Shown here: positions 1-64,000 of the stretch, one piece after another
How positions within the stretch are numbered: position 1 is the first letter of the stretch
Layout: each line of letters opens with the position of its first letter
Source: Thermoanaerobaculia bacterium
GTDB lineage: Bacteria; Acidobacteriota; Thermoanaerobaculia; Multivoradales; Multivoraceae
Assembly: GCA_022822365.1 (NCBI GenBank)
Contig: JAJEBV010000043.1
Location: 42,811 to 106,810, forward strand
Direction of reading: 5' to 3'
DNA length: 64,000 nucleotides
Notes under the pieces: model-generated
What the model was told of the DNA's origin: nothing
Database searches by the model: none
Seen by the model: only the letters and a program-made list of their open reading frames with translations
Translations under genes and position numbers: made by a program

Positions 1-1
1 C

Positions 2-2536
2 CCGAAGGGCACGGTGACCTACCTCCACCACCCGGGCGTCGTCGTCGACGTGGCGGCCGGGTCGGGGACGCGGCTCGCCTTCTCGACTCCCCACGGCGAG
101 TTCGACCTGCGGCCGTCCGAGCTCCGGATCGGCGAGGAACTCTCCTTCCTCGACGGCGCAGTGCTGGCCGACCGGGTGGCGCCGGCGGAGCCGTTGTCCT
201 CGCCCGAGGTCGAGAACGACTTCGCGACGATGACGAGCGGCGAGGACGGTGAGGTCTGGGCCGCCTGGACCGCTTACCGCGACGGCGGCGTCTCGATCGT
301 GGCAAGGCGCTTCGACGGCTCGGTCTGGCAGCCCGCCATCCAGGTCACAGACGAGCCGGGCGACCGCCTGATGCCGAAACTCGGGCGCGACGGCCGGGGC
401 CGCCCCTGGGTCGTCTGGTCCGAGCAGGTGGACGGCAACTTCGACCTCTACGGCCGCTACCTGCAACACGCCGCCGACGGATCCTGGTCGGCAACCGAAC
501 GCCTGACCTACGCACCTCAGGCCGACGTCGAGCACGAGCTGGCGAGCGACGCGGAGGGCAACCTGTGGCTGGTCTGGCAGGGCTTCCGCGACGGCCGCTC
601 CGACATCTTCGCCCGCCGCCACGACGGCTCCCGCTGGTCGGCCGAAGGACCCGTCTCCACCTCCGCGGCCAACGACTGGACGCCCGCCGTCGCGGCCTGC
701 GGCGACGGTCGCGTCTACGTCGCCTGGGACACCTACGACCAGGGCAACTACGACATCCAGTTGCGGAGCTTCGCCGGCACCGGCTGGAGCGACGTGGTCC
801 CGGTCGCCGACACCCCCAAGTTCGAGGCCCACGTGTCGATCGCCTGCGACTCCCGCAACCGGCTCTGGGCCGCCTGGAACGAGAGCGGCTTCCAGTGGGG
901 CAAGGATTCTGGCTTCGAGATCTACAAGGAAGCGACGCGCCTCTACGAGTGGCGCACTCTCGCAGTAGCGGTGCTGGACGGCTTCCGCTGGCGGGTACCC
1001 GAAGCCGACGTGAACGAACTGCTCGAACGGGAACTGCCCGAGTACATCCCGGGCTTCAACGACCTGCCCGTGCTCCAGGCCGACGCCGACGGTCGGATGT
1101 GGCTGTTCTTCCGCCACCGCACGATCCGGGCGCGCGACACGCCGGACTTCACGCCGGCCCACCGCGCCGCCTGGCAGATCTTCGGCACGGCATACGTCGG
1201 CGGTGAATGGACCCGGCCGCTTCACCTGCCGTTCAGCCGCGGCCGCCAGGACGTGCGATGGGGACTGGCTTCGGACGGCCGGGGCAACCTGTTCGCGGCC
1301 TGGCCGACGGACAACCGGAACTCCGAGCAGTACCTCTTCGAGCACTCCTCGATCAACGCGGCGAAGCTGCCCTCACTGACCGGTGAAGCGACGCCGCCGC
1401 GACTCGTCGACCCGGAGACGCGCGCCTACACGACATACCCGGTGCATCCCAACGAGGCCGAGGACGTCGCGCGTATCCGCGCCTACACGATCGAGTCGGA
1501 GGGCCGGACCTACCGCATCTACCGGGGCGACACCCACCGCCACACCGAGTTCTCGCACGACGGCCTGAACGACGGCTCGCTGATGGAGGCCTACCGCTAC
1601 GCCCTCGACGCCGCCGAACTCGACTTCCTCGGCGTCAGCGAGCACAACAACCGCGGCGGCCAGGACATCGAGTACGTCAACTGGCTCCATCCCCAGATCG
1701 CCGACATCTTCCGGCTGCCTGGGAGCTTCGTGCCTGTCTACACCTACGAGCGCAGCATCAGCTACCCGGGCGGCCACCGGAACATCCTGTCCGCGAAGCG
1801 CGGCATCCCGACCCTGCCGATCACCGAGGCCGAGTCAGAGAGCGAAGAGGGCGCGGCGCGACTGTTCGCGTATCTGCGGGAGCACGACGCGATCTCGATC
1901 CCCCATACCTCGGCTACCGGCATGGGCACCGACTGGCGCGACAACGACCCCGAGGTCGAACCGCTGGTCGAGATCTACCAGGGCGATCGAACGTCCGCGG
2001 AGTACGAAGGGGCTCCCCGAGCAGCCACCCGCGAGAAACCGAGCGGCCAGCAGGGCGGTCTTCGGCCGGCCGGCTTCGTCTGGAACGCCTGGGCCAAGGG
2101 CTACAAGCTCGGCGTGCAGGCTGCCTCGGACCACATCTCGACCCACATCTCCTACGCCGCCACGATCGCTGAGGACTTCTCCGCCGAAGGCCTGCTCGAC
2201 GCGATGAGGAAGCGGCACTCCTACGCCGCGACGGACAACATCATCCTCGATTACCGGATGCGCGCGAACGGCCGGGAGTACCTCCAGGGCGACATCGCCG
2301 AGGTTTCGGGCCGCTTCGAACTCGTGGTCAAGGTGATCGGCACCGCCCGCATCGAGCAGATCGACATCATCCGCGACCAGACCTTCCTCTACAACCGCCA
2401 GAACCTCGAACAGGAGGTCGACCTGACCTTCGTCGACAGCGACGTGACGCCCGGCGAGCACTACTACTATGTGCGGGTGATCCAGAAGAATCGGGAGATC
2501 GCCTGGTCGTCGCCGATCTGGGTGACGGTCGAGTAA
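2..2536 (+). CDS. Large beta-propeller + PHP/CehA-McbA-like (DUF3604-related) metallohydrolase, probably 5'-partial
   Basis: Frame is open from base 2 (ORF track starts at GTG 14). Repeated propeller-type units (VWAAW, PWVVW, LWLVW, VYVAW, LWAAW) are followed by a metal-binding domain with GDTHRHTEFSHDG, GVSEH, GHRN, SIPH, EIYQG, ASDH and a C-terminal AWSSPIWV. Confidence 0.7.
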   Translation, partial: PKGTVTYLHHPGVVVDVAAGSGTRLAFSTPHGEFDLRPSELRIGEELSFLDGAVLADRVAPAEPLSSPEVENDFATMTSGEDGEVWAAWTAYRDGGVSIVARRFDGSVWQPAIQVTDEPGDRLMPKLGRDGRGRPWVVWSEQVDGNFDLYGRYLQHAADGSWSATERLTYAPQADVEHELASDAEGNLWLVWQGFRDGRSDIFARRHDGSRWSAEGPVSTSAANDWTPAVAACGDGRVYVAWDTYDQGNYDIQLRSFAGTGWSDVVPVADTPKFEAHVSIACDSRNRLWAAWNESGFQWGKDSGFEIYKEATRLYEWRTLAVAVLDGFRWRVPEADVNELLERELPEYIPGFNDLPVLQADADGRMWLFFRHRTIRARDTPDFTPAHRAAWQIFGTAYVGGEWTRPLHLPFSRGRQDVRWGLASDGRGNLFAAWPTDNRNSEQYLFEHSSINAAKLPSLTGEATPPRLVDPETRAYTTYPVHPNEAEDVARIRAYTIESEGRTYRIYRGDTHRHTEFSHDGLNDGSLMEAYRYALDAAELDFLGVSEHNNRGGQDIEYVNWLHPQIADIFRLPGSFVPVYTYERSISYPGGHRNILSAKRGIPTLPITEAESESEEGAARLFAYLREHDAISIPHTSATGMGTDWRDNDPEVEPLVEIYQGDRTSAEYEGAPRAATREKPSGQQGGLRPAGFVWNAWAKGYKLGVQAASDHISTHISYAATIAEDFSAEGLLDAMRKRHSYAATDNIILDYRMRANGREYLQGDIAEVSGRFELVVKVIGTARIEQIDIIRDQTFLYNRQNLEQEVDLTFVDSDVTPGEHYYYVRVIQKNREIAWSSPIWVTVE

Positions 2537-2538
2537 GG

Positions 2539-3294
2539 ATGGACGCAGTCTGGGTCCTGGTTTCGGCCGCGGTCGGCATCGGCTTCGTCCACACGCTGAT
2601 CGGCATCGACCACACGCTGCCGTTCGTCGTCCTCGGCAAGGCGCGCGGGTGGTCGCTCCGCCGGACGCTGTGGATCACCGGCCTGTGCGGCGGCGGGCAC
2701 GTCGCCTCGTCCGTCCTCCTGGGCGGCGCCGGCATCGGGATCGCGATCTTCGCCACCGGGCTCGACACAGGCGAGGGCTACCACTGGATGAGCGGGCGCG
2801 TTGGCGCCTTCGAGACGATCGAGGCGGTCCGCGGCGACCTGGCCGCCTGGGCGCTGGTGGCGTTCGGCCTGACCTATGCCGGCTGGTCGCTGGCCCGCAG
2901 ACGGCGGCGGCAGCGCCACGTCCACGCCCATGCCGGCGGGCTCGTCCATGCCCATGAACATCCCGAGGCGGCTGGCCACGAGCACCCCAGGGCTTCGGCT
3001 GCCGGGGTGGCCGGACTCACCGCCTGGAGCCTGTTCGTCATCTTCGTGCTCGGCCCCTGCGAACCGCTGATCCCGATCCTCATGGTGCCGGCCTTCCAGG
3101 TCGGCCTGTGGGCGGTGGTCCCGGTGACCGCGGCCTTCGGCGTGACGACGATCGCGACGATGGTGGGAGTCGTCGCCCTTGCCTACAGGGGCCTCGATCT
3201 CGTCCGGCTCCCTCGGCTCACGGCGCATGTACACACGCTGAGCGGCCTCGCCATCGCCGCCTCGGGGCTCGCCATGATGCTCTTCGCGATCTAG
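2539..3294 (+). CDS. His-rich Ni/Co transporter-like membrane protein (UreH/NicO/RcnA-like)
   Basis: About 6 hydrophobic segments, GFVHTLIGIDH motif, GHV in the second TM, central His-rich loop HVHAH...HAHEH...HEH, and LGPCEP motif. Starts 2 nt after the upstream stop. Confidence 0.7.
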   Translation: MDAVWVLVSAAVGIGFVHTLIGIDHTLPFVVLGKARGWSLRRTLWITGLCGGGHVASSVLLGGAGIGIAIFATGLDTGEGYHWMSGRVGAFETIEAVRGDLAAWALVAFGLTYAGWSLARRRRRQRHVHAHAGGLVHAHEHPEAAGHEHPRASAAGVAGLTAWSLFVIFVLGPCEPLIPILMVPAFQVGLWAVVPVTAAFGVTTIATMVGVVALAYRGLDLVRLPRLTAHVHTLSGLAIAASGLAMMLFAI

Positions 3295-3303
3295 CCGTCC
3301 GCC

Positions 3304-6300
3304 ATGGGCGCGCCGAATTTCCAGGTTCACGGCCACGACGACGGTCACGGCCACTCGCATAGCCACGGGCTGCTGCAGCGGATCGGCTACATCGCGCTCT
3401 GCGTCGCCGTCGGCGTCCTGTTGCTGCTCTACCTGCTCGGGGTCGTCCGCACCGTCGCCGGCATCGACCTGGCGCTCATCCTCACCCTGGTCGCTGGCTA
3501 TCCGCTCATCCGCCACGCGATCCTGGACCTGCTCCAGGGGCACTTCTCGTCCCACCTGACGATCGCCATCGCGGCCGGCGCAGCGGTCTGGATTGGCGAG
3601 TACTTCGCCGCCGCCGAGGTCATGTTCATCATGCTGATCGGCGAGGGGATCGAACACTGGACCGTCGATCGCGCCAAGGGCGCGATCGCCGGCTTCGTTG
3701 CCAGCCAGCCGGAGCAGGCGCGAGTGCTGCGCGACGGCGGCGAGGAGCTCGTCGCGCTGGAAGTGGTCGAGATCGGCGACGTGGTGCGGGTGCTCGCCGG
3801 CGAGCGCGTGCCGGTGGACGGGATGATCGAGCGCGGCGAGTCGTCCGTCGACCAGAGCAGCGTCACCGGCGAACCGCTGCCCGCCCAGCTCGGCGTCGGC
3901 GACGCGGTGTGGAGCGGCAGCCTGAACGAGTACGGCGTGCTCGACATCCGCTCCGAGCGAACCGGCAGCGACACGACCGTCGCCCGCATCGCCAGCCTGA
4001 TCGAGGACGCGCAGAGCCGGCGGGCGCGCGTCGTCCGCACGGCGGACCGGCTGGCCCGGTACTTCCTGCCCGCGGTGCTGGTCGCGGCCGGCGGCATCTA
4101 CCTGTTCACCGGCGAGATGATGCGCACGGTCGCGGCCTTGATCGTCGCCTGTCCCTGCGCCCTGGTGCTCGCGACGCCGGCGGCCATGGCTTCCGCGATT
4201 GCGCGGCTGGCGCGCGAGGGCGCCCTGGTCAAGGGCGGCGACGTCATCGAGTCGCTGTCGCGCATCGACGCCTGCGTGCTGGACAAGACGGGCACGCTGA
4301 CCTGCGGCCGTCCCGCGCTGACCGCGATCGCGCCCGCTGGCGGCATGGCCGAGGATCGCCTGCTCCGGCTGGCGGCGAGCGCCGAACTGACTTCCGAGCA
4401 TCTGCTCGGCCGGGCGCTCGTCTCCGAAGCCCGGGAGCGGCAACTCGACCTCTCGGAGCCGGAGAACTTCAGGCTCCATCCCGGCCGCGGCGTGACGGCC
4501 ACCGTCGACGGGCACGAGATCGCGGTCGGCAACCAGGCGCTACTGGCGGAGGTCGTCGGCGAAGACCAGATCGGCGCCCTGGCCGACAGCGTGGTGCCCA
4601 CCCCGGGAAGTGGCGAAACGCGGCTCGCCGTCGCCGTAGACGGTGCGCTGGCCGGCGCGTTGGCCCTCGCCGATCCGCTGCGTGACGAAGCGACCGAAGC
4701 GGTCGCCGATCTGCGCCAGGCCGGCGTCGAGCCGATCGTCATGCTGACCGGCGACGCCGAGGGAACGGCGCGCACGATCGGCCGCCGGGCCGGCATCGAC
4801 CAGATCCAGGCGGAACTGCTGCCGGAAGACAAGGTGCGCCGGCTCGGCGAGCTCTCCCGAGGCGACCGCAACGTCCTCATGGTCGGCGACGGGATCAACG
4901 ACGCGCCCTCCCTCGCCGCCGCGTCCGTCGGCACAGCTTTCGGCCACGGCGCCGCCGACCTCTCGGCCGAGGCGGCCCAGGTCGTCCTGCTGCCCGACCG
5001 GCTCGACTACCTGGCGCCCCTGCTCCGCTATTCGCGGCGCGTCGTCGCCCGGATCCGCAGCAGCATCCTGATCTTCGCCTTCGGCATCAACTTCGTCGCC
5101 GTCGGCTTCGCCGCCTTCGGCTGGCTGCCTCCGACCGCGGCGGCGATCGTCCACCAGGCCGCCTCGCTGCTCGTCATCCTGAACTGCGTCCGGCTGCTCT
5201 ACGAAGGCCGGGCGGTGGCAGCCCGCGAAGACCGGGGCTTCGGCCGCTTCCGCCTTCTCGCCGGTCCGGTCGACGGGCTGGCCGCTGGCTGGAACGCCTT
5301 CAAAGCGGGCCGCCGCGAGACGGTTCATCGCCTCGAACACGCGCTCGAAGACAGTCCCGCGCGGATCCGGTCCGCGGCCCCCCGGCTACTGCGCGCGGCG
5401 CCGTTCGCGCTCGCCGCGGTCTGGGCCGCGAGCGGCCTGCGCATGATCGCTCCCCAGGAAGTCGGACTCGTGCAGCGCTTCGGCCAACACGTCGGCGGTG
5501 AACTCGATCCGGGGCTACACCTGCGCTGGCCGTGGCCGATCGAACGGGTGACCAGGGTCGAACCGGACCGCCTGCGGATGGCGGCGGTCGGCTCGCCCCG
5601 GGAAGCCGGTGCCGGCGAGACCGGCGCCGCGGCGAGCTACGAGTGGAACGTCCGCCACGCCGGTTTCGACGACACGCCGCCGCTCGAACGGCTGATGCTG
5701 ACCGGCGACGAGAACCTGGTGGAGGTCGCGGCCCGGATCCACTACCGGGTCGCCGACGCCGCCGCCTTCGCCTTCGCCACGGCCGATCCGGCGCTCCTGG
5801 TCGAGACGAGCGCGGAGCGGTCGCTGCGCACCGTGCTCGCCGGTCACTCGCTCGACGACGTGCTGACCGGCAAGCGCGACGGCATCGAGACGGCCTGGCA
5901 CACCCATCTCTCGGCGCTGCTCGAGGGCCTCGGCGCCGGCGTCGAGGTCGTGAGCGCGACCGTGCAGGACGCCCACCCGCCGCTCGACGTCGTCGACGCC
6001 TTCCGCGACGCGGCGAGCGCGCTCGAGGAACGGGAGACCCTGATCGACGAGGCGGAGGGCTACGCGCTCGAGCGCCTGCCGATTGCCCGCGGCGAGGCGC
6101 GCCGGCAACTCCTCGAAGCCGAGGCCTACCAGAACCGCCGCGTCGAGGCCGGCCGCGGCGAGAGCGAACGCTTCGAACTGCGGGCCGGAGCGTACCGGCG
6201 CGCGAACGACCTGCACCGCTTCCGGCTCCAGCTTCAGACGATCGAAAGCTCGCTCGCCGGCAAACCGAAACTGATCACCGACGCGACCGGCGGTCGCAAG

Positions 6301-6390
6301 CGCTTCGTCTTCGTGGACGAAACGCCGGACCGCCTCCTCGACGTCTTCGTTCCTCCACCGGGTCCGTCCCAGAACGAGGTAGAGCAATGA
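3304..6390 (+). CDS. P1B-type heavy-metal translocating ATPase fused to a C-terminal HflK-like SPFH domain
   Basis: His-rich N-terminus, TGE, ACPCALVLATP, DKTGTLT, SEH, MLTGD and GDGINDAP. After the last ATPase TM there is an extra TM, then SPFH motifs (EVGLVQRFG, PGLHLRWPWPIERV, MLTGDENLVEV, QDAHPP, EAEGY..ERLPIARGEA). Confidence 0.9.
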   Translation: MGAPNFQVHGHDDGHGHSHSHGLLQRIGYIALCVAVGVLLLLYLLGVVRTVAGIDLALILTLVAGYPLIRHAILDLLQGHFSSHLTIAIAAGAAVWIGEYFAAAEVMFIMLIGEGIEHWTVDRAKGAIAGFVASQPEQARVLRDGGEELVALEVVEIGDVVRVLAGERVPVDGMIERGESSVDQSSVTGEPLPAQLGVGDAVWSGSLNEYGVLDIRSERTGSDTTVARIASLIEDAQSRRARVVRTADRLARYFLPAVLVAAGGIYLFTGEMMRTVAALIVACPCALVLATPAAMASAIARLAREGALVKGGDVIESLSRIDACVLDKTGTLTCGRPALTAIAPAGGMAEDRLLRLAASAELTSEHLLGRALVSEARERQLDLSEPENFRLHPGRGVTATVDGHEIAVGNQALLAEVVGEDQIGALADSVVPTPGSGETRLAVAVDGALAGALALADPLRDEATEAVADLRQAGVEPIVMLTGDAEGTARTIGRRAGIDQIQAELLPEDKVRRLGELSRGDRNVLMVGDGINDAPSLAAASVGTAFGHGAADLSAEAAQVVLLPDRLDYLAPLLRYSRRVVARIRSSILIFAFGINFVAVGFAAFGWLPPTAAAIVHQAASLLVILNCVRLLYEGRAVAAREDRGFGRFRLLAGPVDGLAAGWNAFKAGRRETVHRLEHALEDSPARIRSAAPRLLRAAPFALAAVWAASGLRMIAPQEVGLVQRFGQHVGGELDPGLHLRWPWPIERVTRVEPDRLRMAAVGSPREAGAGETGAAASYEWNVRHAGFDDTPPLERLMLTGDENLVEVAARIHYRVADAAAFAFATADPALLVETSAERSLRTVLAGHSLDDVLTGKRDGIETAWHTHLSALLEGLGAGVEVVSATVQDAHPPLDVVDAFRDAASALEERETLIDEAEGYALERLPIARGEARRQLLEAEAYQNRRVEAGRGESERFELRAGAYRRANDLHRFRLQLQTIESSLAGKPKLITDATGGRKRFVFVDETPDRLLDVFVPPPGPSQNEVEQ

Positions 6391-7349
6391 CCCACCACGA
6401 CCATCAGCAACACCACGACCACCACGACGAGGCTCACCGCCACGACGGCGGCGACGGCCACAAGCACCCGCCGCGCCGTGCCACGTCCTGGTGGCGGGCC
6501 GGTCTGGCCGTGCTGGCGCTCGTCGCGCTGGCCCGGACCGTCTTCGTCGTGCCGGAGACCGAGAGTGCGATCGTCACCCGCTTCGGCAAGCCGGTCCGGA
6601 CGATCGAGGATCCGGGCCTCAAGCTGAAGTGGCCGATCGACCGGCGGCTCCGTTTCGACAACCGGGTGCTCCTCTACGATCCCGCGCCGGCCGAGTTCCT
6701 GACCCAGGACAAGAAGAACCTGGTCGTCGATACGGCGGTCGTCTGGCGGATCGCCGACCCGGCGCGCTTCCTGGAGACGATCGGCGACATCTCCGGCGCC
6801 GAGATGCGGCTGCACGACGTGGTCTGGGCCGGCCTGGCGGCCGCCCTCGGCCGCACGGAACTCTCGCAGCTCGTTTCCACGAAGCCGAAGCATCTGCGCA
6901 TCGAGGAGGTCGCGGCCGAGGTCCGCGAGTCCGCGGTTGCCGTCTCCCTCCCCCAACTCGGAGTCGAGATCCTCGAGGTCCAGCTCACCCGCCTGAGCTT
7001 CCCGGAGCAGAACCTGGAGTCCGTCTTCGCCCGCATGCGGGCGGAGCGCGAACGGATCGCCAAGGAGTACCGCGCCCAGGGCGAGGAACAGGCGATGATC
7101 ATCCGCGCCGAAGCCGACCGGGATCGGGATCTGATCCTCGCGGACGCCTACCGTGAGGCGGAGATCCTCCGCGGCCAGGGCGACGCCGAGGCCGCCGGCA
7201 TCTACGGCGACGCCTACCGGCAGGACCCGTCGCTCTACCGCTTCCTGCGCACCCTGGAGTCCTACGAGTCGATTCTCGACGACCAGACGACCGTCATCCT
7301 GTCGGCGGACTCGGAGCTCTTCTCGCTGCTGGGCGGAGGCGCCGAATGA
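6387..7349 (+). CDS. hflC: HflC-like SPFH protein with His-rich N-terminal tail
   Basis: ATG 6387 overlaps the ATPase stop (ATGA). AIVTRFGKP, PGLKLKWP, FLTQDKKNLVVD, VFARMRAERERIAKEYRAQGEE and YRFLRTLESY are HflC hallmarks. The first 27 residues contain 11 His. Likely a paralog rather than the FtsH-associated copy. Confidence 0.85.
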   Translation: MTHHDHQQHHDHHDEAHRHDGGDGHKHPPRRATSWWRAGLAVLALVALARTVFVVPETESAIVTRFGKPVRTIEDPGLKLKWPIDRRLRFDNRVLLYDPAPAEFLTQDKKNLVVDTAVVWRIADPARFLETIGDISGAEMRLHDVVWAGLAAALGRTELSQLVSTKPKHLRIEEVAAEVRESAVAVSLPQLGVEILEVQLTRLSFPEQNLESVFARMRAERERIAKEYRAQGEEQAMIIRAEADRDRDLILADAYREAEILRGQGDAEAAGIYGDAYRQDPSLYRFLRTLESYESILDDQTTVILSADSELFSLLGGGAE

Positions 7350-8278
7350 GACGTCGCGCCATCCCGGCTGCGGCGCTGACCCTGGCGCTCATGTGGCTGG
7401 CCTGGGGCGTCTACTTCGTCGCGCCCGACGAGGAGGCCGTGGTCCGCGTTCTCGGCAGGGCGAGCGCGACGCCGGCCGGGCCGGGCGTGCACTGGAACTG
7501 GCCGCGGCCCGTCGGCCGCGTGGACAAGCTGAAGGTGCGCGAAGCGAAGCGGTTGACGCTCGGCTTCGCGGCGGCCGACCGCGTGCTCGGCGGCGACGCG
7601 ACGCCGGCCGAGGCGCGCTGGTTGACCGGCGACCGCAACGTCGTCCACGTGCGGCTCGTCGTCCTCTACGCGATCCACGATCCGCTCGCCTACTCTCTGC
7701 GCTTCGCGAACGTCGAGTCGCTGCTCGAGGCGAGCGGTCGCAGCGCCCTGCTCGAAGTGGTCGCCGGCATGGGCGTCGACGAGCTGCTGACGACCGGCAA
7801 GGTGGCGGTCCAACAGAGCGTGCAGGCCGCATCGCAGGAGCTGTTCGATCGCTTCGGGACCGGCGTCACCGTCCTGTCCGCAAGCCTCGAGGGAGTCAGC
7901 CCGCCGAGCCTCGTGCGCGAGGCGTTCAACGACGTCGCCAGCGCGCGCGAGGATCGCGACCGCCTGATCCGCGAGGCGGAGAGCTACCGCAACGAGGTCG
8001 TCCCGGTGGCGCGCGGCGAGGCGCGCGCTCTCGTCACCGGGGCCGAGAGCTTCCGCACCGCCGAAGTCGAACGGGCGGCCGGTGAAGCGGACCGCTTCCG
8101 CTCGATCGCGAACGCCGACCAGGGCGCCCGTGCCGAGATCCGCACGCGGACCTATCTCGAGACGATGGAGCGGGTCCTTCCCCGGATGCGGAAGACGATC
8201 CTCGAGCCCGGCCAGAGCACGATCGACATCGACTTCCTCCGCCGCGAGCTGACGCCCGGGTCGAACGGCCGGCCGTGA
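7346..8278 (+). CDS. hflK: HflK-like SPFH protein
   Basis: ATGA overlap with the hflC-like gene. One N-terminal TM, PGVHWNWPRP, LTGDRNVV, VSPPSLVREAFNDVASARED, EAESYRNEVVPVARGEA and RTYLETMERVL. Confidence 0.85.
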   Translation: MRRRAIPAAALTLALMWLAWGVYFVAPDEEAVVRVLGRASATPAGPGVHWNWPRPVGRVDKLKVREAKRLTLGFAAADRVLGGDATPAEARWLTGDRNVVHVRLVVLYAIHDPLAYSLRFANVESLLEASGRSALLEVVAGMGVDELLTTGKVAVQQSVQAASQELFDRFGTGVTVLSASLEGVSPPSLVREAFNDVASAREDRDRLIREAESYRNEVVPVARGEARALVTGAESFRTAEVERAAGEADRFRSIANADQGARAEIRTRTYLETMERVLPRMRKTILEPGQSTIDIDFLRRELTPGSNGRP

Positions 8279-8754
8279 GAGTGAGCCGCAACGTCGGCGC
8301 GACGGCGCTGACCGTCGTCGTGCTCGCGGGCGGCCTGGTCGTGGCGCTGCGCGATCGGCTGCCGGAGCGCGCGACGGATGCCGGCGATCCCAGCGACGTC
8401 TTCTGGGAGATGGTCGACGCGAGCCGCGAGGGCGCTGCGGATGCCTGGCTCGACCTCTTCGCCGGGGAGGTGCGCGAACAACTGGAGACCGTGCGCGACG
8501 AGATGGGTCATGCCGCCTTCGAGCAGTACCTCCGCGGTCGGGTCGCCGGCCTCAAGGGGGTCGCCGTGACCGGCAGGGAGGATCTCGGCGAGGTCGTGCG
8601 CCTGGACGTCGAGTACGTCCGGGAGGCGAGCTACGAGACGCAGTCCCTGGACGTTCGAAGAACCCGGGGACGCTGGCGAATCGTCGCGCTCGGTCCGACG
8701 CACGAGCGCGAGCCGCCGGTTCCCTACGGCACGCCCGTCGGCCCGACAGAGTGA
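8275..8754 (+). CDS. Small membrane-anchored protein of unknown function (possibly NTF2-like soluble domain)
   Basis: GTGA overlap with the hflK-like stop, N-terminal TM, helix-then-strand pattern ending in GRWRIV, and host-like codon usage. Confidence 0.65.
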   Translation: MRVSRNVGATALTVVVLAGGLVVALRDRLPERATDAGDPSDVFWEMVDASREGAADAWLDLFAGEVREQLETVRDEMGHAAFEQYLRGRVAGLKGVAVTGREDLGEVVRLDVEYVREASYETQSLDVRRTRGRWRIVALGPTHEREPPVPYGTPVGPTE

Positions 8755-8773
8755 CGGCGGGAGGAAGGAACGA

Positions 8774-9967
8774 ATGAGAAAGCTCGCAATCGCTCTCCTT
8801 GCGTTCTTTCGCCGGACCTCGCTGGCGGTGCGCAAGCTCCGCGGGCAGTCCGAGGACGACGTCGCCTCGCAGCGGGTCGTCACCGGCCGCTCCTGGGACG
8901 AGTTCTGCGACACGCTGAAGGCCGCCGGTGCGTCGCTGAACTTCCCGGGGACACCCCGTGACGCCTTCAACCAGGCGGAGGGCTACCGCTACCTGAGCCG
9001 GCTGGCCCGGGCGGGGCTCATGGCCTTCGTCGAGCACGCCGACCCGCGGGCGCCGGTGCTGCACCGGGTCGCCAACGAGACGGTCAAGCTTGGCTCCGAC
9101 AACCCGGACAACCACTACCTGACGGCCGCGCTCTCGGGCGCGTACGAGTACCGGATCACGGGACGGCGCAACACGGTCGCCTACCTCGGCTTCGGCACCC
9201 AGGCCGGCCACTACGGCCAGGGCGGCGGCCTGCCGCCGACCGGCTACGTCGAGGCGGCGGAACTCGAGATGGACGGCGAAGGCCGCTTCGAACTCGTTCT
9301 CAGTTGCGAAGAACAGGAGGGCAACTGGTTGCCGATGAAGCCCGACACGGGGATGCTCATCGTGCGCCAGACCTTCCTCGACCGGCGCAGCGAGATCCCG
9401 GCCGAATTGCACATCGAGCGGATCAACTGCGCGCCCGAGGAGAAACGTCCGTCGCCGCTGACTCCCGCACAGGTCGACGAAGGGCTGCGCTCGGCCAGCA
9501 CGCTGGTCGCCGGCGCCTCGCTGCTGTTCGCGAAGTGGGCCCGCGACTTCCAGAAGCACTCGAACCAACTTCCCCGATTCGACCAGGAGACGTCGAACCA
9601 GGCGGGAGGCGATCCCAACATCGCCTACTACCACTCCCACTGGCGGCTGGCCGGGGACGAAGCGCTGGTCATCGAGGCTGTGCCGCCGGAGTGCGAGCAC
9701 TGGAACTTCCAGCTCAACAACTACTGGATGGAGTCGCTGGACTACCGCTACCACACGATCCACACGAACAAGCACCTCGCTCGGTACGAACCGGACGGTT
9801 CGGTGCGCCTGATCGTGGCCCACGAGGATCCCGGGCTCCCGAACTGGCTCGACACCGCCGGCCACACCTCAGGCACGATGTCCTTCCGCTGGATCCGGGC
9901 CGAGGAACACCCCGAGCCGGCGACCCGGGTCGTCAAGCTGGCCGAACTGTCGGCGCGCCGCCGCTGA
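8774..9967 (+). CDS. DUF1214-domain protein
   Basis: Strong RBS. Motifs AEGYRYLSRL, KLGSDNPDNHY, WNFQLNNYWMESLDY, EPDGSVRLIVAHEDPG and NWLDTAGH are typical of DUF1214 proteins found next to sulfotransferases. Confidence 0.75.
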   Translation: MRKLAIALLAFFRRTSLAVRKLRGQSEDDVASQRVVTGRSWDEFCDTLKAAGASLNFPGTPRDAFNQAEGYRYLSRLARAGLMAFVEHADPRAPVLHRVANETVKLGSDNPDNHYLTAALSGAYEYRITGRRNTVAYLGFGTQAGHYGQGGGLPPTGYVEAAELEMDGEGRFELVLSCEEQEGNWLPMKPDTGMLIVRQTFLDRRSEIPAELHIERINCAPEEKRPSPLTPAQVDEGLRSASTLVAGASLLFAKWARDFQKHSNQLPRFDQETSNQAGGDPNIAYYHSHWRLAGDEALVIEAVPPECEHWNFQLNNYWMESLDYRYHTIHTNKHLARYEPDGSVRLIVAHEDPGLPNWLDTAGHTSGTMSFRWIRAEEHPEPATRVVKLAELSARRR

Positions 9968-9970
9968 CAA

Positions 9971-11230
9971 ATGCCGAAGCGGGTTGTCGAGACACCGACG
10001 GACTACGAGCGGCCGTACCGGCCCCTCCCGGTAGCGCTCCTGAACGCGGCCGGGCGGGCCGCACGCCGCGTCGGGATCGACGGGCAGGTCGACGTCGACT
10101 CGATGGTCGCGAAGGCCCGAAGGAGAACCGGCCTGTCCAGCTTCGGCGACGAGTGGTTCATGGAACCCCTGTCCGTCCTCGTCCGCTCAATCAACGAGGA
10201 GGCCGACCTTACGCTTCTGGGCCGGACGATCCAGCGGCGACGGATCGAGGGAGCGCTGGCGACGCGCCTGCGGGTCGAGGAGCTCCTTCGCCAGCGGCCG
10301 GAGATCCGGGACATCGACCTCGGCCGGATCGTCGTGATCGCCGGCCTGCAGCGCACCGGCACGACCACGCTGCACCGGCTGATCGCTTCCCACCCCGAGA
10401 TGCGCGCCGTCGCGGCCTGGGAGGGGTTGAATCCGATGCCCCTGCCGCGTGAGGAGCCGGGCGATCCTCACGCCCGAATCCGACAGGCCCTCGTCGCGGA
10501 GCGGGCAATCGCCTACCTGGCGCCCGCCTTCTTCGCCGTCCATCCCGCCGAGCACGACGCTCCGGAGGAGGACGTGCTGCTGCTCGACGTGTCCTTCATG
10601 AGCCAGTCCGCGGAGGCGACCATGCACGTGCCCACCTATGCCCGCTGGCTGGAGGGCCGGGACCATACGCGCGCGTACGAGGAGTTCCGCACCCTGCTTC
10701 AGGTCCTGCACTGGCAGCACCCGCGTCTCAACTGGGTGCTCAAGACGCCGCATCACATGGAGTACCTGGATGTCGTCCTCGAGGTCTTCCCGACCGCCAC
10801 AATCGTGCAGACGCACCGCGATCCGCTGAAGACGATCCCCTCCTTCTGCAGCATGGTCGCCCATGGCCACGGCCTCTTCAGCGACCGGGTCGACCCGCAC
10901 GAGATCGGTTCGCACTGGTTGGCCAAGACGCGCCGCCTGGTCGAGTTGACCGCCCGCGCCCGGGCGGCTGCGGACCCCCGCCGCTTCGTCGACGTGTCCT
11001 ACTACGACCTGGTCGACGATCCGATGGCCGAACTGGCCAAGGTCTACGAGCGGACCGGCATCCCTTTCGGCCCGGACGCCCTCCAAGCCGCCGAGAGAAC
11101 CGCGAGCCGCAACGTGCAGCACCGCTTCGGACGCCACGTCTACGATGCGAGTAGCTTCGGTCTGACCCGGGAGGCGATCGAGAACAGCATGGCGGCCTAC
11201 CGGCAGCAGCACGGCATTCCCATCGAGTAG
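9971..11230 (+). CDS. Sulfotransferase family protein
   Basis: PAPS-binding loop GLQRTGTTTLH, WVLKTPHH, and THRDP...S motif. Confidence 0.85.
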   Translation: MPKRVVETPTDYERPYRPLPVALLNAAGRAARRVGIDGQVDVDSMVAKARRRTGLSSFGDEWFMEPLSVLVRSINEEADLTLLGRTIQRRRIEGALATRLRVEELLRQRPEIRDIDLGRIVVIAGLQRTGTTTLHRLIASHPEMRAVAAWEGLNPMPLPREEPGDPHARIRQALVAERAIAYLAPAFFAVHPAEHDAPEEDVLLLDVSFMSQSAEATMHVPTYARWLEGRDHTRAYEEFRTLLQVLHWQHPRLNWVLKTPHHMEYLDVVLEVFPTATIVQTHRDPLKTIPSFCSMVAHGHGLFSDRVDPHEIGSHWLAKTRRLVELTARARAAADPRRFVDVSYYDLVDDPMAELAKVYERTGIPFGPDALQAAERTASRNVQHRFGRHVYDASSFGLTREAIENSMAAYRQQHGIPIE

Positions 11231-11260
11231 ATAGAGACCGCGTAGAGGAGACACCGAAAC

Positions 11261-12286
11261 GTGAAGAAGCTCTTCAAGGTCCTGCGCAAGGCGGTCAGGG
11301 ACCGTGCCGCCGAGCCGGCGGAGATCGAGCCTCTTGCCGACTCCGTGCGGCTCGAGGGCAAGACCTGCCTGGTCACGGGCTCCAACAGCGGGCTCGGCAA
11401 GGCCGTCGCCATCGACCTGGCGAGGCGCGGCGGCCACGTCCTGATGGCCTGCCGCGGCGGCCACCCCGACGCGGGCGAAGAGGTCCGGGCCGCCTCCGGC
11501 TCCGAACGGGTCGAGATGCTGCGGGTCGATCTCTCCGACATGCGTTCGGTCCACCAGCTCTGCGACGAATTGCATGACCGGGAAACGACGATCGACATCG
11601 CCGTCCTCAACGCCGGTGTCGTGCCGCGCCGCGCGCGCCGGACGCCGCAGGGCTTCGAGCTCATGTTCGCGGTCCACTTCCTGGCCAACCGCGTCCTCGT
11701 CGACCGCTGGCTGAAGGACGGCACGGTCCGTCCGGCCGCGAGGCTCGAGGATTCGCCCCGCATCATCCTCGTCTCCTCCGACGCCCACCGCTCCGCCGAA
11801 CCGGTCGACTTCGACCGTTTCGGCGCCTTCACGGACTACGGCGTCCGGGACGGAATCAAGCAATACGGTGCGAGCAAGCTCGTCGTCTGCACCTACGCGA
11901 CCGAACTCTCGCGTCGCCTGAACCGCGGCGGCGAGGGGTACGTCGCCGTGCACTCGCTCTGCCCCGGCCCGGTCAACACCGCCATCGCGCGGGATGCGCC
12001 GTGGTTCCTGCAGCCTCTCGTGGCGCCGATGATGAAGCTCTTCTTCCTGACGCCGGAGAAGGCCGCCAGACCCGTGAGCTACCTCTGCTGCGCCGACGAC
12101 GCCGGCCAGCGAAGCGGCATCTACCTGCACATGCTGCGCGAGAAGCGCCCGTCCGAGCACGCCACGGACCCGGCCAACGGGGCCAGGTTGTGGGAAGCGA
12201 GTGAAGTGCTGCTCGAGACCCAAACGCCACCGACACCGGGTGCGCCGGCGCCCCCGCCGGCATCCGGCGCGAAGCGCCGGCTCTGA
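11261..12286 (+). CDS. SDR oxidoreductase (retinol dehydrogenase-like)
   Basis: VTGSNSGLG, NAGV, VSS, catalytic YGASK, and CPGPVNT. Confidence 0.9.
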   Translation: MKKLFKVLRKAVRDRAAEPAEIEPLADSVRLEGKTCLVTGSNSGLGKAVAIDLARRGGHVLMACRGGHPDAGEEVRAASGSERVEMLRVDLSDMRSVHQLCDELHDRETTIDIAVLNAGVVPRRARRTPQGFELMFAVHFLANRVLVDRWLKDGTVRPAARLEDSPRIILVSSDAHRSAEPVDFDRFGAFTDYGVRDGIKQYGASKLVVCTYATELSRRLNRGGEGYVAVHSLCPGPVNTAIARDAPWFLQPLVAPMMKLFFLTPEKAARPVSYLCCADDAGQRSGIYLHMLREKRPSEHATDPANGARLWEASEVLLETQTPPTPGAPAPPPASGAKRRL

Positions 12287-12306
12287 ACACTCCGCCGCGC
12301 GCGCTC
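12238..12306 (+). repeat. REP-like dispersed repeat, copy overlapping the SDR C-terminus
   Basis: GGGTGCGCCGGCGCCCCCGCCGGCATCCGGCGCGAAGCGCCGG...CACTCCGCCGCGC is near-identical to 41701-41772 and to the reverse complement of 45745-45795. Confidence 0.8.
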
Positions 12307-12317
12307 CAGCGAACACC

Positions 12318-13316
12318 ATGACCTACCGACCTGGATCCGGCCTCTCGAAGGCCTTCCACCACATGTGGGAGCTCTGCTCGCGCAAGCCGATGGCGGAGCG
12401 TGTCGACATGTCGGGCAGAAAGGTGATCGTCACCGGCGCGACGCCCGGGTCGATCGGCTACCAGGTCGCCGGAACGCTTGCCGCCTGGGGCGCCGACGTG
12501 GCGGTCACCTGCCCGCGCAACAGCGACGCCGCCAGGGAGACCTTGCTGGGTGACCTGCGGGACGCCGGGCACCTTCCTGGCGGCGTCGAGGCGCACCGCC
12601 TCGATCTCGCCGACCCCCGAAGCGTCGCGGACTTCGCCGCCTGGTACCGCGAGACGTCCGGCGGCCGCCTGGACGTGCTGATCAACAACGCCGGCATCCT
12701 GCGCGACGTGCTCTGGCGCTGGCGCGAGCGCAGGGTCTCCGCCGACGGCTTCGAGATCCACTGGCGCACGAACTACCTCGGCACGTTCCACCTGACGCGC
12801 CTGCTGCTGCCGATGCTGCTCGAGTCCGGCCGGCGGAGCGGAGACGCGCGGGTGGTCAACGTCTCCTCGCACCAGCACGACAAGGGCAGCAACGACCGTC
12901 TCTTCGCTCCCCCGGACCGGTTGGACTCCTGGACCGCCTACGGCCAGTCCAAGCTGGGGCTGATCCACCACGCGTTCGAGCTGCAGCGCCGCTACGCCGC
13001 GGACGGCAACCTCCGATCGGCCGCCGTGCACCCTGGTTCCGCGTACTCGAACATGACCTTCGGCTGGCAGGACGAGCCCCGGTTGCTCAGGCGGATGAAG
13101 CGCCTGGCCACGCCCCTGGCGCCGATGATCCTCCTGACGCCGGCGCAGGCAGCCCAGACCACGATCAAGTGCGCCACGGACCCGAACCTGGAAGGCGGCC
13201 ACTACCATGAACGCTGCGCCACAGCCGAACCCATCCCCGACGCCCGGGACGAAGCAGCGTCACGACGCCTCTGGGAAGAAACGGACCGCTGGTTCCGGTC
13301 GCTCGGGGAGGAATAG
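12318..13316 (+). CDS. SDR oxidoreductase (retinol dehydrogenase-like)
   Basis: VTGATPGSIG, NNAG, NVSS, YGQSK and VHPG. ATG 12318 is preferred to the ORF-track start, which overlaps the upstream gene. Confidence 0.85.
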   Translation: MTYRPGSGLSKAFHHMWELCSRKPMAERVDMSGRKVIVTGATPGSIGYQVAGTLAAWGADVAVTCPRNSDAARETLLGDLRDAGHLPGGVEAHRLDLADPRSVADFAAWYRETSGGRLDVLINNAGILRDVLWRWRERRVSADGFEIHWRTNYLGTFHLTRLLLPMLLESGRRSGDARVVNVSSHQHDKGSNDRLFAPPDRLDSWTAYGQSKLGLIHHAFELQRRYAADGNLRSAAVHPGSAYSNMTFGWQDEPRLLRRMKRLATPLAPMILLTPAQAAQTTIKCATDPNLEGGHYHERCATAEPIPDARDEAASRRLWEETDRWFRSLGEE

Positions 13317-13337
13317 GCAGGAACAGGAGGCCCTTAG

Positions 13338-13787
13338 ATGTTCAAGCACGCCATCGATTCCGAACCGGTAGAGATCGCCGCCCCCATCGAGGTGGCCTGG
13401 GACCTCCTCGTCGATCTCGACCGCTACCACGAGTGGAATCCCTTCGCCCGGACCTACAGGAAGACCGATGTCCGCGTCGGCTCCACCATCCACTTCGACG
13501 TCAAGCTGGACCGCTACAACCGGAAGCAGACCGAGCGCATCGCGATCGTCGAACCGCCGACGCGGCTGGCCTGGACCACCAACGTCGCCCTCGGACTCGT
13601 CAAGGCGCTGCGCGTCCAGCGACTCGAGAAGCGAGGCGAGACGAGCTGCACGTACTTCAACACGGACACCCTCGAAGGGCCGCTGGCGCCCGTGGCCCGG
13701 CTCCTGTTCGGCGGCGCCATGCACCGCGGCTTCGCCGCCGTCGGCAGGGCGCTGAAGCAGACGGCGGAGGAGCGGCACGGCGGGTAG
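13338..13787 (+). CDS. SRPBCC (START/polyketide cyclase-like) ligand-binding protein
   Basis: AGGAGG RBS, EIAAPIEVAWDLLVDLDRYHEWNPF, and C-terminal helix ALKQTAE. Confidence 0.85.
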   Translation: MFKHAIDSEPVEIAAPIEVAWDLLVDLDRYHEWNPFARTYRKTDVRVGSTIHFDVKLDRYNRKQTERIAIVEPPTRLAWTTNVALGLVKALRVQRLEKRGETSCTYFNTDTLEGPLAPVARLLFGGAMHRGFAAVGRALKQTAEERHGG

Positions 13788-13991
13788 CGGGTCGGCAACT
13801 GTCCCCGACCGTCGTCCCGTTTCTCCAACCAGCTGCACCCAGAATCGGGGAGTGGTTTCGCTCCGATTCCGGATCGTGCCGATCCCGAGTCCGGCTCGCT
13901 CCGACGTTCGAGCATGGACTCCGTCCCGAACCCACCCGAGCAGGAGCGCAGCGCACCGTGGCCGGCGGGTCCCCGGGGGACTCGACATCCC

Positions 13992-14543
13992 TCATGGTTC
14001 GGAAGTGGCCGAACTAGGACCGCGGGAGGACTCCGCCGGCGTCTCTCGCAAGATCTCGGAGATATCGGCGTTTCCTGAGGAAGGGAAGAGCACTCGGATC
14101 ACATCATCCCGTTCGAGCCTCGTCTTCGGAGGCCCGAGGTCTCTCCGAAGTTGGAAGATGAAGTCGGCCATCAGCTTCTGGGGCTCCTCGATCTTGCTCC
14201 TCCCCTCTTCGGACAGAGCCGGGTACAGCGATGCCGCAAACATCTGTTTGCTGAAGGAACGGATGAGATCATCAGAAGCTGTGATCGCGAACTCGTACAG
14301 CACGAGATTGTACTCGGGTGAATCAGCAGATCCTGCTAGGGCTTGGACTGGATCTTTGCCCACACGAGTCGCCGCCAACGTAGCTGCCCAAGGCCGGAGG
14401 AGCTCCCGGTAGAGCGGGATCCTCGCCTCGCGGAGCGCCCTCGCTTCCTCCCGGCGCTTCTGCGCTCGGCGAGCCAGCCACTGATTGACCATAGTTACCA
14501 GCCCACCGCCCAGAGCCCCTACGACTAAGCTCATCACATCCAT
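13992..14543 (-). CDS. Hypothetical protein with N-terminal TM helix
   Basis: GGAGG RBS upstream of ATG 14543, hydrophobic N-terminus followed by a charged helix, and atypical codon usage at the island edge. Confidence 0.65.
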   Translation of the reverse strand: MDVMSLVVGALGGGLVTMVNQWLARRAQKRREEARALREARIPLYRELLRPWAATLAATRVGKDPVQALAGSADSPEYNLVLYEFAITASDDLIRSFSKQMFAASLYPALSEEGRSKIEEPQKLMADFIFQLRRDLGPPKTRLERDDVIRVLFPSSGNADISEILRETPAESSRGPSSATSEP

Positions 14544-14860
14544 AGTGCCGCACCTCCCTTCTCTTGCGGACAGACTGGCCAGACAGTCCCGTAGAATCTC
14601 ATCCGGCTAGACTACAGGTGCTTCCAGTCGGGACGTCCCAATCTTGCCGCACGGCCGCGGGTTCGCGATGAGGTGGTTCTTCGGCCTCTGCGCCAAGAGT
14701 CGCCCTCTGGTGGACAGTACAGTGGCGAAGGGCTAGGGTCCCGGCCACAAGCGCGCCGCGCGTATGGTCGTCTGTCCTTCTCCCGCTCAAAGGCCCCAGC
14801 GCACTGTCCGATGCCCGGCCAGAGCGTCCACCCAGCCCCACCTGATGGAAGCTCCCGTTC

Positions 14861-15703
14861 GTGTCAGAAAAGGACCGCTACAGTATGGCCGTTCACCGAC
14901 TCGATTCGGCACACCGGATTGTGAACCGCCTTTGGCAGGCCGCCCCCGACATCCAGCCCGACCTAGTCCGGGAGTTCGAGGCCGTTCAGGCGTGGCCGTG
15001 GATTTCCAACAGCTACCAGCTTGTCGAGCAGTCACTTAAGCTGCTGCTAGCCGTTCGACAAGGCGTTCCAGTCCCGGAGCTAGACCGGCGGCTTGGCAGA
15101 TCCCATGACCTCGACAAACTGTTCGCCGAGCAGGAGGATGACGACAAAGAAGAAGTGTCGCGCGCGTGGGAGTCGTTCGTCGAACTCCACCACTACATCG
15201 GTGTTCGCACCGTAAGGGACTTCCTGGACTCGGTAGGAGGCGGCTACGTCAAATGGCGGTACATGCTGCTCGAAGGCGCACAAAGCGTTCCGGCCAACCA
15301 CATTGGGGCGCTGCTGGAGATCGCCCAAGCGACCATAGCAAGGCTGGAGTTTCATGTGTTTTCTACTCGCCGCAGATTCCCGACCGTAAGCGAGCGGATC
15401 AAAGCGCGGCTCAGCGACGCCATTGGCCAAGTATGTAACGGCCACCTCGTCTCCGGCGAGGGCGACACAGAGGACTGGAAGAGACGCTATGCGCGGCTTC
15501 ACGATCTTCTTCGCACCCCCCAGATCCGATTGGCAGCCAGCGCACACCTCGACAACAGGGATAGCCCCACGCGGGGGCCCCAGCCTCCTCCGAACCCCTA
15601 CGCTCAACGCCTCCCGCAACTCGAACCCGATCTCATGGCCATCGTCGACCAGTTGAGACGTTCGACAGAGCGCAAGAACTTCCTCGTGTACTTCCGCAGG
15701 TGA
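14861..15703 (+). CDS. Putative HEPN-like domain protein
   Basis: SYQLVEQSLKLLL, RSHDLDKLF and YVKWRY resemble HEPN-fold signatures (E..LK, H.L..L, RY). Confidence 0.5.
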   Translation: MSEKDRYSMAVHRLDSAHRIVNRLWQAAPDIQPDLVREFEAVQAWPWISNSYQLVEQSLKLLLAVRQGVPVPELDRRLGRSHDLDKLFAEQEDDDKEEVSRAWESFVELHHYIGVRTVRDFLDSVGGGYVKWRYMLLEGAQSVPANHIGALLEIAQATIARLEFHVFSTRRRFPTVSERIKARLSDAIGQVCNGHLVSGEGDTEDWKRRYARLHDLLRTPQIRLAASAHLDNRDSPTRGPQPPPNPYAQRLPQLEPDLMAIVDQLRRSTERKNFLVYFRR

Positions 15704-15720
15704 TCTAGGAGAGCAGAGTC

Positions 15721-16758
15721 GTGTACGTTCTCCTTGACAGTTGCATCTGGATCAAAGAGCAGGGATTGACGTCCAACCTGGGAACCGCAACGCGGTTTCT
15801 CATTCGCGACAGCGGAGCCCAACTGGCGATTCCCGAGGTCGTTCGCCACGAAGTGACGAACGGCTTGGTCTCAGCCCTGCGAAGCCACCGAGATAAGGCC
15901 TTACGTTCTGGCCGTCGTCTGCTCGCCGCCATGGGCGAGAACGAACCCCGTCTCTCCCTGCCGACGGTCGAGGAGATCCAACTCCGGGTGTCCCAGATGC
16001 TCGACGAACTGGATTGCGAAACCGTCGACGTTCCGATCTCCTTGGAACCGGCTCGCTCTGCCATCGTGAGAGCTGCCGAGAAGAGGGTCCCGACAGGAGT
16101 CCGCGACGGGGTTATCTGGCAGAACTGCCTGGATCTTCTCGGCACCTCCGACGTGCATCTCGTTACCCAAGATGGGCAGTTCTACGAAGACAGGGCGCGC
16201 AGCCGTTTGGCTCCGTCCCTGAGCCAAGAGGCCGAGCTGAAGAACCACAGCCTTAGCGTGCATTCTGGTCTCGACAGGCTGCTCGACGCCTTGGAGGCTA
16301 CACAGACGGACCTCGTGCTCGACCAGCTCGACGAAGAACTCATCATCGAACAAGTCCTAGACGAAGTGCACGAGTGGGTTCGCGAGATGGTTGAAGACGA
16401 GGGAATACCCCTCGGAGAGTTCGATGACGCGAACGTAGACACGGCGTACCGGACCTCCGAGAGACACGAAGTCGTCTTGGTGGTCAGTGTCGAATGGCCC
16501 TGTGGCGGTGGTCACTGGGAGGATGGTGGCGCACAAGGCCGTGTGCGCGCGACGGTCTACGGCCTTCTCGACCGCCCCACCAACCAGGTGCGCCGGATTG
16601 AACTCAGCGACCTAGACGTAGACTGCGGGGACTACTCTGCCTCCATGTCGTTCCCTGACTCGGATGCAGTTTGGCGGCTGATCCGGGTCGATGCTCAGGG
16701 GCGGAGGATGCAGCTGGAGCCGAGACTTCGGTTCGAGCCATCAACGAACACCTTGTGA
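15721..16758 (+). CDS. PIN-domain protein (DUF4935/PIN_12-like) with C-terminal extension
   Basis: VLLDSCIW, IPEVVRHEV, VRDGVIW and LVTQDGQF supply the PIN acidic tetrad. AGGAG RBS. Confidence 0.75.
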   Translation: MYVLLDSCIWIKEQGLTSNLGTATRFLIRDSGAQLAIPEVVRHEVTNGLVSALRSHRDKALRSGRRLLAAMGENEPRLSLPTVEEIQLRVSQMLDELDCETVDVPISLEPARSAIVRAAEKRVPTGVRDGVIWQNCLDLLGTSDVHLVTQDGQFYEDRARSRLAPSLSQEAELKNHSLSVHSGLDRLLDALEATQTDLVLDQLDEELIIEQVLDEVHEWVREMVEDEGIPLGEFDDANVDTAYRTSERHEVVLVVSVEWPCGGGHWEDGGAQGRVRATVYGLLDRPTNQVRRIELSDLDVDCGDYSASMSFPDSDAVWRLIRVDAQGRRMQLEPRLRFEPSTNTL

Positions 16759-16832
16759 GTGCCGCTGCTGTGACGACCTGTCTTGGAGAGCAGGTGATCG
16801 GCAGTTCCGGGAAGGAACCAGCATGGAGCCGC

Positions 16833-20009
<3,177 letters not shown>

Positions 20010-20310
20010 AGGCCACACGACTCAGTCGGACGACCTGCTTGCCCGTTCCTTGCTACTCCCAATCGCAGCGGCCTCGTTGGGCCAACGCGTCCCCGACTCC
20101 GACGTGTCTTTCCATCGAAAGATCGCTGAGTGTCGAGCCTTCCTCGACCTCCGCTACGCTCCTGTTCTTCGGTAACCACCCGCTACACGTGTAGTCGCCG
20201 GGACAGCGCGACAGCATCGAGAGTTCCCGAACGCGGGAGCGTAGCGCCGCGGCGGCAGCGGCTCCGGGCGCGCGAGGAGTCGTAGAACGCTGACGGTCTA
20301 TCGCGGCTAG

Positions 20311-22047
20311 TCATCGGAAGCGGAAGTAGCCCCATGATGCTGTCTGTTCCTCCAACAGATCGAGAGCCGCTAGGCACTCCTCGACCGTCCGGCCAAAGAG
20401 CCGAGACCTCACGATGGGCGATTCCGCCCCTCCATCCGACAGTGAACTGCGAATGCCGACAAGCCATCGCTGATGCTCGTCTGGGCGGCGCACGAACGAG
20501 CCGGGTGGAACGACGACGTAGGAGTCGGGCAGATGGCCCTTACAGTAGCAGCAGTGCAGCGATAGGAGAGCCTCGAAGCGTTCAAACGCACTCGTGCACG
20601 ATGTAGCATCCGGGAACACATCGCCGAAGTGCCGCCATAGAACTTCGCGTAGATGAGCGTTCACAGCGAAGTCTTGGAATCCGGTACCCTCCCGCAGAAA
20701 GTGCGCACCCAACTCGCGCCCGGCGTCTGATTCCCTCGCGACAGCACTGCGCGGCTGCACTGGAGTCCTCAGGAGGTGTCCCAGAAACTCCAGTCGATCC
20801 GAATGCACTGCACCGACGCCGAGTGCATAGAGCAAGCTCGTCGCCGGATAGCGCGCCAAGCTCAGCCAAGTCACAAAGCCACTTTGCAACGACACCGACG
20901 AGAGCTTCTGAACACCGCGCCGCCACGCGGCGCAGTGTTCTTTCTCCGCCCAGACGCCGCCGACGCAAGCCATCGCCACGAGGGTGCCGCATGCGCTGTC
21001 GTAGCGCTCGAGTCGGGCCACGATGGACTCGTCGGTCGGGCGCTCACCTTCTATTGGGAAACTGTCCCCGTGCGTCTGCTCGAAGGTATCGTCCACCGCC
21101 TGACCAACAAGGTCGGCGAAACGGATGCGATGACGCGATTCGGGCAAGTACCGCTTCATGTTCGCGACAGCCGCCTCCGTGGACAGGGGATGCGGCTTCG
21201 AGAACTCCTCAACCGCCTCCACCTGCTCCTGCAGACTGCCGAAGAACTCGTCGGCACCCTTCGTCTGGATCGTTTCTGCAGACCGGTGTTCGATCAGTTT
21301 CGCAGCAGCCTCGGAGGGTCTTCTACGCACGGCCCAGTAGGTCGTGAAGCGACGCGAAGGGCAGCGTTCCAGTGCCTTCCGCAAAGCACCGTCCCACTCG
21401 GCCGACCAGCCGCACAGAACGAGTCCGAACTCGTCGAAGATGCGATCCAGGAGCTGGTCCAGTTCAGCCGGGTACTCGTCGAGCTCTGCCTCGGTGTTCC
21501 TGATCCGCGTGTCGAGATAGTCGCCGTGAACCTTTAGCACCGTACACGGGGAATGGACCAACGGAAGCGCGCCACGGATCTGGTCCCTGGACGCGAGGAC
21601 TGCCGGAACCACGCCTTCCTCCGCCAACGCAGTCTCCATCAGCCGGTCGAAGTTCGTCGTGACGACGACGCGTACGAATCCGCGAGAGGCCAGCGCAGCT
21701 ATGGCTCGGTGTGCCCGCGTCGGGATCTTCTTTCCCTCCTCCCGCTCCTCTTCGCTCGGCTCGACGTAAGAACGCAGAAGCTGTTGCCGGTCTTCTCGCG
21801 ATTTCGCAAACTGTTCGACCAGATCGGAGTACTCGGGTGCGACCCCGAACTTCTGCTCGTACCAAACCTCGGGTGAGGGCGTCCCTACCTCACCGAGCGA
21901 GCTTCTGAGCTTGCCGACCAGATCAAGCGTGATTTCCCAGCCGGTCGGTATCCCAGCCGCCCTGGAAACGCCCGAACCGAGCAGGACGGCATAAACTCCC
22001 GGACCTGACTGAATCGAGAAGGCGAGCGCTTGCGCCGGGTCGATCAC
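20311..22047 (-). CDS. SIR2-like (SIR2_2) domain protein, putative NADase defence effector
   Basis: LLGSGVSRAAGIP, VTTNFDRLME, LKVHGD and LCGWSAEWD, followed by a roughly 300-aa helical C-terminal region. Confidence 0.85.
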   Translation of the reverse strand: MIDPAQALAFSIQSGPGVYAVLLGSGVSRAAGIPTGWEITLDLVGKLRSSLGEVGTPSPEVWYEQKFGVAPEYSDLVEQFAKSREDRQQLLRSYVEPSEEEREEGKKIPTRAHRAIAALASRGFVRVVVTTNFDRLMETALAEEGVVPAVLASRDQIRGALPLVHSPCTVLKVHGDYLDTRIRNTEAELDEYPAELDQLLDRIFDEFGLVLCGWSAEWDGALRKALERCPSRRFTTYWAVRRRPSEAAAKLIEHRSAETIQTKGADEFFGSLQEQVEAVEEFSKPHPLSTEAAVANMKRYLPESRHRIRFADLVGQAVDDTFEQTHGDSFPIEGERPTDESIVARLERYDSACGTLVAMACVGGVWAEKEHCAAWRRGVQKLSSVSLQSGFVTWLSLARYPATSLLYALGVGAVHSDRLEFLGHLLRTPVQPRSAVARESDAGRELGAHFLREGTGFQDFAVNAHLREVLWRHFGDVFPDATSCTSAFERFEALLSLHCCYCKGHLPDSYVVVPPGSFVRRPDEHQRWLVGIRSSLSDGGAESPIVRSRLFGRTVEECLAALDLLEEQTASWGYFRFR

Positions 22048-22093
22048 CGAACCGTCGCTCCGCGGATCTTCTCCTTCAACCCGCGTACCGTGA

Positions 22094-23659
22094 CTATGTG
22101 GAGTCGCATGAACGTACCTGTCTGGGCTGCGCGCCCTCGAACTCGCCTACTCGAACCGAGCCCGATATCAACTCGCCCAGCAACGAGTCCCGCTGCTCCG
22201 CCAGCCGCCGCGATTCGTGGACGTTGAAGAGTATCCGCTCCAAGAGAGGCCCCACGGTCCGCTCGTACGTCTTGACCACCGCAGGACGGGGAAGGGGGAG
22301 ACCGTAGGCACTCATGTTCTTCCAGTTCGTTCGAGGCATCCTCGTGCCAGTAGAAGTGAGATCTGCCCAACCGACGAACTCCGCGGAAGAAACCAGGCCC
22401 AACACAAAGGCCCACCAGTGAGGCGCTTTGGGCGCCATGACAACAATGTCAGTCGAGCAAACACCGTCCAGCGGCGCAATTCCGACCTTGTGGAAGTAGG
22501 GCCGGAGCTTCCCGAAGAGGATCTCGCCTCTCCTGAACCGGGACTTGCCGCTCGCCAACGACCGCGAGTCGCCCCATTCTGTGAGGGCAACCGACTCGCG
22601 GGGCATGTGCTGGAGACCGATGTACGGCGTGTCGGAAGCCAGACGATCCGGCACCGCCCCTCTTCTCCGCAACTCCGCGATGTCCGCAAGGCACCCGCGA
22701 TCCCAGGTCTCAGGTGCCGCGTGCTCCCCGCTCCCGGCCAAGCTGTCCGGAAACAGATCGGCGATGACCCGTGGCAGGCCCGGATCCCGGCCTTCCATCT
22801 TGGCCCGTACCGGATCGAAGTCGATGAACCAGGACCTGAACAGCGTCCGCACGATCGCCTCCAGCGTCTCGTTCATCCGACTGTTCAGTTCGATTCTGTC
22901 GTCCAGCGTGCCGAGTACGCGAGCGATTGCGCGCTGGTCGCGAGGAGCTGGCACTCGCACCGGCATGGAATAGACGGAGTCCCTGCTGGTCGACGGTATC
23001 GCCGAGCCGCTGTCCAGACCATTGATGTCTTCCGACAGGAGCGCATAGTAGGCCCACCGCATATCGAAGACTTGGTCCGTCTTGGGCTTCAGATAGAAGG
23101 CAGTATCGATGGCGAAGAACGGTTCCGGCGAGTAGTGGACCCCCCTGTAGGCACCCTTTCTTCCAACTACGACGCTTGGGCCATCATCGAGTGCTTCCGT
23201 ATGCCAGCCAATCGGACCGTTCGTTCCGAAGACCCGATAGGGGCCGGTAGCCTCTCTGTATCCCCGAAGAGACTTGCCGTACTCAAGCGTCGCCAAGTCG
23301 CCCCAAGTGCGTTCCAGCCACTTCACACGCTCCCGCCGATGCTCGGTGAATTCTCTGACGACGACATACTGCCGCTCGATCTCCGGATGAAACCGCTCCG
23401 GCAAGCGCGCCCAGTCGCGAGCCTCGACCAGGAACGGGATGGTCGAATCGTGAAGCGCTTGAGTGAAGTCGCCGAGGGCGGAGATGTCGATCTCCTCCAG
23501 TTCCGGGCCTCGCAGCACGAGGTCGAGGTCGCTGCCCTCATGACTCTCGCCGTTCACGCGACTGCCGTAGGCCCAGACCTCCACTTCGGGGAGGTGTTCG
23601 CGCAGCAGGGCTTCGAGTTGCACTCGATGGCGCGGCAGTAGGTGGAGGCGTTCAGTCAT
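22094..23659 (-). CDS. hsdS: Minimal nucleotidyltransferase (MNT) fused to type I RM specificity subunit
   Basis: The N-terminal ~100 aa carry YGSRVNGESHEGSDLDL (GS-x10-DxD). Two TRDs follow, with conserved helices QRAIARVLGTLDDRIELN and LAEQRDSLLGELISG. ATG 23659 overlaps the upstream stop. Confidence 0.9.
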   Translation of the reverse strand: MTERLHLLPRHRVQLEALLREHLPEVEVWAYGSRVNGESHEGSDLDLVLRGPELEEIDISALGDFTQALHDSTIPFLVEARDWARLPERFHPEIERQYVVVREFTEHRRERVKWLERTWGDLATLEYGKSLRGYREATGPYRVFGTNGPIGWHTEALDDGPSVVVGRKGAYRGVHYSPEPFFAIDTAFYLKPKTDQVFDMRWAYYALLSEDINGLDSGSAIPSTSRDSVYSMPVRVPAPRDQRAIARVLGTLDDRIELNSRMNETLEAIVRTLFRSWFIDFDPVRAKMEGRDPGLPRVIADLFPDSLAGSGEHAAPETWDRGCLADIAELRRRGAVPDRLASDTPYIGLQHMPRESVALTEWGDSRSLASGKSRFRRGEILFGKLRPYFHKVGIAPLDGVCSTDIVVMAPKAPHWWAFVLGLVSSAEFVGWADLTSTGTRMPRTNWKNMSAYGLPLPRPAVVKTYERTVGPLLERILFNVHESRRLAEQRDSLLGELISGSVRVGEFEGAQPRQVRSCDST

Positions 23660-24077
23660 CGCGCGCCTGCTCGACGACCTCGACCAGCGCCCGGGCATCG
23701 GCGACGAAGGCAGGCAGGCGCTCCACCGCCGCCACGACGGCCGGGTCGGCCCCGTCCGGCTCGCCGCTTCCGTTCAGGGTGTCCCGGTAGTTCAGCCAAC
23801 GCTCTGCGGTTTCCATGTCGATCAGGCCGTGCTTGGCCGCGTGCCGAAACAGGTCCCGGAACGTCAGGCGGTCCGCTGCCCGGTTGCTGGCGAACCACGG
23901 ACGCAACGTTTTCCTCAGCAGCTTGCCGCTCTGTTCGAGAGCAACCTCGAACCGCTCGATGCACAGCTCTCGCCCGAGCCGGCGAGCCGTTTCGTCCTCA
24001 CGGTCGCGGTCCAGGAGTTGGCAGTAGACCTCCAGCCGGTCGAGGCACTCCTTGAAGAACGTCGTGTCGATGCCCAC
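23652..24077 (-). CDS. HI0074-family HEPN / nucleotidyltransferase substrate-binding protein, catalytic motif degenerate
   Basis: IERFEVALEQSGKLLRK, FRDLFRHAAKHGLID and WLNYRD. Coupled to the MNT gene. GTG 24077 is the inferred start. Confidence 0.8.
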   Translation of the reverse strand: MGIDTTFFKECLDRLEVYCQLLDRDREDETARRLGRELCIERFEVALEQSGKLLRKTLRPWFASNRAADRLTFRDLFRHAAKHGLIDMETAERWLNYRDTLNGSGEPDGADPAVVAAVERLPAFVADARALVEVVEQARDD

Positions 24078-24102
24078 GGACTGACGCGCGCCAAGCCGTC
24101 TC

Positions 24103-24327
24103 TTACGCCGTCGCGGCCAATCCGATCTCCACTTCCACGGATGATGCCAGCGGCGGCGGAATCGGTTCGCCGTCCTCCCGCAGACCTTCGAGGTGAAGGG
24201 CAAGCGCCTCGCGCATGAGCTGGACGACCTCGGAACGTGTCTCGGCAGCGGCAACGCAGCCCGGCACGTCGGGCGCGTACGCACCGTAGCTTGTCGGCGT
24301 CTTCTCGATCACGATCATGTACTTCAC
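24103..24327 (-). CDS. hicB: HicB-family antitoxin (short form)
   Basis: YGAYAPDVPGCVAAAET..E...LMREALALHLEGLREDGEPIP. Confidence 0.92.
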   Translation of the reverse strand: MKYMIVIEKTPTSYGAYAPDVPGCVAAAETRSEVVQLMREALALHLEGLREDGEPIPPPLASSVEVEIGLAATA

Positions 24328-24334
24328 GAGCTTC

Positions 24335-24526
24335 TCACTTCCTGAGGCCAGCCTGCTTCATGATGCTATTCCACGTACCCGGTGGCACGTCCACGCTGAG
24401 CTTACCTGCGATCGTGACCTTCCCCGGCTTCACGGGATGCCGGTACTGGCGACGACTCCCCCGTGTCGTGATGCGCCGCCAACCGTCCCGTTCGACAGCG
24501 CGAATCGCTTCACGGACCTTAGGCAT
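24335..24526 (-). CDS. hicA: HicA-family toxin with catalytic His replaced by Arg
   Basis: KVREAIRAVERDGW....RGSRRQYRHPVKPGKVTIAG...GTWNSIMKQAGL; lies directly upstream of hicB. Confidence 0.88.
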   Translation of the reverse strand: MPKVREAIRAVERDGWRRITTRGSRRQYRHPVKPGKVTIAGKLSVDVPPGTWNSIMKQAGLRK

Positions 24527-24592
24527 CGGTCGTGAAGGCTGTCCCGAGGCGCCCGGCCGCACCGGATTCCCGCGACACGGCCTGGTCCACGA

Positions 24593-26164
<1,572 letters not shown>

Positions 26165-26380
26165 CGTCGTCGGTGTGATTGTCGATCCCGTCAGTCAGGA
26201 TGATCTCTCGGAGCGGCCATCGTAGCCCCAGAACGCACGCGACGACTAGTATCGAGAAAGCTGCTCCGCCGCTCCGTTCCGGCTCGGTGGTGGTGGCCAG
26301 GGCAGCCAAGAGCGCCGGCCGCCTGGGCTACCGAGGTTCAGGCGGGGCCGTCCAGGGGCTCGCGTCTGGAGGAAGCTGTG

Positions 26381-27361
26381 ATGGCCGCAAGGCATCAGCA
26401 CTATGTCCCTCGGTGGTACATGGCGAACTGGGGGGACGAGAAGGGCCGCGTGGTCTTCTCGAGGAACGGCCAGATCCTGGGACCGACCAATCCGAGGAAC
26501 ATCCTCGGCAGGCGCGACTTCTACGAGGCTCCGGTCCTGACCATGCAGGACATCTGCCTCCTGTCCACGTTCGTCTCGCAGAACGTCACATCCGAGAACG
26601 CTCGCCCCATGGCAGAAACGATCCTGGAGGGCGCGCTGTTCCACTCGACGCTGAAGACCCTCGTCCTGCCTTCGCCGCACCTGTCGGAGGAGGAGAAGGA
26701 ACTGCTGTCCGGTGCTCTCAGAGACAATGAAGAGCGGCGCCTGGCCAAGTCGGAAGGGAGGGCGAAGGCCATCGTGGACCGTCTCCTGGCGGGGGACGTC
26801 AGCGCTCTGGCCGAGTCCAGGTCGGGTCTCGACTTCTTCGGGTTCCTTGGCGACATGGCGTTTCGCGGCCACGGCGTCCGCGCTCTGGTCGCCCAGTCGG
26901 GCTTCTTGTCCGAGGGCGGTGCCGCGATTCTGGCGCGAATCGTAGGCGCCAACATGACCTGCGTTCACTTCTTCGACCGGCTCGGGCACCCGCCGACTGT
27001 TCTGAGGAACGAGACGCAGCGCCGCTTCGTTACCAGCGACCACCCGGTCGTGAACATCCTTGCTCCGCAGGAGGACCGGATACCCGACGACGACGAGTAC
27101 GCCGTGTATTTCCCGCTTTCTCCCTCTCGCGCGCTGGTCGTACCGCCTTGGAAGCAGAAGTTCACGCCGGAAACGGCAACCGAGGAACTGGTGGCCAGTC
27201 TCAACGCCTGGATAGCGAGCCGCGCTCACGAGACGTTGGTCGCCAAGCACCCAAACGATCTGACGATGACACTCGCGGACGCTGGAACTCCACCTCCGAT
27301 GCAGACCTGGTTTGAAGAGCGCTCGTCTGGCCTACGGCCCAGCATCACACGAACCAGATAG
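26381..27361 (+). CDS. DUF4238-domain protein
   Basis: QHYVPRWYM at the N-terminus, FVTSDHPV and FPLSP. Confidence 0.8.
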   Translation: MAARHQHYVPRWYMANWGDEKGRVVFSRNGQILGPTNPRNILGRRDFYEAPVLTMQDICLLSTFVSQNVTSENARPMAETILEGALFHSTLKTLVLPSPHLSEEEKELLSGALRDNEERRLAKSEGRAKAIVDRLLAGDVSALAESRSGLDFFGFLGDMAFRGHGVRALVAQSGFLSEGGAAILARIVGANMTCVHFFDRLGHPPTVLRNETQRRFVTSDHPVVNILAPQEDRIPDDDEYAVYFPLSPSRALVVPPWKQKFTPETATEELVASLNAWIASRAHETLVAKHPNDLTMTLADAGTPPPMQTWFEERSSGLRPSITRTR

Positions 27362-27403
27362 CGGCACATCCTTCATCTCGCAGAAGAGACACGGAATACT
27401 CTG

Positions 27404-27685
27404 ATGATGACGCGGACTTCGATCCTGCACGTCCGGATTGACGCCGAGACGAAACGAGCGGCAACAGCCGCGCTCGCGGCGACGGGATTGACGGCTTCGC
27501 AGGCCGTGCGGCTGCTGTTCCACCGCATCGCCGTCGATCAGGCATTCCTACTCCAGCTCAAGGTGCCGAACGCTCGGACCCGAGAGGCCATGGCCGAGGT
27601 GGATGAGATGGTGAAGGAGAGCAGCGCGCGGTTCGCCAGCGCGGACGGAGTGTTCGCAAAGCTCGAAGAAGCCGGCGACGAGTAG
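27404..27685 (+). CDS. dinJ: RelB/DinJ-family antitoxin
   Basis: [11 protein letters not shown]...L...[11 protein letters not shown] and [11 protein letters not shown]. Confidence 0.88.
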
Positions 27686-27862
27686 ATGCCCCGCTCGGTC
27701 CGGAACGGAGAGACCACGCGCTCAAGGGGTCAATGGGCGCCTTACCGGGAATGCCACATCGGCGGCAACTTCCTTCTGATCTATCGCATCGACGATACGG
27801 ACCGGCCGAGCGGGTCGATCTACTTCGCCCGGGCCGGCACGCACGCGGAGTTGTTCGAGTGA
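27686..27862 (+). pseudogene. yafQ: YafQ-family toxin remnant (N-terminal deletion plus frameshift)
   Basis: One frame reads [15 protein letters not shown]. After the GGGG run near 27726-27729 another frame reads [18 protein letters not shown]...[14 protein letters not shown]. The N-terminal part of YafQ is absent. Confidence 0.8.
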
Positions 27863-30213
27863 CCAACGGCAAGAGCACTCCCAAGCCGGGGTTCACTCGC
27901 CGAGGCCTCCTTGCCTGGCTGGCCGCGGTGGCGTCCTTGCCGCGGCGGAGCGGACAGGCCCACGCAGCTCCTCAGGAGTCCCAGGGACCGGCCGGTGGAA
28001 CTCGGGTCGACCGGTGGCACCGGACGCACGACCGGGTCTGGCTCGGTGAGCGGTTCTGGGCCAACCCGATGGAGGACTGGCGGACTGTGGACGGTGCGGC
28101 CGAAGTGCAGACGTCGGGCGGAAACCGCAACGTCCACCTGATCACGCATCGGCTGACGGGCGAAGGAGGGCGGTTTCGGATGTCGGTCCGCTGCCGGCGG
28201 GTGGAGGCCGGGGAGCAGGACGGCGGAGCGGGGTTCCGAATCGGCATCCGCAACCTGATCGACGACCATCGCAGCAACAGCTTCGCGCGTGGCGTCGGGG
28301 TGGATGCAGGGATGGTCGATGGGCGGCTGGTGCTGGGCTCATCGAGTGCGGACGCTGACGGCGATGATGCTGGCGTTACGGACGGAGTTGTGCTCGTCCT
28401 CGAGGGTCGCGTGGAAGGTACGGACTGCGTACTTACGCTGGCGGCCCTGGACGCCGACGACGACGAGCTCGGCAACGTCAACCACGCGCTCCCCGCGGCC
28501 GACATCGCCGGCAACGTCGCGATCGTCAGCAACTTCGACCGGGAGATCCCCAAGGGTGAGGGCGCCCGGTACCGGTTCAGCGAGTGGACGGCGGACGGGG
28601 ATGCCTTCGAGATCGACGAGGACCACCGGTTCGGGCCGATCCTGTGGTCGATGTACTCGATGAGCGATTCCCGCGGCGACGAGGGCTTCATCGTCAAGCT
28701 CACGGCGCTCCTGCCCCCGCTGGGCACCAACGACGACTGGCGCGTCGAGCTGCTGACCGAGCACAACGGAGAGTGGCGATCCCACGGCTTCGCCGAACTC
28801 GACCCGGACGCCTGGACGGCGACGTTCCGCCTGCCCAACTGGAACGAACGGGTCGCGGCGCCGTTCCGGCTCGTGTACCGGGAGCGCCACACCGACGGCG
28901 GCGAGACGGAGCACGCCTGGCAGGGCACGATCCGCGCAAACCCCGCCGACCGGCCGCTGCGGCTGGCCGGACTCACCTGCCAGAACGATTACTCCTTCCC
29001 CTACGCGCCGGTCGCCGACCATGTTCTGGCGCGGGATCCCGACCTGCTCTTCTTCTCCGGTGATCAGCTCTACGAGAGCCACGGCGGCTACGGCCTGATC
29101 CGGGAGCCGGCGGAGCCGGCGATCCTGAACTACCTGCGGAAGTACTACGAGTTCGGCTGGGCGTTCCGCGAGGCGATGCGGGACCGGCCGACGCTGTGCA
29201 TCCCGGACGATCACGACGTGTTCCAGGGCAACATCTGGGGCGAGGGCGGCAAGGCGATGGACACGGGCCGGGGCACCTCCTCGCTCGGGGGCTACCGGGA
29301 GCCGGCCCGGATGGTCAACGTGGTCCACCGGACGAACGCCTCTCACCATCCGGATCCGTTCGACCCGGCGCCGGTCGACCAGGACATCAGCGTCTACTAC
29401 GGCGACATGGTCTACGGCGGCGTGGGCTTCGCGATCCTCGCTGACCGGCAGTTCAAGAGCGGCCCCGAGCACGTGGACACCGGTTCCGGCCGTGCCGACC
29501 ACGTGCTCGACTCGGAACTGGATACAGCAGCGCTCGATGCGCCCGGTCTTGCCCTGCTCGGCGAACGGCAGGAGAAGTTCCTGGAGCAGTGGGCCGGCGA
29601 CTGGCGCGGCCACACGATGAAGGTGCTGCTCAGCCAGACCGTGTTCGCGGGCATCGCGACGCACCACGGCGGCTACGACGACTACCTGATCGCCGATCTC
29701 GACTGCGGCGGCTGGCCGCAGACGCCGCGCGACCGGCTCGTCCGCATCCTCCGGAAGGCGAAGTGCCTGCACGTCTGCGGCGACCAGCACCTGCCTTCGC
29801 TCGTCCAGTACGGCGCGGATGCGCAGCGCGACGGATCCTGGGCCTTCTGCACGCCGGCGATCAGCGCCGGCTACCCGCGCTGGTGGCGGCCGGACGAAGT
29901 CGGAACGCCTCACCGGAACCGGCCCCGCCACGGCCTGCCGCACACCGGCGAGTTCCGCGATCCCCTGGGCAACCGGGTCTATGTCTACGCCATCGGCAAC
30001 CCGGAAGTCGGCACCGCGCGTGACCCCTACGAGCGAGCGCAGCAGAAGAGCAGCGGCTTCGGCCTGGTCACCGTCGACAAGGCGGCGAGGACCTACCGGA
30101 TCGAGGCGTTCCGTTTCCTGAGCACGGCCGACGACAGCGACGACGGCCAGTTCCCCGGCTGGCCGGTCACCCTGCACCAGGCCGAGAACGCGGGCGACAA
30201 CCGCCTCGGCTAG
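27859..30213 (+). CDS. Tat-exported PhoD-like metallophosphatase
   Basis: GTG 27859 gives the Tat signal FTRRGLL. Motifs [22 protein letters not shown] and GDQH. Confidence 0.8.
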
Positions 30214-30299
30214 CGCCGCAGGCGGCGCCCCATGAAACATCGCCACGCGGTCAACGTCCTACGAGCAGGGCCGCAAGGCGGCATTGCCCCACGGCTCAC

Positions 30300-32633
30300 A
30301 TGAAGCAAGAGAACCTCGTCATGGAGAACCGTCACCGCCGATCATTCACCATGGCGGTCGCAGTGCTGATGGTCATCGCCGCCGGCGCCGTCCTTGCCGA
30401 GGAAACGGGCTCGCAAGCCGGCTCGCCGGCGCCGCTGACGGGACCGCTGGAGCTCCCTTTCACGTTCGACGGGCCGCCGCCCCCCGTGCCGCCGGCCGTG
30501 GTGAGCCGGGACGACTCCGGCCGGGCCACCGTCCGGGCGGTGCCCCTCGCCGCGCCGCTTCGAATCGATGGCCGGCTCGACGAACCTCTCTACGACACGG
30601 TGCCCCCGATCTCCGACTTCATTCAGGTCGAACCCCAGCCGGGAGAGCCGGCCACCGACAGGACGGACGTCTGGATCACGTTCGACGAAACCACGGTCTT
30701 CGTCTCCCTCCGCTGCTGGCAGGACCCCGACCGGATCGCCGCCAACGACATGCGGCGCGACGGCTTCGCCGAGGACGACTACGTCGACATCGTTCTCGAC
30801 ACTTTCTTCGACCGGCGGAACGCCGTCATCTTCACCGTCTACGCCTCAGGCGGCCGCTTCGATGCCCAGATCACCGACGAACGCGAGATGAACGTCGACT
30901 GGAATCCGGTCTGGGATCTCCGGACGGGCAGGTTCGAGGGCGGCTGGACGGCGGAAGCCGAGATCCCGTTCCGATCGCTCCGGTATCGCCCCGGCAGCTC
31001 GCAGATCTGGGGCATCAATCTGCAGCGCTACACGCAGTGGAAGAACGAGAGTTCGACTCTGAACCGGATCCCGGAAGCGCGGAGCACGATGGGCATCATG
31101 CAGATGTCGCTGGCGGCAACCCTGGTCGGTCTCGAATCCCCACCGGCCTCGAGGAACCTGGAGTTCAAGCCCTACCTGGTCGCCGACATGGTCACCGACC
31201 GGCTGGCGACCCCGGAGATCTCGGACGAGGTCGACGCCGATCTCGGCATCGACATCAAGTACGGCGTCAGCCAGAACCTCACCGCCGATTTCACCTACAA
31301 CACCGACTTCGCCCAGGTAGAGAACGACCAGCAGCAGGTCGACCTGACCCGCTTCAGCCTCTTCTTCCCCGAGAAGCGCGACTTCTTCCTCGAGAACCAG
31401 GGAACCTTCGGCTTCGGGGGGCGCCGGGCAGGTGGATTCGGAGGGAGTGGCGACACGCCGGCGCTCTTCTACAGCCGGCGGATCGGCCTGCACAGGGGCC
31501 GGGCGGTACCCATCGAGGCCGGCGCCCGCCTGACCGGACGAACGGGCCGCTACACACTCGGCCTGCTGAACATCCAGTCGGACGACGAACCGCTGTCCGG
31601 CGCCATCGCGACGAACTTCGGCGTGATGCGAGTCAAGCGGGACATCCTGCGCCGGAGCAGCGTCGGCGTCATCTACACGCGGCGCTCGATCGATCAGACC
31701 GGCACGGGACGCAACGAGGCCTACGGCGTCGACGGGACCTTCGCCTTCTTCGACAACCTGACGTTCAACACCTACTGGGCCGAAACGAGCACACCCGGAC
31801 TCACCGACGACGACGCCAGCTACCGCCTGCGGATGGACTACAACGGCGACCGCTACGGCGTCCGCCTGGAACGCCTGCGGGTCGGCGGCAACTTCAATCC
31901 CGGCATCGGATTCGTCCGCCGCCCGGACATGCGCAGTTCCTACGGCGAGTTCCGGTTCAGCCCGCGGCCGGCCGGAAGCAGGCTGGTGCGCAAGTACTCG
32001 TGGACCGGGTCGATGTCCTATATCGAGAACGGCGCCGGTCTGGTCGAAACGCGGGAGGCCGAGGCCGAGTTCGGCATCGAGTTCCACAGCGGGGATGAGC
32101 TCGAACTGACGTACGTGCAGGCCTACGAGTTCCTGCCGTTTCCATTCCCCATCGCCTCGGACATCACGCTCGGCGTCGGCGGTTACGACTTCGACTACGT
32201 CCAGGTCCAGTTGCAACTGGGCCAGCAGCGGCGGATCTCGGGCGGATTCTTCCTCGAGGTCGGCGACTTCTACAGCGGCCGCAAGACGTCCCTCGGCTGG
32301 GGCTGGGGGCGGGTGAGCCTGAGCCCGAAGTTACTCCTCGAGCCGGGCATCTCGTTCAACCGCGTCGAGCTGCCGGCAGGCGAGTTCGACGTGGAACTCG
32401 TCGACCTGCGGGCGATCTACACGATGACCCCACGGATGTTCGTGAGCGCACTCTTCCAGTACGACTCCGAGAGCCGCGGACTGGCGGCGAACGTGCGGCT
32501 GCGCTGGGAGTACCAACCGGGCAGCGAGCTGTTCGTCGTCTACAACGAACAGCGCGACACATTGACGCAGGGCTTTCCGGGGCTCAACAACCGGGCCCTG
32601 ATCGTCAAGGTCACGCGGCTGTTCCGATTGTAA
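30300..32633 (+). CDS. CBM9-like + DUF5916 outer-membrane protein
   Basis: Signal peptide, IDGRLDEP, WTAEAEIPFRSLRY, NTDFAQVE, RFSLFFPEKRDFFLE, LFYSRRIG and a beta-barrel-like C-terminus. Confidence 0.85.
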   Translation: MKQENLVMENRHRRSFTMAVAVLMVIAAGAVLAEETGSQAGSPAPLTGPLELPFTFDGPPPPVPPAVVSRDDSGRATVRAVPLAAPLRIDGRLDEPLYDTVPPISDFIQVEPQPGEPATDRTDVWITFDETTVFVSLRCWQDPDRIAANDMRRDGFAEDDYVDIVLDTFFDRRNAVIFTVYASGGRFDAQITDEREMNVDWNPVWDLRTGRFEGGWTAEAEIPFRSLRYRPGSSQIWGINLQRYTQWKNESSTLNRIPEARSTMGIMQMSLAATLVGLESPPASRNLEFKPYLVADMVTDRLATPEISDEVDADLGIDIKYGVSQNLTADFTYNTDFAQVENDQQQVDLTRFSLFFPEKRDFFLENQGTFGFGGRRAGGFGGSGDTPALFYSRRIGLHRGRAVPIEAGARLTGRTGRYTLGLLNIQSDDEPLSGAIATNFGVMRVKRDILRRSSVGVIYTRRSIDQTGTGRNEAYGVDGTFAFFDNLTFNTYWAETSTPGLTDDDASYRLRMDYNGDRYGVRLERLRVGGNFNPGIGFVRRPDMRSSYGEFRFSPRPAGSRLVRKYSWTGSMSYIENGAGLVETREAEAEFGIEFHSGDELELTYVQAYEFLPFPFPIASDITLGVGGYDFDYVQVQLQLGQQRRISGGFFLEVGDFYSGRKTSLGWGWGRVSLSPKLLLEPGISFNRVELPAGEFDVELVDLRAIYTMTPRMFVSALFQYDSESRGLAANVRLRWEYQPGSELFVVYNEQRDTLTQGFPGLNNRALIVKVTRLFRL

Positions 32634-32658
32634 CTACGGGCTCGCTAGCGCTACAGCG

Positions 32659-33564
32659 CTAGCCGAGACGCGCCACGATGCGCAAGATCGCCTCCAGAAT
32701 CTCGGTTGCCGCATCCTCATCCAGGCCCCTCCCCAGAAAATCACTGCGTAGCCGTTCATGGATCATCAGAGGATCTCGCGCTTCGGCGTGCAGACGAAAG
32801 AACAAGATCCAGTCGCGAGCGGGAATACCGGCGACTTGACGCCCCTGGAGTTCCTCCACGTAACCGTCCATCAGTCCTGAGATACGGGCGATACGACCGA
32901 AGTTGCCGCCCCCATCTCTGATCGGGCGATCGCTGATCCTGTCTTTGGGAGATGGATAGGGCGTGACCGCGTCGTCCGGCCCGTCGACCCCTCGCTGATC
33001 CGGCGGATCCTGCGTGGCCCTGCCGTTCTCCCACCACCAATTGCGGTACTCCGCCACGTATCCCGCTTGCTCGATGTACGGGTCGAGCACGACGGGCTCG
33101 CCAGACAGGACGTTCTTCAGACGCCATGGAACCACGACGAGGAGATCCTGCGGCGCACAGGCCGCTGGCGTGACCTTGTAACGGAAGCTAGGTTCGCCTT
33201 CCTTCGAGAACAGATACCAGCCCTTCAGTTCGATGCCGAGCGCTACCTCCGTCTCACCGTCCTCGCTGCGGGCCAACAACCGAACGTCGGGGAACGTCTG
33301 GGCGAAACGCTCGAACCGGAACGTCGACCAACGCCCCTCCGGATCCCAAACGTCCCGCATGCGATTGAGGCTCTCGACCAACTGGACTTCGATCGTGCCG
33401 CCCAGCGCCGTGTTGAGGCTGAAGAGGTCTCCGGCGTCCATCCCCTCAAGGACGGTCGCCGAACGAAAGTGGGCCGGCAACGACCGAATCGCTTCCTTGA
33501 CCGTTCCGACGAGAGCGGTGAGCGCGCTGCCTTTCGGAAGAGGCCGCCGTTCCGGGCGTTTCAC
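32659..33564 (-). CDS. Putative PD-(D/E)xK endonuclease (type II restriction-like)
   Basis: FPDVRL...GIELKGW motif, directly downstream of a DNA MTase. Start uncertain; GTG 33564 chosen to avoid overlap. Confidence 0.6.
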   Translation of the reverse strand: MKRPERRPLPKGSALTALVGTVKEAIRSLPAHFRSATVLEGMDAGDLFSLNTALGGTIEVQLVESLNRMRDVWDPEGRWSTFRFERFAQTFPDVRLLARSEDGETEVALGIELKGWYLFSKEGEPSFRYKVTPAACAPQDLLVVVPWRLKNVLSGEPVVLDPYIEQAGYVAEYRNWWWENGRATQDPPDQRGVDGPDDAVTPYPSPKDRISDRPIRDGGGNFGRIARISGLMDGYVEELQGRQVAGIPARDWILFFRLHAEARDPLMIHERLRSDFLGRGLDEDAATEILEAILRIVARLG

Positions 33565-33577
33565 CGACTTCAACCAA

Positions 33578-34648
33578 TCAGGTGGGCAGGGGAATCTGAT
33601 TCGCGACGCCGGCCAAGCGCTCACGCGAGAGATTCGCGAAGTGTGGGTCGGGCTCGGCGGCGAATGCCCGCCTGCCAAGCTCCATGGCCGCGACCGACGC
33701 CGAGCATAGACCGCCGAACGGCTCCCACACCACGTCGCCACCGTTCGTGGCCGCCTGGAGAATCCGTCGCATGAACTCCAGCGGCTTCTGATTCAGATGA
33801 GCCGTAGCGTTCCGACCGGGGTTGTGGACTCTGGGCGCCACCCGACGACCCCCTCCCCTATAGCGCTCCGCTCCGTTCAGGGGAGGATGCGACCAAACGT
33901 TCGTCAGGCCATGCTGGTGCTTCCAAGGATGGCGAAGCCGCTCCCACTGTGACTCCGTTACGGGTCGCCGGCCGTCAATGGCGTAGTAGGGACGACCCGC
34001 AGGATCCCCGTGCTCGTTCGCGTACGCAACGAGGCGAGCCATCATCTCCGCGGGCGGGAAGTACCACAGCCAGTCCTGGGTCAGGTACTTGCGCGTCGCG
34101 GCGTTCTTGACGCCGCAGGCTTCGTTCGCTCGATAGAGGGGTAGCCCCGCCCGTTGCCACTCCGACCGCAGCCAGCGAGAAGCAGCGAGAGGCCCGTCAG
34201 GTCCAGGTAGTTCGAGCCGCCGACGGTAAAACACGCAGACCTCGGTGACGGTGGGAAGCCGACGGATCGTGACGCCGTTCACGTTCCCCGCGATATGGCC
34301 GATCCCTTTGTCCCAGATGATCGTCTGCACGTACTCCCACCCCTTGGCCGCCAGAACCGGATGGACCGTGGCCCAGCCAATCTCCGTGTTCCAGAACCAG
34401 AGCGTCGTGGCCGGGTGCGCGCAACGCGACCAGGCCGAAACATGCGACGCGTACCATTCGTCGAGACGAGCCGGCGTCCGTGGATCGCCAGGGAACCCAC
34501 CCACGCCATACGCGCCATCCGAGACGATGACGTCGGGCGAAGGCCACGATCCGTAGACATCCTCGGCCCGACCGTTGTGGAGCGTAGCTCTCCCCGGCGA
34601 CTGGCCGCCGACGGCCACAGGAAGACCACCAGGGTGGCGCACGTTCAC
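33578..34648 (-). CDS. Beta-class N4C/N6A DNA methyltransferase, atypical motifs
   Basis: Motif order IV (VSDGAY) - IIWDK - TNVW - HLNQKP - motif I (WEPFGGLCS) - GRRAFAAE. Confidence 0.8.
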   Translation of the reverse strand: MNVRHPGGLPVAVGGQSPGRATLHNGRAEDVYGSWPSPDVIVSDGAYGVGGFPGDPRTPARLDEWYASHVSAWSRCAHPATTLWFWNTEIGWATVHPVLAAKGWEYVQTIIWDKGIGHIAGNVNGVTIRRLPTVTEVCVFYRRRLELPGPDGPLAASRWLRSEWQRAGLPLYRANEACGVKNAATRKYLTQDWLWYFPPAEMMARLVAYANEHGDPAGRPYYAIDGRRPVTESQWERLRHPWKHQHGLTNVWSHPPLNGAERYRGGGRRVAPRVHNPGRNATAHLNQKPLEFMRRILQAATNGGDVVWEPFGGLCSASVAAMELGRRAFAAEPDPHFANLSRERLAGVANQIPLPT

Positions 34649-34933
34649 GTCGGTCGCTTCGGGAATCGCGTCTTCCTCCCTGCCGTGACCAAGGCCCGGC
34701 AGTCGCGAGGCGTCCGGCTGTAAGACTCACCGGCCGCCCACTGGGTTCTTGGCCATTGTGGCACACTCAGCGCGGCTCAAGGACTACTCCCCACGACTCA
34801 TCGAGCGAACCGCCGGGGCCAGCCACCCGCGCCCGAGGGTTTCGTCGCCGGTGCCGTGCAGACCGCCAGGAACCCGCGGTTCGCGACGCGGTTCACGCAG
34901 CGTCGTGCCGCCTGATCCAGTCGCGCAGCGCTT

Positions 34934-36589
34934 CTAACGGGACAGAAGCACAGTCACCCGATGCGGCTCGGTTGCGGTCGACGGGTGGTGCATCAGGATG
35001 TCCTGTCTTCCGTCCCGGTTGAGATCGGTGAGCCAGGTGTACTCCTCGTCCTCAGGCGCGGCGACGGCGATGCGTCGGGGCCTGCGGGCGAACACGTCGC
35101 GGCCCGGTACACCGAGATGCACGTGCAGTCTCTTCCGGTTGCGCACTACGAGCAAATCCGAGCGTCCGTCGCCGTTCAGGTCGCCCAGCCGGACCGCAGG
35201 CCAGAAGTTCCTCTGCCCCGTCTTCCTTGGCGCCCTCGGCCGGATCTCCCGCACCGCGTTGGGGCGCTCGCCGTATAGACCTTCCTCCATGCGGAAGAAC
35301 TCCAGGTCGAAGGACCCGGCCCCAGTCAGGAGTGACATCACGAGCACGCGAATGGCCGAGAAGAGCGTGGGGTGGAACGACGTCAGCATCACGTCGATCT
35401 GGCCGTCGCCGTCGAAGTCGTGCCGGTCGATACCGGCCAGGATGCCCCGCGACTCGACCACGGCGCCTGCCTCCGGCGAGAACTCCGTGCCGCCGCCGGG
35501 TGCCGAGGCACCGAAGTGCACCTCGTAGGACGACTGCATCTTCCACAGACTCGAACCCTTCAGCGAGAAGACGACCAGGTCGGCCACGCCGTCGCCGTTC
35601 AGGTCGGTCAGCGAGTCCAGAACTCTGCCCGTACTTTCGCCTTCCGGCATGTGGTCTCGCCGCCGGTTGCGAATCCCGGTCGGCGCGGCGAGCGAGGCGA
35701 TCTGGTCGGAGTCGAAGCTGATCTCGGTCGTAAAGGTCTTGGAATCCATGGAGACCAGACCGCTCTCGTCCTGCAGATGCACGACGAAGCGTTCACCGTC
35801 CCAGTACACCAGATCGCTCCGCCCATCCAAGTCGTAGTCCATTTCGTGGACGCGGCCACCCTCCTCCCAAGGCCGGTACCGGTAGCCATCGGCACCGTAG
35901 ACCCGGTCGAGTCCCGTTGTGGGCCCAATCCGTACCGGGTCGGCGAACCTCCCGCGCGGCATCTGGACCAGCACCTGGAATCCGTGGCCGTGAACCAGCA
36001 CCAAGTCGTCGCGGCTGTCGGCGTTCAGGTCACGCGTCATGTCCACGTGGAGAACCTCTTCTCTGTCGGATTCACGGAAGTCGGACGGTACGGCTGCCAG
36101 GTCGTGCTCGGTCGCCGACTCCGGATCAAACCAGGTCAGCCGGCCGCCACCGTAGACGATCAAGCGCTCCCGTCCATCGATGCGGGCTACGTCGACGAGG
36201 GCCGCTTCGGGGCGCAGCGTCGCCTCAGCCACGGGCTCCCATTCGCCGTTCGCGAAGCCAAAGATGCGCAGGCGGCGGTTTCCTTCCGCGTCGACATGGA
36301 TCGCGGCGAGGTCCACGACCGGTCCTCCGGTGAGCAAGCCCGTCAGAACGGTCAGACGTTCCGCCACGCCTACCACGACCTCGTAACGCACGGGAGCGAA
36401 CGCCGTCGACGGATCGGCCCCGGAGTGGGCGGCAACGGGCAACAGGCCACCGGACAGACAGACCCGCATCGCCAGCATCGCAATCCGGGTCGAGCGGCGA
36501 CGTTCCCCGCATCCGGGACCACGTGATTCCGCGTTCGCTTTCGCGCGGATCCTTCCCCGCCTCCCGCGGCCATTCGTTCGTCTCTTCAC
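34934..36589 (-). CDS. FG-GAP/VCBS-repeat protein (paralog A)
   Basis: Multiple DLNxDGxxDL repeats, AGGAG RBS and a signal-like N-terminus. Clearly paralogous to 37309-38940. Confidence 0.85.
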   Translation of the reverse strand: MKRRTNGRGRRGRIRAKANAESRGPGCGERRRSTRIAMLAMRVCLSGGLLPVAAHSGADPSTAFAPVRYEVVVGVAERLTVLTGLLTGGPVVDLAAIHVDAEGNRRLRIFGFANGEWEPVAEATLRPEAALVDVARIDGRERLIVYGGGRLTWFDPESATEHDLAAVPSDFRESDREEVLHVDMTRDLNADSRDDLVLVHGHGFQVLVQMPRGRFADPVRIGPTTGLDRVYGADGYRYRPWEEGGRVHEMDYDLDGRSDLVYWDGERFVVHLQDESGLVSMDSKTFTTEISFDSDQIASLAAPTGIRNRRRDHMPEGESTGRVLDSLTDLNGDGVADLVVFSLKGSSLWKMQSSYEVHFGASAPGGGTEFSPEAGAVVESRGILAGIDRHDFDGDGQIDVMLTSFHPTLFSAIRVLVMSLLTGAGSFDLEFFRMEEGLYGERPNAVREIRPRAPRKTGQRNFWPAVRLGDLNGDGRSDLLVVRNRKRLHVHLGVPGRDVFARRPRRIAVAAPEDEEYTWLTDLNRDGRQDILMHHPSTATEPHRVTVLLSR

Positions 36590-36614
36590 TGTCTTCTCCT
36601 CCCTTTCGAGGTCA

Positions 36615-36673
36615 TGTTGACCCAGTCAACATACATGCTGTTGTTGACGCCGTCAACACTCAGCACTCATAAT
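36615..36673. promoter_or_regulatory. Two GTTGAC-N3-GTCAAC operators overlapping divergent sigma70-type promoters
   Basis: Palindromes at 36616-36630 and 36643-36657. Minus strand TTGACG-N17-TATGTT; plus strand TTGACG-N18-CATAAT ending 5 nt before the tetR GTG. Confidence 0.8.
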
Positions 36674-36678
36674 CGCTC

Positions 36679-37293
36679 GTGGCCGAGCGAGCGCGCACCT
36701 ATCACCACGGCGACCTCCGGGCGGCACTGGTTGAGGAAGCCGCCACCATGATCTCCGAAGGCGGCGCCGCCAGCGTGACGATGAGGGCGATCGGCAGCCG
36801 CCTCGGCGTATCGCGGGCCGCGCCCTACCGCCACTTCCCCGATAGGGCCGCTCTCCTCGTCGCCGTCGCAGTCGCGGGATTCGAGCGTCTCAACCGGCGC
36901 CTGGGGTCCGGCGACACCGGAGCCTCTTCAACCAGCGTTGAGCGACTCCGGCGCATGGGCGAGCAGTACGTGCGCTTCGCCCTGGAGCATCCGGCCCACT
37001 ATCGCCTGATGTACGGCAAGGAGGCCCTTGAGCGCCAGGATCAACCGGAACTGCGAACGGCAGCCGGATCTCTGCTCGAGAACCTGGTCGATGTGATTCG
37101 GGTCCACCAGGAGAGCGGCGAGATCGAGACAGCGGATCCGCGGGCACAGGCCTACGTCGCATGGAGCGCGGTCCACGGCCTGGCGTCGCTCCTGATCGAG
37201 AGGCAGATCGACCCGAACGTCGACGTGGACGACCTGATCCGGCAAACCACCCAGACAATCCTGGACGGTATGCGAGATCGCAGTCCGGACTAG
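36679..37293 (+). CDS. TetR/AcrR regulator (WHG-type C-terminal domain)
   Basis: YHHGDLRAAL, HTH TMRAIGSRLGVSRAAPYRHF, and WSAVHGLASL. Confidence 0.93.
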   Translation: MAERARTYHHGDLRAALVEEAATMISEGGAASVTMRAIGSRLGVSRAAPYRHFPDRAALLVAVAVAGFERLNRRLGSGDTGASSTSVERLRRMGEQYVRFALEHPAHYRLMYGKEALERQDQPELRTAAGSLLENLVDVIRVHQESGEIETADPRAQAYVAWSAVHGLASLLIERQIDPNVDVDDLIRQTTQTILDGMRDRSPD

Positions 37294-37308
37294 AGACCTC
37301 CGGCGGGT

Positions 37309-38940
37309 TCACCGGGCGATCAGCATCGTCACCCGATGGGGCTCCGTCGTGGACGCGTGATGCAGCAGGAGGTCCTGTCTGCCGTCCTTGTTGAGATCCA
37401 CGAGCCAGGTGTACTCCTCGTCGTTGGGGATAGCGACCGCAACCCTCTGGGGCTGCCGGGCGAAGAGCTCCGGTCCCGGCACGCCGGCGAAGACGAGCAG
37501 TTGCCGATGGGTTTCCTCTATCAGCAGGTCCGAGCGGCCGTCGCCGGTCACATCCCCGATCAGCAAGGTCGTGTTGAACGCGCGCAAGTGACGCTTCTGC
37601 CTCTTCCGCTCCTGGTGCATGGCCCCTCGAAGCACGATATCCAGCGGTACCCACCCGAACTCCCTGACACTGGGGTGGCCATCCAGTTGCAGTCTGCGGA
37701 TGGCGTTGGGTTCGTCGGAATGGAGTCCCTCCTTCATGGGATAGAACTCGAGATCCAGCCAGACGTCATCGCCCATGAACCCCTTGAGCCTCTTCCAGAG
37801 ACTGCTCTCGAGGTACGCGACCTCGATCGTCGTGAACATCAGATCGAGGTCGCCGTCGTCATCGAAGTCGCGCCGGTTCATCCCGAGCTGAATCCTGCCG
37901 TCCGACTGGAAGGCGAAGTCGACGCCCCGCGCGAACCGGGTTCCGCGGTCGGGTGCCGGCGCGCCGAGATGCACCTCGTAGGTTGAACGCTTGCGCGAGA
38001 TGCGCGCACCTTCCAGCGAGAAAACCACGAGGTCCCCGACGCCGTCGCCGTTCAGGTCGGCTATCGAGTGGAGCACTCTCCCCGTCATGTCTCCGGTGGC
38101 GAGCGGGGAGAGTTCGTCAGTGGCGAACGTGACATCGGTCGTGAAGGTCTCGGCCGAGGAGAACAACCCGTCTTCATCCTGGAGATGAACCTCGAAGTGG
38201 TCCTCGTTCCAGAACACCAGGTCGCGGCGTCCGTCCAGGTCGTAGTCCATTTCGTGGACACGGCTTTCATCCCAGGGGTCGTACCGGTATCCGTCGGCTC
38301 CGTAGATCCTGCTCAAGTCAGTCGACCGGCCGATCTTCACCGGATCCGCGAACTCGCCGGCGGTCGTCTGGACGAACACCCGGAAGCCATCGACGCTCGG
38401 TACGACCAGGTCGTCGCGGCCGTCGCCGTTCACGTCCCGACTGACGTCGACGTGGGGGATCTCACCGTCCCGAGGCGGGTTGAAGCTGGCGGTGACCGCG
38501 ACCAGCGGGCGTTCTGTCGCCGACTCGGGATCGAACCAGTTCAGGCGACCGGGATCGTAGGTGACCAGCCGGTCCCGTCCGCCGATGGCGGCCACGTCAA
38601 CGAAGGAAGTTCCGGGCCGTAGCGCGGTTTCGATTTCCGGCACCCATTCACCGCCCCTGAACGTGAGGATCCGCAGGCGCCGGTCATCGTTCTCATCGCT
38701 GTCCACGACCGCGAGGTCCGCCATCCAGCTTCCCAAGAGGAAGCCCGTCAGGACGGTCTGGCGCTCGCGGGCGCCGGTGACCACGTCGTACCGCTCGAAG
38801 GCGAACCGCTCCGCCGGCTGGGCGCCGGGAAGCGTGGCGGCAGGTCCGACGCATCCGTACAGGCACACCCTGAGCGTGAGTATGGCGAATCGGCCTCGCC
38901 GATGGTGCCTGGCTCGGCCCCGCGTCGATCGCTTTCTCAT
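37309..38940 (-). CDS. FG-GAP/VCBS-repeat protein (paralog B)
   Basis: DVNGDGRDDL-type repeats. Shares YGADGYRY.PW and EEYTWL.DLN.DGRQD with paralog A. ATG 38940 follows GGAGG. Confidence 0.85.
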   Translation of the reverse strand: MRKRSTRGRARHHRRGRFAILTLRVCLYGCVGPAATLPGAQPAERFAFERYDVVTGARERQTVLTGFLLGSWMADLAVVDSDENDDRRLRILTFRGGEWVPEIETALRPGTSFVDVAAIGGRDRLVTYDPGRLNWFDPESATERPLVAVTASFNPPRDGEIPHVDVSRDVNGDGRDDLVVPSVDGFRVFVQTTAGEFADPVKIGRSTDLSRIYGADGYRYDPWDESRVHEMDYDLDGRRDLVFWNEDHFEVHLQDEDGLFSSAETFTTDVTFATDELSPLATGDMTGRVLHSIADLNGDGVGDLVVFSLEGARISRKRSTYEVHLGAPAPDRGTRFARGVDFAFQSDGRIQLGMNRRDFDDDGDLDLMFTTIEVAYLESSLWKRLKGFMGDDVWLDLEFYPMKEGLHSDEPNAIRRLQLDGHPSVREFGWVPLDIVLRGAMHQERKRQKRHLRAFNTTLLIGDVTGDGRSDLLIEETHRQLLVFAGVPGPELFARQPQRVAVAIPNDEEYTWLVDLNKDGRQDLLLHHASTTEPHRVTMLIAR

Positions 38941-38964
38941 GGCTCTCTCTCCCTCCAACCAGAA

Positions 38965-39007
38965 GTTGACTGCGTCAACATACACAGCCTTGTTGACATT
39001 GTCAACA
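38965..39007 (-). promoter_or_regulatory. Two GTTGAC-N3-GTCAAC operators overlapping a TTGACA-N17-TATGTT promoter
   Basis: Palindromes at 38965-38979 and 38992-39006, with the same 27-bp period as the pair at 36616/36643. Confidence 0.8.
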
Positions 39008-39033
39008 AGCTCTCGGTGAGGGTGGCTAGGGGA

Positions 39034-39816
39034 TCAGCCCCACTCCGCCCGCCACACCTCCTGGTTGTCCGCCCGGAGCCGCCTCGCCCGGCGAGCATTG
39101 GGAGTCCGGAGTTCGACCTTCACCCGACGCGCGATCGCCCGGGCGACATCCTCCTGAATCTGGATCTCGGAGATCGTGCCGAGGACCCGGTCGTAGTGGC
39201 GGGACCAGAGATGGATGCCGTCAGCGACCCGGATGAGCTGAACCGAGATCCGCACCCGGTCGCCCGACCTTCGCGCGCTGCCTTCGAGGATCGCCGCCAC
39301 GCCCAGCTTCCGGCCGAACCGCGGTGCGCTCAGGCGGGCCAGCCCTCGGTCGAACGAGGAGGTCCGGGACACGACCCGAAGTCCATCGACCCGCACCAGC
39401 GCCTCGACCACCTCCTCCACCAACCCCTCGCAGAAGAAGTCCTGTTCCGGATCGGGCGTCATGTTGGCGAAGGGCCGCACCGCGATCGATCCCCCGACCG
39501 GCGTCCTGACCGGGGCCGTGAAGCGGTAGCCGCGGCCGGGAACCGTGACGACGTACTGCGTCTCCCCATCCTGGCCCAGGATCTTCCGCAGCACGGACAG
39601 GTTGTGCGTGAGGTTGCTGTCGGCGACGTTGGTATCGGGCCACACCATCGCCATCAACTCGTCCTTGTGGACCAGACGGTCGCGGTTCTCGACGAGCACC
39701 TTCAGCGTCTGGAAGATCTTTGGCCGCACTGGCACGACCCGCCCGCGGCGGAGCAACCGGCGCGCCGCGGCATCGAGAAGAAACGGCCCGAAGGCGTAGG
39801 TGGGACGCTCTGCCAC
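39034..39816 (-). CDS. Winged-helix (OmpR/CadC-type) + TolB-like domain regulator, apparently C-terminally truncated
   Basis: YAFGPFLLD, KDELMAMVWPDTNV, LRKILG, TVPGRGYRF, then SIAVRPFANM...FFCEG and HLWSRHYDR. No TPR region follows. Confidence 0.75.
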   Translation of the reverse strand: MAERPTYAFGPFLLDAAARRLLRRGRVVPVRPKIFQTLKVLVENRDRLVHKDELMAMVWPDTNVADSNLTHNLSVLRKILGQDGETQYVVTVPGRGYRFTAPVRTPVGGSIAVRPFANMTPDPEQDFFCEGLVEEVVEALVRVDGLRVVSRTSSFDRGLARLSAPRFGRKLGVAAILEGSARRSGDRVRISVQLIRVADGIHLWSRHYDRVLGTISEIQIQEDVARAIARRVKVELRTPNARRARRLRADNQEVWRAEWG

Positions 39817-39926
39817 CAGGAACCTCCGTCAAGGACCGGACGCCGGCCGTCACGCGACACGCTCAGCCGCGCCGGGATTGATTCGGATTCCTGGATCCTA
39901 GCAGCCCCTACAACCTTGTTGGAGAT

Positions 39927-41777
39927 TCAGTCCTGGCGGCCCTCCGGCAGTGCGAACACGAACAGACTCCCGCCCCGGGCGCGGGCAGCGCCTTCGGGGG
40001 TGTGGCGGAGACTCCCCGGCCCGGTCGAGATGGCCACGTACTGGCGGCCGTCGACGGCGTAGGAGATCGGGTAGCCCATAGCCGGGGCGCCGATGTTGAC
40101 CTCCCACAAGACCTCGCCGGTCTCGTGGTCGAAGGCGCGGAAGTGTCCGAGCGCGTCGCCGCCGAAGATCAGGCCGCCGCCCGTGGCGACGACGGAGTAG
40201 GTCCCGCCCTCAGTCTCGAACAGCCACTTCGTTTCGCCCGTCACCGCCGAGATCGCGTACACCGTGCCGAGGTACTCCTCGCCGGGCGCCTTGATGTGGT
40301 CGGCGGCCAGGTTGTAGATCGCGACCTGCTGTTCGAACGCCTGCGCCCGCGGACTGTTCGTGTCGCCCGTCGCCAGCATCCGCGCGCACATGTTGCGCAG
40401 CGGGTGATACAGCGTCCGGGTCAGCGGGCTGTAGGAGCCGGCCTCCCAGTCCCTTCCGCCGATCCAGGTTGGACAGACGAGCATCTCCTGCTCCAGCTCC
40501 GTGAAGATGATCTCGGTGTTCTCGACGGCCCGGCCGGTCGTCTCGTCGATGTCGACGACCACGTTCTGCGGCACGGTCGGCCGTGCCCAGAGGAACTCGC
40601 CGGTTTCGCGGTCCAGCGTGTAGACGAAGCCGGTCTTGCCCGGAATGCCGGTCATCACCTTGCGCGTCTCGCCTGGTTCGAGACCCTCCCGGATCCAGCG
40701 CACAGCCTCCGGATCGGGCGACACGGGGAGGTCGACGAGGATCCGCTCGAACGGATGGTCGAGATCCCAGTGGTCGTTCAGGTGCTGGAAGTACCAGCGG
40801 ATCTCGCCCGTGTCCGCCTCGAGCGCCAGGGTCGAGTTGTGGTAGAGGTGGGTCAGATCGGTGCCGCCGAGCATGAACTTCGGCGCGGGCGACGTAACGG
40901 CGGTGCCGAAGTAGATGAGTTCGAGCTCCGGGTCGTAGCTGGGAACCATCCAGGTACCGACGTGGTGGCGCTTCTCGAACGGCACGTCGCCCCAGGTTTC
41001 GTCCCCGGGCTCGCCGGGCGCCGGCATCGTCCGTGTCCGCCAGAGTTCCTCCCCGGTCAGCGCGTCGAGCGCGATCATGATGCAGGACTCCGGTCCGCCC
41101 CAGGGCCGGCAACTGCGTCCGGAGACGACGCGGCCATCCGCGACGATCGGGCCCGAGCTGTGGGTGGCGGGGTTGACCTCCCAGTCCAGGATCCGCGTCT
41201 CCCAGACCAGCTCTCCCGTCTCGGCATCCAGCGCGAAGGCGTGGTTGTCGTCGCTGTTGTTCAGGATCAGCCGGTCGTAGATCGCGATGTTCCGGTTGTT
41301 CTTCGCGTTGAAGCCGACCTGCGCGTAGAGACCCTCGGGCTGTTCCCGCGTGTAGCGCCAGATGAACTCGCCGGTGGTCGAGTCCACCGCCTCGATCGTG
41401 TCCTCGAACGAGGGGATGTAGAGGACGCCGTCGTACGCGAGGGGCGTGATCTCGGACGTTCCCACCTCCACCTCGCGAGCCCAGACAAGGCTCAGGCTGC
41501 CCACATTCTCCCGGTCGATCTGGTCCAGCGGGCTGTAGCCCCAACTGTCGTGGGTCCGCCGGAACATGAGCCACTCCGAATCGGGCGGGTTCTCCAGCAT
41601 CTCGTCCGTGACCGGTACGAACGTCGATCCCCCGTCCTGGGCCGCCAATGCGGCGCCGAACGCGAAGCTCAGGGCAAGCGTCGCAACCACCATCCGGACT
41701 GGGTGCGCCGGCGCCCTCGCCGGCATCCGGCGCGGAGCGCCGGCATCCGGGCACTCCGCCGCGCTAGCGCTCTTCAT
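39927..41777 (-). CDS. PQQ-binding beta-propeller dehydrogenase-like protein
   Basis: GGAGG RBS, signal peptide, WGYSPLDQI, repeated ALDAxTGExxW, HWDLD and PISYAVDGRQYVA. Confidence 0.88.
   Translation of the reverse strand: MKSASAAECPDAGAPRRMPARAPAHPVRMVVATLALSFAFGAALAAQDGGSTFVPVTDEMLENPPDSEWLMFRRTHDSWGYSPLDQIDRENVGSLSLVWAREVEVGTSEITPLAYDGVLYIPSFEDTIEAVDSTTGEFIWRYTREQPEGLYAQVGFNAKNNRNIAIYDRLILNNSDDNHAFALDAETGELVWETRILDWEVNPATHSSGPIVADGRVVSGRSCRPWGGPESCIMIALDALTGEELWRTRTMPAPGEPGDETWGDVPFEKRHHVGTWMVPSYDPELELIYFGTAVTSPAPKFMLGGTDLTHLYHNSTLALEADTGEIRWYFQHLNDHWDLDHPFERILVDLPVSPDPEAVRWIREGLEPGETRKVMTGIPGKTGFVYTLDRETGEFLWARPTVPQNVVVDIDETTGRAVENTEIIFTELEQEMLVCPTWIGGRDWEAGSYSPLTRTLYHPLRNMCARMLATGDTNSPRAQAFEQQVAIYNLAADHIKAPGEEYLGTVYAISAVTGETKWLFETEGGTYSVVATGGGLIFGGDALGHFRAFDHETGEVLWEVNIGAPAMGYPISYAVDGRQYVAISTGPGSLRHTPEGAARARGGSLFVFALPEGRQD
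41701..41772 (+). repeat. REP-like repeat copy inside the 5' end of the PQQ gene (antisense)
   Basis: GGGTGCGCCGGCGCCCTCGCCGGCATCCGGCGCGGAGCGCCGG...CACTCCGCCGCGC matches 12238-12306. Confidence 0.8.
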
Positions 41778-41881
41778 GCAGCGCCTCCGTTTCCTCGCTG
41801 TTCCAACGACAAGACGCGGACTCTAGCCCACGACGACGACCGGCAAGTGACGTCACGGTGAAGTAGCATCGCGCCTTCCGC

Positions 41882-44014
41882 ATGAAGTCGTTGACGCGCC
41901 TCGTCTGTTCGCTGGCCGCTGTTTCGTTCCTGGGCGCCGGCCTCGCCGCCCAGGAGACCGAGTTCGTGCCGGTCACACAGGAGATGCTGAACGACCCGGA
42001 ACCGGGCCAGTGGCTGCACTGGCGCGGAACGCAGAACGCCTGGGGCTACAGCCCGCTCAACCAGATCACGCCCGAGAACGTAGGCCAGCTACGACTGGTC
42101 TGGGCATGGGCGATGGACGACACCGGCCCGCAGGAGGCGGCGCCCCTGATCCACAACGGCGTCATGTACGTGCCGAATCCGGGCAACGTCGTCCAGGCGC
42201 TCGACGCCGCCAACGGCGACCTGCTCTGGGAGTACCGGCCGGAGCCGGTGGGTGACGGAACGGGCGCCTTCGGCCGCGGCGTCCAGAAGAACATCGCGAT
42301 CTTCGGCGACCGGATCTTCGGCGCCAGTTCGCGGGCGACGATCTTCGCGCTCGACGCCAGGAGCGGGAAGCTGATCTGGGAGACGCAGACCGCGGACACG
42401 AGCCTCGGTTACCGCTACACCGCGGGCCCAATCGTCGCCAACGGCAAGCTGGTTACCGGCATCACCGGCTGCGGCCGCTACAAGGACGACGTCTGCTTCA
42501 TTACCGGCCACGATCCGGACACCGGCGAAGAGATCTGGCGCACATCGACGATCGCGCGCCCCGGCGAGCCCGGCGGCGACACCTGGGGCGACCTGCCGCT
42601 TCGCTTCCGCGCCGGCAGCGACGCCTGGATCGCCGGCAGCTACGACCCGGAGCTCAAGATCGTCTACTGGGCCACGTCCCAGGCCAAGCCCTGGGCCCGC
42701 TCCGTCCGCGGCACGGACGGCGACGCGCTGTACACGAACTCGAGCCTGGCGCTCGATCCCGACACCGGCGAACTGCTCTGGTACTACCAGTACCTGCCCG
42801 GCGAGACCCACGACATGGACGAGGTCTTCGAGTCGCTCCTCATCGACGTCGACGGCCGCAAGAAGCTCTACAAGATGGGCAAGCTCGGCATCCTCTGGGA
42901 GCTCGACCGGGAGACGGGCGAGTTCCTGGACGCGATCGACGTCGGCTACCAGAACCTGGTCGACGTGGACCGGGAGACGGGCGAGGTGACCTACCGCCCG
43001 GAACTGATCCCGGAAATCGGGGTCGAGATCAACATGTGCCCGAGCACGTCCGGCTTCAAGAGCTGGCGCGCCATGTCGTACGACCCGAACACCGGCGCCC
43101 TCTACATCCCGATGACGATGAACTGTGAGCTGGCGACGTTCGGCCCGGTCGAGCGGGTGCTCGGCGGCGGCGGCGCGGGTCCGGTCAAGCGGATCAACAC
43201 GCTACATCCGTACTCCGGCGGCAACCTCGGCGAGTTGCTGGTCATCGACGTCCGCGAGGGGGACATCATGTGGCGGCACCGGACGCTCTCGCCGATCAAC
43301 ACCGCGGCCCTCGCGACCGGAGGCGGAGTCGTCTTCGCGGGCGACTACGACCGCTACGTCTACGCCTACGACGCCCGCACCGGTCGGATCCTCTGGCAGA
43401 CGAGGCTGCCCACCTCGGCCCAGGGCTTCCCGGTGACCTACCTCGCCGGCGGTCGCCAGTACGTCGCGATCCCGGTGGGGACCGGCGGCGCCAGTTGGGC
43501 CACGATGGTGCCGCGCGACCTGATCCCCCACATCCGACGTCCGAGCAACGGCAACTCGATCCACGTCTTCGCGCTGCCGGCCGACCTGCCGGCGGCCGCA
43601 GGGGACGCCACCCGGATCGCCGAGGCCGACCGTGAGGCCGTCGGAGCGGCCGAGGCCTCTCTGACCGTCTGGGACGGCGTCTACACCGCCGAGCAGGCAG
43701 AACGGGGCGCCGTCGCCTACCGCGAGACCTGCGCCACCTGCCACGGCGACGATCTCGGCGGCGGCAGCAACTCGCCGGGACTGGTCGGCGTCAGCTTCCA
43801 GTTCCTGTGGGGCGACAAGACCCTGCACGAGCTGTACGAGGCGATGCGGACGACCATGCCGACCGACAACCCGGCCAGCCTGCCGCGCGAGACTTACCTG
43901 GACATCCTCACCTTCATGCTGAGGACGAACGAGTTCCCGGCCGGCGAGACGGCTCTCGATAGCGATCCCGCCGCGCTAGGCAGCATCCTGATCACCGAGC
44001 AGCCCGACGCCTAG
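41882..44014 (+). CDS. PQQ-dependent dehydrogenase with C-terminal cytochrome c domain
   Basis: Signal peptide, WGYSPLNQI, propeller W-repeats and GRQYVAI, then GVYTAEQAERG...CATCHG with a distal TMP. Confidence 0.9.
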   Translation: MKSLTRLVCSLAAVSFLGAGLAAQETEFVPVTQEMLNDPEPGQWLHWRGTQNAWGYSPLNQITPENVGQLRLVWAWAMDDTGPQEAAPLIHNGVMYVPNPGNVVQALDAANGDLLWEYRPEPVGDGTGAFGRGVQKNIAIFGDRIFGASSRATIFALDARSGKLIWETQTADTSLGYRYTAGPIVANGKLVTGITGCGRYKDDVCFITGHDPDTGEEIWRTSTIARPGEPGGDTWGDLPLRFRAGSDAWIAGSYDPELKIVYWATSQAKPWARSVRGTDGDALYTNSSLALDPDTGELLWYYQYLPGETHDMDEVFESLLIDVDGRKKLYKMGKLGILWELDRETGEFLDAIDVGYQNLVDVDRETGEVTYRPELIPEIGVEINMCPSTSGFKSWRAMSYDPNTGALYIPMTMNCELATFGPVERVLGGGGAGPVKRINTLHPYSGGNLGELLVIDVREGDIMWRHRTLSPINTAALATGGGVVFAGDYDRYVYAYDARTGRILWQTRLPTSAQGFPVTYLAGGRQYVAIPVGTGGASWATMVPRDLIPHIRRPSNGNSIHVFALPADLPAAAGDATRIAEADREAVGAAEASLTVWDGVYTAEQAERGAVAYRETCATCHGDDLGGGSNSPGLVGVSFQFLWGDKTLHELYEAMRTTMPTDNPASLPRETYLDILTFMLRTNEFPAGETALDSDPAALGSILITEQPDA

Positions 44015-44033
44015 CCCGACAGACCACGAAGTG

Positions 44034-44194
44034 CCGAGTGTCGGTGCGCCGGCCTTCTGGCCGGCATCAGCGCGCCGCCGCGGAGCGGCCTGCGCGAGTC
44101 CCTGCGACTAAGAAGGGAGCCGGCCTACGGCCGGCGCGTCTTCCTGGCCGCCTGCGGCGGCAGCCGGCCAGAGGGCCGGCGCACCGACACTCGG
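44034..44194. repeat. 161-bp REPIN/MITE-like element with 32-bp terminal inverted repeats
   Basis: CCGAGTGTCGGTGCGCCGGCCTTCTGGCCGGC (44034-44065) versus its inverse at 44163-44194, one mismatch. Lies between convergent genes. Confidence 0.85.
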
Positions 44195-44198
44195 TCCA

Positions 44199-45824
44199 TC
44201 AATCGACCTCGCTGTTCTCCGGGACCGCCTCCACCAGCAGCGCCAGCGCGCTCTCCAGCGACACACCGGCATGGCCGCCGAACGAGCCCTCGTACAGCCC
44301 GAGGCGCACGACCACCATCTCGTGCGACGGCACGATGATCGTGCTCTGGCCGCCGGCGCCCTGCATGCTGAACGCGCTCTCGGGTAGCGACGGATAACGC
44401 CGCTGGCCGCCGCGCGGGGGCTGGTTGATCCAGAAGAAACCGCCGTAGATCGGCCGGCCGTCGGCCACCCAGGCCGGGGCCGGCGTGCTGACGAACTCCA
44501 CGAAGCCCTCGGGCAGCACGCGCTCCCCGGTCGGCGAGACGCCGTCGTCCAGGTAGAGCTGGCCGAGCCGCGCCCACGTACGGCCGGAGCCGAAGCCGTA
44601 GCCGTTCAGCAGGAAGTTGCCGTAGGGGTCCGCCTCGGCGACGAAGCGCCGGACGCCGATCCGGTCGAAGAGGTGCTTCTGGGGAAACTGGTGGTAGTTC
44701 TCGCCCCGGCCCTCGACCGCCAGCCGCACCAGGTGGTTGGTCAGGATCGGATCGCAGTTCCGGTAGCGGCCTATGGTGTTCGGCGGCCACTGTGGAGGCC
44801 GATCCGTGGCCCAGAGGTGGGAGTTCACCGTGCCGGTGTAGAGGTAGAGGTGGTCCGGGTAGCCCATCGCCGCCTCGTCGTACTCCGGATCGCCGGCGTT
44901 CACGCAGCGCAAGCCGCTCGACATGCGGAGGATGTCCTGGATGCGGATCGTGCCGCGGACGTCGTCCGGGCCCTCGTGCCAGGAGTCGACCGGCGCCAAC
45001 TGGTCGAGCGTGTACTCGCCCTGCTCGATCAGGACGCCCATCAGGGTCGCCGACAGGCTCTTGTTCATCGACCAGCTCTCGAGGGGCGTGTCCTTGTCGA
45101 TGCCCTCGCGGTAGCGCTCGGCGATGAGCCGGCCGCGGTGCAGCACGACGAAGGCGAGAGTCATCGCGTCGGGGTCGAAGGCCGTGTCCACGGCGGCCAC
45201 GAGCTTCTCCGCGTCGACGTCGTCCGGGAAGGGCTCGTCCGGCAGTCGGTCGCCCATCGGCCAGATTGCGTCCTCGTCCAGCGTGCTGGTGACCGGAACC
45301 GTCTCGTAGAACGGCGCGTCCTCGCCCTGCGGCAGGGCGACGCAGCCCTGGTCGCCGTGGAGAACGGCGGTCCGCGTTACGCCGGTGTCCGTCGTGATGT
45401 GGACCTGCCCGTTCTCTCGGTCGAGGACGCGTTCCGGCAGCCGGTCCCGGTACTGGTGGCGCGAAGTGAACCCGCCGATCTGTGTCCAGGCGTCCTCGAA
45501 ATCGAGTCCGGTCAGGAAGACGGCCGAGCACAGGACCTTCGCGAACCCGGCGGCCTCATGCTCGATGAAGTCGCCCGGCGGCGGCACGCGGACGGTGTCC
45601 AGCTCGTGCTCCTGTCCCCGCGCCACCAGGCTCTCGCCCAGCGTCGGTTCCTGACCGGCCGCCGGTGCCGGGTTCCCGCCGTTGTCGGCGCAGCCCGCGA
45701 GCAGCGCCGCCGCCAGGAAAGCAGGACCTGCTCGCCCGGCAGAACGGCGCTTCGCGCCGGATGCCGGCGAGGGCGCCGGCGCACCCAGTTCCGGAACCGA
45801 CGCTCGGTGTGCCGTCTCTGCCAC
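44199..45824 (-). CDS. Serine hydrolase (beta-lactamase/AmpC-like family) lipoprotein
   Basis: SWSMNKS (SxxK), YRN, ILRMSSGL and lipobox LLAGC. GTG 45824 follows AGGAGG. Confidence 0.85.
   Translation of the reverse strand: MAETAHRASVPELGAPAPSPASGAKRRSAGRAGPAFLAAALLAGCADNGGNPAPAAGQEPTLGESLVARGQEHELDTVRVPPPGDFIEHEAAGFAKVLCSAVFLTGLDFEDAWTQIGGFTSRHQYRDRLPERVLDRENGQVHITTDTGVTRTAVLHGDQGCVALPQGEDAPFYETVPVTSTLDEDAIWPMGDRLPDEPFPDDVDAEKLVAAVDTAFDPDAMTLAFVVLHRGRLIAERYREGIDKDTPLESWSMNKSLSATLMGVLIEQGEYTLDQLAPVDSWHEGPDDVRGTIRIQDILRMSSGLRCVNAGDPEYDEAAMGYPDHLYLYTGTVNSHLWATDRPPQWPPNTIGRYRNCDPILTNHLVRLAVEGRGENYHQFPQKHLFDRIGVRRFVAEADPYGNFLLNGYGFGSGRTWARLGQLYLDDGVSPTGERVLPEGFVEFVSTPAPAWVADGRPIYGGFFWINQPPRGGQRRYPSLPESAFSMQGAGGQSTIIVPSHEMVVVRLGLYEGSFGGHAGVSLESALALLVEAVPENSEVD
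45745..45795 (-). repeat. REP-like repeat copy inside the 5' end of the serine hydrolase gene
   Basis: Reverse complement reads TCCGGAACTGGGTGCGCCGGCGCCCTCGCCGGCATCCGGCGCGAAGCGCCG. Confidence 0.8.
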
Positions 45825-45832
45825 GCCGCCTC

Positions 45833-47842
45833 CTACTCCGGCCGGTACCAGATCGGCGACGTCCAGGCCATCTCCTGGATCGTCTCGGGATAGGAGCCGT
45901 CCGAGCACACGGCGGGACGGTCTTCCGGGGCGAGGCGCTGGCAGTCGTGCCAGCTCCAGCGCAGGCTGGGGTTCTCGACCACCCGCAGATAGTAGTAGGC
46001 GTGCAGGCCGGCATCGAAGTCCTCGTCGCGGTAGACCGTGCAGAGGGTGTCGTGCCCGTCGCCGCTTCGCTCGCCGGTCGCCGGATCGACGCTCGCTCCG
46101 TTCTCCGGCGACCCGGCGATCGAGATGACCTGGGTGCGGCCCGTCCCGTCGGCGTCGACCCAGCCCTTGACGAGCTGGAGTTGCTGCAGGAGCCCGGCGC
46201 CGTCCGCCGGGTCGCGGGCGGCGAAGGCGAGGAAGGTCGGCGCCGCGCCGGCGGACGCTTCCGTCAGGTCGCCGCCCATCGGCACGCCGCCGGCGTAGGC
46301 CCGCTCGAACAGATCCGCCTGGTCGCACAGGTTCTCGGAGTAGCTCCAGCCGCCGAAGAACCGGGGCCGGATCCGCGGGCCCGAAGTGCCGAACACCTCG
46401 CGGCGTTCCATCGCCTCGAAGATCGCGTCGCGGGAGTTCTCGACCGCCCAGACGCCCGCCAGACCGCCCGGGTTGCCGTCGATGCCGCTCGTGAGCAAGC
46501 CCGGCTGCAGCCGCTCCTCGGGCGTCGCTTCCAGGGTAACCGCGCCCCGCCAGTCCTCTTCCGCCACCGCCCCCGGCGTCGCCGTGTGCGTGTCGGTCGA
46601 GGCGATGATGCCGAGCTTGACCGGATTGAGCCCGGTCTCCATCTCCTCCTCCAGGCCGACGACGAGCGCCGGGCGAACGAAGTCCGTCCGGCCGACGCAG
46701 CCGGCGCCCAGCATGCCCTGGTTGCCGTTCTCACCCTCCGGGCACTCCTCGGTCAGCAAGGTCGTCTCGCCCGAAAGCAGGGACTGGACCGTTTCTTCGC
46801 GGCCCAGCACGCGCACCGCCTCCACGTCGCAGAGTTCGTCCGGCTCGGCAAAGACGGTCGACAGGCCGTTGATGCACTCGGAGCCGCCCTTGTGCTGGAA
46901 GATCTCGATGATCGGCTCGCGTTCCAACCGCTTCTGCGCGTAGGCGCGGCGCGCTTCCAGCGTTTCGTCGAGTCCGCGGTATGGCGCCATCCGGCCGTTC
47001 GCGAGATTGCTGTTGTGCGGGATCGTCAGATACTCGCAATCCGGCCGGGACGACCCGTCGCCGCAGACTTCGTCAAGGCGCTGCCAAAGCAGGCTGTCCG
47101 TGGGCGCGTCGATGTAGGACACCGGCAGCTCCGGCGCCTCCGAGCCCCGGAAGACGACGTTCCGGTGGTAGTTCGAGATCCCCGGCGTGCCGGTGTACTC
47201 GTAGCCGACGAAGGAGGTGAAGCTGCATGCCTCCGTCCGGTCGTAGGCGTCCTCCGCCGCTTCGATGATCTCCTGCCACGGGCTCATCGCCCACTCGAGG
47301 CAGAGCGCGCCGCCCTCGCCGCAGATGTCCTCCGTCCTGCTCGGCGTCTCGGTCGTGATGACGGCGCCGAGCATCTGCATCCCCAACCGCTGGTTCGAGC
47401 GGAACGTGGTGCAGAACTCCGAGCCGTAGCGCGGCGATTCGGGATCCCGGCACAGGCGGCGCTCGCCCAGAAACTCGCCGTGGTCGGTGACCGCGACGAA
47501 GTCGAGCGGCCGGTCGATCGTGATGCTGCCCGCCGGCGCACCGTCCTCGGCGATGGGCCAGAACGGGATCGCCTCGCCCTTCGCGAAGCGGTAGGCGTCC
47601 GCCGGCGTCGCGCCGGTGCTGTTCGCCGCCGCGTCGAAGGAGAAGCTGGTGTGAACGTGCAGGTCGCCGAAGAGCGCCTGGCGAAGCGGCGTGGCGTCGA
47701 GGCAGGCGGGCCGGTCTTCGGTGCGGGTGACGACGGCGCCAGAGACACTCCCGTCCGCGGCTCCCTCTTCGCCCGGCACCGCGCAGGCGGGAACGGCGAA
47801 CACAAGAAGCAGTAGCAGGAGGCAGCGCGGCTCGGCTCTCAT
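45833..47842 (-). CDS. DUF3604-domain (PHP-like) exported protein
   Basis: GDLHVHTSFSFDA, VTDHGE, YHRNVVF, IPHNSN, EIFQHKG, STDTH and EMAWTSPIWY. Confidence 0.88.
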   Translation of the reverse strand: MRAEPRCLLLLLLVFAVPACAVPGEEGAADGSVSGAVVTRTEDRPACLDATPLRQALFGDLHVHTSFSFDAAANSTGATPADAYRFAKGEAIPFWPIAEDGAPAGSITIDRPLDFVAVTDHGEFLGERRLCRDPESPRYGSEFCTTFRSNQRLGMQMLGAVITTETPSRTEDICGEGGALCLEWAMSPWQEIIEAAEDAYDRTEACSFTSFVGYEYTGTPGISNYHRNVVFRGSEAPELPVSYIDAPTDSLLWQRLDEVCGDGSSRPDCEYLTIPHNSNLANGRMAPYRGLDETLEARRAYAQKRLEREPIIEIFQHKGGSECINGLSTVFAEPDELCDVEAVRVLGREETVQSLLSGETTLLTEECPEGENGNQGMLGAGCVGRTDFVRPALVVGLEEEMETGLNPVKLGIIASTDTHTATPGAVAEEDWRGAVTLEATPEERLQPGLLTSGIDGNPGGLAGVWAVENSRDAIFEAMERREVFGTSGPRIRPRFFGGWSYSENLCDQADLFERAYAGGVPMGGDLTEASAGAAPTFLAFAARDPADGAGLLQQLQLVKGWVDADGTGRTQVISIAGSPENGASVDPATGERSGDGHDTLCTVYRDEDFDAGLHAYYYLRVVENPSLRWSWHDCQRLAPEDRPAVCSDGSYPETIQEMAWTSPIWYRPE

Positions 47843-47947
47843 TCAGTTCTCCAAGGCTGGGGATGTGGAAACCGACCGTCCGGGGCCGGCGCCCGACGCT
47901 ATCGCCCTCTATAGTGACTTCAACCCACTTCCAAGAGGAGAACGAAG

Positions 47948-49288
47948 ATGAAGCCTTCGCTGCCGACCGTTCTCGCCGCCGCCCTGGCCGCAACCGCCAT
48001 CGCCGCACCCGCTTCGAGCGCCGAACCCGACGACGTGCGCTCGAGGTGGGAAACCTCCTGCATGATCCGGCACGACAAGTTCGACTACGTTCTGCCGGGC
48101 GCCATGCGCCGCAACGGCATCGACATGTGGATCGTGATCGACCGGGGCCGCGGCACCCAGCCGATGACGCTCGACTTCGCCATCTCCACGGTGAACGGCC
48201 AAGGGTTCTTCATCTTCACCGACCGCGGTGGCGACCGCATCGAACGGATCCAGCTCGGCCCCGAGACCGACCTGGCCACGGAGTGCGGCGCCTACGACCG
48301 CTTCGGCAATGCCGACGAACTCCGGTCGATCGTCGAGGAGCGCGATCCGGAGACCATCGGCCTGAACTACCTCGCCGTGCCGTACGAGAGCGAGGGACTC
48401 CACGTCGCCGACGGACTCACCCACTCCGACTTCAAGTTCCTGACGAGCGAACTCGGCGAGAAGTACGCGGCGCGGTTCACCTCGGCCCAGCACCTGATCG
48501 CCGACTTCCACGGCGAGCGGGTTGCCGGCGAGATCGTCGAGTTCTCGAGGGTCGCCGACCTCACCCGCCGGCTCCTGGAGCGGGCGCTGTCCAACGAGGT
48601 CATCACCCCGGGCAAGACGACCCACAACGACGTCGCGCGCTGGCTGGAGCTGAAGCTGCACGACTACGATCTGCTGCGCGCCTGGTACCCGACCGTGTAC
48701 AGCCACCGCCCGGACGGCAGCGAGATCGGCGGCACCGAGCGGGTCATCCAGCGCGGCGACGTGCTCCAGATCGACTGGGGCGCCGGCCGGAACAACTTCT
48801 CGACCGACATGAAGCGCTTCGCCTACGTCCTGCGCGAGGGCGAGACCGAACCGCCCCCCGGCGTGCTGAGGACCTTCGCCGAATCGAAGAAGGTGCAGGA
48901 GATCATCCGCAAGCACGTCCGCTCCGGCCGTACCGGCCGCGAACAGTTCGACGAACTGAAGCAGCTCATCCGGGACGCCGGCTATGTCTACACCGAACTC
49001 GAGGAGGCCGCCCAGGACGCGCCCGGCATCGAGGTCAACGTCGGCATGCACGCGGCAGGCAACATCGGCCACGACATGGCCGCCAGCCTGTTCGAGATCT
49101 TCCCGGAGAGGACCAAGTACGTCGTCCGCCCCAACTCGATCATCTCGCTCGAGTACATCGTCTTCATGCCGGCCGAGGAGTGGGACGGCAACAAGATCCC
49201 GATCAACGTCGAGGAAAACGCGTTGATCACGGAGCGCGGCATCGAGTGGCTCCATCCGCCGCAGGCGCGGGTGCTGGTGATTCGATAG
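47948..49288 (+). CDS. Exported M24-family (Xaa-Pro) metallopeptidase
   Basis: Signal peptide, VIQRGDVLQID, STDMKRFAYVL, H...IGH, SLE and VEEN. Confidence 0.8.
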   Translation: MKPSLPTVLAAALAATAIAAPASSAEPDDVRSRWETSCMIRHDKFDYVLPGAMRRNGIDMWIVIDRGRGTQPMTLDFAISTVNGQGFFIFTDRGGDRIERIQLGPETDLATECGAYDRFGNADELRSIVEERDPETIGLNYLAVPYESEGLHVADGLTHSDFKFLTSELGEKYAARFTSAQHLIADFHGERVAGEIVEFSRVADLTRRLLERALSNEVITPGKTTHNDVARWLELKLHDYDLLRAWYPTVYSHRPDGSEIGGTERVIQRGDVLQIDWGAGRNNFSTDMKRFAYVLREGETEPPPGVLRTFAESKKVQEIIRKHVRSGRTGREQFDELKQLIRDAGYVYTELEEAAQDAPGIEVNVGMHAAGNIGHDMAASLFEIFPERTKYVVRPNSIISLEYIVFMPAEEWDGNKIPINVEENALITERGIEWLHPPQARVLVIR

Positions 49289-49292
49289 CGGG

Positions 49293-50642
49293 CTACTCGT
49301 CGGCGTCGCCCCACCAGCGGCGCAGGCGTTCGGCGATCGCGGCTTCGGATCCCTGATCGGACGGCTCGTAGTAGCGGCGGCCGGACAGGCCGGGCGGTAG
49401 GTACTCCTGCTCCTCGAAGTTGCCCTCGAAGTCGTGGCCGTACTTGTAGTCCTTGCCGTAGCCCATGCCGCGCATGAGGCCCGTGGCCGCGTTGCGCAGG
49501 TGGAGCGGCACGGGTTCGTGCGGTGAATCCCGCACGTCCGCCGTCGCGCGGCCGAGGGCCACGTAGGCGGCGTTGCTCTTGGGCGACGTCGCCAGGTAGA
49601 CGGTTGCCTCGGCCAAGGGGATGCGCCCTTCGGGCAGCCCGATGAAGTGGACGGCCTGCTGCGCTGCCACGGCGACGGGCAACGCACCCGGGTTCGCGAG
49701 CCCGATGTCCTCGGCGGCCAGGATGACCAGCCGACGGGCGATGAACAGCGGGTCCTCGCCCGCTTCCAGCATCCGGGCCAGCCAGTAGAGGGCGCCGTCG
49801 GGCGAGGAGCCGCGTACCGACTTGATGAAGGCTGAGATCGTGTCGTAGTGGCTGTCGCCGGCCTTGTCGTACTGGGGCGTCCGCCGCTGCAGGGCGTCCG
49901 AGATGGCCTCCATGTCGAGGCGCCGCACGCCGTCCTCGCCCGGCTCGGCGGCGACGACCGCCATCTCCAGGGCGTTCAGCGCCACCCGGGCGTCGCCGTT
50001 CGCGATGTTCACCAGGTGCGCCACGGCGTCCGGTTCCAGTTCCGGGGCCAGCCGACCCAGGCCGCGGTCCTCGTCCGACAGCGCGCGCTCGACGATCCCG
50101 GTCATCGCCTGTTCGTCCAAAGCGTGCAGCGTGAACACCCGGCACCGCGACAGCAGCGGCGCGTTGACCTCGAAGGACGGGTTCTCCGTCGTCGCCCCGA
50201 TGAAAGTGATCGTGCCGTCCTCGACGTGGGGAAGGATGACGTCCTGCTGCGCTTTGTTGAAGCGGTGGATCTCGTCGACGAAGAGGATCGTCGGGCGGCC
50301 GTAGAGGGATCGGAGGTCCTGCGCACCCTTGACCGCCCGGCGCAGGTCGGCGACTCCGGCCGAGACGGCGCTCACCGGCTCGAAGTGGGCCCGGGTCGTG
50401 GTCGCGATCAGCCGCGCCAGGGTCGTCTTGCCGGAGCCGGGCGGACCCCAGAAGAGCAGCGACGGCACCCGGTCCGCCTCGATGGAACGCCGCAGCACCT
50501 TGTCCTCGGCGAGGATGTGCTCCTGGCCGACGAACTCGTCGAACGTCGCCGGCCGCATCCGTTCGGCCAGCGGCGCGGACGCCCCGGAGCCGGCCTCCGC
50601 GGCGTCGTCGAACAGGCCGGCAGTCGTCGGTTCGCGGGTCAC
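49293..50642 (-). CDS. rarA: Replication-associated recombination protein A
   Basis: PLAERMRP, WGPPGSGKTT, DEIHRFNKAQQD, ATTENPSF, SAFIKSVRGS and PLHLRNA. Confidence 0.97.
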   Translation of the reverse strand: MTREPTTAGLFDDAAEAGSGASAPLAERMRPATFDEFVGQEHILAEDKVLRRSIEADRVPSLLFWGPPGSGKTTLARLIATTTRAHFEPVSAVSAGVADLRRAVKGAQDLRSLYGRPTILFVDEIHRFNKAQQDVILPHVEDGTITFIGATTENPSFEVNAPLLSRCRVFTLHALDEQAMTGIVERALSDEDRGLGRLAPELEPDAVAHLVNIANGDARVALNALEMAVVAAEPGEDGVRRLDMEAISDALQRRTPQYDKAGDSHYDTISAFIKSVRGSSPDGALYWLARMLEAGEDPLFIARRLVILAAEDIGLANPGALPVAVAAQQAVHFIGLPEGRIPLAEATVYLATSPKSNAAYVALGRATADVRDSPHEPVPLHLRNAATGLMRGMGYGKDYKYGHDFEGNFEEQEYLPPGLSGRRYYEPSDQGSEAAIAERLRRWWGDADE

Positions 50643-51343
50643 ACTCCTAGGCTACTGTCGCTCTGCTCCAGCGCCGCCACCGCGTCGGCGTACTGCTCGA
50701 GCGCCGCATGGCCCTTCGGCGTCAACCGGTAGACGCCTGGAGGTGTATCCGCGGCGCGTTCGAACCAGCCGTAGTGGTCCGCGTACATGATCGCCCTGGC
50801 CCGGGCGACTCCCGTTCCCCTGGCGGCGACGGCAGCCTTCGTCGGACCGTGCAGACGGAGATGGGCGGCGCAGCGCAGGGCGTCCTGCCGGTAGGCCGTC
50901 ATGATCGGGCGGCCGGTCGAGCCACCCTGGTTGGGATCGCCCACCCGCCGCTGAAACTCCTTCAGCAGCCGTCCGATCGCACGCTTCCGCTGGCGCGGCC
51001 GGTACGGCGCCGGGTCAACCAGCGCCTCCACGAAGGGCGCCGGCTCGAGCCTCACCGTCAACAGGCCGAGCCCGAGCCGCCGGCACAGCCCAAGCGCATC
51101 CTTCTTGCGCGTCGTTCGGCCCGAGAACGGCGGAACGGCGACGTAGACGTTGTCGGAGAGGGCCTGCCGTGCGATCCCCTGGAACACCAGGGGCAGGGAG
51201 AAGCGCGTCTTCAGCTCGACGATCAGGGGCGGCTCCCCGCCCCGGATGGCGACGAGGTCGCAACCGTTGACCTCTCCCTTGACGGCGTAGCCCTGTCCCT
51301 CGAGGAACGTCTTGACTGGCAGGTAGAGCGTCTGTTCGCGCAC
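50639..51343 (-). CDS. DUF2161-family putative PD-(D/E)xK protein
   Basis: LYLPVKTFLEGQGYAVKGEV..CD, IVELK, LCRRLGLGLL, GDPNQGG and MTAYRQDAL. Start inferred at GTG 51343. Confidence 0.8.
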   Translation of the reverse strand: MREQTLYLPVKTFLEGQGYAVKGEVNGCDLVAIRGGEPPLIVELKTRFSLPLVFQGIARQALSDNVYVAVPPFSGRTTRKKDALGLCRRLGLGLLTVRLEPAPFVEALVDPAPYRPRQRKRAIGRLLKEFQRRVGDPNQGGSTGRPIMTAYRQDALRCAAHLRLHGPTKAAVAARGTGVARARAIMYADHYGWFERAADTPPGVYRLTPKGHAALEQYADAVAALEQSDSSLGV

Positions 51344-51446
51344 GCTGGTCAGCAATGCACCATTGGCGGCTTGCGCATGTGAGTGAGCTGTGGGCCGAGT
51401 ATACGATCGGGCATCGAAGTAACCACAACGAAAGGGGTTACCGGCA

Positions 51447-52856
51447 GTGAGCGAGAACCACGGAATCCGCGCCGCGGGACTTGCCTGCGCAGCGGCTGCC
51501 GCGCTGGCCGGCTGCGGCACGCCGTCAGGCGAAGTCGGTTCGGCCGGGCACGCCGAAGACACTCAGCCGCCGAACATCATCGTCATCATGGCCGACGACC
51601 TCGGCTACGGCGACGTCAGCCCCTACGACGGCTGGATCGAGACGCCGAACCTGGACCGCCTGGCCGCGGCCGGGATGATGCTGACCGACTTTCACACCAG
51701 CGGCGCAGTGTGCTCGCCGACCCGCGCCGGCCTGGTCACGGGCCGTTACCAGCACCGGGCTGGCGTTCCCGCCGTCCTGCTCGCAGACTCCGCTAGTCCG
51801 CTGTACCACCAGGGCATCGACAGCGAGGCACACACGATCTCCGAGGCCTTCCGGGAGCTCGGCTATACGACCGCGATCTTCGGCAAGTGGCACCTCGGCT
51901 ATCTCCCGCAGTTCAACCCGGCCCTCCACGGCTTCGACAAGTTCCGCGGCTTCGTCAGCGGCAATATCGACTACCAGTCCCACGTCGACCGCATGGGCCG
52001 TCCCGACTGGTGGAACGGCGAGACGCTCGAGGACGAAGCCGGCTACTTGACCGACCTGATCGGCGACCATGCCGAGCGGTTCATCGCCGGGCACCGGGAC
52101 GAGCCGTTCTTCCTCTATCTGGCACACCACGCTCCGCACTACCCGTACCAGGGTCCGGGCGACCCGGCTGAACGCTACGCCGGCGACGACACGTTTCCGG
52201 GCGTAGGCGCGGTGACCGACCGGAAGCGCGCCTACCGCGAGATGGTCGAGTCGATGGACGCAAGTATCGGCCGCGTCCTCGACGCCCTGGAGCAGCAGGG
52301 CCTTTCCGAGACCACGCTGGTCTGGTTCTTCTCGGACAACGGCGCCACCCGGTTGGGTTCCAACGGACCGCTGCGCGGCCACAAGGCCAGCTACTGGGAG
52401 GGCGGCCACCGCGTTCCCTCGATCGCGTCGATGCCAGGCCGCATCGATGCCGGGTCGACGTCCGCCACGATCACTTCGACGCTCGACGTGATGCCGACCG
52501 TCCTCGCGATGGCCGGCGGCACCGCGCATCCCGACCTGCCGTTCGACGGCATCGACATCGGTCCGGTCCTGTTCGAGGGCGAAGATGCGCCGCCCCGCCA
52601 ACTCTTCTGGAGCAGCCCCGCCCAGTTCTGGCGCGGCGCCGCCGTTCGGGACGGTCGCTACAAGCTGGTCATCGACCGCCGGACGCAGCGAGCCGCCGCG
52701 GCAGAAGGCGAGGAAGTCACAGATCCTGTGCCCATGCTCTTCGATCTGGAGGCCGACCTTGGCGAGACCACCGACCTCGCCGTCGATGAGCCGCAGCGGC
52801 TCGCAGAGATGATGGCGGCGCTCGAACGCTGGCGCGAGGACGTCGGCGCCCCGTAG
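51447..52856 (+). CDS. Sulfatase (FGly-dependent), lipoprotein
   Basis: Lipobox LAGC, ADDLGYGD, CSPTRAGLVTGRY, GKWHLG, SDNG and WEGGHRVP. Confidence 0.95.
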   Translation: MSENHGIRAAGLACAAAAALAGCGTPSGEVGSAGHAEDTQPPNIIVIMADDLGYGDVSPYDGWIETPNLDRLAAAGMMLTDFHTSGAVCSPTRAGLVTGRYQHRAGVPAVLLADSASPLYHQGIDSEAHTISEAFRELGYTTAIFGKWHLGYLPQFNPALHGFDKFRGFVSGNIDYQSHVDRMGRPDWWNGETLEDEAGYLTDLIGDHAERFIAGHRDEPFFLYLAHHAPHYPYQGPGDPAERYAGDDTFPGVGAVTDRKRAYREMVESMDASIGRVLDALEQQGLSETTLVWFFSDNGATRLGSNGPLRGHKASYWEGGHRVPSIASMPGRIDAGSTSATITSTLDVMPTVLAMAGGTAHPDLPFDGIDIGPVLFEGEDAPPRQLFWSSPAQFWRGAAVRDGRYKLVIDRRTQRAAAAEGEEVTDPVPMLFDLEADLGETTDLAVDEPQRLAEMMAALERWREDVGAP

Positions 52857-52871
52857 CCGTAGAGCATCATC

Positions 52872-54296
52872 GTGAGCGACGTTCCGATTTCAGCGCTTCT
52901 GGAAGAAGCGAGGGCCTACTACAGCGCCCTCTTGCGGCCCGTCTTCGAGGGCCGCGGGTTCGTGCTGCCCGGCAACATCGCGGTGGGGCTCGGAAACGTG
53001 GCCCTCGAACTCCGCGGACTTGGCGCGGCCCGGCCCTTCGTGGTCGCCGGGAGCCACGGAACGGGACCGCTGCCGCCCCGGGAAGATGCGGAGCTGCGCG
53101 TGCTCGACGTTCGCGGAACGGATCCGCTGGAGCACAACCGCAACGTCCAGCGCGCCCTGGCCCACCTTCCTTCCGCGGTGCAGGAGGCGGTCGACGCCTG
53201 GGATCCCGAGGGAACGGCGCGGACACTGCACACGGACCCGCTGGCCGAGCCCCGGCCGGTGGCGAGGCGAAGCGCCTACGCCGCACGGCCCAGGGAGTGG
53301 ATCGACCTGGAAGACAAGGTCGTCATCGACGCCTTCTGGGACACGGTCGGCGTGCCGCGCGCGCCGTCACAAGTGGTTCCGGCCGAACACCAAGCTCTCC
53401 GAACCGCCGCCAACGCGTTGGACCGAGGCCACGGCACCGTCTGGGCGCCGGACGCCCGCGAAGGCGCCAACGCTGGCGCCGTCGCGCTGCGCTGGGTACG
53501 ACCCGGCGACGACGGACGGCAGGCCGCGGCGGACCTGGCGCGAATCGCCGACCGCGTTCGCGTCATGCCCTTCCTGGAGGGGATTCCGGCGAGCATCCAC
53601 GGCGTCGTGTTCCCGGACGCTGTCGTCGCCTTCCGCCCAGTCGAGATGCTGGTCCTCCGGCCGGCGAGCGGCGACCGCCTCTTCTACGCCGGCTGCTCCA
53701 CCTGGTTCGATCCACGACCGGACGATCGGGAGACGATGCGCGAACTCGCCCGCCGCGTTGGCGCGGAGCTGCGCGAGCGGGTCGGTTTCCGCGGGTCCTT
53801 CGGCATCGACGGCATCCTGGCCGAGGAGGGGTTCCTGCCCACGGAACTCAACCCGCGTCTCGGCGCCGGAGTGAGCACGCTCGCCGGCGCGCTGGGCGAC
53901 TTTCCGCTCATCCTGCTCTGTCTGGTCATGGCCGAAGGCGAAGAACTCGACTACCGGCCGGAACTCCTCGAACAGGCGGTCGTCGAGGCCGCCGACGCCA
54001 ACCGCGTCTGCGGCGGCGGCAGGACGACGGAACGGACGCTCACCGACACCGGCACCTTCGATCTGGTGCGCGACGGCGACGACTACCGGGAGGCCGAAGC
54101 CGGGGAGGAGGTCGAAGCGACACTCCTGTTCGGACCCGGCCCGATCGGCGGGTTCCTGCGCTTCACCCTGAATCCCGCCGCCAACGAGCCCGGGCCACCC
54201 TCGGCACCGCAGGCCGCCCGAGCCTTCCGTCTGGCGGATCGCCTGCTCGGCACGGAGTTCGGTGGTCTGGAGGGCGCTCGAAACGTGAGGCCGTGA
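52872..54296 (+). CDS. ATP-grasp-like protein of unknown function
   Basis: MPFLEG, GSFGIDG and ELNPR resemble ATP-grasp C-terminal motifs. Confidence 0.55.
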   Translation: MSDVPISALLEEARAYYSALLRPVFEGRGFVLPGNIAVGLGNVALELRGLGAARPFVVAGSHGTGPLPPREDAELRVLDVRGTDPLEHNRNVQRALAHLPSAVQEAVDAWDPEGTARTLHTDPLAEPRPVARRSAYAARPREWIDLEDKVVIDAFWDTVGVPRAPSQVVPAEHQALRTAANALDRGHGTVWAPDAREGANAGAVALRWVRPGDDGRQAAADLARIADRVRVMPFLEGIPASIHGVVFPDAVVAFRPVEMLVLRPASGDRLFYAGCSTWFDPRPDDRETMRELARRVGAELRERVGFRGSFGIDGILAEEGFLPTELNPRLGAGVSTLAGALGDFPLILLCLVMAEGEELDYRPELLEQAVVEAADANRVCGGGRTTERTLTDTGTFDLVRDGDDYREAEAGEEVEATLLFGPGPIGGFLRFTLNPAANEPGPPSAPQAARAFRLADRLLGTEFGGLEGARNVRP

Positions 54297-54314
54297 TCGG
54301 CAGCCTGTGGTCGC

Positions 54315-54944
54315 CTACCACAGGTCCGCAACTCGCCTTTGGAAGTCGGTCTTGAGTTCATCCCAGTCGACATCGATGAGGAGACGAAGCGGCGGCTCGC
54401 GTTCGGCGTCGTCGAAGTGGATCAGACTACGAATGACGTGCCCCACGTCCCGCGCTTCGAACTTCTCCTCGTAGAGGGCCAGATACTCGGCGAGCGGTCG
54501 GTGGCGGGTCATCAGGACCCAGAGGTCCACAAAGTCCTTGCGGCTGCCGCGATTGGCGATTGCCGACAGCTTCATGGCTGCGATGTCGTCCCTGTCTGCT
54601 AGCGCCAGGAGGTCGCTGTCGGACGACACGGTCGGGCCGAGAAGCGGGTAGTTGTACTCGATCACCGACACCTGGACGCCTAGCACATCCACGTAGACGG
54701 TTCTGGCCTCCAGGGATGTAACCGAGAGTTCCGGTACTTGCCCCCGAAGACGGTCCAGCACTTCCTCGGCGTCCGGCATTCGTTCGGCGAAGATGTCCAG
54801 ATCGACCGAAACCCGGTGCCCCTCCATGAGGGCGAGAGCAGTGCCTCCGGCCAGGTAGTAGTCCCCGCCCGCCAGAGCCCGCGAGACGATCGCGAAGGCC
54901 TCCCGCGCCTCCGGCTCAAGTGCCTCCCAATGGAGCCGGCTCAT
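54315..54944 (-). CDS. AbiEii/AbiGii-family nucleotidyltransferase toxin
   Basis: YYLAGGTALAL..GHRVSVDLDIF and AMKLSAIANRGSRKDFVDL. ATG 54944 overlaps the partner stop. Confidence 0.9.
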   Translation of the reverse strand: MSRLHWEALEPEAREAFAIVSRALAGGDYYLAGGTALALMEGHRVSVDLDIFAERMPDAEEVLDRLRGQVPELSVTSLEARTVYVDVLGVQVSVIEYNYPLLGPTVSSDSDLLALADRDDIAAMKLSAIANRGSRKDFVDLWVLMTRHRPLAEYLALYEEKFEARDVGHVIRSLIHFDDAEREPPLRLLIDVDWDELKTDFQRRVADLW

Positions 54945-55246
54945 CCCCGCCACGCGGCTTCGCGCTTCCGCGCTTCGCGCACCCACTCGGAGGTCCGCTC
55001 CTCCGGCACCGAACTGGCGAAGGCCCAGAAGTTCAGTTCGCGCGGCGGGAGCACCTTGCGGCCGCGTTCTTCCAGGAAGTGCCGTCGCCGTTCTGGACTG
55101 GACGCCGAGAGGAGCCATCGCATCGGCTCCCAGCCTCCTCGGGCCATGACGCGCTCGATCACGACTTCCGGCAGCTCGGGCTCCGCTCGGAGCGCTTCGA
55201 GGTCGTATTCCCAGAGCAGTTGCTCAACCGTTTGGGGGAAGCGCAC
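54941..55246 (-). CDS. DUF6922-like partner/antitoxin
   Basis: LLWEYD....VIERVMARG.W...WL and NFW; coupled to the AbiEii gene. Confidence 0.75.
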   Translation of the reverse strand: MRFPQTVEQLLWEYDLEALRAEPELPEVVIERVMARGGWEPMRWLLSASSPERRRHFLEERGRKVLPPRELNFWAFASSVPEERTSEWVREARKREAAWRG

Positions 55247-55270
55247 CCCCTGATTCTATCGGCGCAGGTT

Positions 55271-57055
55271 CTACTCCTGGCCCGCCTCCGAACCTCCGCG
55301 GCGACTTCGCTGGTACAGGAAGGAGACGGCCACCAGCAGCGCCCCGACGATCAGGAACGACAGAATCCGGTAGCCCTGCTCCAGGAAGGACAGGTCGATG
55401 AGGAAGGTCTTGCCCACTACGACGAGCAGCAGCGCCAGGCCCTGCCAGCGCAGGCCGGGGGCGCTCCGGCGGATGCCGGCGGCGATCAGGGCGGCTGCCC
55501 ACAGGAGCCAGACGGCCGACAGGACGACCTGGGCGGCCAGATCGAGGTCGAGGTCGACGTCCAACGCCTGGACGAGATCCCACGACTCGGTCGACACGGC
55601 GACGAGCGCGACGACGTTGGCGACGACGAGCGCTACGGCCCAGACGGGCGCCTCGATCCGCACTTTCGTCTTCAGCCGGCCGCGCACGTAGACGGCGGCG
55701 ACGACGAGACCGGCCGCTACCCCGGTGAGCGTCAGGAAGCGCAGGTTGACGAACAGGAGGTCGCGCTCTCCACCGAAGGCGGCCGGCGCCATCAGCAGGA
55801 CGACACCGAAGAGTGCGACGGAGAAGACCCGCATCCAGATTGCCGGCAGACGCGTTCCGGCAATCGCCAGTGCGACGGCCTCCGCGGTCCAGGCCAGGGT
55901 GATCCAGTCGCCGTCGAGCCGGATCGGGAAGGCGATCGTGGCCAGCAGCGCGGCGAGGACGGCGAAGAGCGACTGGAGTTGCCGGCTTCTCCGCTCTTCG
56001 CCGGGACTCCAGGTCCCGAGCGCGCGGGACACGGCCAGGTGGACCGCGGCCAGGACCAGAACGGCGCCGGTCAGCCACCACCGGTGTTCCTCGTAGAGGA
56101 GCTGTTGCAGCAGCAGAACGAAGAAACCGAGCGCCAGAACCAGCACGCCAAGCTCGGTCGGGCGCAGCCGCCGGGCCTGACGCACCCGGGCCAGAGGCAG
56201 GGCGAAGTAGATGGCGTAGAAGAGCGTGCCGAAGAGAGCGGTCGAGAGGAGCCGCTCGCCCTCGTAGAACTGGACGTACCAGGCGATGAAGTAGACAGCC
56301 GTCGCGACCAGGGCGGCCGGCGCCAGGACGCGGAAACCGCGCAACAGGGCCAGCGCGAGCAGGCTGGCGCTGAGCAGGGCGAGGTAGCTGAAGAGGACGA
56401 CCTGGGCGTCCGTGCCGGTGCTGAGCAGCGCCGGCGTCAAGAAGCCGCCGGCGAGGGCCAGGGCCGCCAGCCGCTGCGAGTCGCGCCGTACCGACAGGCC
56501 GATGACCGCCGCGGTGACGAGGGCGAGGAAGGCGAACGCCGCCGGCTGCGGCACGAGGGCGTAGAAGTCCCACGCCGCGTAGCCCGAGAGATAGACGATG
56601 CCGGCGCCCAGCGCCGACATCCCCTCGGCGAAGTAGCGCATCTTCCGTGCGGCGAGCCACTCGCCGTAGCCGGCGAGCGCCAGGCCGCTGACGAGCCCGA
56701 TCAGGACGCGCCCGGTGGGCCCGATCCACTCGTTCTCGAACGCGTAGCGCAGGAAGAAGGCCGCCGCGATCAGGAGGGTGAGAATGCCGATCCGGTTCAG
56801 CCAGCGGCCGCCGATCAGCGACTCGAAGTCGATGTCGCGCCAGGCGGCGCGCCTGGGTTTGCGGGCCGCCTTGGCGGTCGCGACGGGCTGAGAGTTCGGC
56901 TCGATCGAAGCAGGCGGGGACTCGGGCGCTTCCGCGCCGGACGGCGCCGCAGCTTGCTCATCTTCCGCCTTGCCTCGGAGGGTGGCGACCTCCTCCTGCA
57001 GCTCGCGAACTCGCGCCTCGAGCGCTTGCACGCGCTGATCGAGAGACTCCGGCAC
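55271..57055 (-). CDS. DUF2339 polytopic membrane protein
   Basis: Coiled N-terminus, FESLIGGRWLNRIG, many TMs, and C-terminal KTFLIDL....GYRILSF. Confidence 0.88.
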   Translation of the reverse strand: MPESLDQRVQALEARVRELQEEVATLRGKAEDEQAAAPSGAEAPESPPASIEPNSQPVATAKAARKPRRAAWRDIDFESLIGGRWLNRIGILTLLIAAAFFLRYAFENEWIGPTGRVLIGLVSGLALAGYGEWLAARKMRYFAEGMSALGAGIVYLSGYAAWDFYALVPQPAAFAFLALVTAAVIGLSVRRDSQRLAALALAGGFLTPALLSTGTDAQVVLFSYLALLSASLLALALLRGFRVLAPAALVATAVYFIAWYVQFYEGERLLSTALFGTLFYAIYFALPLARVRQARRLRPTELGVLVLALGFFVLLLQQLLYEEHRWWLTGAVLVLAAVHLAVSRALGTWSPGEERRSRQLQSLFAVLAALLATIAFPIRLDGDWITLAWTAEAVALAIAGTRLPAIWMRVFSVALFGVVLLMAPAAFGGERDLLFVNLRFLTLTGVAAGLVVAAVYVRGRLKTKVRIEAPVWAVALVVANVVALVAVSTESWDLVQALDVDLDLDLAAQVVLSAVWLLWAAALIAAGIRRSAPGLRWQGLALLLVVVGKTFLIDLSFLEQGYRILSFLIVGALLVAVSFLYQRSRRGGSEAGQE

Positions 57056-57062
57056 GCGCTGG

Positions 57063-57554
57063 TTACTCTCCGTTAGCGACCGGGGGTTGTCGCAGCGGCG
57101 CCCGCCTTCGCCGCAGTTCGGTCGCCTTGACGTGCACTCCGTAGTTCGCGGCGAGGTAGTCGAGGATCGAGTTCTCCAGGTCGCCGAGCGGCTCGAGTCC
57201 TTCGTCCTTCTCCATGCGGCGAATCGTGCGGACCCAGCCGGCGCGGGTGGTGCGGTTCTGCTGCAGGAGCGTCGCCGAGTGGCATTCGGTGCAGTGGTCG
57301 CGGGCTGTTTGCCAGACGCCGGAGGCGTCCTTGATCAGGCCGCTTTCGGTGTCCAGTGGCTGGGGCGGCTTCTGGGCGCCCACCCCGCCGGTGGCCAGGA
57401 CCAGGCTCAGTACGCCTGCTTGGAACAGGCCGCCAAAGCGGATCCGGCCTGGCGGCCGGCGTTTCCTTCTGGCCGCCTGCGGCGGCAGCGGGTCAGAAGA
57501 CCCGCGCACCCAGCGGAGAGTGTGCGGCTCCCTTCGTGCTCTCCTACGCGACAT
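57063..57554 (-). CDS. Monoheme cytochrome c, SorB-like partner of sulfite dehydrogenase
   Basis: CTECHS, W..TIRRM and ILDYLAANYG. Start uncertain; the 5' region contains a repeat copy. Confidence 0.8.
   Translation of the reverse strand: MSRRRARREPHTLRWVRGSSDPLPPQAARRKRRPPGRIRFGGLFQAGVLSLVLATGGVGAQKPPQPLDTESGLIKDASGVWQTARDHCTECHSATLLQQNRTTRAGWVRTIRRMEKDEGLEPLGDLENSILDYLAANYGVHVKATELRRRRAPLRQPPVANGE
57444..57511 (+). repeat. Degenerate copy of the right half of the 44034-44194 element
   Basis: CCGGCCTGGCGGCCGGCG..TTCTGGCCGCCTGCGGCGGCAGCGGGTCAGAAGACCCGCGCACC aligns with 44120-44185. Confidence 0.7.
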
Positions 57555-58842
57555 ACACAGCGACCCGGTGGCAGGCGTTGTTCAGGTATCCCCGCGGGTT
57601 CCAGCCGGGCAGGACCACCGGCTGCACGTCGCCGTTCGCGTCGGCGGCCCGTGCCCACACCTCGTAGTAGCCCGCTTCGGGGAACATGAGCTCCAGATCC
57701 CAGTTCTGCCAGGCGAGGCGGTTCGCCGGCGGCTGCAGGCCGGCCCGCGTCCAGGTGCGGCCGAAGTCGATCGAGACGTCCAGTCTCTCGACCTGGTTGT
57801 CGCCGGTCCAGGCGTGGCCATGGAGCGGCAGCGCCTCACCCACCGGGTGCTGGAACCCGCTCTGCGGGTAGGTGATCAGCGACTTGACCGGCATCGCCTC
57901 GATGATGCGCATGTCCTCGGGATCGACTTCGGTACCCGGCGCGACCGGTTCACGCGGCACCTTGTAGGACATGCCGGTCATCTTCGGTCCGTCGTGGACG
58001 ACGTTGCGAATCGCGATCCGCCGCAGCCATTTGCCCGAAGTGGACCCCGGCCAGCCGCCGAACACGAGGCGCAGCGGATGGCCGTTCATCGGGTGGAGCG
58101 GCTCGCCGTTCATGCCCCAGGCGATCATCGACTCGGCTTCCAGGGCCTTGGCGATCGGCACGCCCCGCGAGATCGGGACGCCCTCGCCCCCTGCCGTCGT
58201 GTCGGCGCCGTAGTAGGCCACGTACACGGCGTCGTCCCGGTAGCCGCAGTCCTCCAGGACGTCCCGCAAGCGGATGCCGTCCCAGCGCGGACACCCGACG
58301 GCGCCCACGGTCCACTGGTTGCCGGAGGCCGGCGGGTCGTACTCCGAGCGGCCGTTGCCGCCGCACTCCATGACGAGCTGGCGGCTCGTGTTCTCGAAGC
58401 GCTGCTTCAGGTCCTCCAGCGTGTACGTCTTCGCGCCAGCCGCGGACTCGCCGTCGACCGTCAAGGTCCAGTTCATGGCGTCCACTTCCTCCGGCGGAAC
58501 GCCGTTGTTACGGACGAACAGCCGGCTCGCGGGGGTCACATCGTCGTTCAGCAGATGCGCCGGCGTCTCGGCGCAGAGCGGCCGGTCGTTCAGCACGGTC
58601 AGGCCGTCCTTGCCTTCGATCGTGAACGGCTCGGCCTGATTCGCGTACGCCGCCGGAATCAGGCCGGCGGGCATGAGGTCGGAGAAGACGATCTTCGCGC
58701 CGACCAGGGCCGACATCGCGCCGAGGCCCTGGAGGAAGCCCCGCCGAGTGCGGGGATCGACCTGCCGGCCCCAGACTTCCCAGTCGGCCCGCTCCGGGTC
58801 GGCGGCAAAGACCTCGTGAATGCCCCGCACCCGTCTGCTCAT
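57544..58842 (-). CDS. Tat-exported sulfite oxidase-family molybdoenzyme (SorA/SoxC-like)
   Basis: TRRGFL Tat motif, AETP, LFVRNNG, Moco Cys in ECGGNGR, NGHPLRL..GW....SGKWL and WNPRGYLNN. Confidence 0.92.
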   Translation of the reverse strand: MSRRVRGIHEVFAADPERADWEVWGRQVDPRTRRGFLQGLGAMSALVGAKIVFSDLMPAGLIPAAYANQAEPFTIEGKDGLTVLNDRPLCAETPAHLLNDDVTPASRLFVRNNGVPPEEVDAMNWTLTVDGESAAGAKTYTLEDLKQRFENTSRQLVMECGGNGRSEYDPPASGNQWTVGAVGCPRWDGIRLRDVLEDCGYRDDAVYVAYYGADTTAGGEGVPISRGVPIAKALEAESMIAWGMNGEPLHPMNGHPLRLVFGGWPGSTSGKWLRRIAIRNVVHDGPKMTGMSYKVPREPVAPGTEVDPEDMRIIEAMPVKSLITYPQSGFQHPVGEALPLHGHAWTGDNQVERLDVSIDFGRTWTRAGLQPPANRLAWQNWDLELMFPEAGYYEVWARAADANGDVQPVVLPGWNPRGYLNNACHRVAVYVA

Positions 58843-58926
58843 CCTGACCCTCCCTTGGCTGAAGCGCTCCTGAACGCTACCAGTCCGCCGGCTGGAGAGT
58901 TCTCGACTTCGCTACTCTCCAGGGCG

Positions 58927-60356
58927 GTGACCGGAAAGCGACGCCGAACCGCTGCGGCCGCGGCCGTGTTGCTCCTCGTATGCGGCGCCTGCGGGCCTGA
59001 CGCGGAGCCAGCCGGACCGTCGTCGCCTGCTCCACCCAACGTCGTCATCATCCTGACCGACGACATGGGCTACGGCGATCTGTCCTCCTACGGCCACCCG
59101 CTCATCCGCACGCCCCACGTCGACCGGCTGGCGGTCGAAGGCCAGCGATGGACGTCGTTCTACGCCTCGAGCCCGCTGTGCAACCCGAGCCGCATCGCGC
59201 TCGCGACCGGCCGGATGCCGATCCGCATCCAGGGAGGCGAGTTGAACCGCTGGTCCAACCTTCCCGCCGATGAGACGACTCTGGGCGACATGTTCCAGGC
59301 CGCCGGCTACGCCACCGCCTACGTCGGCAAGTGGGGCATGTCCGGCCGCTTCGCGGACGGCGGGGTGCACCCCAACGGCGCGGGCTTCGACTACTTCTAC
59401 GGCGTCGAGGAGTTCAACGACGGCGGCCGGCGGCCGGAAGTCCCCCACACCTACGAAGGAATGAAGAACGCGACCAGCGAGGATTTGTCTTCTCGCTGTT
59501 CCGGCAGAAGGAAGCCATCGAAACGCCGACCCACCAGCCGACCCTGACCCGGCGCTACACGGAGGAATCGGTGGCCTGGCTGGAAAGGCAGATCGAGGCC
59601 GGTTCGCCGTTCTTTCTCTACCTCAGCCACACGATGCCGCATGTACCGATCTTCCGTTCGCCCGAGTTCGAGGGCCACAGCAAGGCCGGCCTCTACGGCG
59701 ACGTGATCGAGGAACTTGACTGGTCGGTCGGCGAAGTCGTTGCAGCCCTGGAGGAAGGCGGCGTAGCCGGCGACACCCTGGTCATCTTCTCGAGCGATAA
59801 CGGCCCCTGGCTCACCTACTACGACCTGGGCGGCTCGCCCGGCCCGTTCCGGGACGGCAAGCACACCGCCTGGGAAGGCGGCTTCCGGGTCCCCGGCGTG
59901 TTCTGGTGGCCTGGCACGATCCGGCCGGCGACCATCGACGGCATCGGCGTCCAGGTCGACCTGATGGCGACCCTCGCCGCCATCACCGGCGCCGAACCGC
60001 CGGACCGCGACCTCGACTCGATCGACCTCTCCGGCACCGTGCTTCGCGGCGAGCCCAGTCCGCGGAACGAGTGGTTCTACTACGGCACCCGTGGCCGGCT
60101 GTGGGCCTACCGGGTCGGCGATCACAAGCTGGTACTCGAGTCCTGGGAGTCCCTGGGCGGGGAAGGCGAACTCGCCTGGCGCGGCTTCGACAACGAGCAG
60201 GTCCACGATCCCCCGCTGCTGTTCGACCTCAGCACCGACCTGGGAGAACGGTTCGACATCGCGGCCCGGCACCCGGAGATCGTCGAGCGGATCGAGAAAG
60301 CGATCGAGCGCCACCGCCAGGCGGTCGGCGGACCGGCGTTACAATCCGTTCCATGA
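58927..60356 (+). pseudogene. Sulfatase split by a single-base frameshift (real or sequencing error)
   Basis: The N-half (TDDMGYGD, CNPSRIALATGR, GKWG) is in one frame and the C-half ([22 protein letters not shown]) in another. The junction is at GGATTTGTC 59481-59489; one extra T restores EDFVFSLFRQ. Confidence 0.85.
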
Positions 60357-61018
60357 GCTGGTTCTTCAACAAGGCCCGCATGCCGGGACCGGGCGAGGCG
60401 CTTCCAGGCCGCGCCGAGGCGATCCCCGTGCCCGCGCGCCACCACGTCCTCGACGCGCCGATCGCGCCGCCCTACCCGGACGGCAGTGAGCTGGCGATGT
60501 TCGGCCTTGGCTGCTTCTGGGGCGCCGAGCGGAAGTTCTGGGAAGCCCCCGGAGTCATCACGACCGCGGTCGGCTACGCCGCGGGCGCCACTCCGAACCC
60601 GACCTACCAGGAGGTCTGCAGCGGGCTGACCGGCCACAACGAGGTGGTCCAGGTCGTCTTCGACCCCGAACGCATCTCGTACGACGAGCTGCTTCGCATC
60701 TTCTGGGAAAGCCACGACCCCACCCAGGGCATGCGCCAGGGGAATGATGTCGGCACCCAGTACCGCTCCGGGATCTACGCCTGCTCCGAAGCGCAGCGAC
60801 GGGCGGCGAAGGCCTCTCTCGCGGCCTATCAGCAGCGGCTCATCGCCTCCGGCTACGGGCCGATCACGACGGAGATCCTCGACGCGCCCGACTTCTACTT
60901 CGCCGAGGACTACCACCAGCAGTACCTGGCAAAGAACCCCGGCGGCTACTGCGGCCTGGGCGGCACCGGGGTGGCCTGCCAGACCGGACTCGAGGTGCCG
61001 GCACGGCAGGCGGTCTGA
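60353..61018 (+). CDS. msrA: Peptide methionine sulfoxide reductase A
   Basis: [39 protein letters not shown] and [12 protein letters not shown] 60353. Confidence 0.97.
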
Positions 61019-61038
61019 AGGCCGGAAGGAGGAGAGAG

Positions 61039-61275
61039 ATGGCGGACAAGCCTGCGGGCATCACCGGCGGTCTCGGCTGGCTGCTCTTCCTCGGCGGCGT
61101 CCTGGCCCTGGTCGGTTTCGCGATCTACGCCCTCGCCGTCGACGACGAAGCGCCCGTCTACATCAAGCTGGGCGTCGTCGCTGTCTACGGCGGTCTGGCG
61201 CTCCTGCTGCTGTCGGTGCTCCGGCAGCAGTTGGTCGCCCGCAAGACGGACAGGTACAAGAACGTACAGCGATGA
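61039..61275 (+). CDS. Small two-TM membrane protein
   Basis: Strong RBS, two hydrophobic helices and C-terminal KTDRYKNVQR. Confidence 0.75.
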   Translation: MADKPAGITGGLGWLLFLGGVLALVGFAIYALAVDDEAPVYIKLGVVAVYGGLALLLLSVLRQQLVARKTDRYKNVQR

Positions 61276-61286
61276 GGGCCCCCTGA

Positions 61287-61607
61287 ATGCTGATTGCAAC
61301 TACCGAGACGATCGCCGGACACGACATCACGCAAACGCTGGGGCTGGTACGCGGCAACACGATTCGCGCCCGCCACGTCGGCAGGGACATAACGGCCGCG
61401 CTCCGCAACCTGGTCGGCGGCGAGGTCACGGAGTACACGAAGATGGTCGCCGAGAGCCGCGAGCAGGCGCTCGACCGCATGGTCGCTGAGGCGGAGAGCC
61501 TGGGCGCCGACGCCGTTGTCGCCGTGCGCTTCACGACATCCGTGATCACCAGCGGCGCCGCGGAGCTGCTGGCGGTGGGGACCGCAGTCAAGCTCCAGCG
61601 ACGCTAG
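61287..61607 (+). CDS. ybjQ: YbjQ/UPF0145 family protein
   Basis: TTETIAG, GLVRG, LRNLVGGEVTEY, AESLGADAVVAVRF and VGTAVK. Confidence 0.92.
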   Translation: MLIATTETIAGHDITQTLGLVRGNTIRARHVGRDITAALRNLVGGEVTEYTKMVAESREQALDRMVAEAESLGADAVVAVRFTTSVITSGAAELLAVGTAVKLQRR

Positions 61608-61613
61608 CTATAG

Positions 61614-62723
61614 CTAGCGCAAGCCCATTCGCTCCAGCACTCCCGCGACGAGCAGCGGCCACACGAGCGTCGCGTCCGCCGGGACCTCCGCGAAGCGGCC
61701 GCCTTCTTCGACCGGGACGAACTTGCCCCAGGACACCCCCTCGCTGTAGCCGCAGCCCGAGAGACCGCCCCAGTGCTCCGGCTCGGGGCAGATCCGTACG
61801 CCGTAACGAAACCGCCTGGGCGGCGCGTCTTCGCCCTCCCGGCGCGCCGCCGCCTCCAGGTACGGCGCCACTTGCTGCGCCCAGTTCCGCGGCACGCCGC
61901 CGCCGACGGTGAAGATGCCGAGCCGCTTCGCCCCGGCGACGAGTTCCGTGTAGTGCTCCAGGTCGAGGAACGGGTCGAACCGGATCGGCGCCTCTCCGCG
62001 CCGGCGCCGGGCCCGGTTGAACAGCGCAAAGTCGAGCCCGATCTCCGAGTCGGTGAACGCGGGCACGTAGACCGGAACGCCGCGCCGCCAGGCGGAAGAC
62101 AGCACACCGCGGACCGGCGCGACATCTTCGTCCGGGCCCGCCGGCGCCGAGGCTCCCTCCGCTTCGGTCAGCCACCGCCCGAACGCCTCGTTCAGCAGGC
62201 GCGAGCAGGCGACCTCGCCTTCGGGCCATTGCTCCAGGACCGAGTGAACGATCAACTCCACGCGGTCCAGGTTGCTCTCCAGTTCGAGCGTGTCGTAGAT
62301 CCGGTCGTAGCCGGAGTAGTAGGCGGTGCGATCGTCGAGCTTGCCCGCCGGCGCCTTGAAGTGGACCATCCCGGCCGACTCGACGAAGCCGTGGACCATC
62401 AGTGCCCCGGTGCAGACGATCGCGTCGAGCAACCCGTGGTCGATCATGTCGCAGAGGACCAGCCCCTGCTTCGCCGCGGTCATCGCGCCGGTGAACGTGC
62501 CGACGACCAGGCAGTCCGGATCGACCGCCATCTCCTGGAGCACGTCCGCCGCCTCGCCAAGCTGACGGCCCCCGAAGGAGGTCGACTTCATCGCCGCGAG
62601 CAGTTCCGAGAAGGAACCGACGGCGCTCAGATCGAGCGGCGCGAGCGGTTCCAGTCCCTCTCCGTCGCTGAACTCCGTCGCGCGCCGCGCTTCGCCCGGA
62701 GGCCTGGGGGGTCGTTCGTTCAT
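61614..62723 (-). CDS. Deoxyhypusine synthase-like protein (probable homospermidine synthase)
   Basis: [46 protein letters not shown] and ADAT. Confidence 0.88.
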
Positions 62724-62773
62724 GAGGCCAGCCCCAAGCTATCGCGGCAGGCGGGACGCATGCCGGAGCGGTT

Positions 62774-62789
62774 CGGCCCGATTCTTGCT
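62774..62789 (+). promoter_or_regulatory. Possible sigma54 -24/-12 promoter
   Basis: CGGCCCGATTCTTGCT has GG-N10-GC spacing with TTGC, upstream of the enhancer-binding protein gene. Confidence 0.4.
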
Positions 62790-62802
62790 GCCAGGAGCAA
62801 CC

Positions 62803-64000
62803 ATGACAGACCGGACTTGGGCTGTGACAGGATCCCTCGGCTGGCCCGTTGTGAACTCACGCGAACCCAGGGAACTCGAACTCCTCTACCGCCTGAGTCA
62901 GACCCTCGGCGAGAGCCTCGAACTGCGTGACGTCACCCGGCCCGCGCTCGAGACCCTGGCCGAACACCTGAAGCTCAAGCACGGCACGATCACGCTGCTC
63001 AACCGGAAGACCGGCGAGATCACGGTCGAGGTCGCGCACGGACTGAGCGGGGAGCAGATCGCGGAGGCCCGCTACCGTCTCGGCGAAGGCGTGACCGGCC
63101 AGGTGATCGAGACGGGCGAGGCCCGGGTGATCCCGAAGACGAGCGAGTCCGAGACGTTCCTCGACCGGACGCGGCGCGGCAAGAGCGCGGAAGTCTCCTT
63201 TCTCTGCGTGCCCATCCGCACCGGCAACGAGACCTACGGCGCGCTGAGCGTCGACCGGACCTACGATCCTGACCACGACCTGAACGACGATGTCCGTCTG
63301 CTCCTCATCGCCGGTTCCCTGATCGCCCAGGCGGTCAAGCTCCGCCGCACCGCCGAGGAGGAGCGGGAACAGCTCGAGGAGGAGAACGAGCGTCTGCGGG
63401 CACAGCTCCGCGACCGCTTCCGGCCCGCCAACATCGTCGGCAACTCGCACGAGATGCAGGAGGTCTACGACCAGATCGCGACCGTCTCGAGCAGCAACAC
63501 GAGCGTCCTGATCACCGGCGAAACCGGCACCGGCAAGGAACTCGTCGCCCAGGCCATCCACTACAACAGCGCCCGTTCCGACCGCCCCTTCGTCAAGGTC
63601 CACTGCGCCGCGCTGCCCGAGAGCGTGATCGAGAGCGAGCTGTTCGGGCACGAACGCGGCGCCTTCACCGGCGCGATCCAGCAGCGCAAGGGACGCTTCG
63701 AACTCGCCCACACCGGCACGATCTTCCTCGACGAAGTCGGCGACGTGCCGCTCCTGATCCAGATCAAGATGCTGCGGGTGCTGCAGGAACGCGAGTTCGA
63801 GCGGGTCGGCGGCACGCGGACGCTGCGGGCGGACGTGCGGATCATCGCCGCCACGAACAAGGACCTGTCCGCGATGACCGCGAACGGCGCGTTCCGCGAG
63901 GACCTGTTCTACCGCCTGAACGTCTTCCCGATCCACGTGCCGCCGCTGCGCAAGCGCAAGTCGGACATCGTCCAGCTGGCCGACTTCTTTCTGGAGCGCT
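62803..64000 (+). CDS. GAF + AAA+ sigma54 enhancer-binding protein (NifA-like), 3'-partial
   Basis: Absent from the ORF track because it runs off the end. Manual translation gives a GAF domain (GEGVTG, FLCVPI, GALSVD), then [29 protein letters not shown] and [14 protein letters not shown]. Start is ATG 62803 or GTG 62851. Confidence 0.92.

What the first reader, a model, noticed from the sequence alone, without database searches (positions are those of the whole stretch)
2539..8754. Candidate new system: a heavy-metal pump built into an HflK/HflC-type SPFH cage, with no ftsH nearby
Seen: five tightly linked genes - Ni/Co-type transporter, P1B-ATPase::HflK fusion, His-tailed HflC, free HflK and a small anchored protein. 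The last four are chained by ATGA/ATGA/GTGA overlaps, and ftsH, hflX and hfq are absent from the window. Established: E. coli HflK and HflC co-assemble alternately into a large periplasm-facing cage around FtsH. Inference: here the cargo is a covalently attached metal ATPase. Having both a fused and a free HflK would let only some K positions carry the bulky pump. The cage could confine exported metal, for example for metalloprotein loading, buffering or hand-over. I know of no functional characterisation of such a complex, although hflK/hflC/ATPase neighbourhoods may already exist in annotations.
Basis: partly seen in the sequence, partly recalled or inferred. Interest (0 to 1): 0.9.

Follow-up and report, generated by a model that had tools for sequence, protein, structure and literature searches.

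The report
Metal pump fused to HflK scaffold
A sponge-symbiont bacterium encodes its only heavy-metal export pump as one protein with a membrane-scaffold (HflK) domain, beside two further dedicated scaffold proteins, a conserved arrangement suggesting that these scaffolds can organise transporters as well as the protease FtsH.

Summary
Window 3304-6390 encodes one 1028-aa protein. It is a complete P1B metal ATPase, then a low-confidence linker of about 40-55 residues, one membrane helix and an HflK-type SPFH domain. An HflC paralogue, a free HflK paralogue and a small anchored NTF2-like protein follow, joined by ATGA/ATGA/GTGA overlaps.

It is not an assembly artefact. All 10 genomes of the genus carry the fusion, as do 11 genomes of other acidobacterial classes. 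117 of 120 listed protein clusters have the three-domain architecture, and independent metagenome contigs bridge the junction.

The genome also has a separate housekeeping hflK-hflC pair and one ftsH. In trees the cassette proteins form their own clades.

New here:
- The same HflK-HflC-HflK module is fused to ArsP-type permeases and to CDF transporters, also in Planctomycetota.
- The fused pump is the only P1B ATPase found in this genome.
- It carries a CPC/HQ signature that fits no named subtype.

Best reading: a dedicated SPFH ring that tethers efflux pumps. This is inferred by homology and not shown. Eight literature searches found no description.

The parts
1..2536 (+). 3' part (840 of 948 codons) of a secreted DUF3604/PHP-like protein. 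It starts 308 nt upstream of the window and ends 2 nt before the next gene. It is probably co-transcribed, and it is linked to the cassette in only some lineages.
   Evidence: Signal-peptide-like N-terminus. Weak DUF3604 match. 2-nt gap. A homologue is adjacent to the cassette in L045 and L059-L061. The genome has at least 4 further paralogues, so the adjacency may be chance.
2539..3294 (+). 251-aa polytopic membrane protein with a His-rich loop. It may be an RcnA/TauE-like exporter; its family is not assigned.
   Evidence: No Pfam or NCBIfam match. At least 1551 related clusters. Among the 120 listed, one source names 9 'nickel/cobalt exporter' and 14 'sulfite exporter TauE/SafE', and a few carry PF13386. 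It lies next to the cassette in 6 of 12 ATPase-type loci.
3304..5199 (+). P1B-type metal ATPase part of the fusion (residues 1-632). It has a His-rich N-terminus, 8 membrane helices, CPC in TM4, DKTGT, and an HQ motif in the last helix.
   Evidence: It is the only TIGR01525 match in the genome.
5200..5370 (+). Cytoplasmic linker between the pump and the HflK helix (about residues 633-689), predicted with low confidence.
   Evidence: pLDDT is below 50 for 636-660 and 665-681. The alignment is poorly conserved here.
5371..6390 (+). HflK-type part of the fusion: a membrane helix (within helix 674-709), SPFH domain, long coiled-coil helix and C-terminal tail.
   Evidence: Band_7 at 714-920. TIGR01933 at 713-995. 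Model elements. The 10 ATPase-fused HflK rows form a clade with 94/99 support.
6387..7349 (+). Dedicated HflC paralogue with a cytoplasmic His-rich N-terminal tail (residues 1-34).
   Evidence: TIGR01932 at 219.8 bits. Cassette-HflC clade with 100/98 support, apart from the acidobacterial housekeeping HflC rows. A His-containing tail is present in 10 of 10 genomes of the genus (4-14 His) and absent from the distant cassettes.
7346..8278 (+). Free HflK paralogue with a short N-terminus and one membrane helix.
   Evidence: TIGR01933 at 186.1 bits. Free-HflK clade with 98/96 support spanning ATPase-, ArsP- and CDF-type cassettes. 31.9% identical to the fused HflK part.
8275..8754 (+). Small N-terminally anchored protein with an NTF2-like (DUF4878-like) domain, probably periplasmic. 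It is specific to ATPase-type cassettes.
   Evidence: No Pfam match. Model pLDDT 81. NTF2-like fold hits with E of 1e-4 to 1e-3. A profile finds it in 12 of 12 ATPase-type loci and 0 of 8 other cassette loci, with one copy in the genome. There are 327 representative clusters.

Best explanation
This is a conserved four-gene module. A P1B-type divalent-metal export ATPase is made as one polypeptide with an HflK-type SPFH protein.

Shown:
- The architecture and the order of the parts: pump, then a flexible cytoplasmic linker, one membrane helix and an SPFH domain.
- Conservation of the module well beyond this assembly.
- Dedicated paralogues that are separate from the housekeeping HflK/HflC.
- The same SPFH module joined to three unrelated exporter families.

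Inferred:
- By homology with E. coli HflK/HflC, the fused HflK, the dedicated HflC and the second, free HflK co-assemble into a heteromeric SPFH ring on the periplasmic face of the inner membrane.
- Several pump copies are therefore held in one membrane microdomain, an efflux platform. This would stabilise or regulate the pump. A non-homologous parallel is the way PacL scaffolds act on Ctp pumps in mycobacteria.
- In this genus, His-rich cytoplasmic tails on HflC, on the pump and on the neighbouring permease would gather His-preferring cations (Zn, Co or Ni type) at the pump's entry side.
- The small NTF2-like protein is a fourth, periplasmic component of unknown role.
For: 1. The fusion is real and old.
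- 117 of 120 listed clusters carry E1-E2_ATPase + Hydrolase + Band_7.
- 113 of the 120 closest relatives of the ATPase part are fused.
- Frames of at least 1000 aa occur in 21 of 401 sampled acidobacterial genomes, including 10 of 10 of the genus.
- Contigs from two independent DNA runs bridge the junction.

2. The partners are conserved. Fused HflK, HflC and free HflK are present in 20 of 20 loci examined. The small protein is present in 12 of 12 ATPase-type loci.

3. The set is dedicated.
- The genome has a separate, higher-scoring hflK-hflC pair on C50.
- The careful tree gives a cassette HflC clade at 100/98, a free HflK clade at 98/96, ATPase-fused HflK at 94/99 and housekeeping HflK with E. 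coli at 93/96.

4. The module is used with different exporters.
- It is fused to ArsP_1 permeases (5 proteins scanned), to CDF transporters (2) and to an unassigned polytopic domain. In that last locus an unfused P1B-like ATPase overlaps the free HflK gene by 4 nt.
- CDF::Band_7 with an adjacent Band_7 gene also occurs in 2 of 151 Planctomycetota genomes.

5. The topology fits. The alignment to solved P1B pumps ends with the last helix at residue 632. The model shows 8 pump helices, a low-confidence linker, one more helix and then the SPFH domain.

6. It is the only P1B ATPase found in the genome.

7. Contigs of two RNA libraries cover a relative's cassette. This is only a weak hint of expression.

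8. There is a precedent for scaffolded P-type ATPase platforms (PMC13460109, passages).
Against: - No assembly was observed or predicted. The complex-prediction tool was unreachable on all 10 tries, so ring formation rests on homology alone.
- FtsH is not excluded. An Arg column that is invariant in 12 of 12 housekeeping HflK is kept in 9 of 10 ATPase-fused HflK domains. Its mapping to the published FtsH contact (HflK Arg191) is uncertain, because the nearest Arg residues in the RefSeq protein are 185 and 193.
- The metal is unknown. The pump fits no named subtype. No metal-responsive regulator turned up among the neighbouring proteins I scanned against Pfam.
- The His tails occur only in this genus, so they cannot explain the module in general.
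- One Planctomycetales fusion has no adjacent HflC or HflK. Two close ATPase relatives look genuinely unfused.
- The RNA evidence consists of contigs from RNA libraries, which can hold DNA.
Confidence: 0.6

Rival explanations
1. FtsH-linked turnover control. The fused HflK and its partners still dock the cell's single FtsH. The fusion would place the pump inside, or shield it from, an FtsH-HflKC-type proteolytic chamber, so that pump abundance is set by regulated degradation.
For: - HflK and HflC are by definition FtsH modulators, and all three cassette proteins pass the NCBIfam cut-offs.
- The genome has exactly one full FtsH.
- The invariant housekeeping Arg column near the published FtsH contact is kept in 9 of 10 ATPase-fused HflK domains and in 0 of 14 free HflK.
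- A P-type ATPase, MgtA, is cited as a known FtsH substrate (PMC13220708, passage).
- The PacL review raises protection from degradation as a scaffold role.
Against: - A dedicated HflC and a second HflK would be unnecessary if the aim were only to join the housekeeping complex.
- The cassette clades are separate from the housekeeping ones.
- That Arg is lost in most ArsP- and CDF-fused HflK domains (kept in 2 of 5 and 1 of 2).
- The residue mapping is ambiguous.
Confidence: 0.2
2. The ring closes into a periplasm-facing cage, and the tethered pumps release metal into it. The cage would confine, buffer or hand over the exported ion.
For: - The SPFH domains are predicted to lie on the side where the pump releases metal.
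- All three fused transporter families are exporters of metal(loid)s.
- The cassette proteins keep the coiled-coil and C-terminal parts that match nearly the full hflK and hflC profiles.
Against: - The conserved periplasmic small protein has no conserved His, Cys or Met, and ArsP and CDF cassettes lack it.
- No periplasmic metal-binding protein or outer-membrane exporter is conserved beside the cassette.
- A sealed chamber with no exit would saturate (inference).
- Recent E. coli structures show open, asymmetric assemblies rather than sealed cages (PMC12048511, passages and listing abstract).
- Whether the pumps sit inside or outside the ring cannot be told from sequence.
Confidence: 0.1
3. 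Metallation pump. The module delivers metal to secreted metalloenzymes encoded beside it (DUF3604/PHP-like proteins, sulfatases) rather than detoxifying the cell.
For: - A secreted DUF3604-like gene ends 2 nt upstream of the operon.
- Homologues lie next to the cassette in a second lineage (L045). A DUF3604-like gene lies near it in a third (L050).
- Sulfatase genes follow the cassette in L045 and L048.
Against: - The genome holds 13 DUF3604 matches, including at least 4 more paralogues of this type, so adjacency may be chance.
- Cassettes in L044 and L046 have unrelated neighbours.
- It is the only P1B pump in the genome, which argues for general efflux.
Confidence: 0.07

Closest known systems
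E. coli HflK/HflC-FtsH complex (SPFH cage or nautilus-like assembly)
   Same: - HflK- and HflC-type proteins that pass the family cut-offs.
- The K and C genes are adjacent and overlap.
- One N-terminal membrane helix with a periplasmic SPFH domain and a coiled coil.
   Different: - The set has three components (fused K, C, second K) instead of two.
- One K is covalently joined to a transporter.
- The clades are separate from housekeeping HflK/HflC, which the genome also has.
- No evidence of FtsH as a client.
PacL-Ctp 'effluxosomes' of Mycobacterium tuberculosis (PMC13460109, passages read)
   Same: - P1B ATPases are held in membrane platforms by co-encoded single-helix scaffold proteins.
- One scaffold carries a cytoplasmic His/Asp metal-binding motif, as the His tail of this HflC would.
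   Different: - The scaffolds are not homologous. The cassette proteins match only Band_7 or nothing in Pfam.
- Here the link is covalent and the scaffold's bulk is periplasmic.
sCoaT, a P1B-4 Zn/Co/Cd ATPase (PDB 7qbz)
   Same: - Best solved relative at 337.5 bits, aligned over residues 8-632 including a His-rich N-terminus.
- His at the same place in the last helix.
   Different: - TM4 has CPC, not SPC.
- The last helix has HQ(A)AS where sCoaT has HEGST.
- An extra C-terminal helix and an SPFH domain.
Stomatin or prohibitin acting on channels and the m-AAA protease (recalled; only listing abstracts seen)
   Same: SPFH rings that act on a membrane-protein client.
   Different: The client here is a metal exporter and it is fused to the scaffold.

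Membership tests
P1B-type heavy-metal ATPase | Family profile above the curated cut-off; DKTGT phosphorylation motif; Cys-Pro-x motif in TM4 | tested here: met
   TIGR01525 at 539.4 bits against a cut-off of 346.25. DKTGT and CPC are present in the translation and in 117 of 117 fused relatives.
P1B-type heavy-metal ATPase | Eight membrane helices with a cytoplasmic C-terminus | tested here: met
   The model has eight long helices at the expected places. The alignment to CopA, ZntA and sCoaT runs to the last helix. This is a prediction, not an experiment.
P1B-4 subtype (Co/Zn/Cd) | SPC in TM4 and HEGxT in the last helix (recalled) | tested here: not met
   CPC and HQAAS stand at the aligned positions.
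P1B-2 subtype (Zn/Cd/Pb) | CPC in TM4 plus an Asp in the last helix, as in ZntA | tested here: not met
   CPC is present. ZntA's 'DTG' aligns with 'HQA'. TIGR01512 does pass its cut-off (451.3 against 313.5), so the verdict rests on the motif.
P1B-1 subtype (Cu+) | Copper-ATPase profile above its cut-off | tested here: not met
   TIGR01511 at 389.8 bits, below the cut-off of 397.
P1B-6 subtype | N-X18-H-N-X-(S/T) between TM5 and TM6 (PMC13460109, passage) | tested here: not met
   The window protein reads N-X20-H-Q-A-A-S. This is similar but not the stated motif. The HQ motif was found in 112 of 117 fused relatives and in 0 of 78 plain P1B ATPases.
HflK (TIGR01933) | Profile above the cut-off; adjacent hflC | tested here: met
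   Fused part 175.6 bits and free copy 186.1 bits against a cut-off of 159.4. An hflC-type gene lies between them.
HflK (TIGR01933) | Orthology with housekeeping HflK | tested here: not met
   Housekeeping HflK, including E. coli's, lies on one side of a branch (93/96) that excludes all fused and free cassette copies.
HflK/HflC | Binds and modulates FtsH | not testable with these tools
   Only an ambiguous contact-residue column could be examined. The complex tool was unreachable.
HflC (TIGR01932) | Profile above the cut-off | tested here: met
   219.8 bits against a cut-off of 134.4. The cassette copies form their own clade at 100/98.
PacL scaffold family | Homology to PacL-type proteins | tested here: not met
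   Pfam scans of all five proteins, two of them at E up to 10, return only ATPase and Band_7 families plus one stray weak hit.
NicO/RcnA Ni-Co exporters (for the 251-aa protein) | Match to the family profile | tested here: not met
   No Pfam or NCBIfam family matches at E up to 10. Only names given by one source to relatives suggest it.

The most novel reading that the evidence does not exclude
HflK/HflC-type SPFH rings have a second, FtsH-independent client class.
- Exporters of toxic metal(loid)s from three unrelated families (P1B ATPase, CDF, ArsP-type permease) are natural covalent clients of a three-paralogue ring (fused HflK, HflC, second HflK) in at least two phyla.
- In the sponge symbiont this ring carries the cell's only P1B pump.
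- The ring would present up to a dozen His-rich cytoplasmic tails as a metal-collecting antenna.
- The fusions would then be a ready-made system for asking what an SPFH ring does to a client.
Probability: 0.3. Interest if true: 0.85.

Novelty: new variant of a known kind. Interest (0 to 1): 0.72.

Why it matters
What SPFH rings do for clients other than AAA proteases is an open question. Client identification is usually indirect. Here the client is written into the polypeptide, and three unrelated exporter families use the same module, so the link is unlikely to be accidental.

The system can be tested directly by expressing three or four genes, purifying through the pump and imaging. It could show whether the client sits inside or outside the ring, how fused and free subunits share positions, and whether FtsH is needed.

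For metal biology it defines a P1B subgroup (CPC in TM4, HQ in the last helix) that is almost always fused. It also extends the idea of scaffolded efflux platforms beyond actinobacteria.

Public records name these proteins either 'FtsH protease activity modulator HflK' or 'Cu+-exporting ATPase'. Each name hides half of the protein.

Tried and rejected
- Assembly artefact or gene-call error: rejected.
- Genomic island: the composition profile shows no break (GC 0.66-0.74 across 1-14000). No promoter-like site was found, and the only terminator-like sites lie on the minus strand at chance level.
- Rosetta-stone evidence for the small protein. P0372 (505 aa) joins Band_7 to the small protein's domain. 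Its sequence reads as an HflC start, an internal piece of HflK and then the small protein. I treat it as a collapsed or frameshifted gene call, not as evidence.
- Census through the search for related loci. Of the 80 loci kept, 79 are plain ATPases and one is a fusion (L077). It is useless as a census and served only as a control set for the HQ motif.
- Hydropathy counting of membrane helices. It missed known helices, so it was not used for topology.
- FtsH contact residue. The paper's Arg191 does not fall on an Arg in the RefSeq E. coli protein, where the nearest are 185 and 193. It is reported as ambiguous.
- Small protein as a metal chaperone: unlikely, since it has no conserved His, Cys or Met.
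- Complex prediction (fused-HflK 688-915 + HflC 33-250 + free HflK 1-225 + small protein): not completed, so there is no result.
- Sequencing runs with a small share of words (X22, X23) were laid. They show only presence in RNA-library contigs.
- Supplementary files of papers were not opened. They may hold domain-architecture tables that bear on the claim that this is not in print.
- The tallies include the two unpublished genomes G152 and G049. No specific claim rests on them.
Full report
**What is there**

The plus strand of window 1-13300 carries an unbroken string of genes.

- 2539-3294 encodes a 251-aa polytopic protein with a His-rich loop.
- 3304-6390 encodes a 1028-aa protein.
- 6387-7349 encodes a 320-aa protein.
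- 7346-8278 encodes a 310-aa protein.
- 8275-8754 encodes a 159-aa protein.

The overlaps ATGA (6387), ATGA (7346) and GTGA (8275) are in the sequence.

The 1028-aa protein has the following features.

- Pfam finds E1-E2_ATPase, Hydrolase and Band_7 domains.
- NCBIfam scores it above the cut-offs for heavy-metal P-type ATPase (TIGR01525, 539 bits) and for HflK (TIGR01933, 175.6 bits, residues 713-995).
- The next gene is HflC-type (TIGR01932, 219.8 bits). The one after it is HflK-type (186.1 bits).
- The 251-aa and 159-aa proteins match nothing in Pfam or NCBIfam.

The tight string is longer than five genes.

- A 948-aa protein with a signal-peptide-like start and a weak DUF3604 match ends 2 nt before 2539.
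- A DUF1214 gene starts 19 nt after 8754. A sulfotransferase and two short-chain dehydrogenase genes follow.
- No terminator-like site lies on the plus strand in 1-14000.

**Topology**

- The ATPase part aligns with solved P1B pumps up to the end of their last membrane helix at residue 632.
- An AlphaFold2 model (16-row alignment, mean pLDDT 70.4) shows eight long pump helices. A stretch with pLDDT below 50 (636-685) follows, then a further helix (674-709), SPFH strands from 712 and a long helix at 894-946.
- The C-terminus of P1B pumps is cytoplasmic (established for the family). One extra helix therefore puts the SPFH domain in the periplasm, as in E. coli HflK.
- CDF transporters also end in the cytoplasm (established). 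The CDF fusions below fit the same rule.

**Not an artefact**

- A search with residues 640-1028 among proteins of 565-1799 aa listed 120 clusters, and 117 of them carry all three Pfam domains. Public names include Acidobacteriota, Holophagales, Blastocatellia, Bryobacteraceae and Armatimonadetes.
- In an even sample of 401 genomes of the phylum, an HflK-type match inside an open frame of at least 1000 aa occurs in 21.
  - All 10 genomes of the window's genus have it.
  - None of the 29 other genomes of the same class has it.
  - 11 genomes of other classes have it.
  - One further genome has the gene split in two.
- Contigs of two independent sponge-metagenome runs from different studies run from 4878/4879 to beyond 8750, across the pump-HflK junction and the three downstream genes.
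- All the runs holding this DNA whose record names a habitat are labelled sponge or marine metagenomes. There are 23 runs from 11 studies, and eight of the 23 carry only a coded organism name. Two runs may be the source itself.

**A dedicated set, not the housekeeping one**

- The genome has nine Band_7 matches.
- Besides the three in the window there are four further SPFH loci:
  - an adjacent, overlapping hflK-hflC pair on contig C50, which scores higher on the family profiles (277.5 and 258.3 bits);
  - a stomatin-like gene next to a ClpP/NfeD-like gene;
  - another SPFH protein;
  - a flotillin.
- There is one full-length ftsH. hflX is on another contig and hfq was not found.
- All 10 genus genomes show three HflK-type matches.
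- Housekeeping pairs were also recovered from six cassette-bearing genomes of other lineages.
- Within the window, the fused and free HflK parts are 31.9% identical. They are 25.6% and 29.8% identical to the genome's housekeeping HflK.

**Trees**

- A quick tree of 70 rows and a careful tree of 66 rows agree. In the careful tree the rows of loci L057 and L058 were left out as long branches, and E. coli HflK and HflC were added.
- Support in the careful tree:
  - K and C types split at 100/100.
  - The cassette HflC rows form one clade at 100/98.
  - The free HflK rows form one clade at 98/96, spanning ATPase-, ArsP- and CDF-type cassettes.
  - The ten ATPase-fused HflK rows form one clade at 94/99.
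  - Housekeeping HflK, including E. coli's, lies on one side of a branch at 93/96.
- E. coli HflC falls outside all acidobacterial HflC rows, so the housekeeping HflC rows are not one clade in that tree.

**The cassette elsewhere**

In 20 fetched loci the fused HflK is followed by an HflC-type and a free HflK-type gene in all 20.

Twelve of the loci are ATPase-type and share 38-45% identity with the window outside the genus. All twelve also hold the small protein (BLAST, profile). In L045 it lies about 3 kb away rather than after the free HflK. None of the other eight loci holds it.

The other eight loci carry different N-terminal partners.

- ArsP_1 permease (PF03773) is fused in five scanned proteins of 728-785 aa. 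A sixth protein is alike by BLAST.
- Cation_efflux (CDF) is fused in one locus and in one database protein.
- One partner is an unassigned polytopic domain. In that locus an unfused P1B-like ATPase gene overlaps the free HflK gene by 4 nt. Its TM4 lacks the cysteines.

In Planctomycetota:

- One MAG has an ATPase::Band_7 frame of 1180 aa with no HflC or HflK next to it.
- In a sample of 151 genomes, two have CDF::Band_7 followed by another Band_7 gene.

The recurring unit is therefore an exporter joined to HflK, plus HflC, plus (in the acidobacterial loci) a second HflK.

**The pump**

- The best solved relative is the P1B-4 pump sCoaT (7qbz, 337.5 bits), ahead of CopA and ZntA. The alignment includes a similar His-rich N-terminus.
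- TM4 reads CPC where sCoaT has SPC. The last helix reads HQ(A)AS where sCoaT has HEGST and ZntA has DTGAT.
- CPC is present in 117 of 117 fused relatives, and the HQ motif was found in 112 of 117.
- None of 78 plain P1B ATPases has HQ.
- A review gives N-X18-H-N-X-(S/T) as the P1B-6 hallmark (PMC13460109, passage). The window protein has N-X20-H-Q-A-A-S, so it fits no named subtype.
- Of the 120 closest relatives of the ATPase part, 113 are fused. Five of the other seven look truncated or frameshifted, and two look genuinely unfused but keep CPC and HQ.
- It is the only match to the heavy-metal ATPase profile in the genome.

**His-rich segments**

- The pump N-terminus has 5-7 His in close relatives and few or none in distant ones.
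- The HflC tail has 4-14 His in 10 of 10 genomes of the genus and is absent from distant cassettes.
- The 251-aa protein has a His-rich loop.
- All of these are features of this genus. His-rich sites favour Zn, Co or Ni-type cations over Cu(I). That is established coordination chemistry, and its application here is inference.

**The small protein**

- It has an N-terminal hydrophobic helix. Charge distribution in most orthologues favours an outside-facing domain (inference).
- The domain is modelled with pLDDT above 90.
- Fold hits are NTF2-like, with E of 1e-4 to 1e-3 and TM-scores of 0.3-0.67.
- Two relatives give weak DUF4878 matches.
- There are 327 representative clusters.
- No His, Cys or Met is conserved.

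**The 251-aa protein**

- It belongs to a family of at least 1551 clusters. Among the 120 listed, one source names 9 'nickel/cobalt exporter' and 14 'sulfite exporter TauE/SafE'.
- It lies beside the cassette in 6 of 12 ATPase-type loci.

**Mechanism**

Shown:

- The architecture and the conservation of the module.
- Dedicated paralogues.
- Modular use of the same SPFH set with three exporter families.

Inferred from the E. coli structures (24 alternating HflK and HflC subunits; PMC12048511, passage):

- The three SPFH proteins form a heteromeric ring.
- The pumps are tethered to it through a flexible cytoplasmic linker.
- The linker could reach either side of the ring, so whether the pumps lie inside or outside cannot be told.

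The closest functional parallel is the PacL-Ctp platform of mycobacteria. There, co-encoded single-helix scaffolds stabilise and cluster P1B pumps, and one scaffold carries a His/Asp metal-binding motif. The proteins are not homologous.

FtsH is not excluded.

- A P-type ATPase is cited as an FtsH substrate (PMC13220708, passage).
- An Arg column that is invariant in housekeeping HflK is kept in 9 of 10 ATPase-fused domains and in 0 of 14 free HflK.
- Its identity with the published contact residue is uncertain.

**Expression**

- Contigs of two RNA libraries from different studies cover parts of a relative's cassette.
- One contig of 2794 nt, about 90% identical, runs from the 251-aa gene across the pump to the HflK helix.
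- Such libraries can contain DNA, and a contig does not show a single transcript. This is only a weak hint.

**Novelty**

- Eight full-text searches found no paper on an SPFH or HflK domain fused to a P-type ATPase, CDF or ArsP transporter.
- What I saw of each paper:
  - Passages of PMC13460109, PMC12048511, PMC13220708 and PMC4222105.
  - The abstract and outline of PMC12005517.
  - A term search of PMC11672702, which found nothing.
- Supplements were not seen.
- The architecture is present in public annotation under half-names.

I rate it a new variant of a known kind: an SPFH scaffold with a client.

- The protein atlas did not hold the sequences.
- The complex predictor was unreachable on all ten tries.

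Noticed in passing
window 1-2536 and G000:C47:40463-42268; G000:C45:18419-22250: A full DUF3604 gene lies divergent from a gene for a secreted DUF3604-like protein of about 945 aa. This pair occurs upstream of the cassette and again on contig C45. The genome has 13 DUF3604 matches, including at least four more of the long type.
   Followed up: partly
L045:3312-6215; L048:12402-14042: Sulfatase genes lie directly downstream of the ATPase-type cassette in two other lineages. The window has a sulfotransferase three genes downstream (9971-11230).
   Followed up: partly
L050:6323-9449 (genome G393): In one genome the fusion gene is split into two overlapping frames of 749 and 373 aa. This is a frameshift or a sequencing error within the HflK part.
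   Followed up: no
L057:7216-12974 (genome G376): A variant cassette has an unassigned polytopic domain fused to HflK, then HflC, HflK and an unfused P1B-like ATPase. That ATPase has T-P-T in TM4 in place of the usual Cys-Pro-Cys.
   Followed up: partly
protein P0372: A 505-aa database protein reads as an HflC start, an internal HflK piece and the small NTF2-like protein in one frame. It is probably a collapsed or frameshifted call over the same gene order.
   Followed up: partly
G000 whole genome: No hfq was found in a genome that is 95.8% complete. The genome holds one ftsH and five separate SPFH loci: the cassette, housekeeping hflKC, a stomatin-like gene with a ClpP/NfeD-like neighbour, one other SPFH gene, and a flotillin.
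   Followed up: partly
window 8774-13316: DUF1214, sulfotransferase and two short-chain dehydrogenase genes continue the plus-strand string with gaps of 19, 3 and 30 nt and then an overlap. The DUF1214 and sulfotransferase genes were found in two of the three other genus loci checked (L059, L060) and in none of the other lineages.
   Followed up: no
L077:5734-9276 (Planctomycetales MAG): An ATPase::Band_7 fusion with CPC in TM4 but HE rather than HQ in the last helix. It has no adjacent HflC or HflK, and a secretin gene lies downstream.
   Followed up: partly
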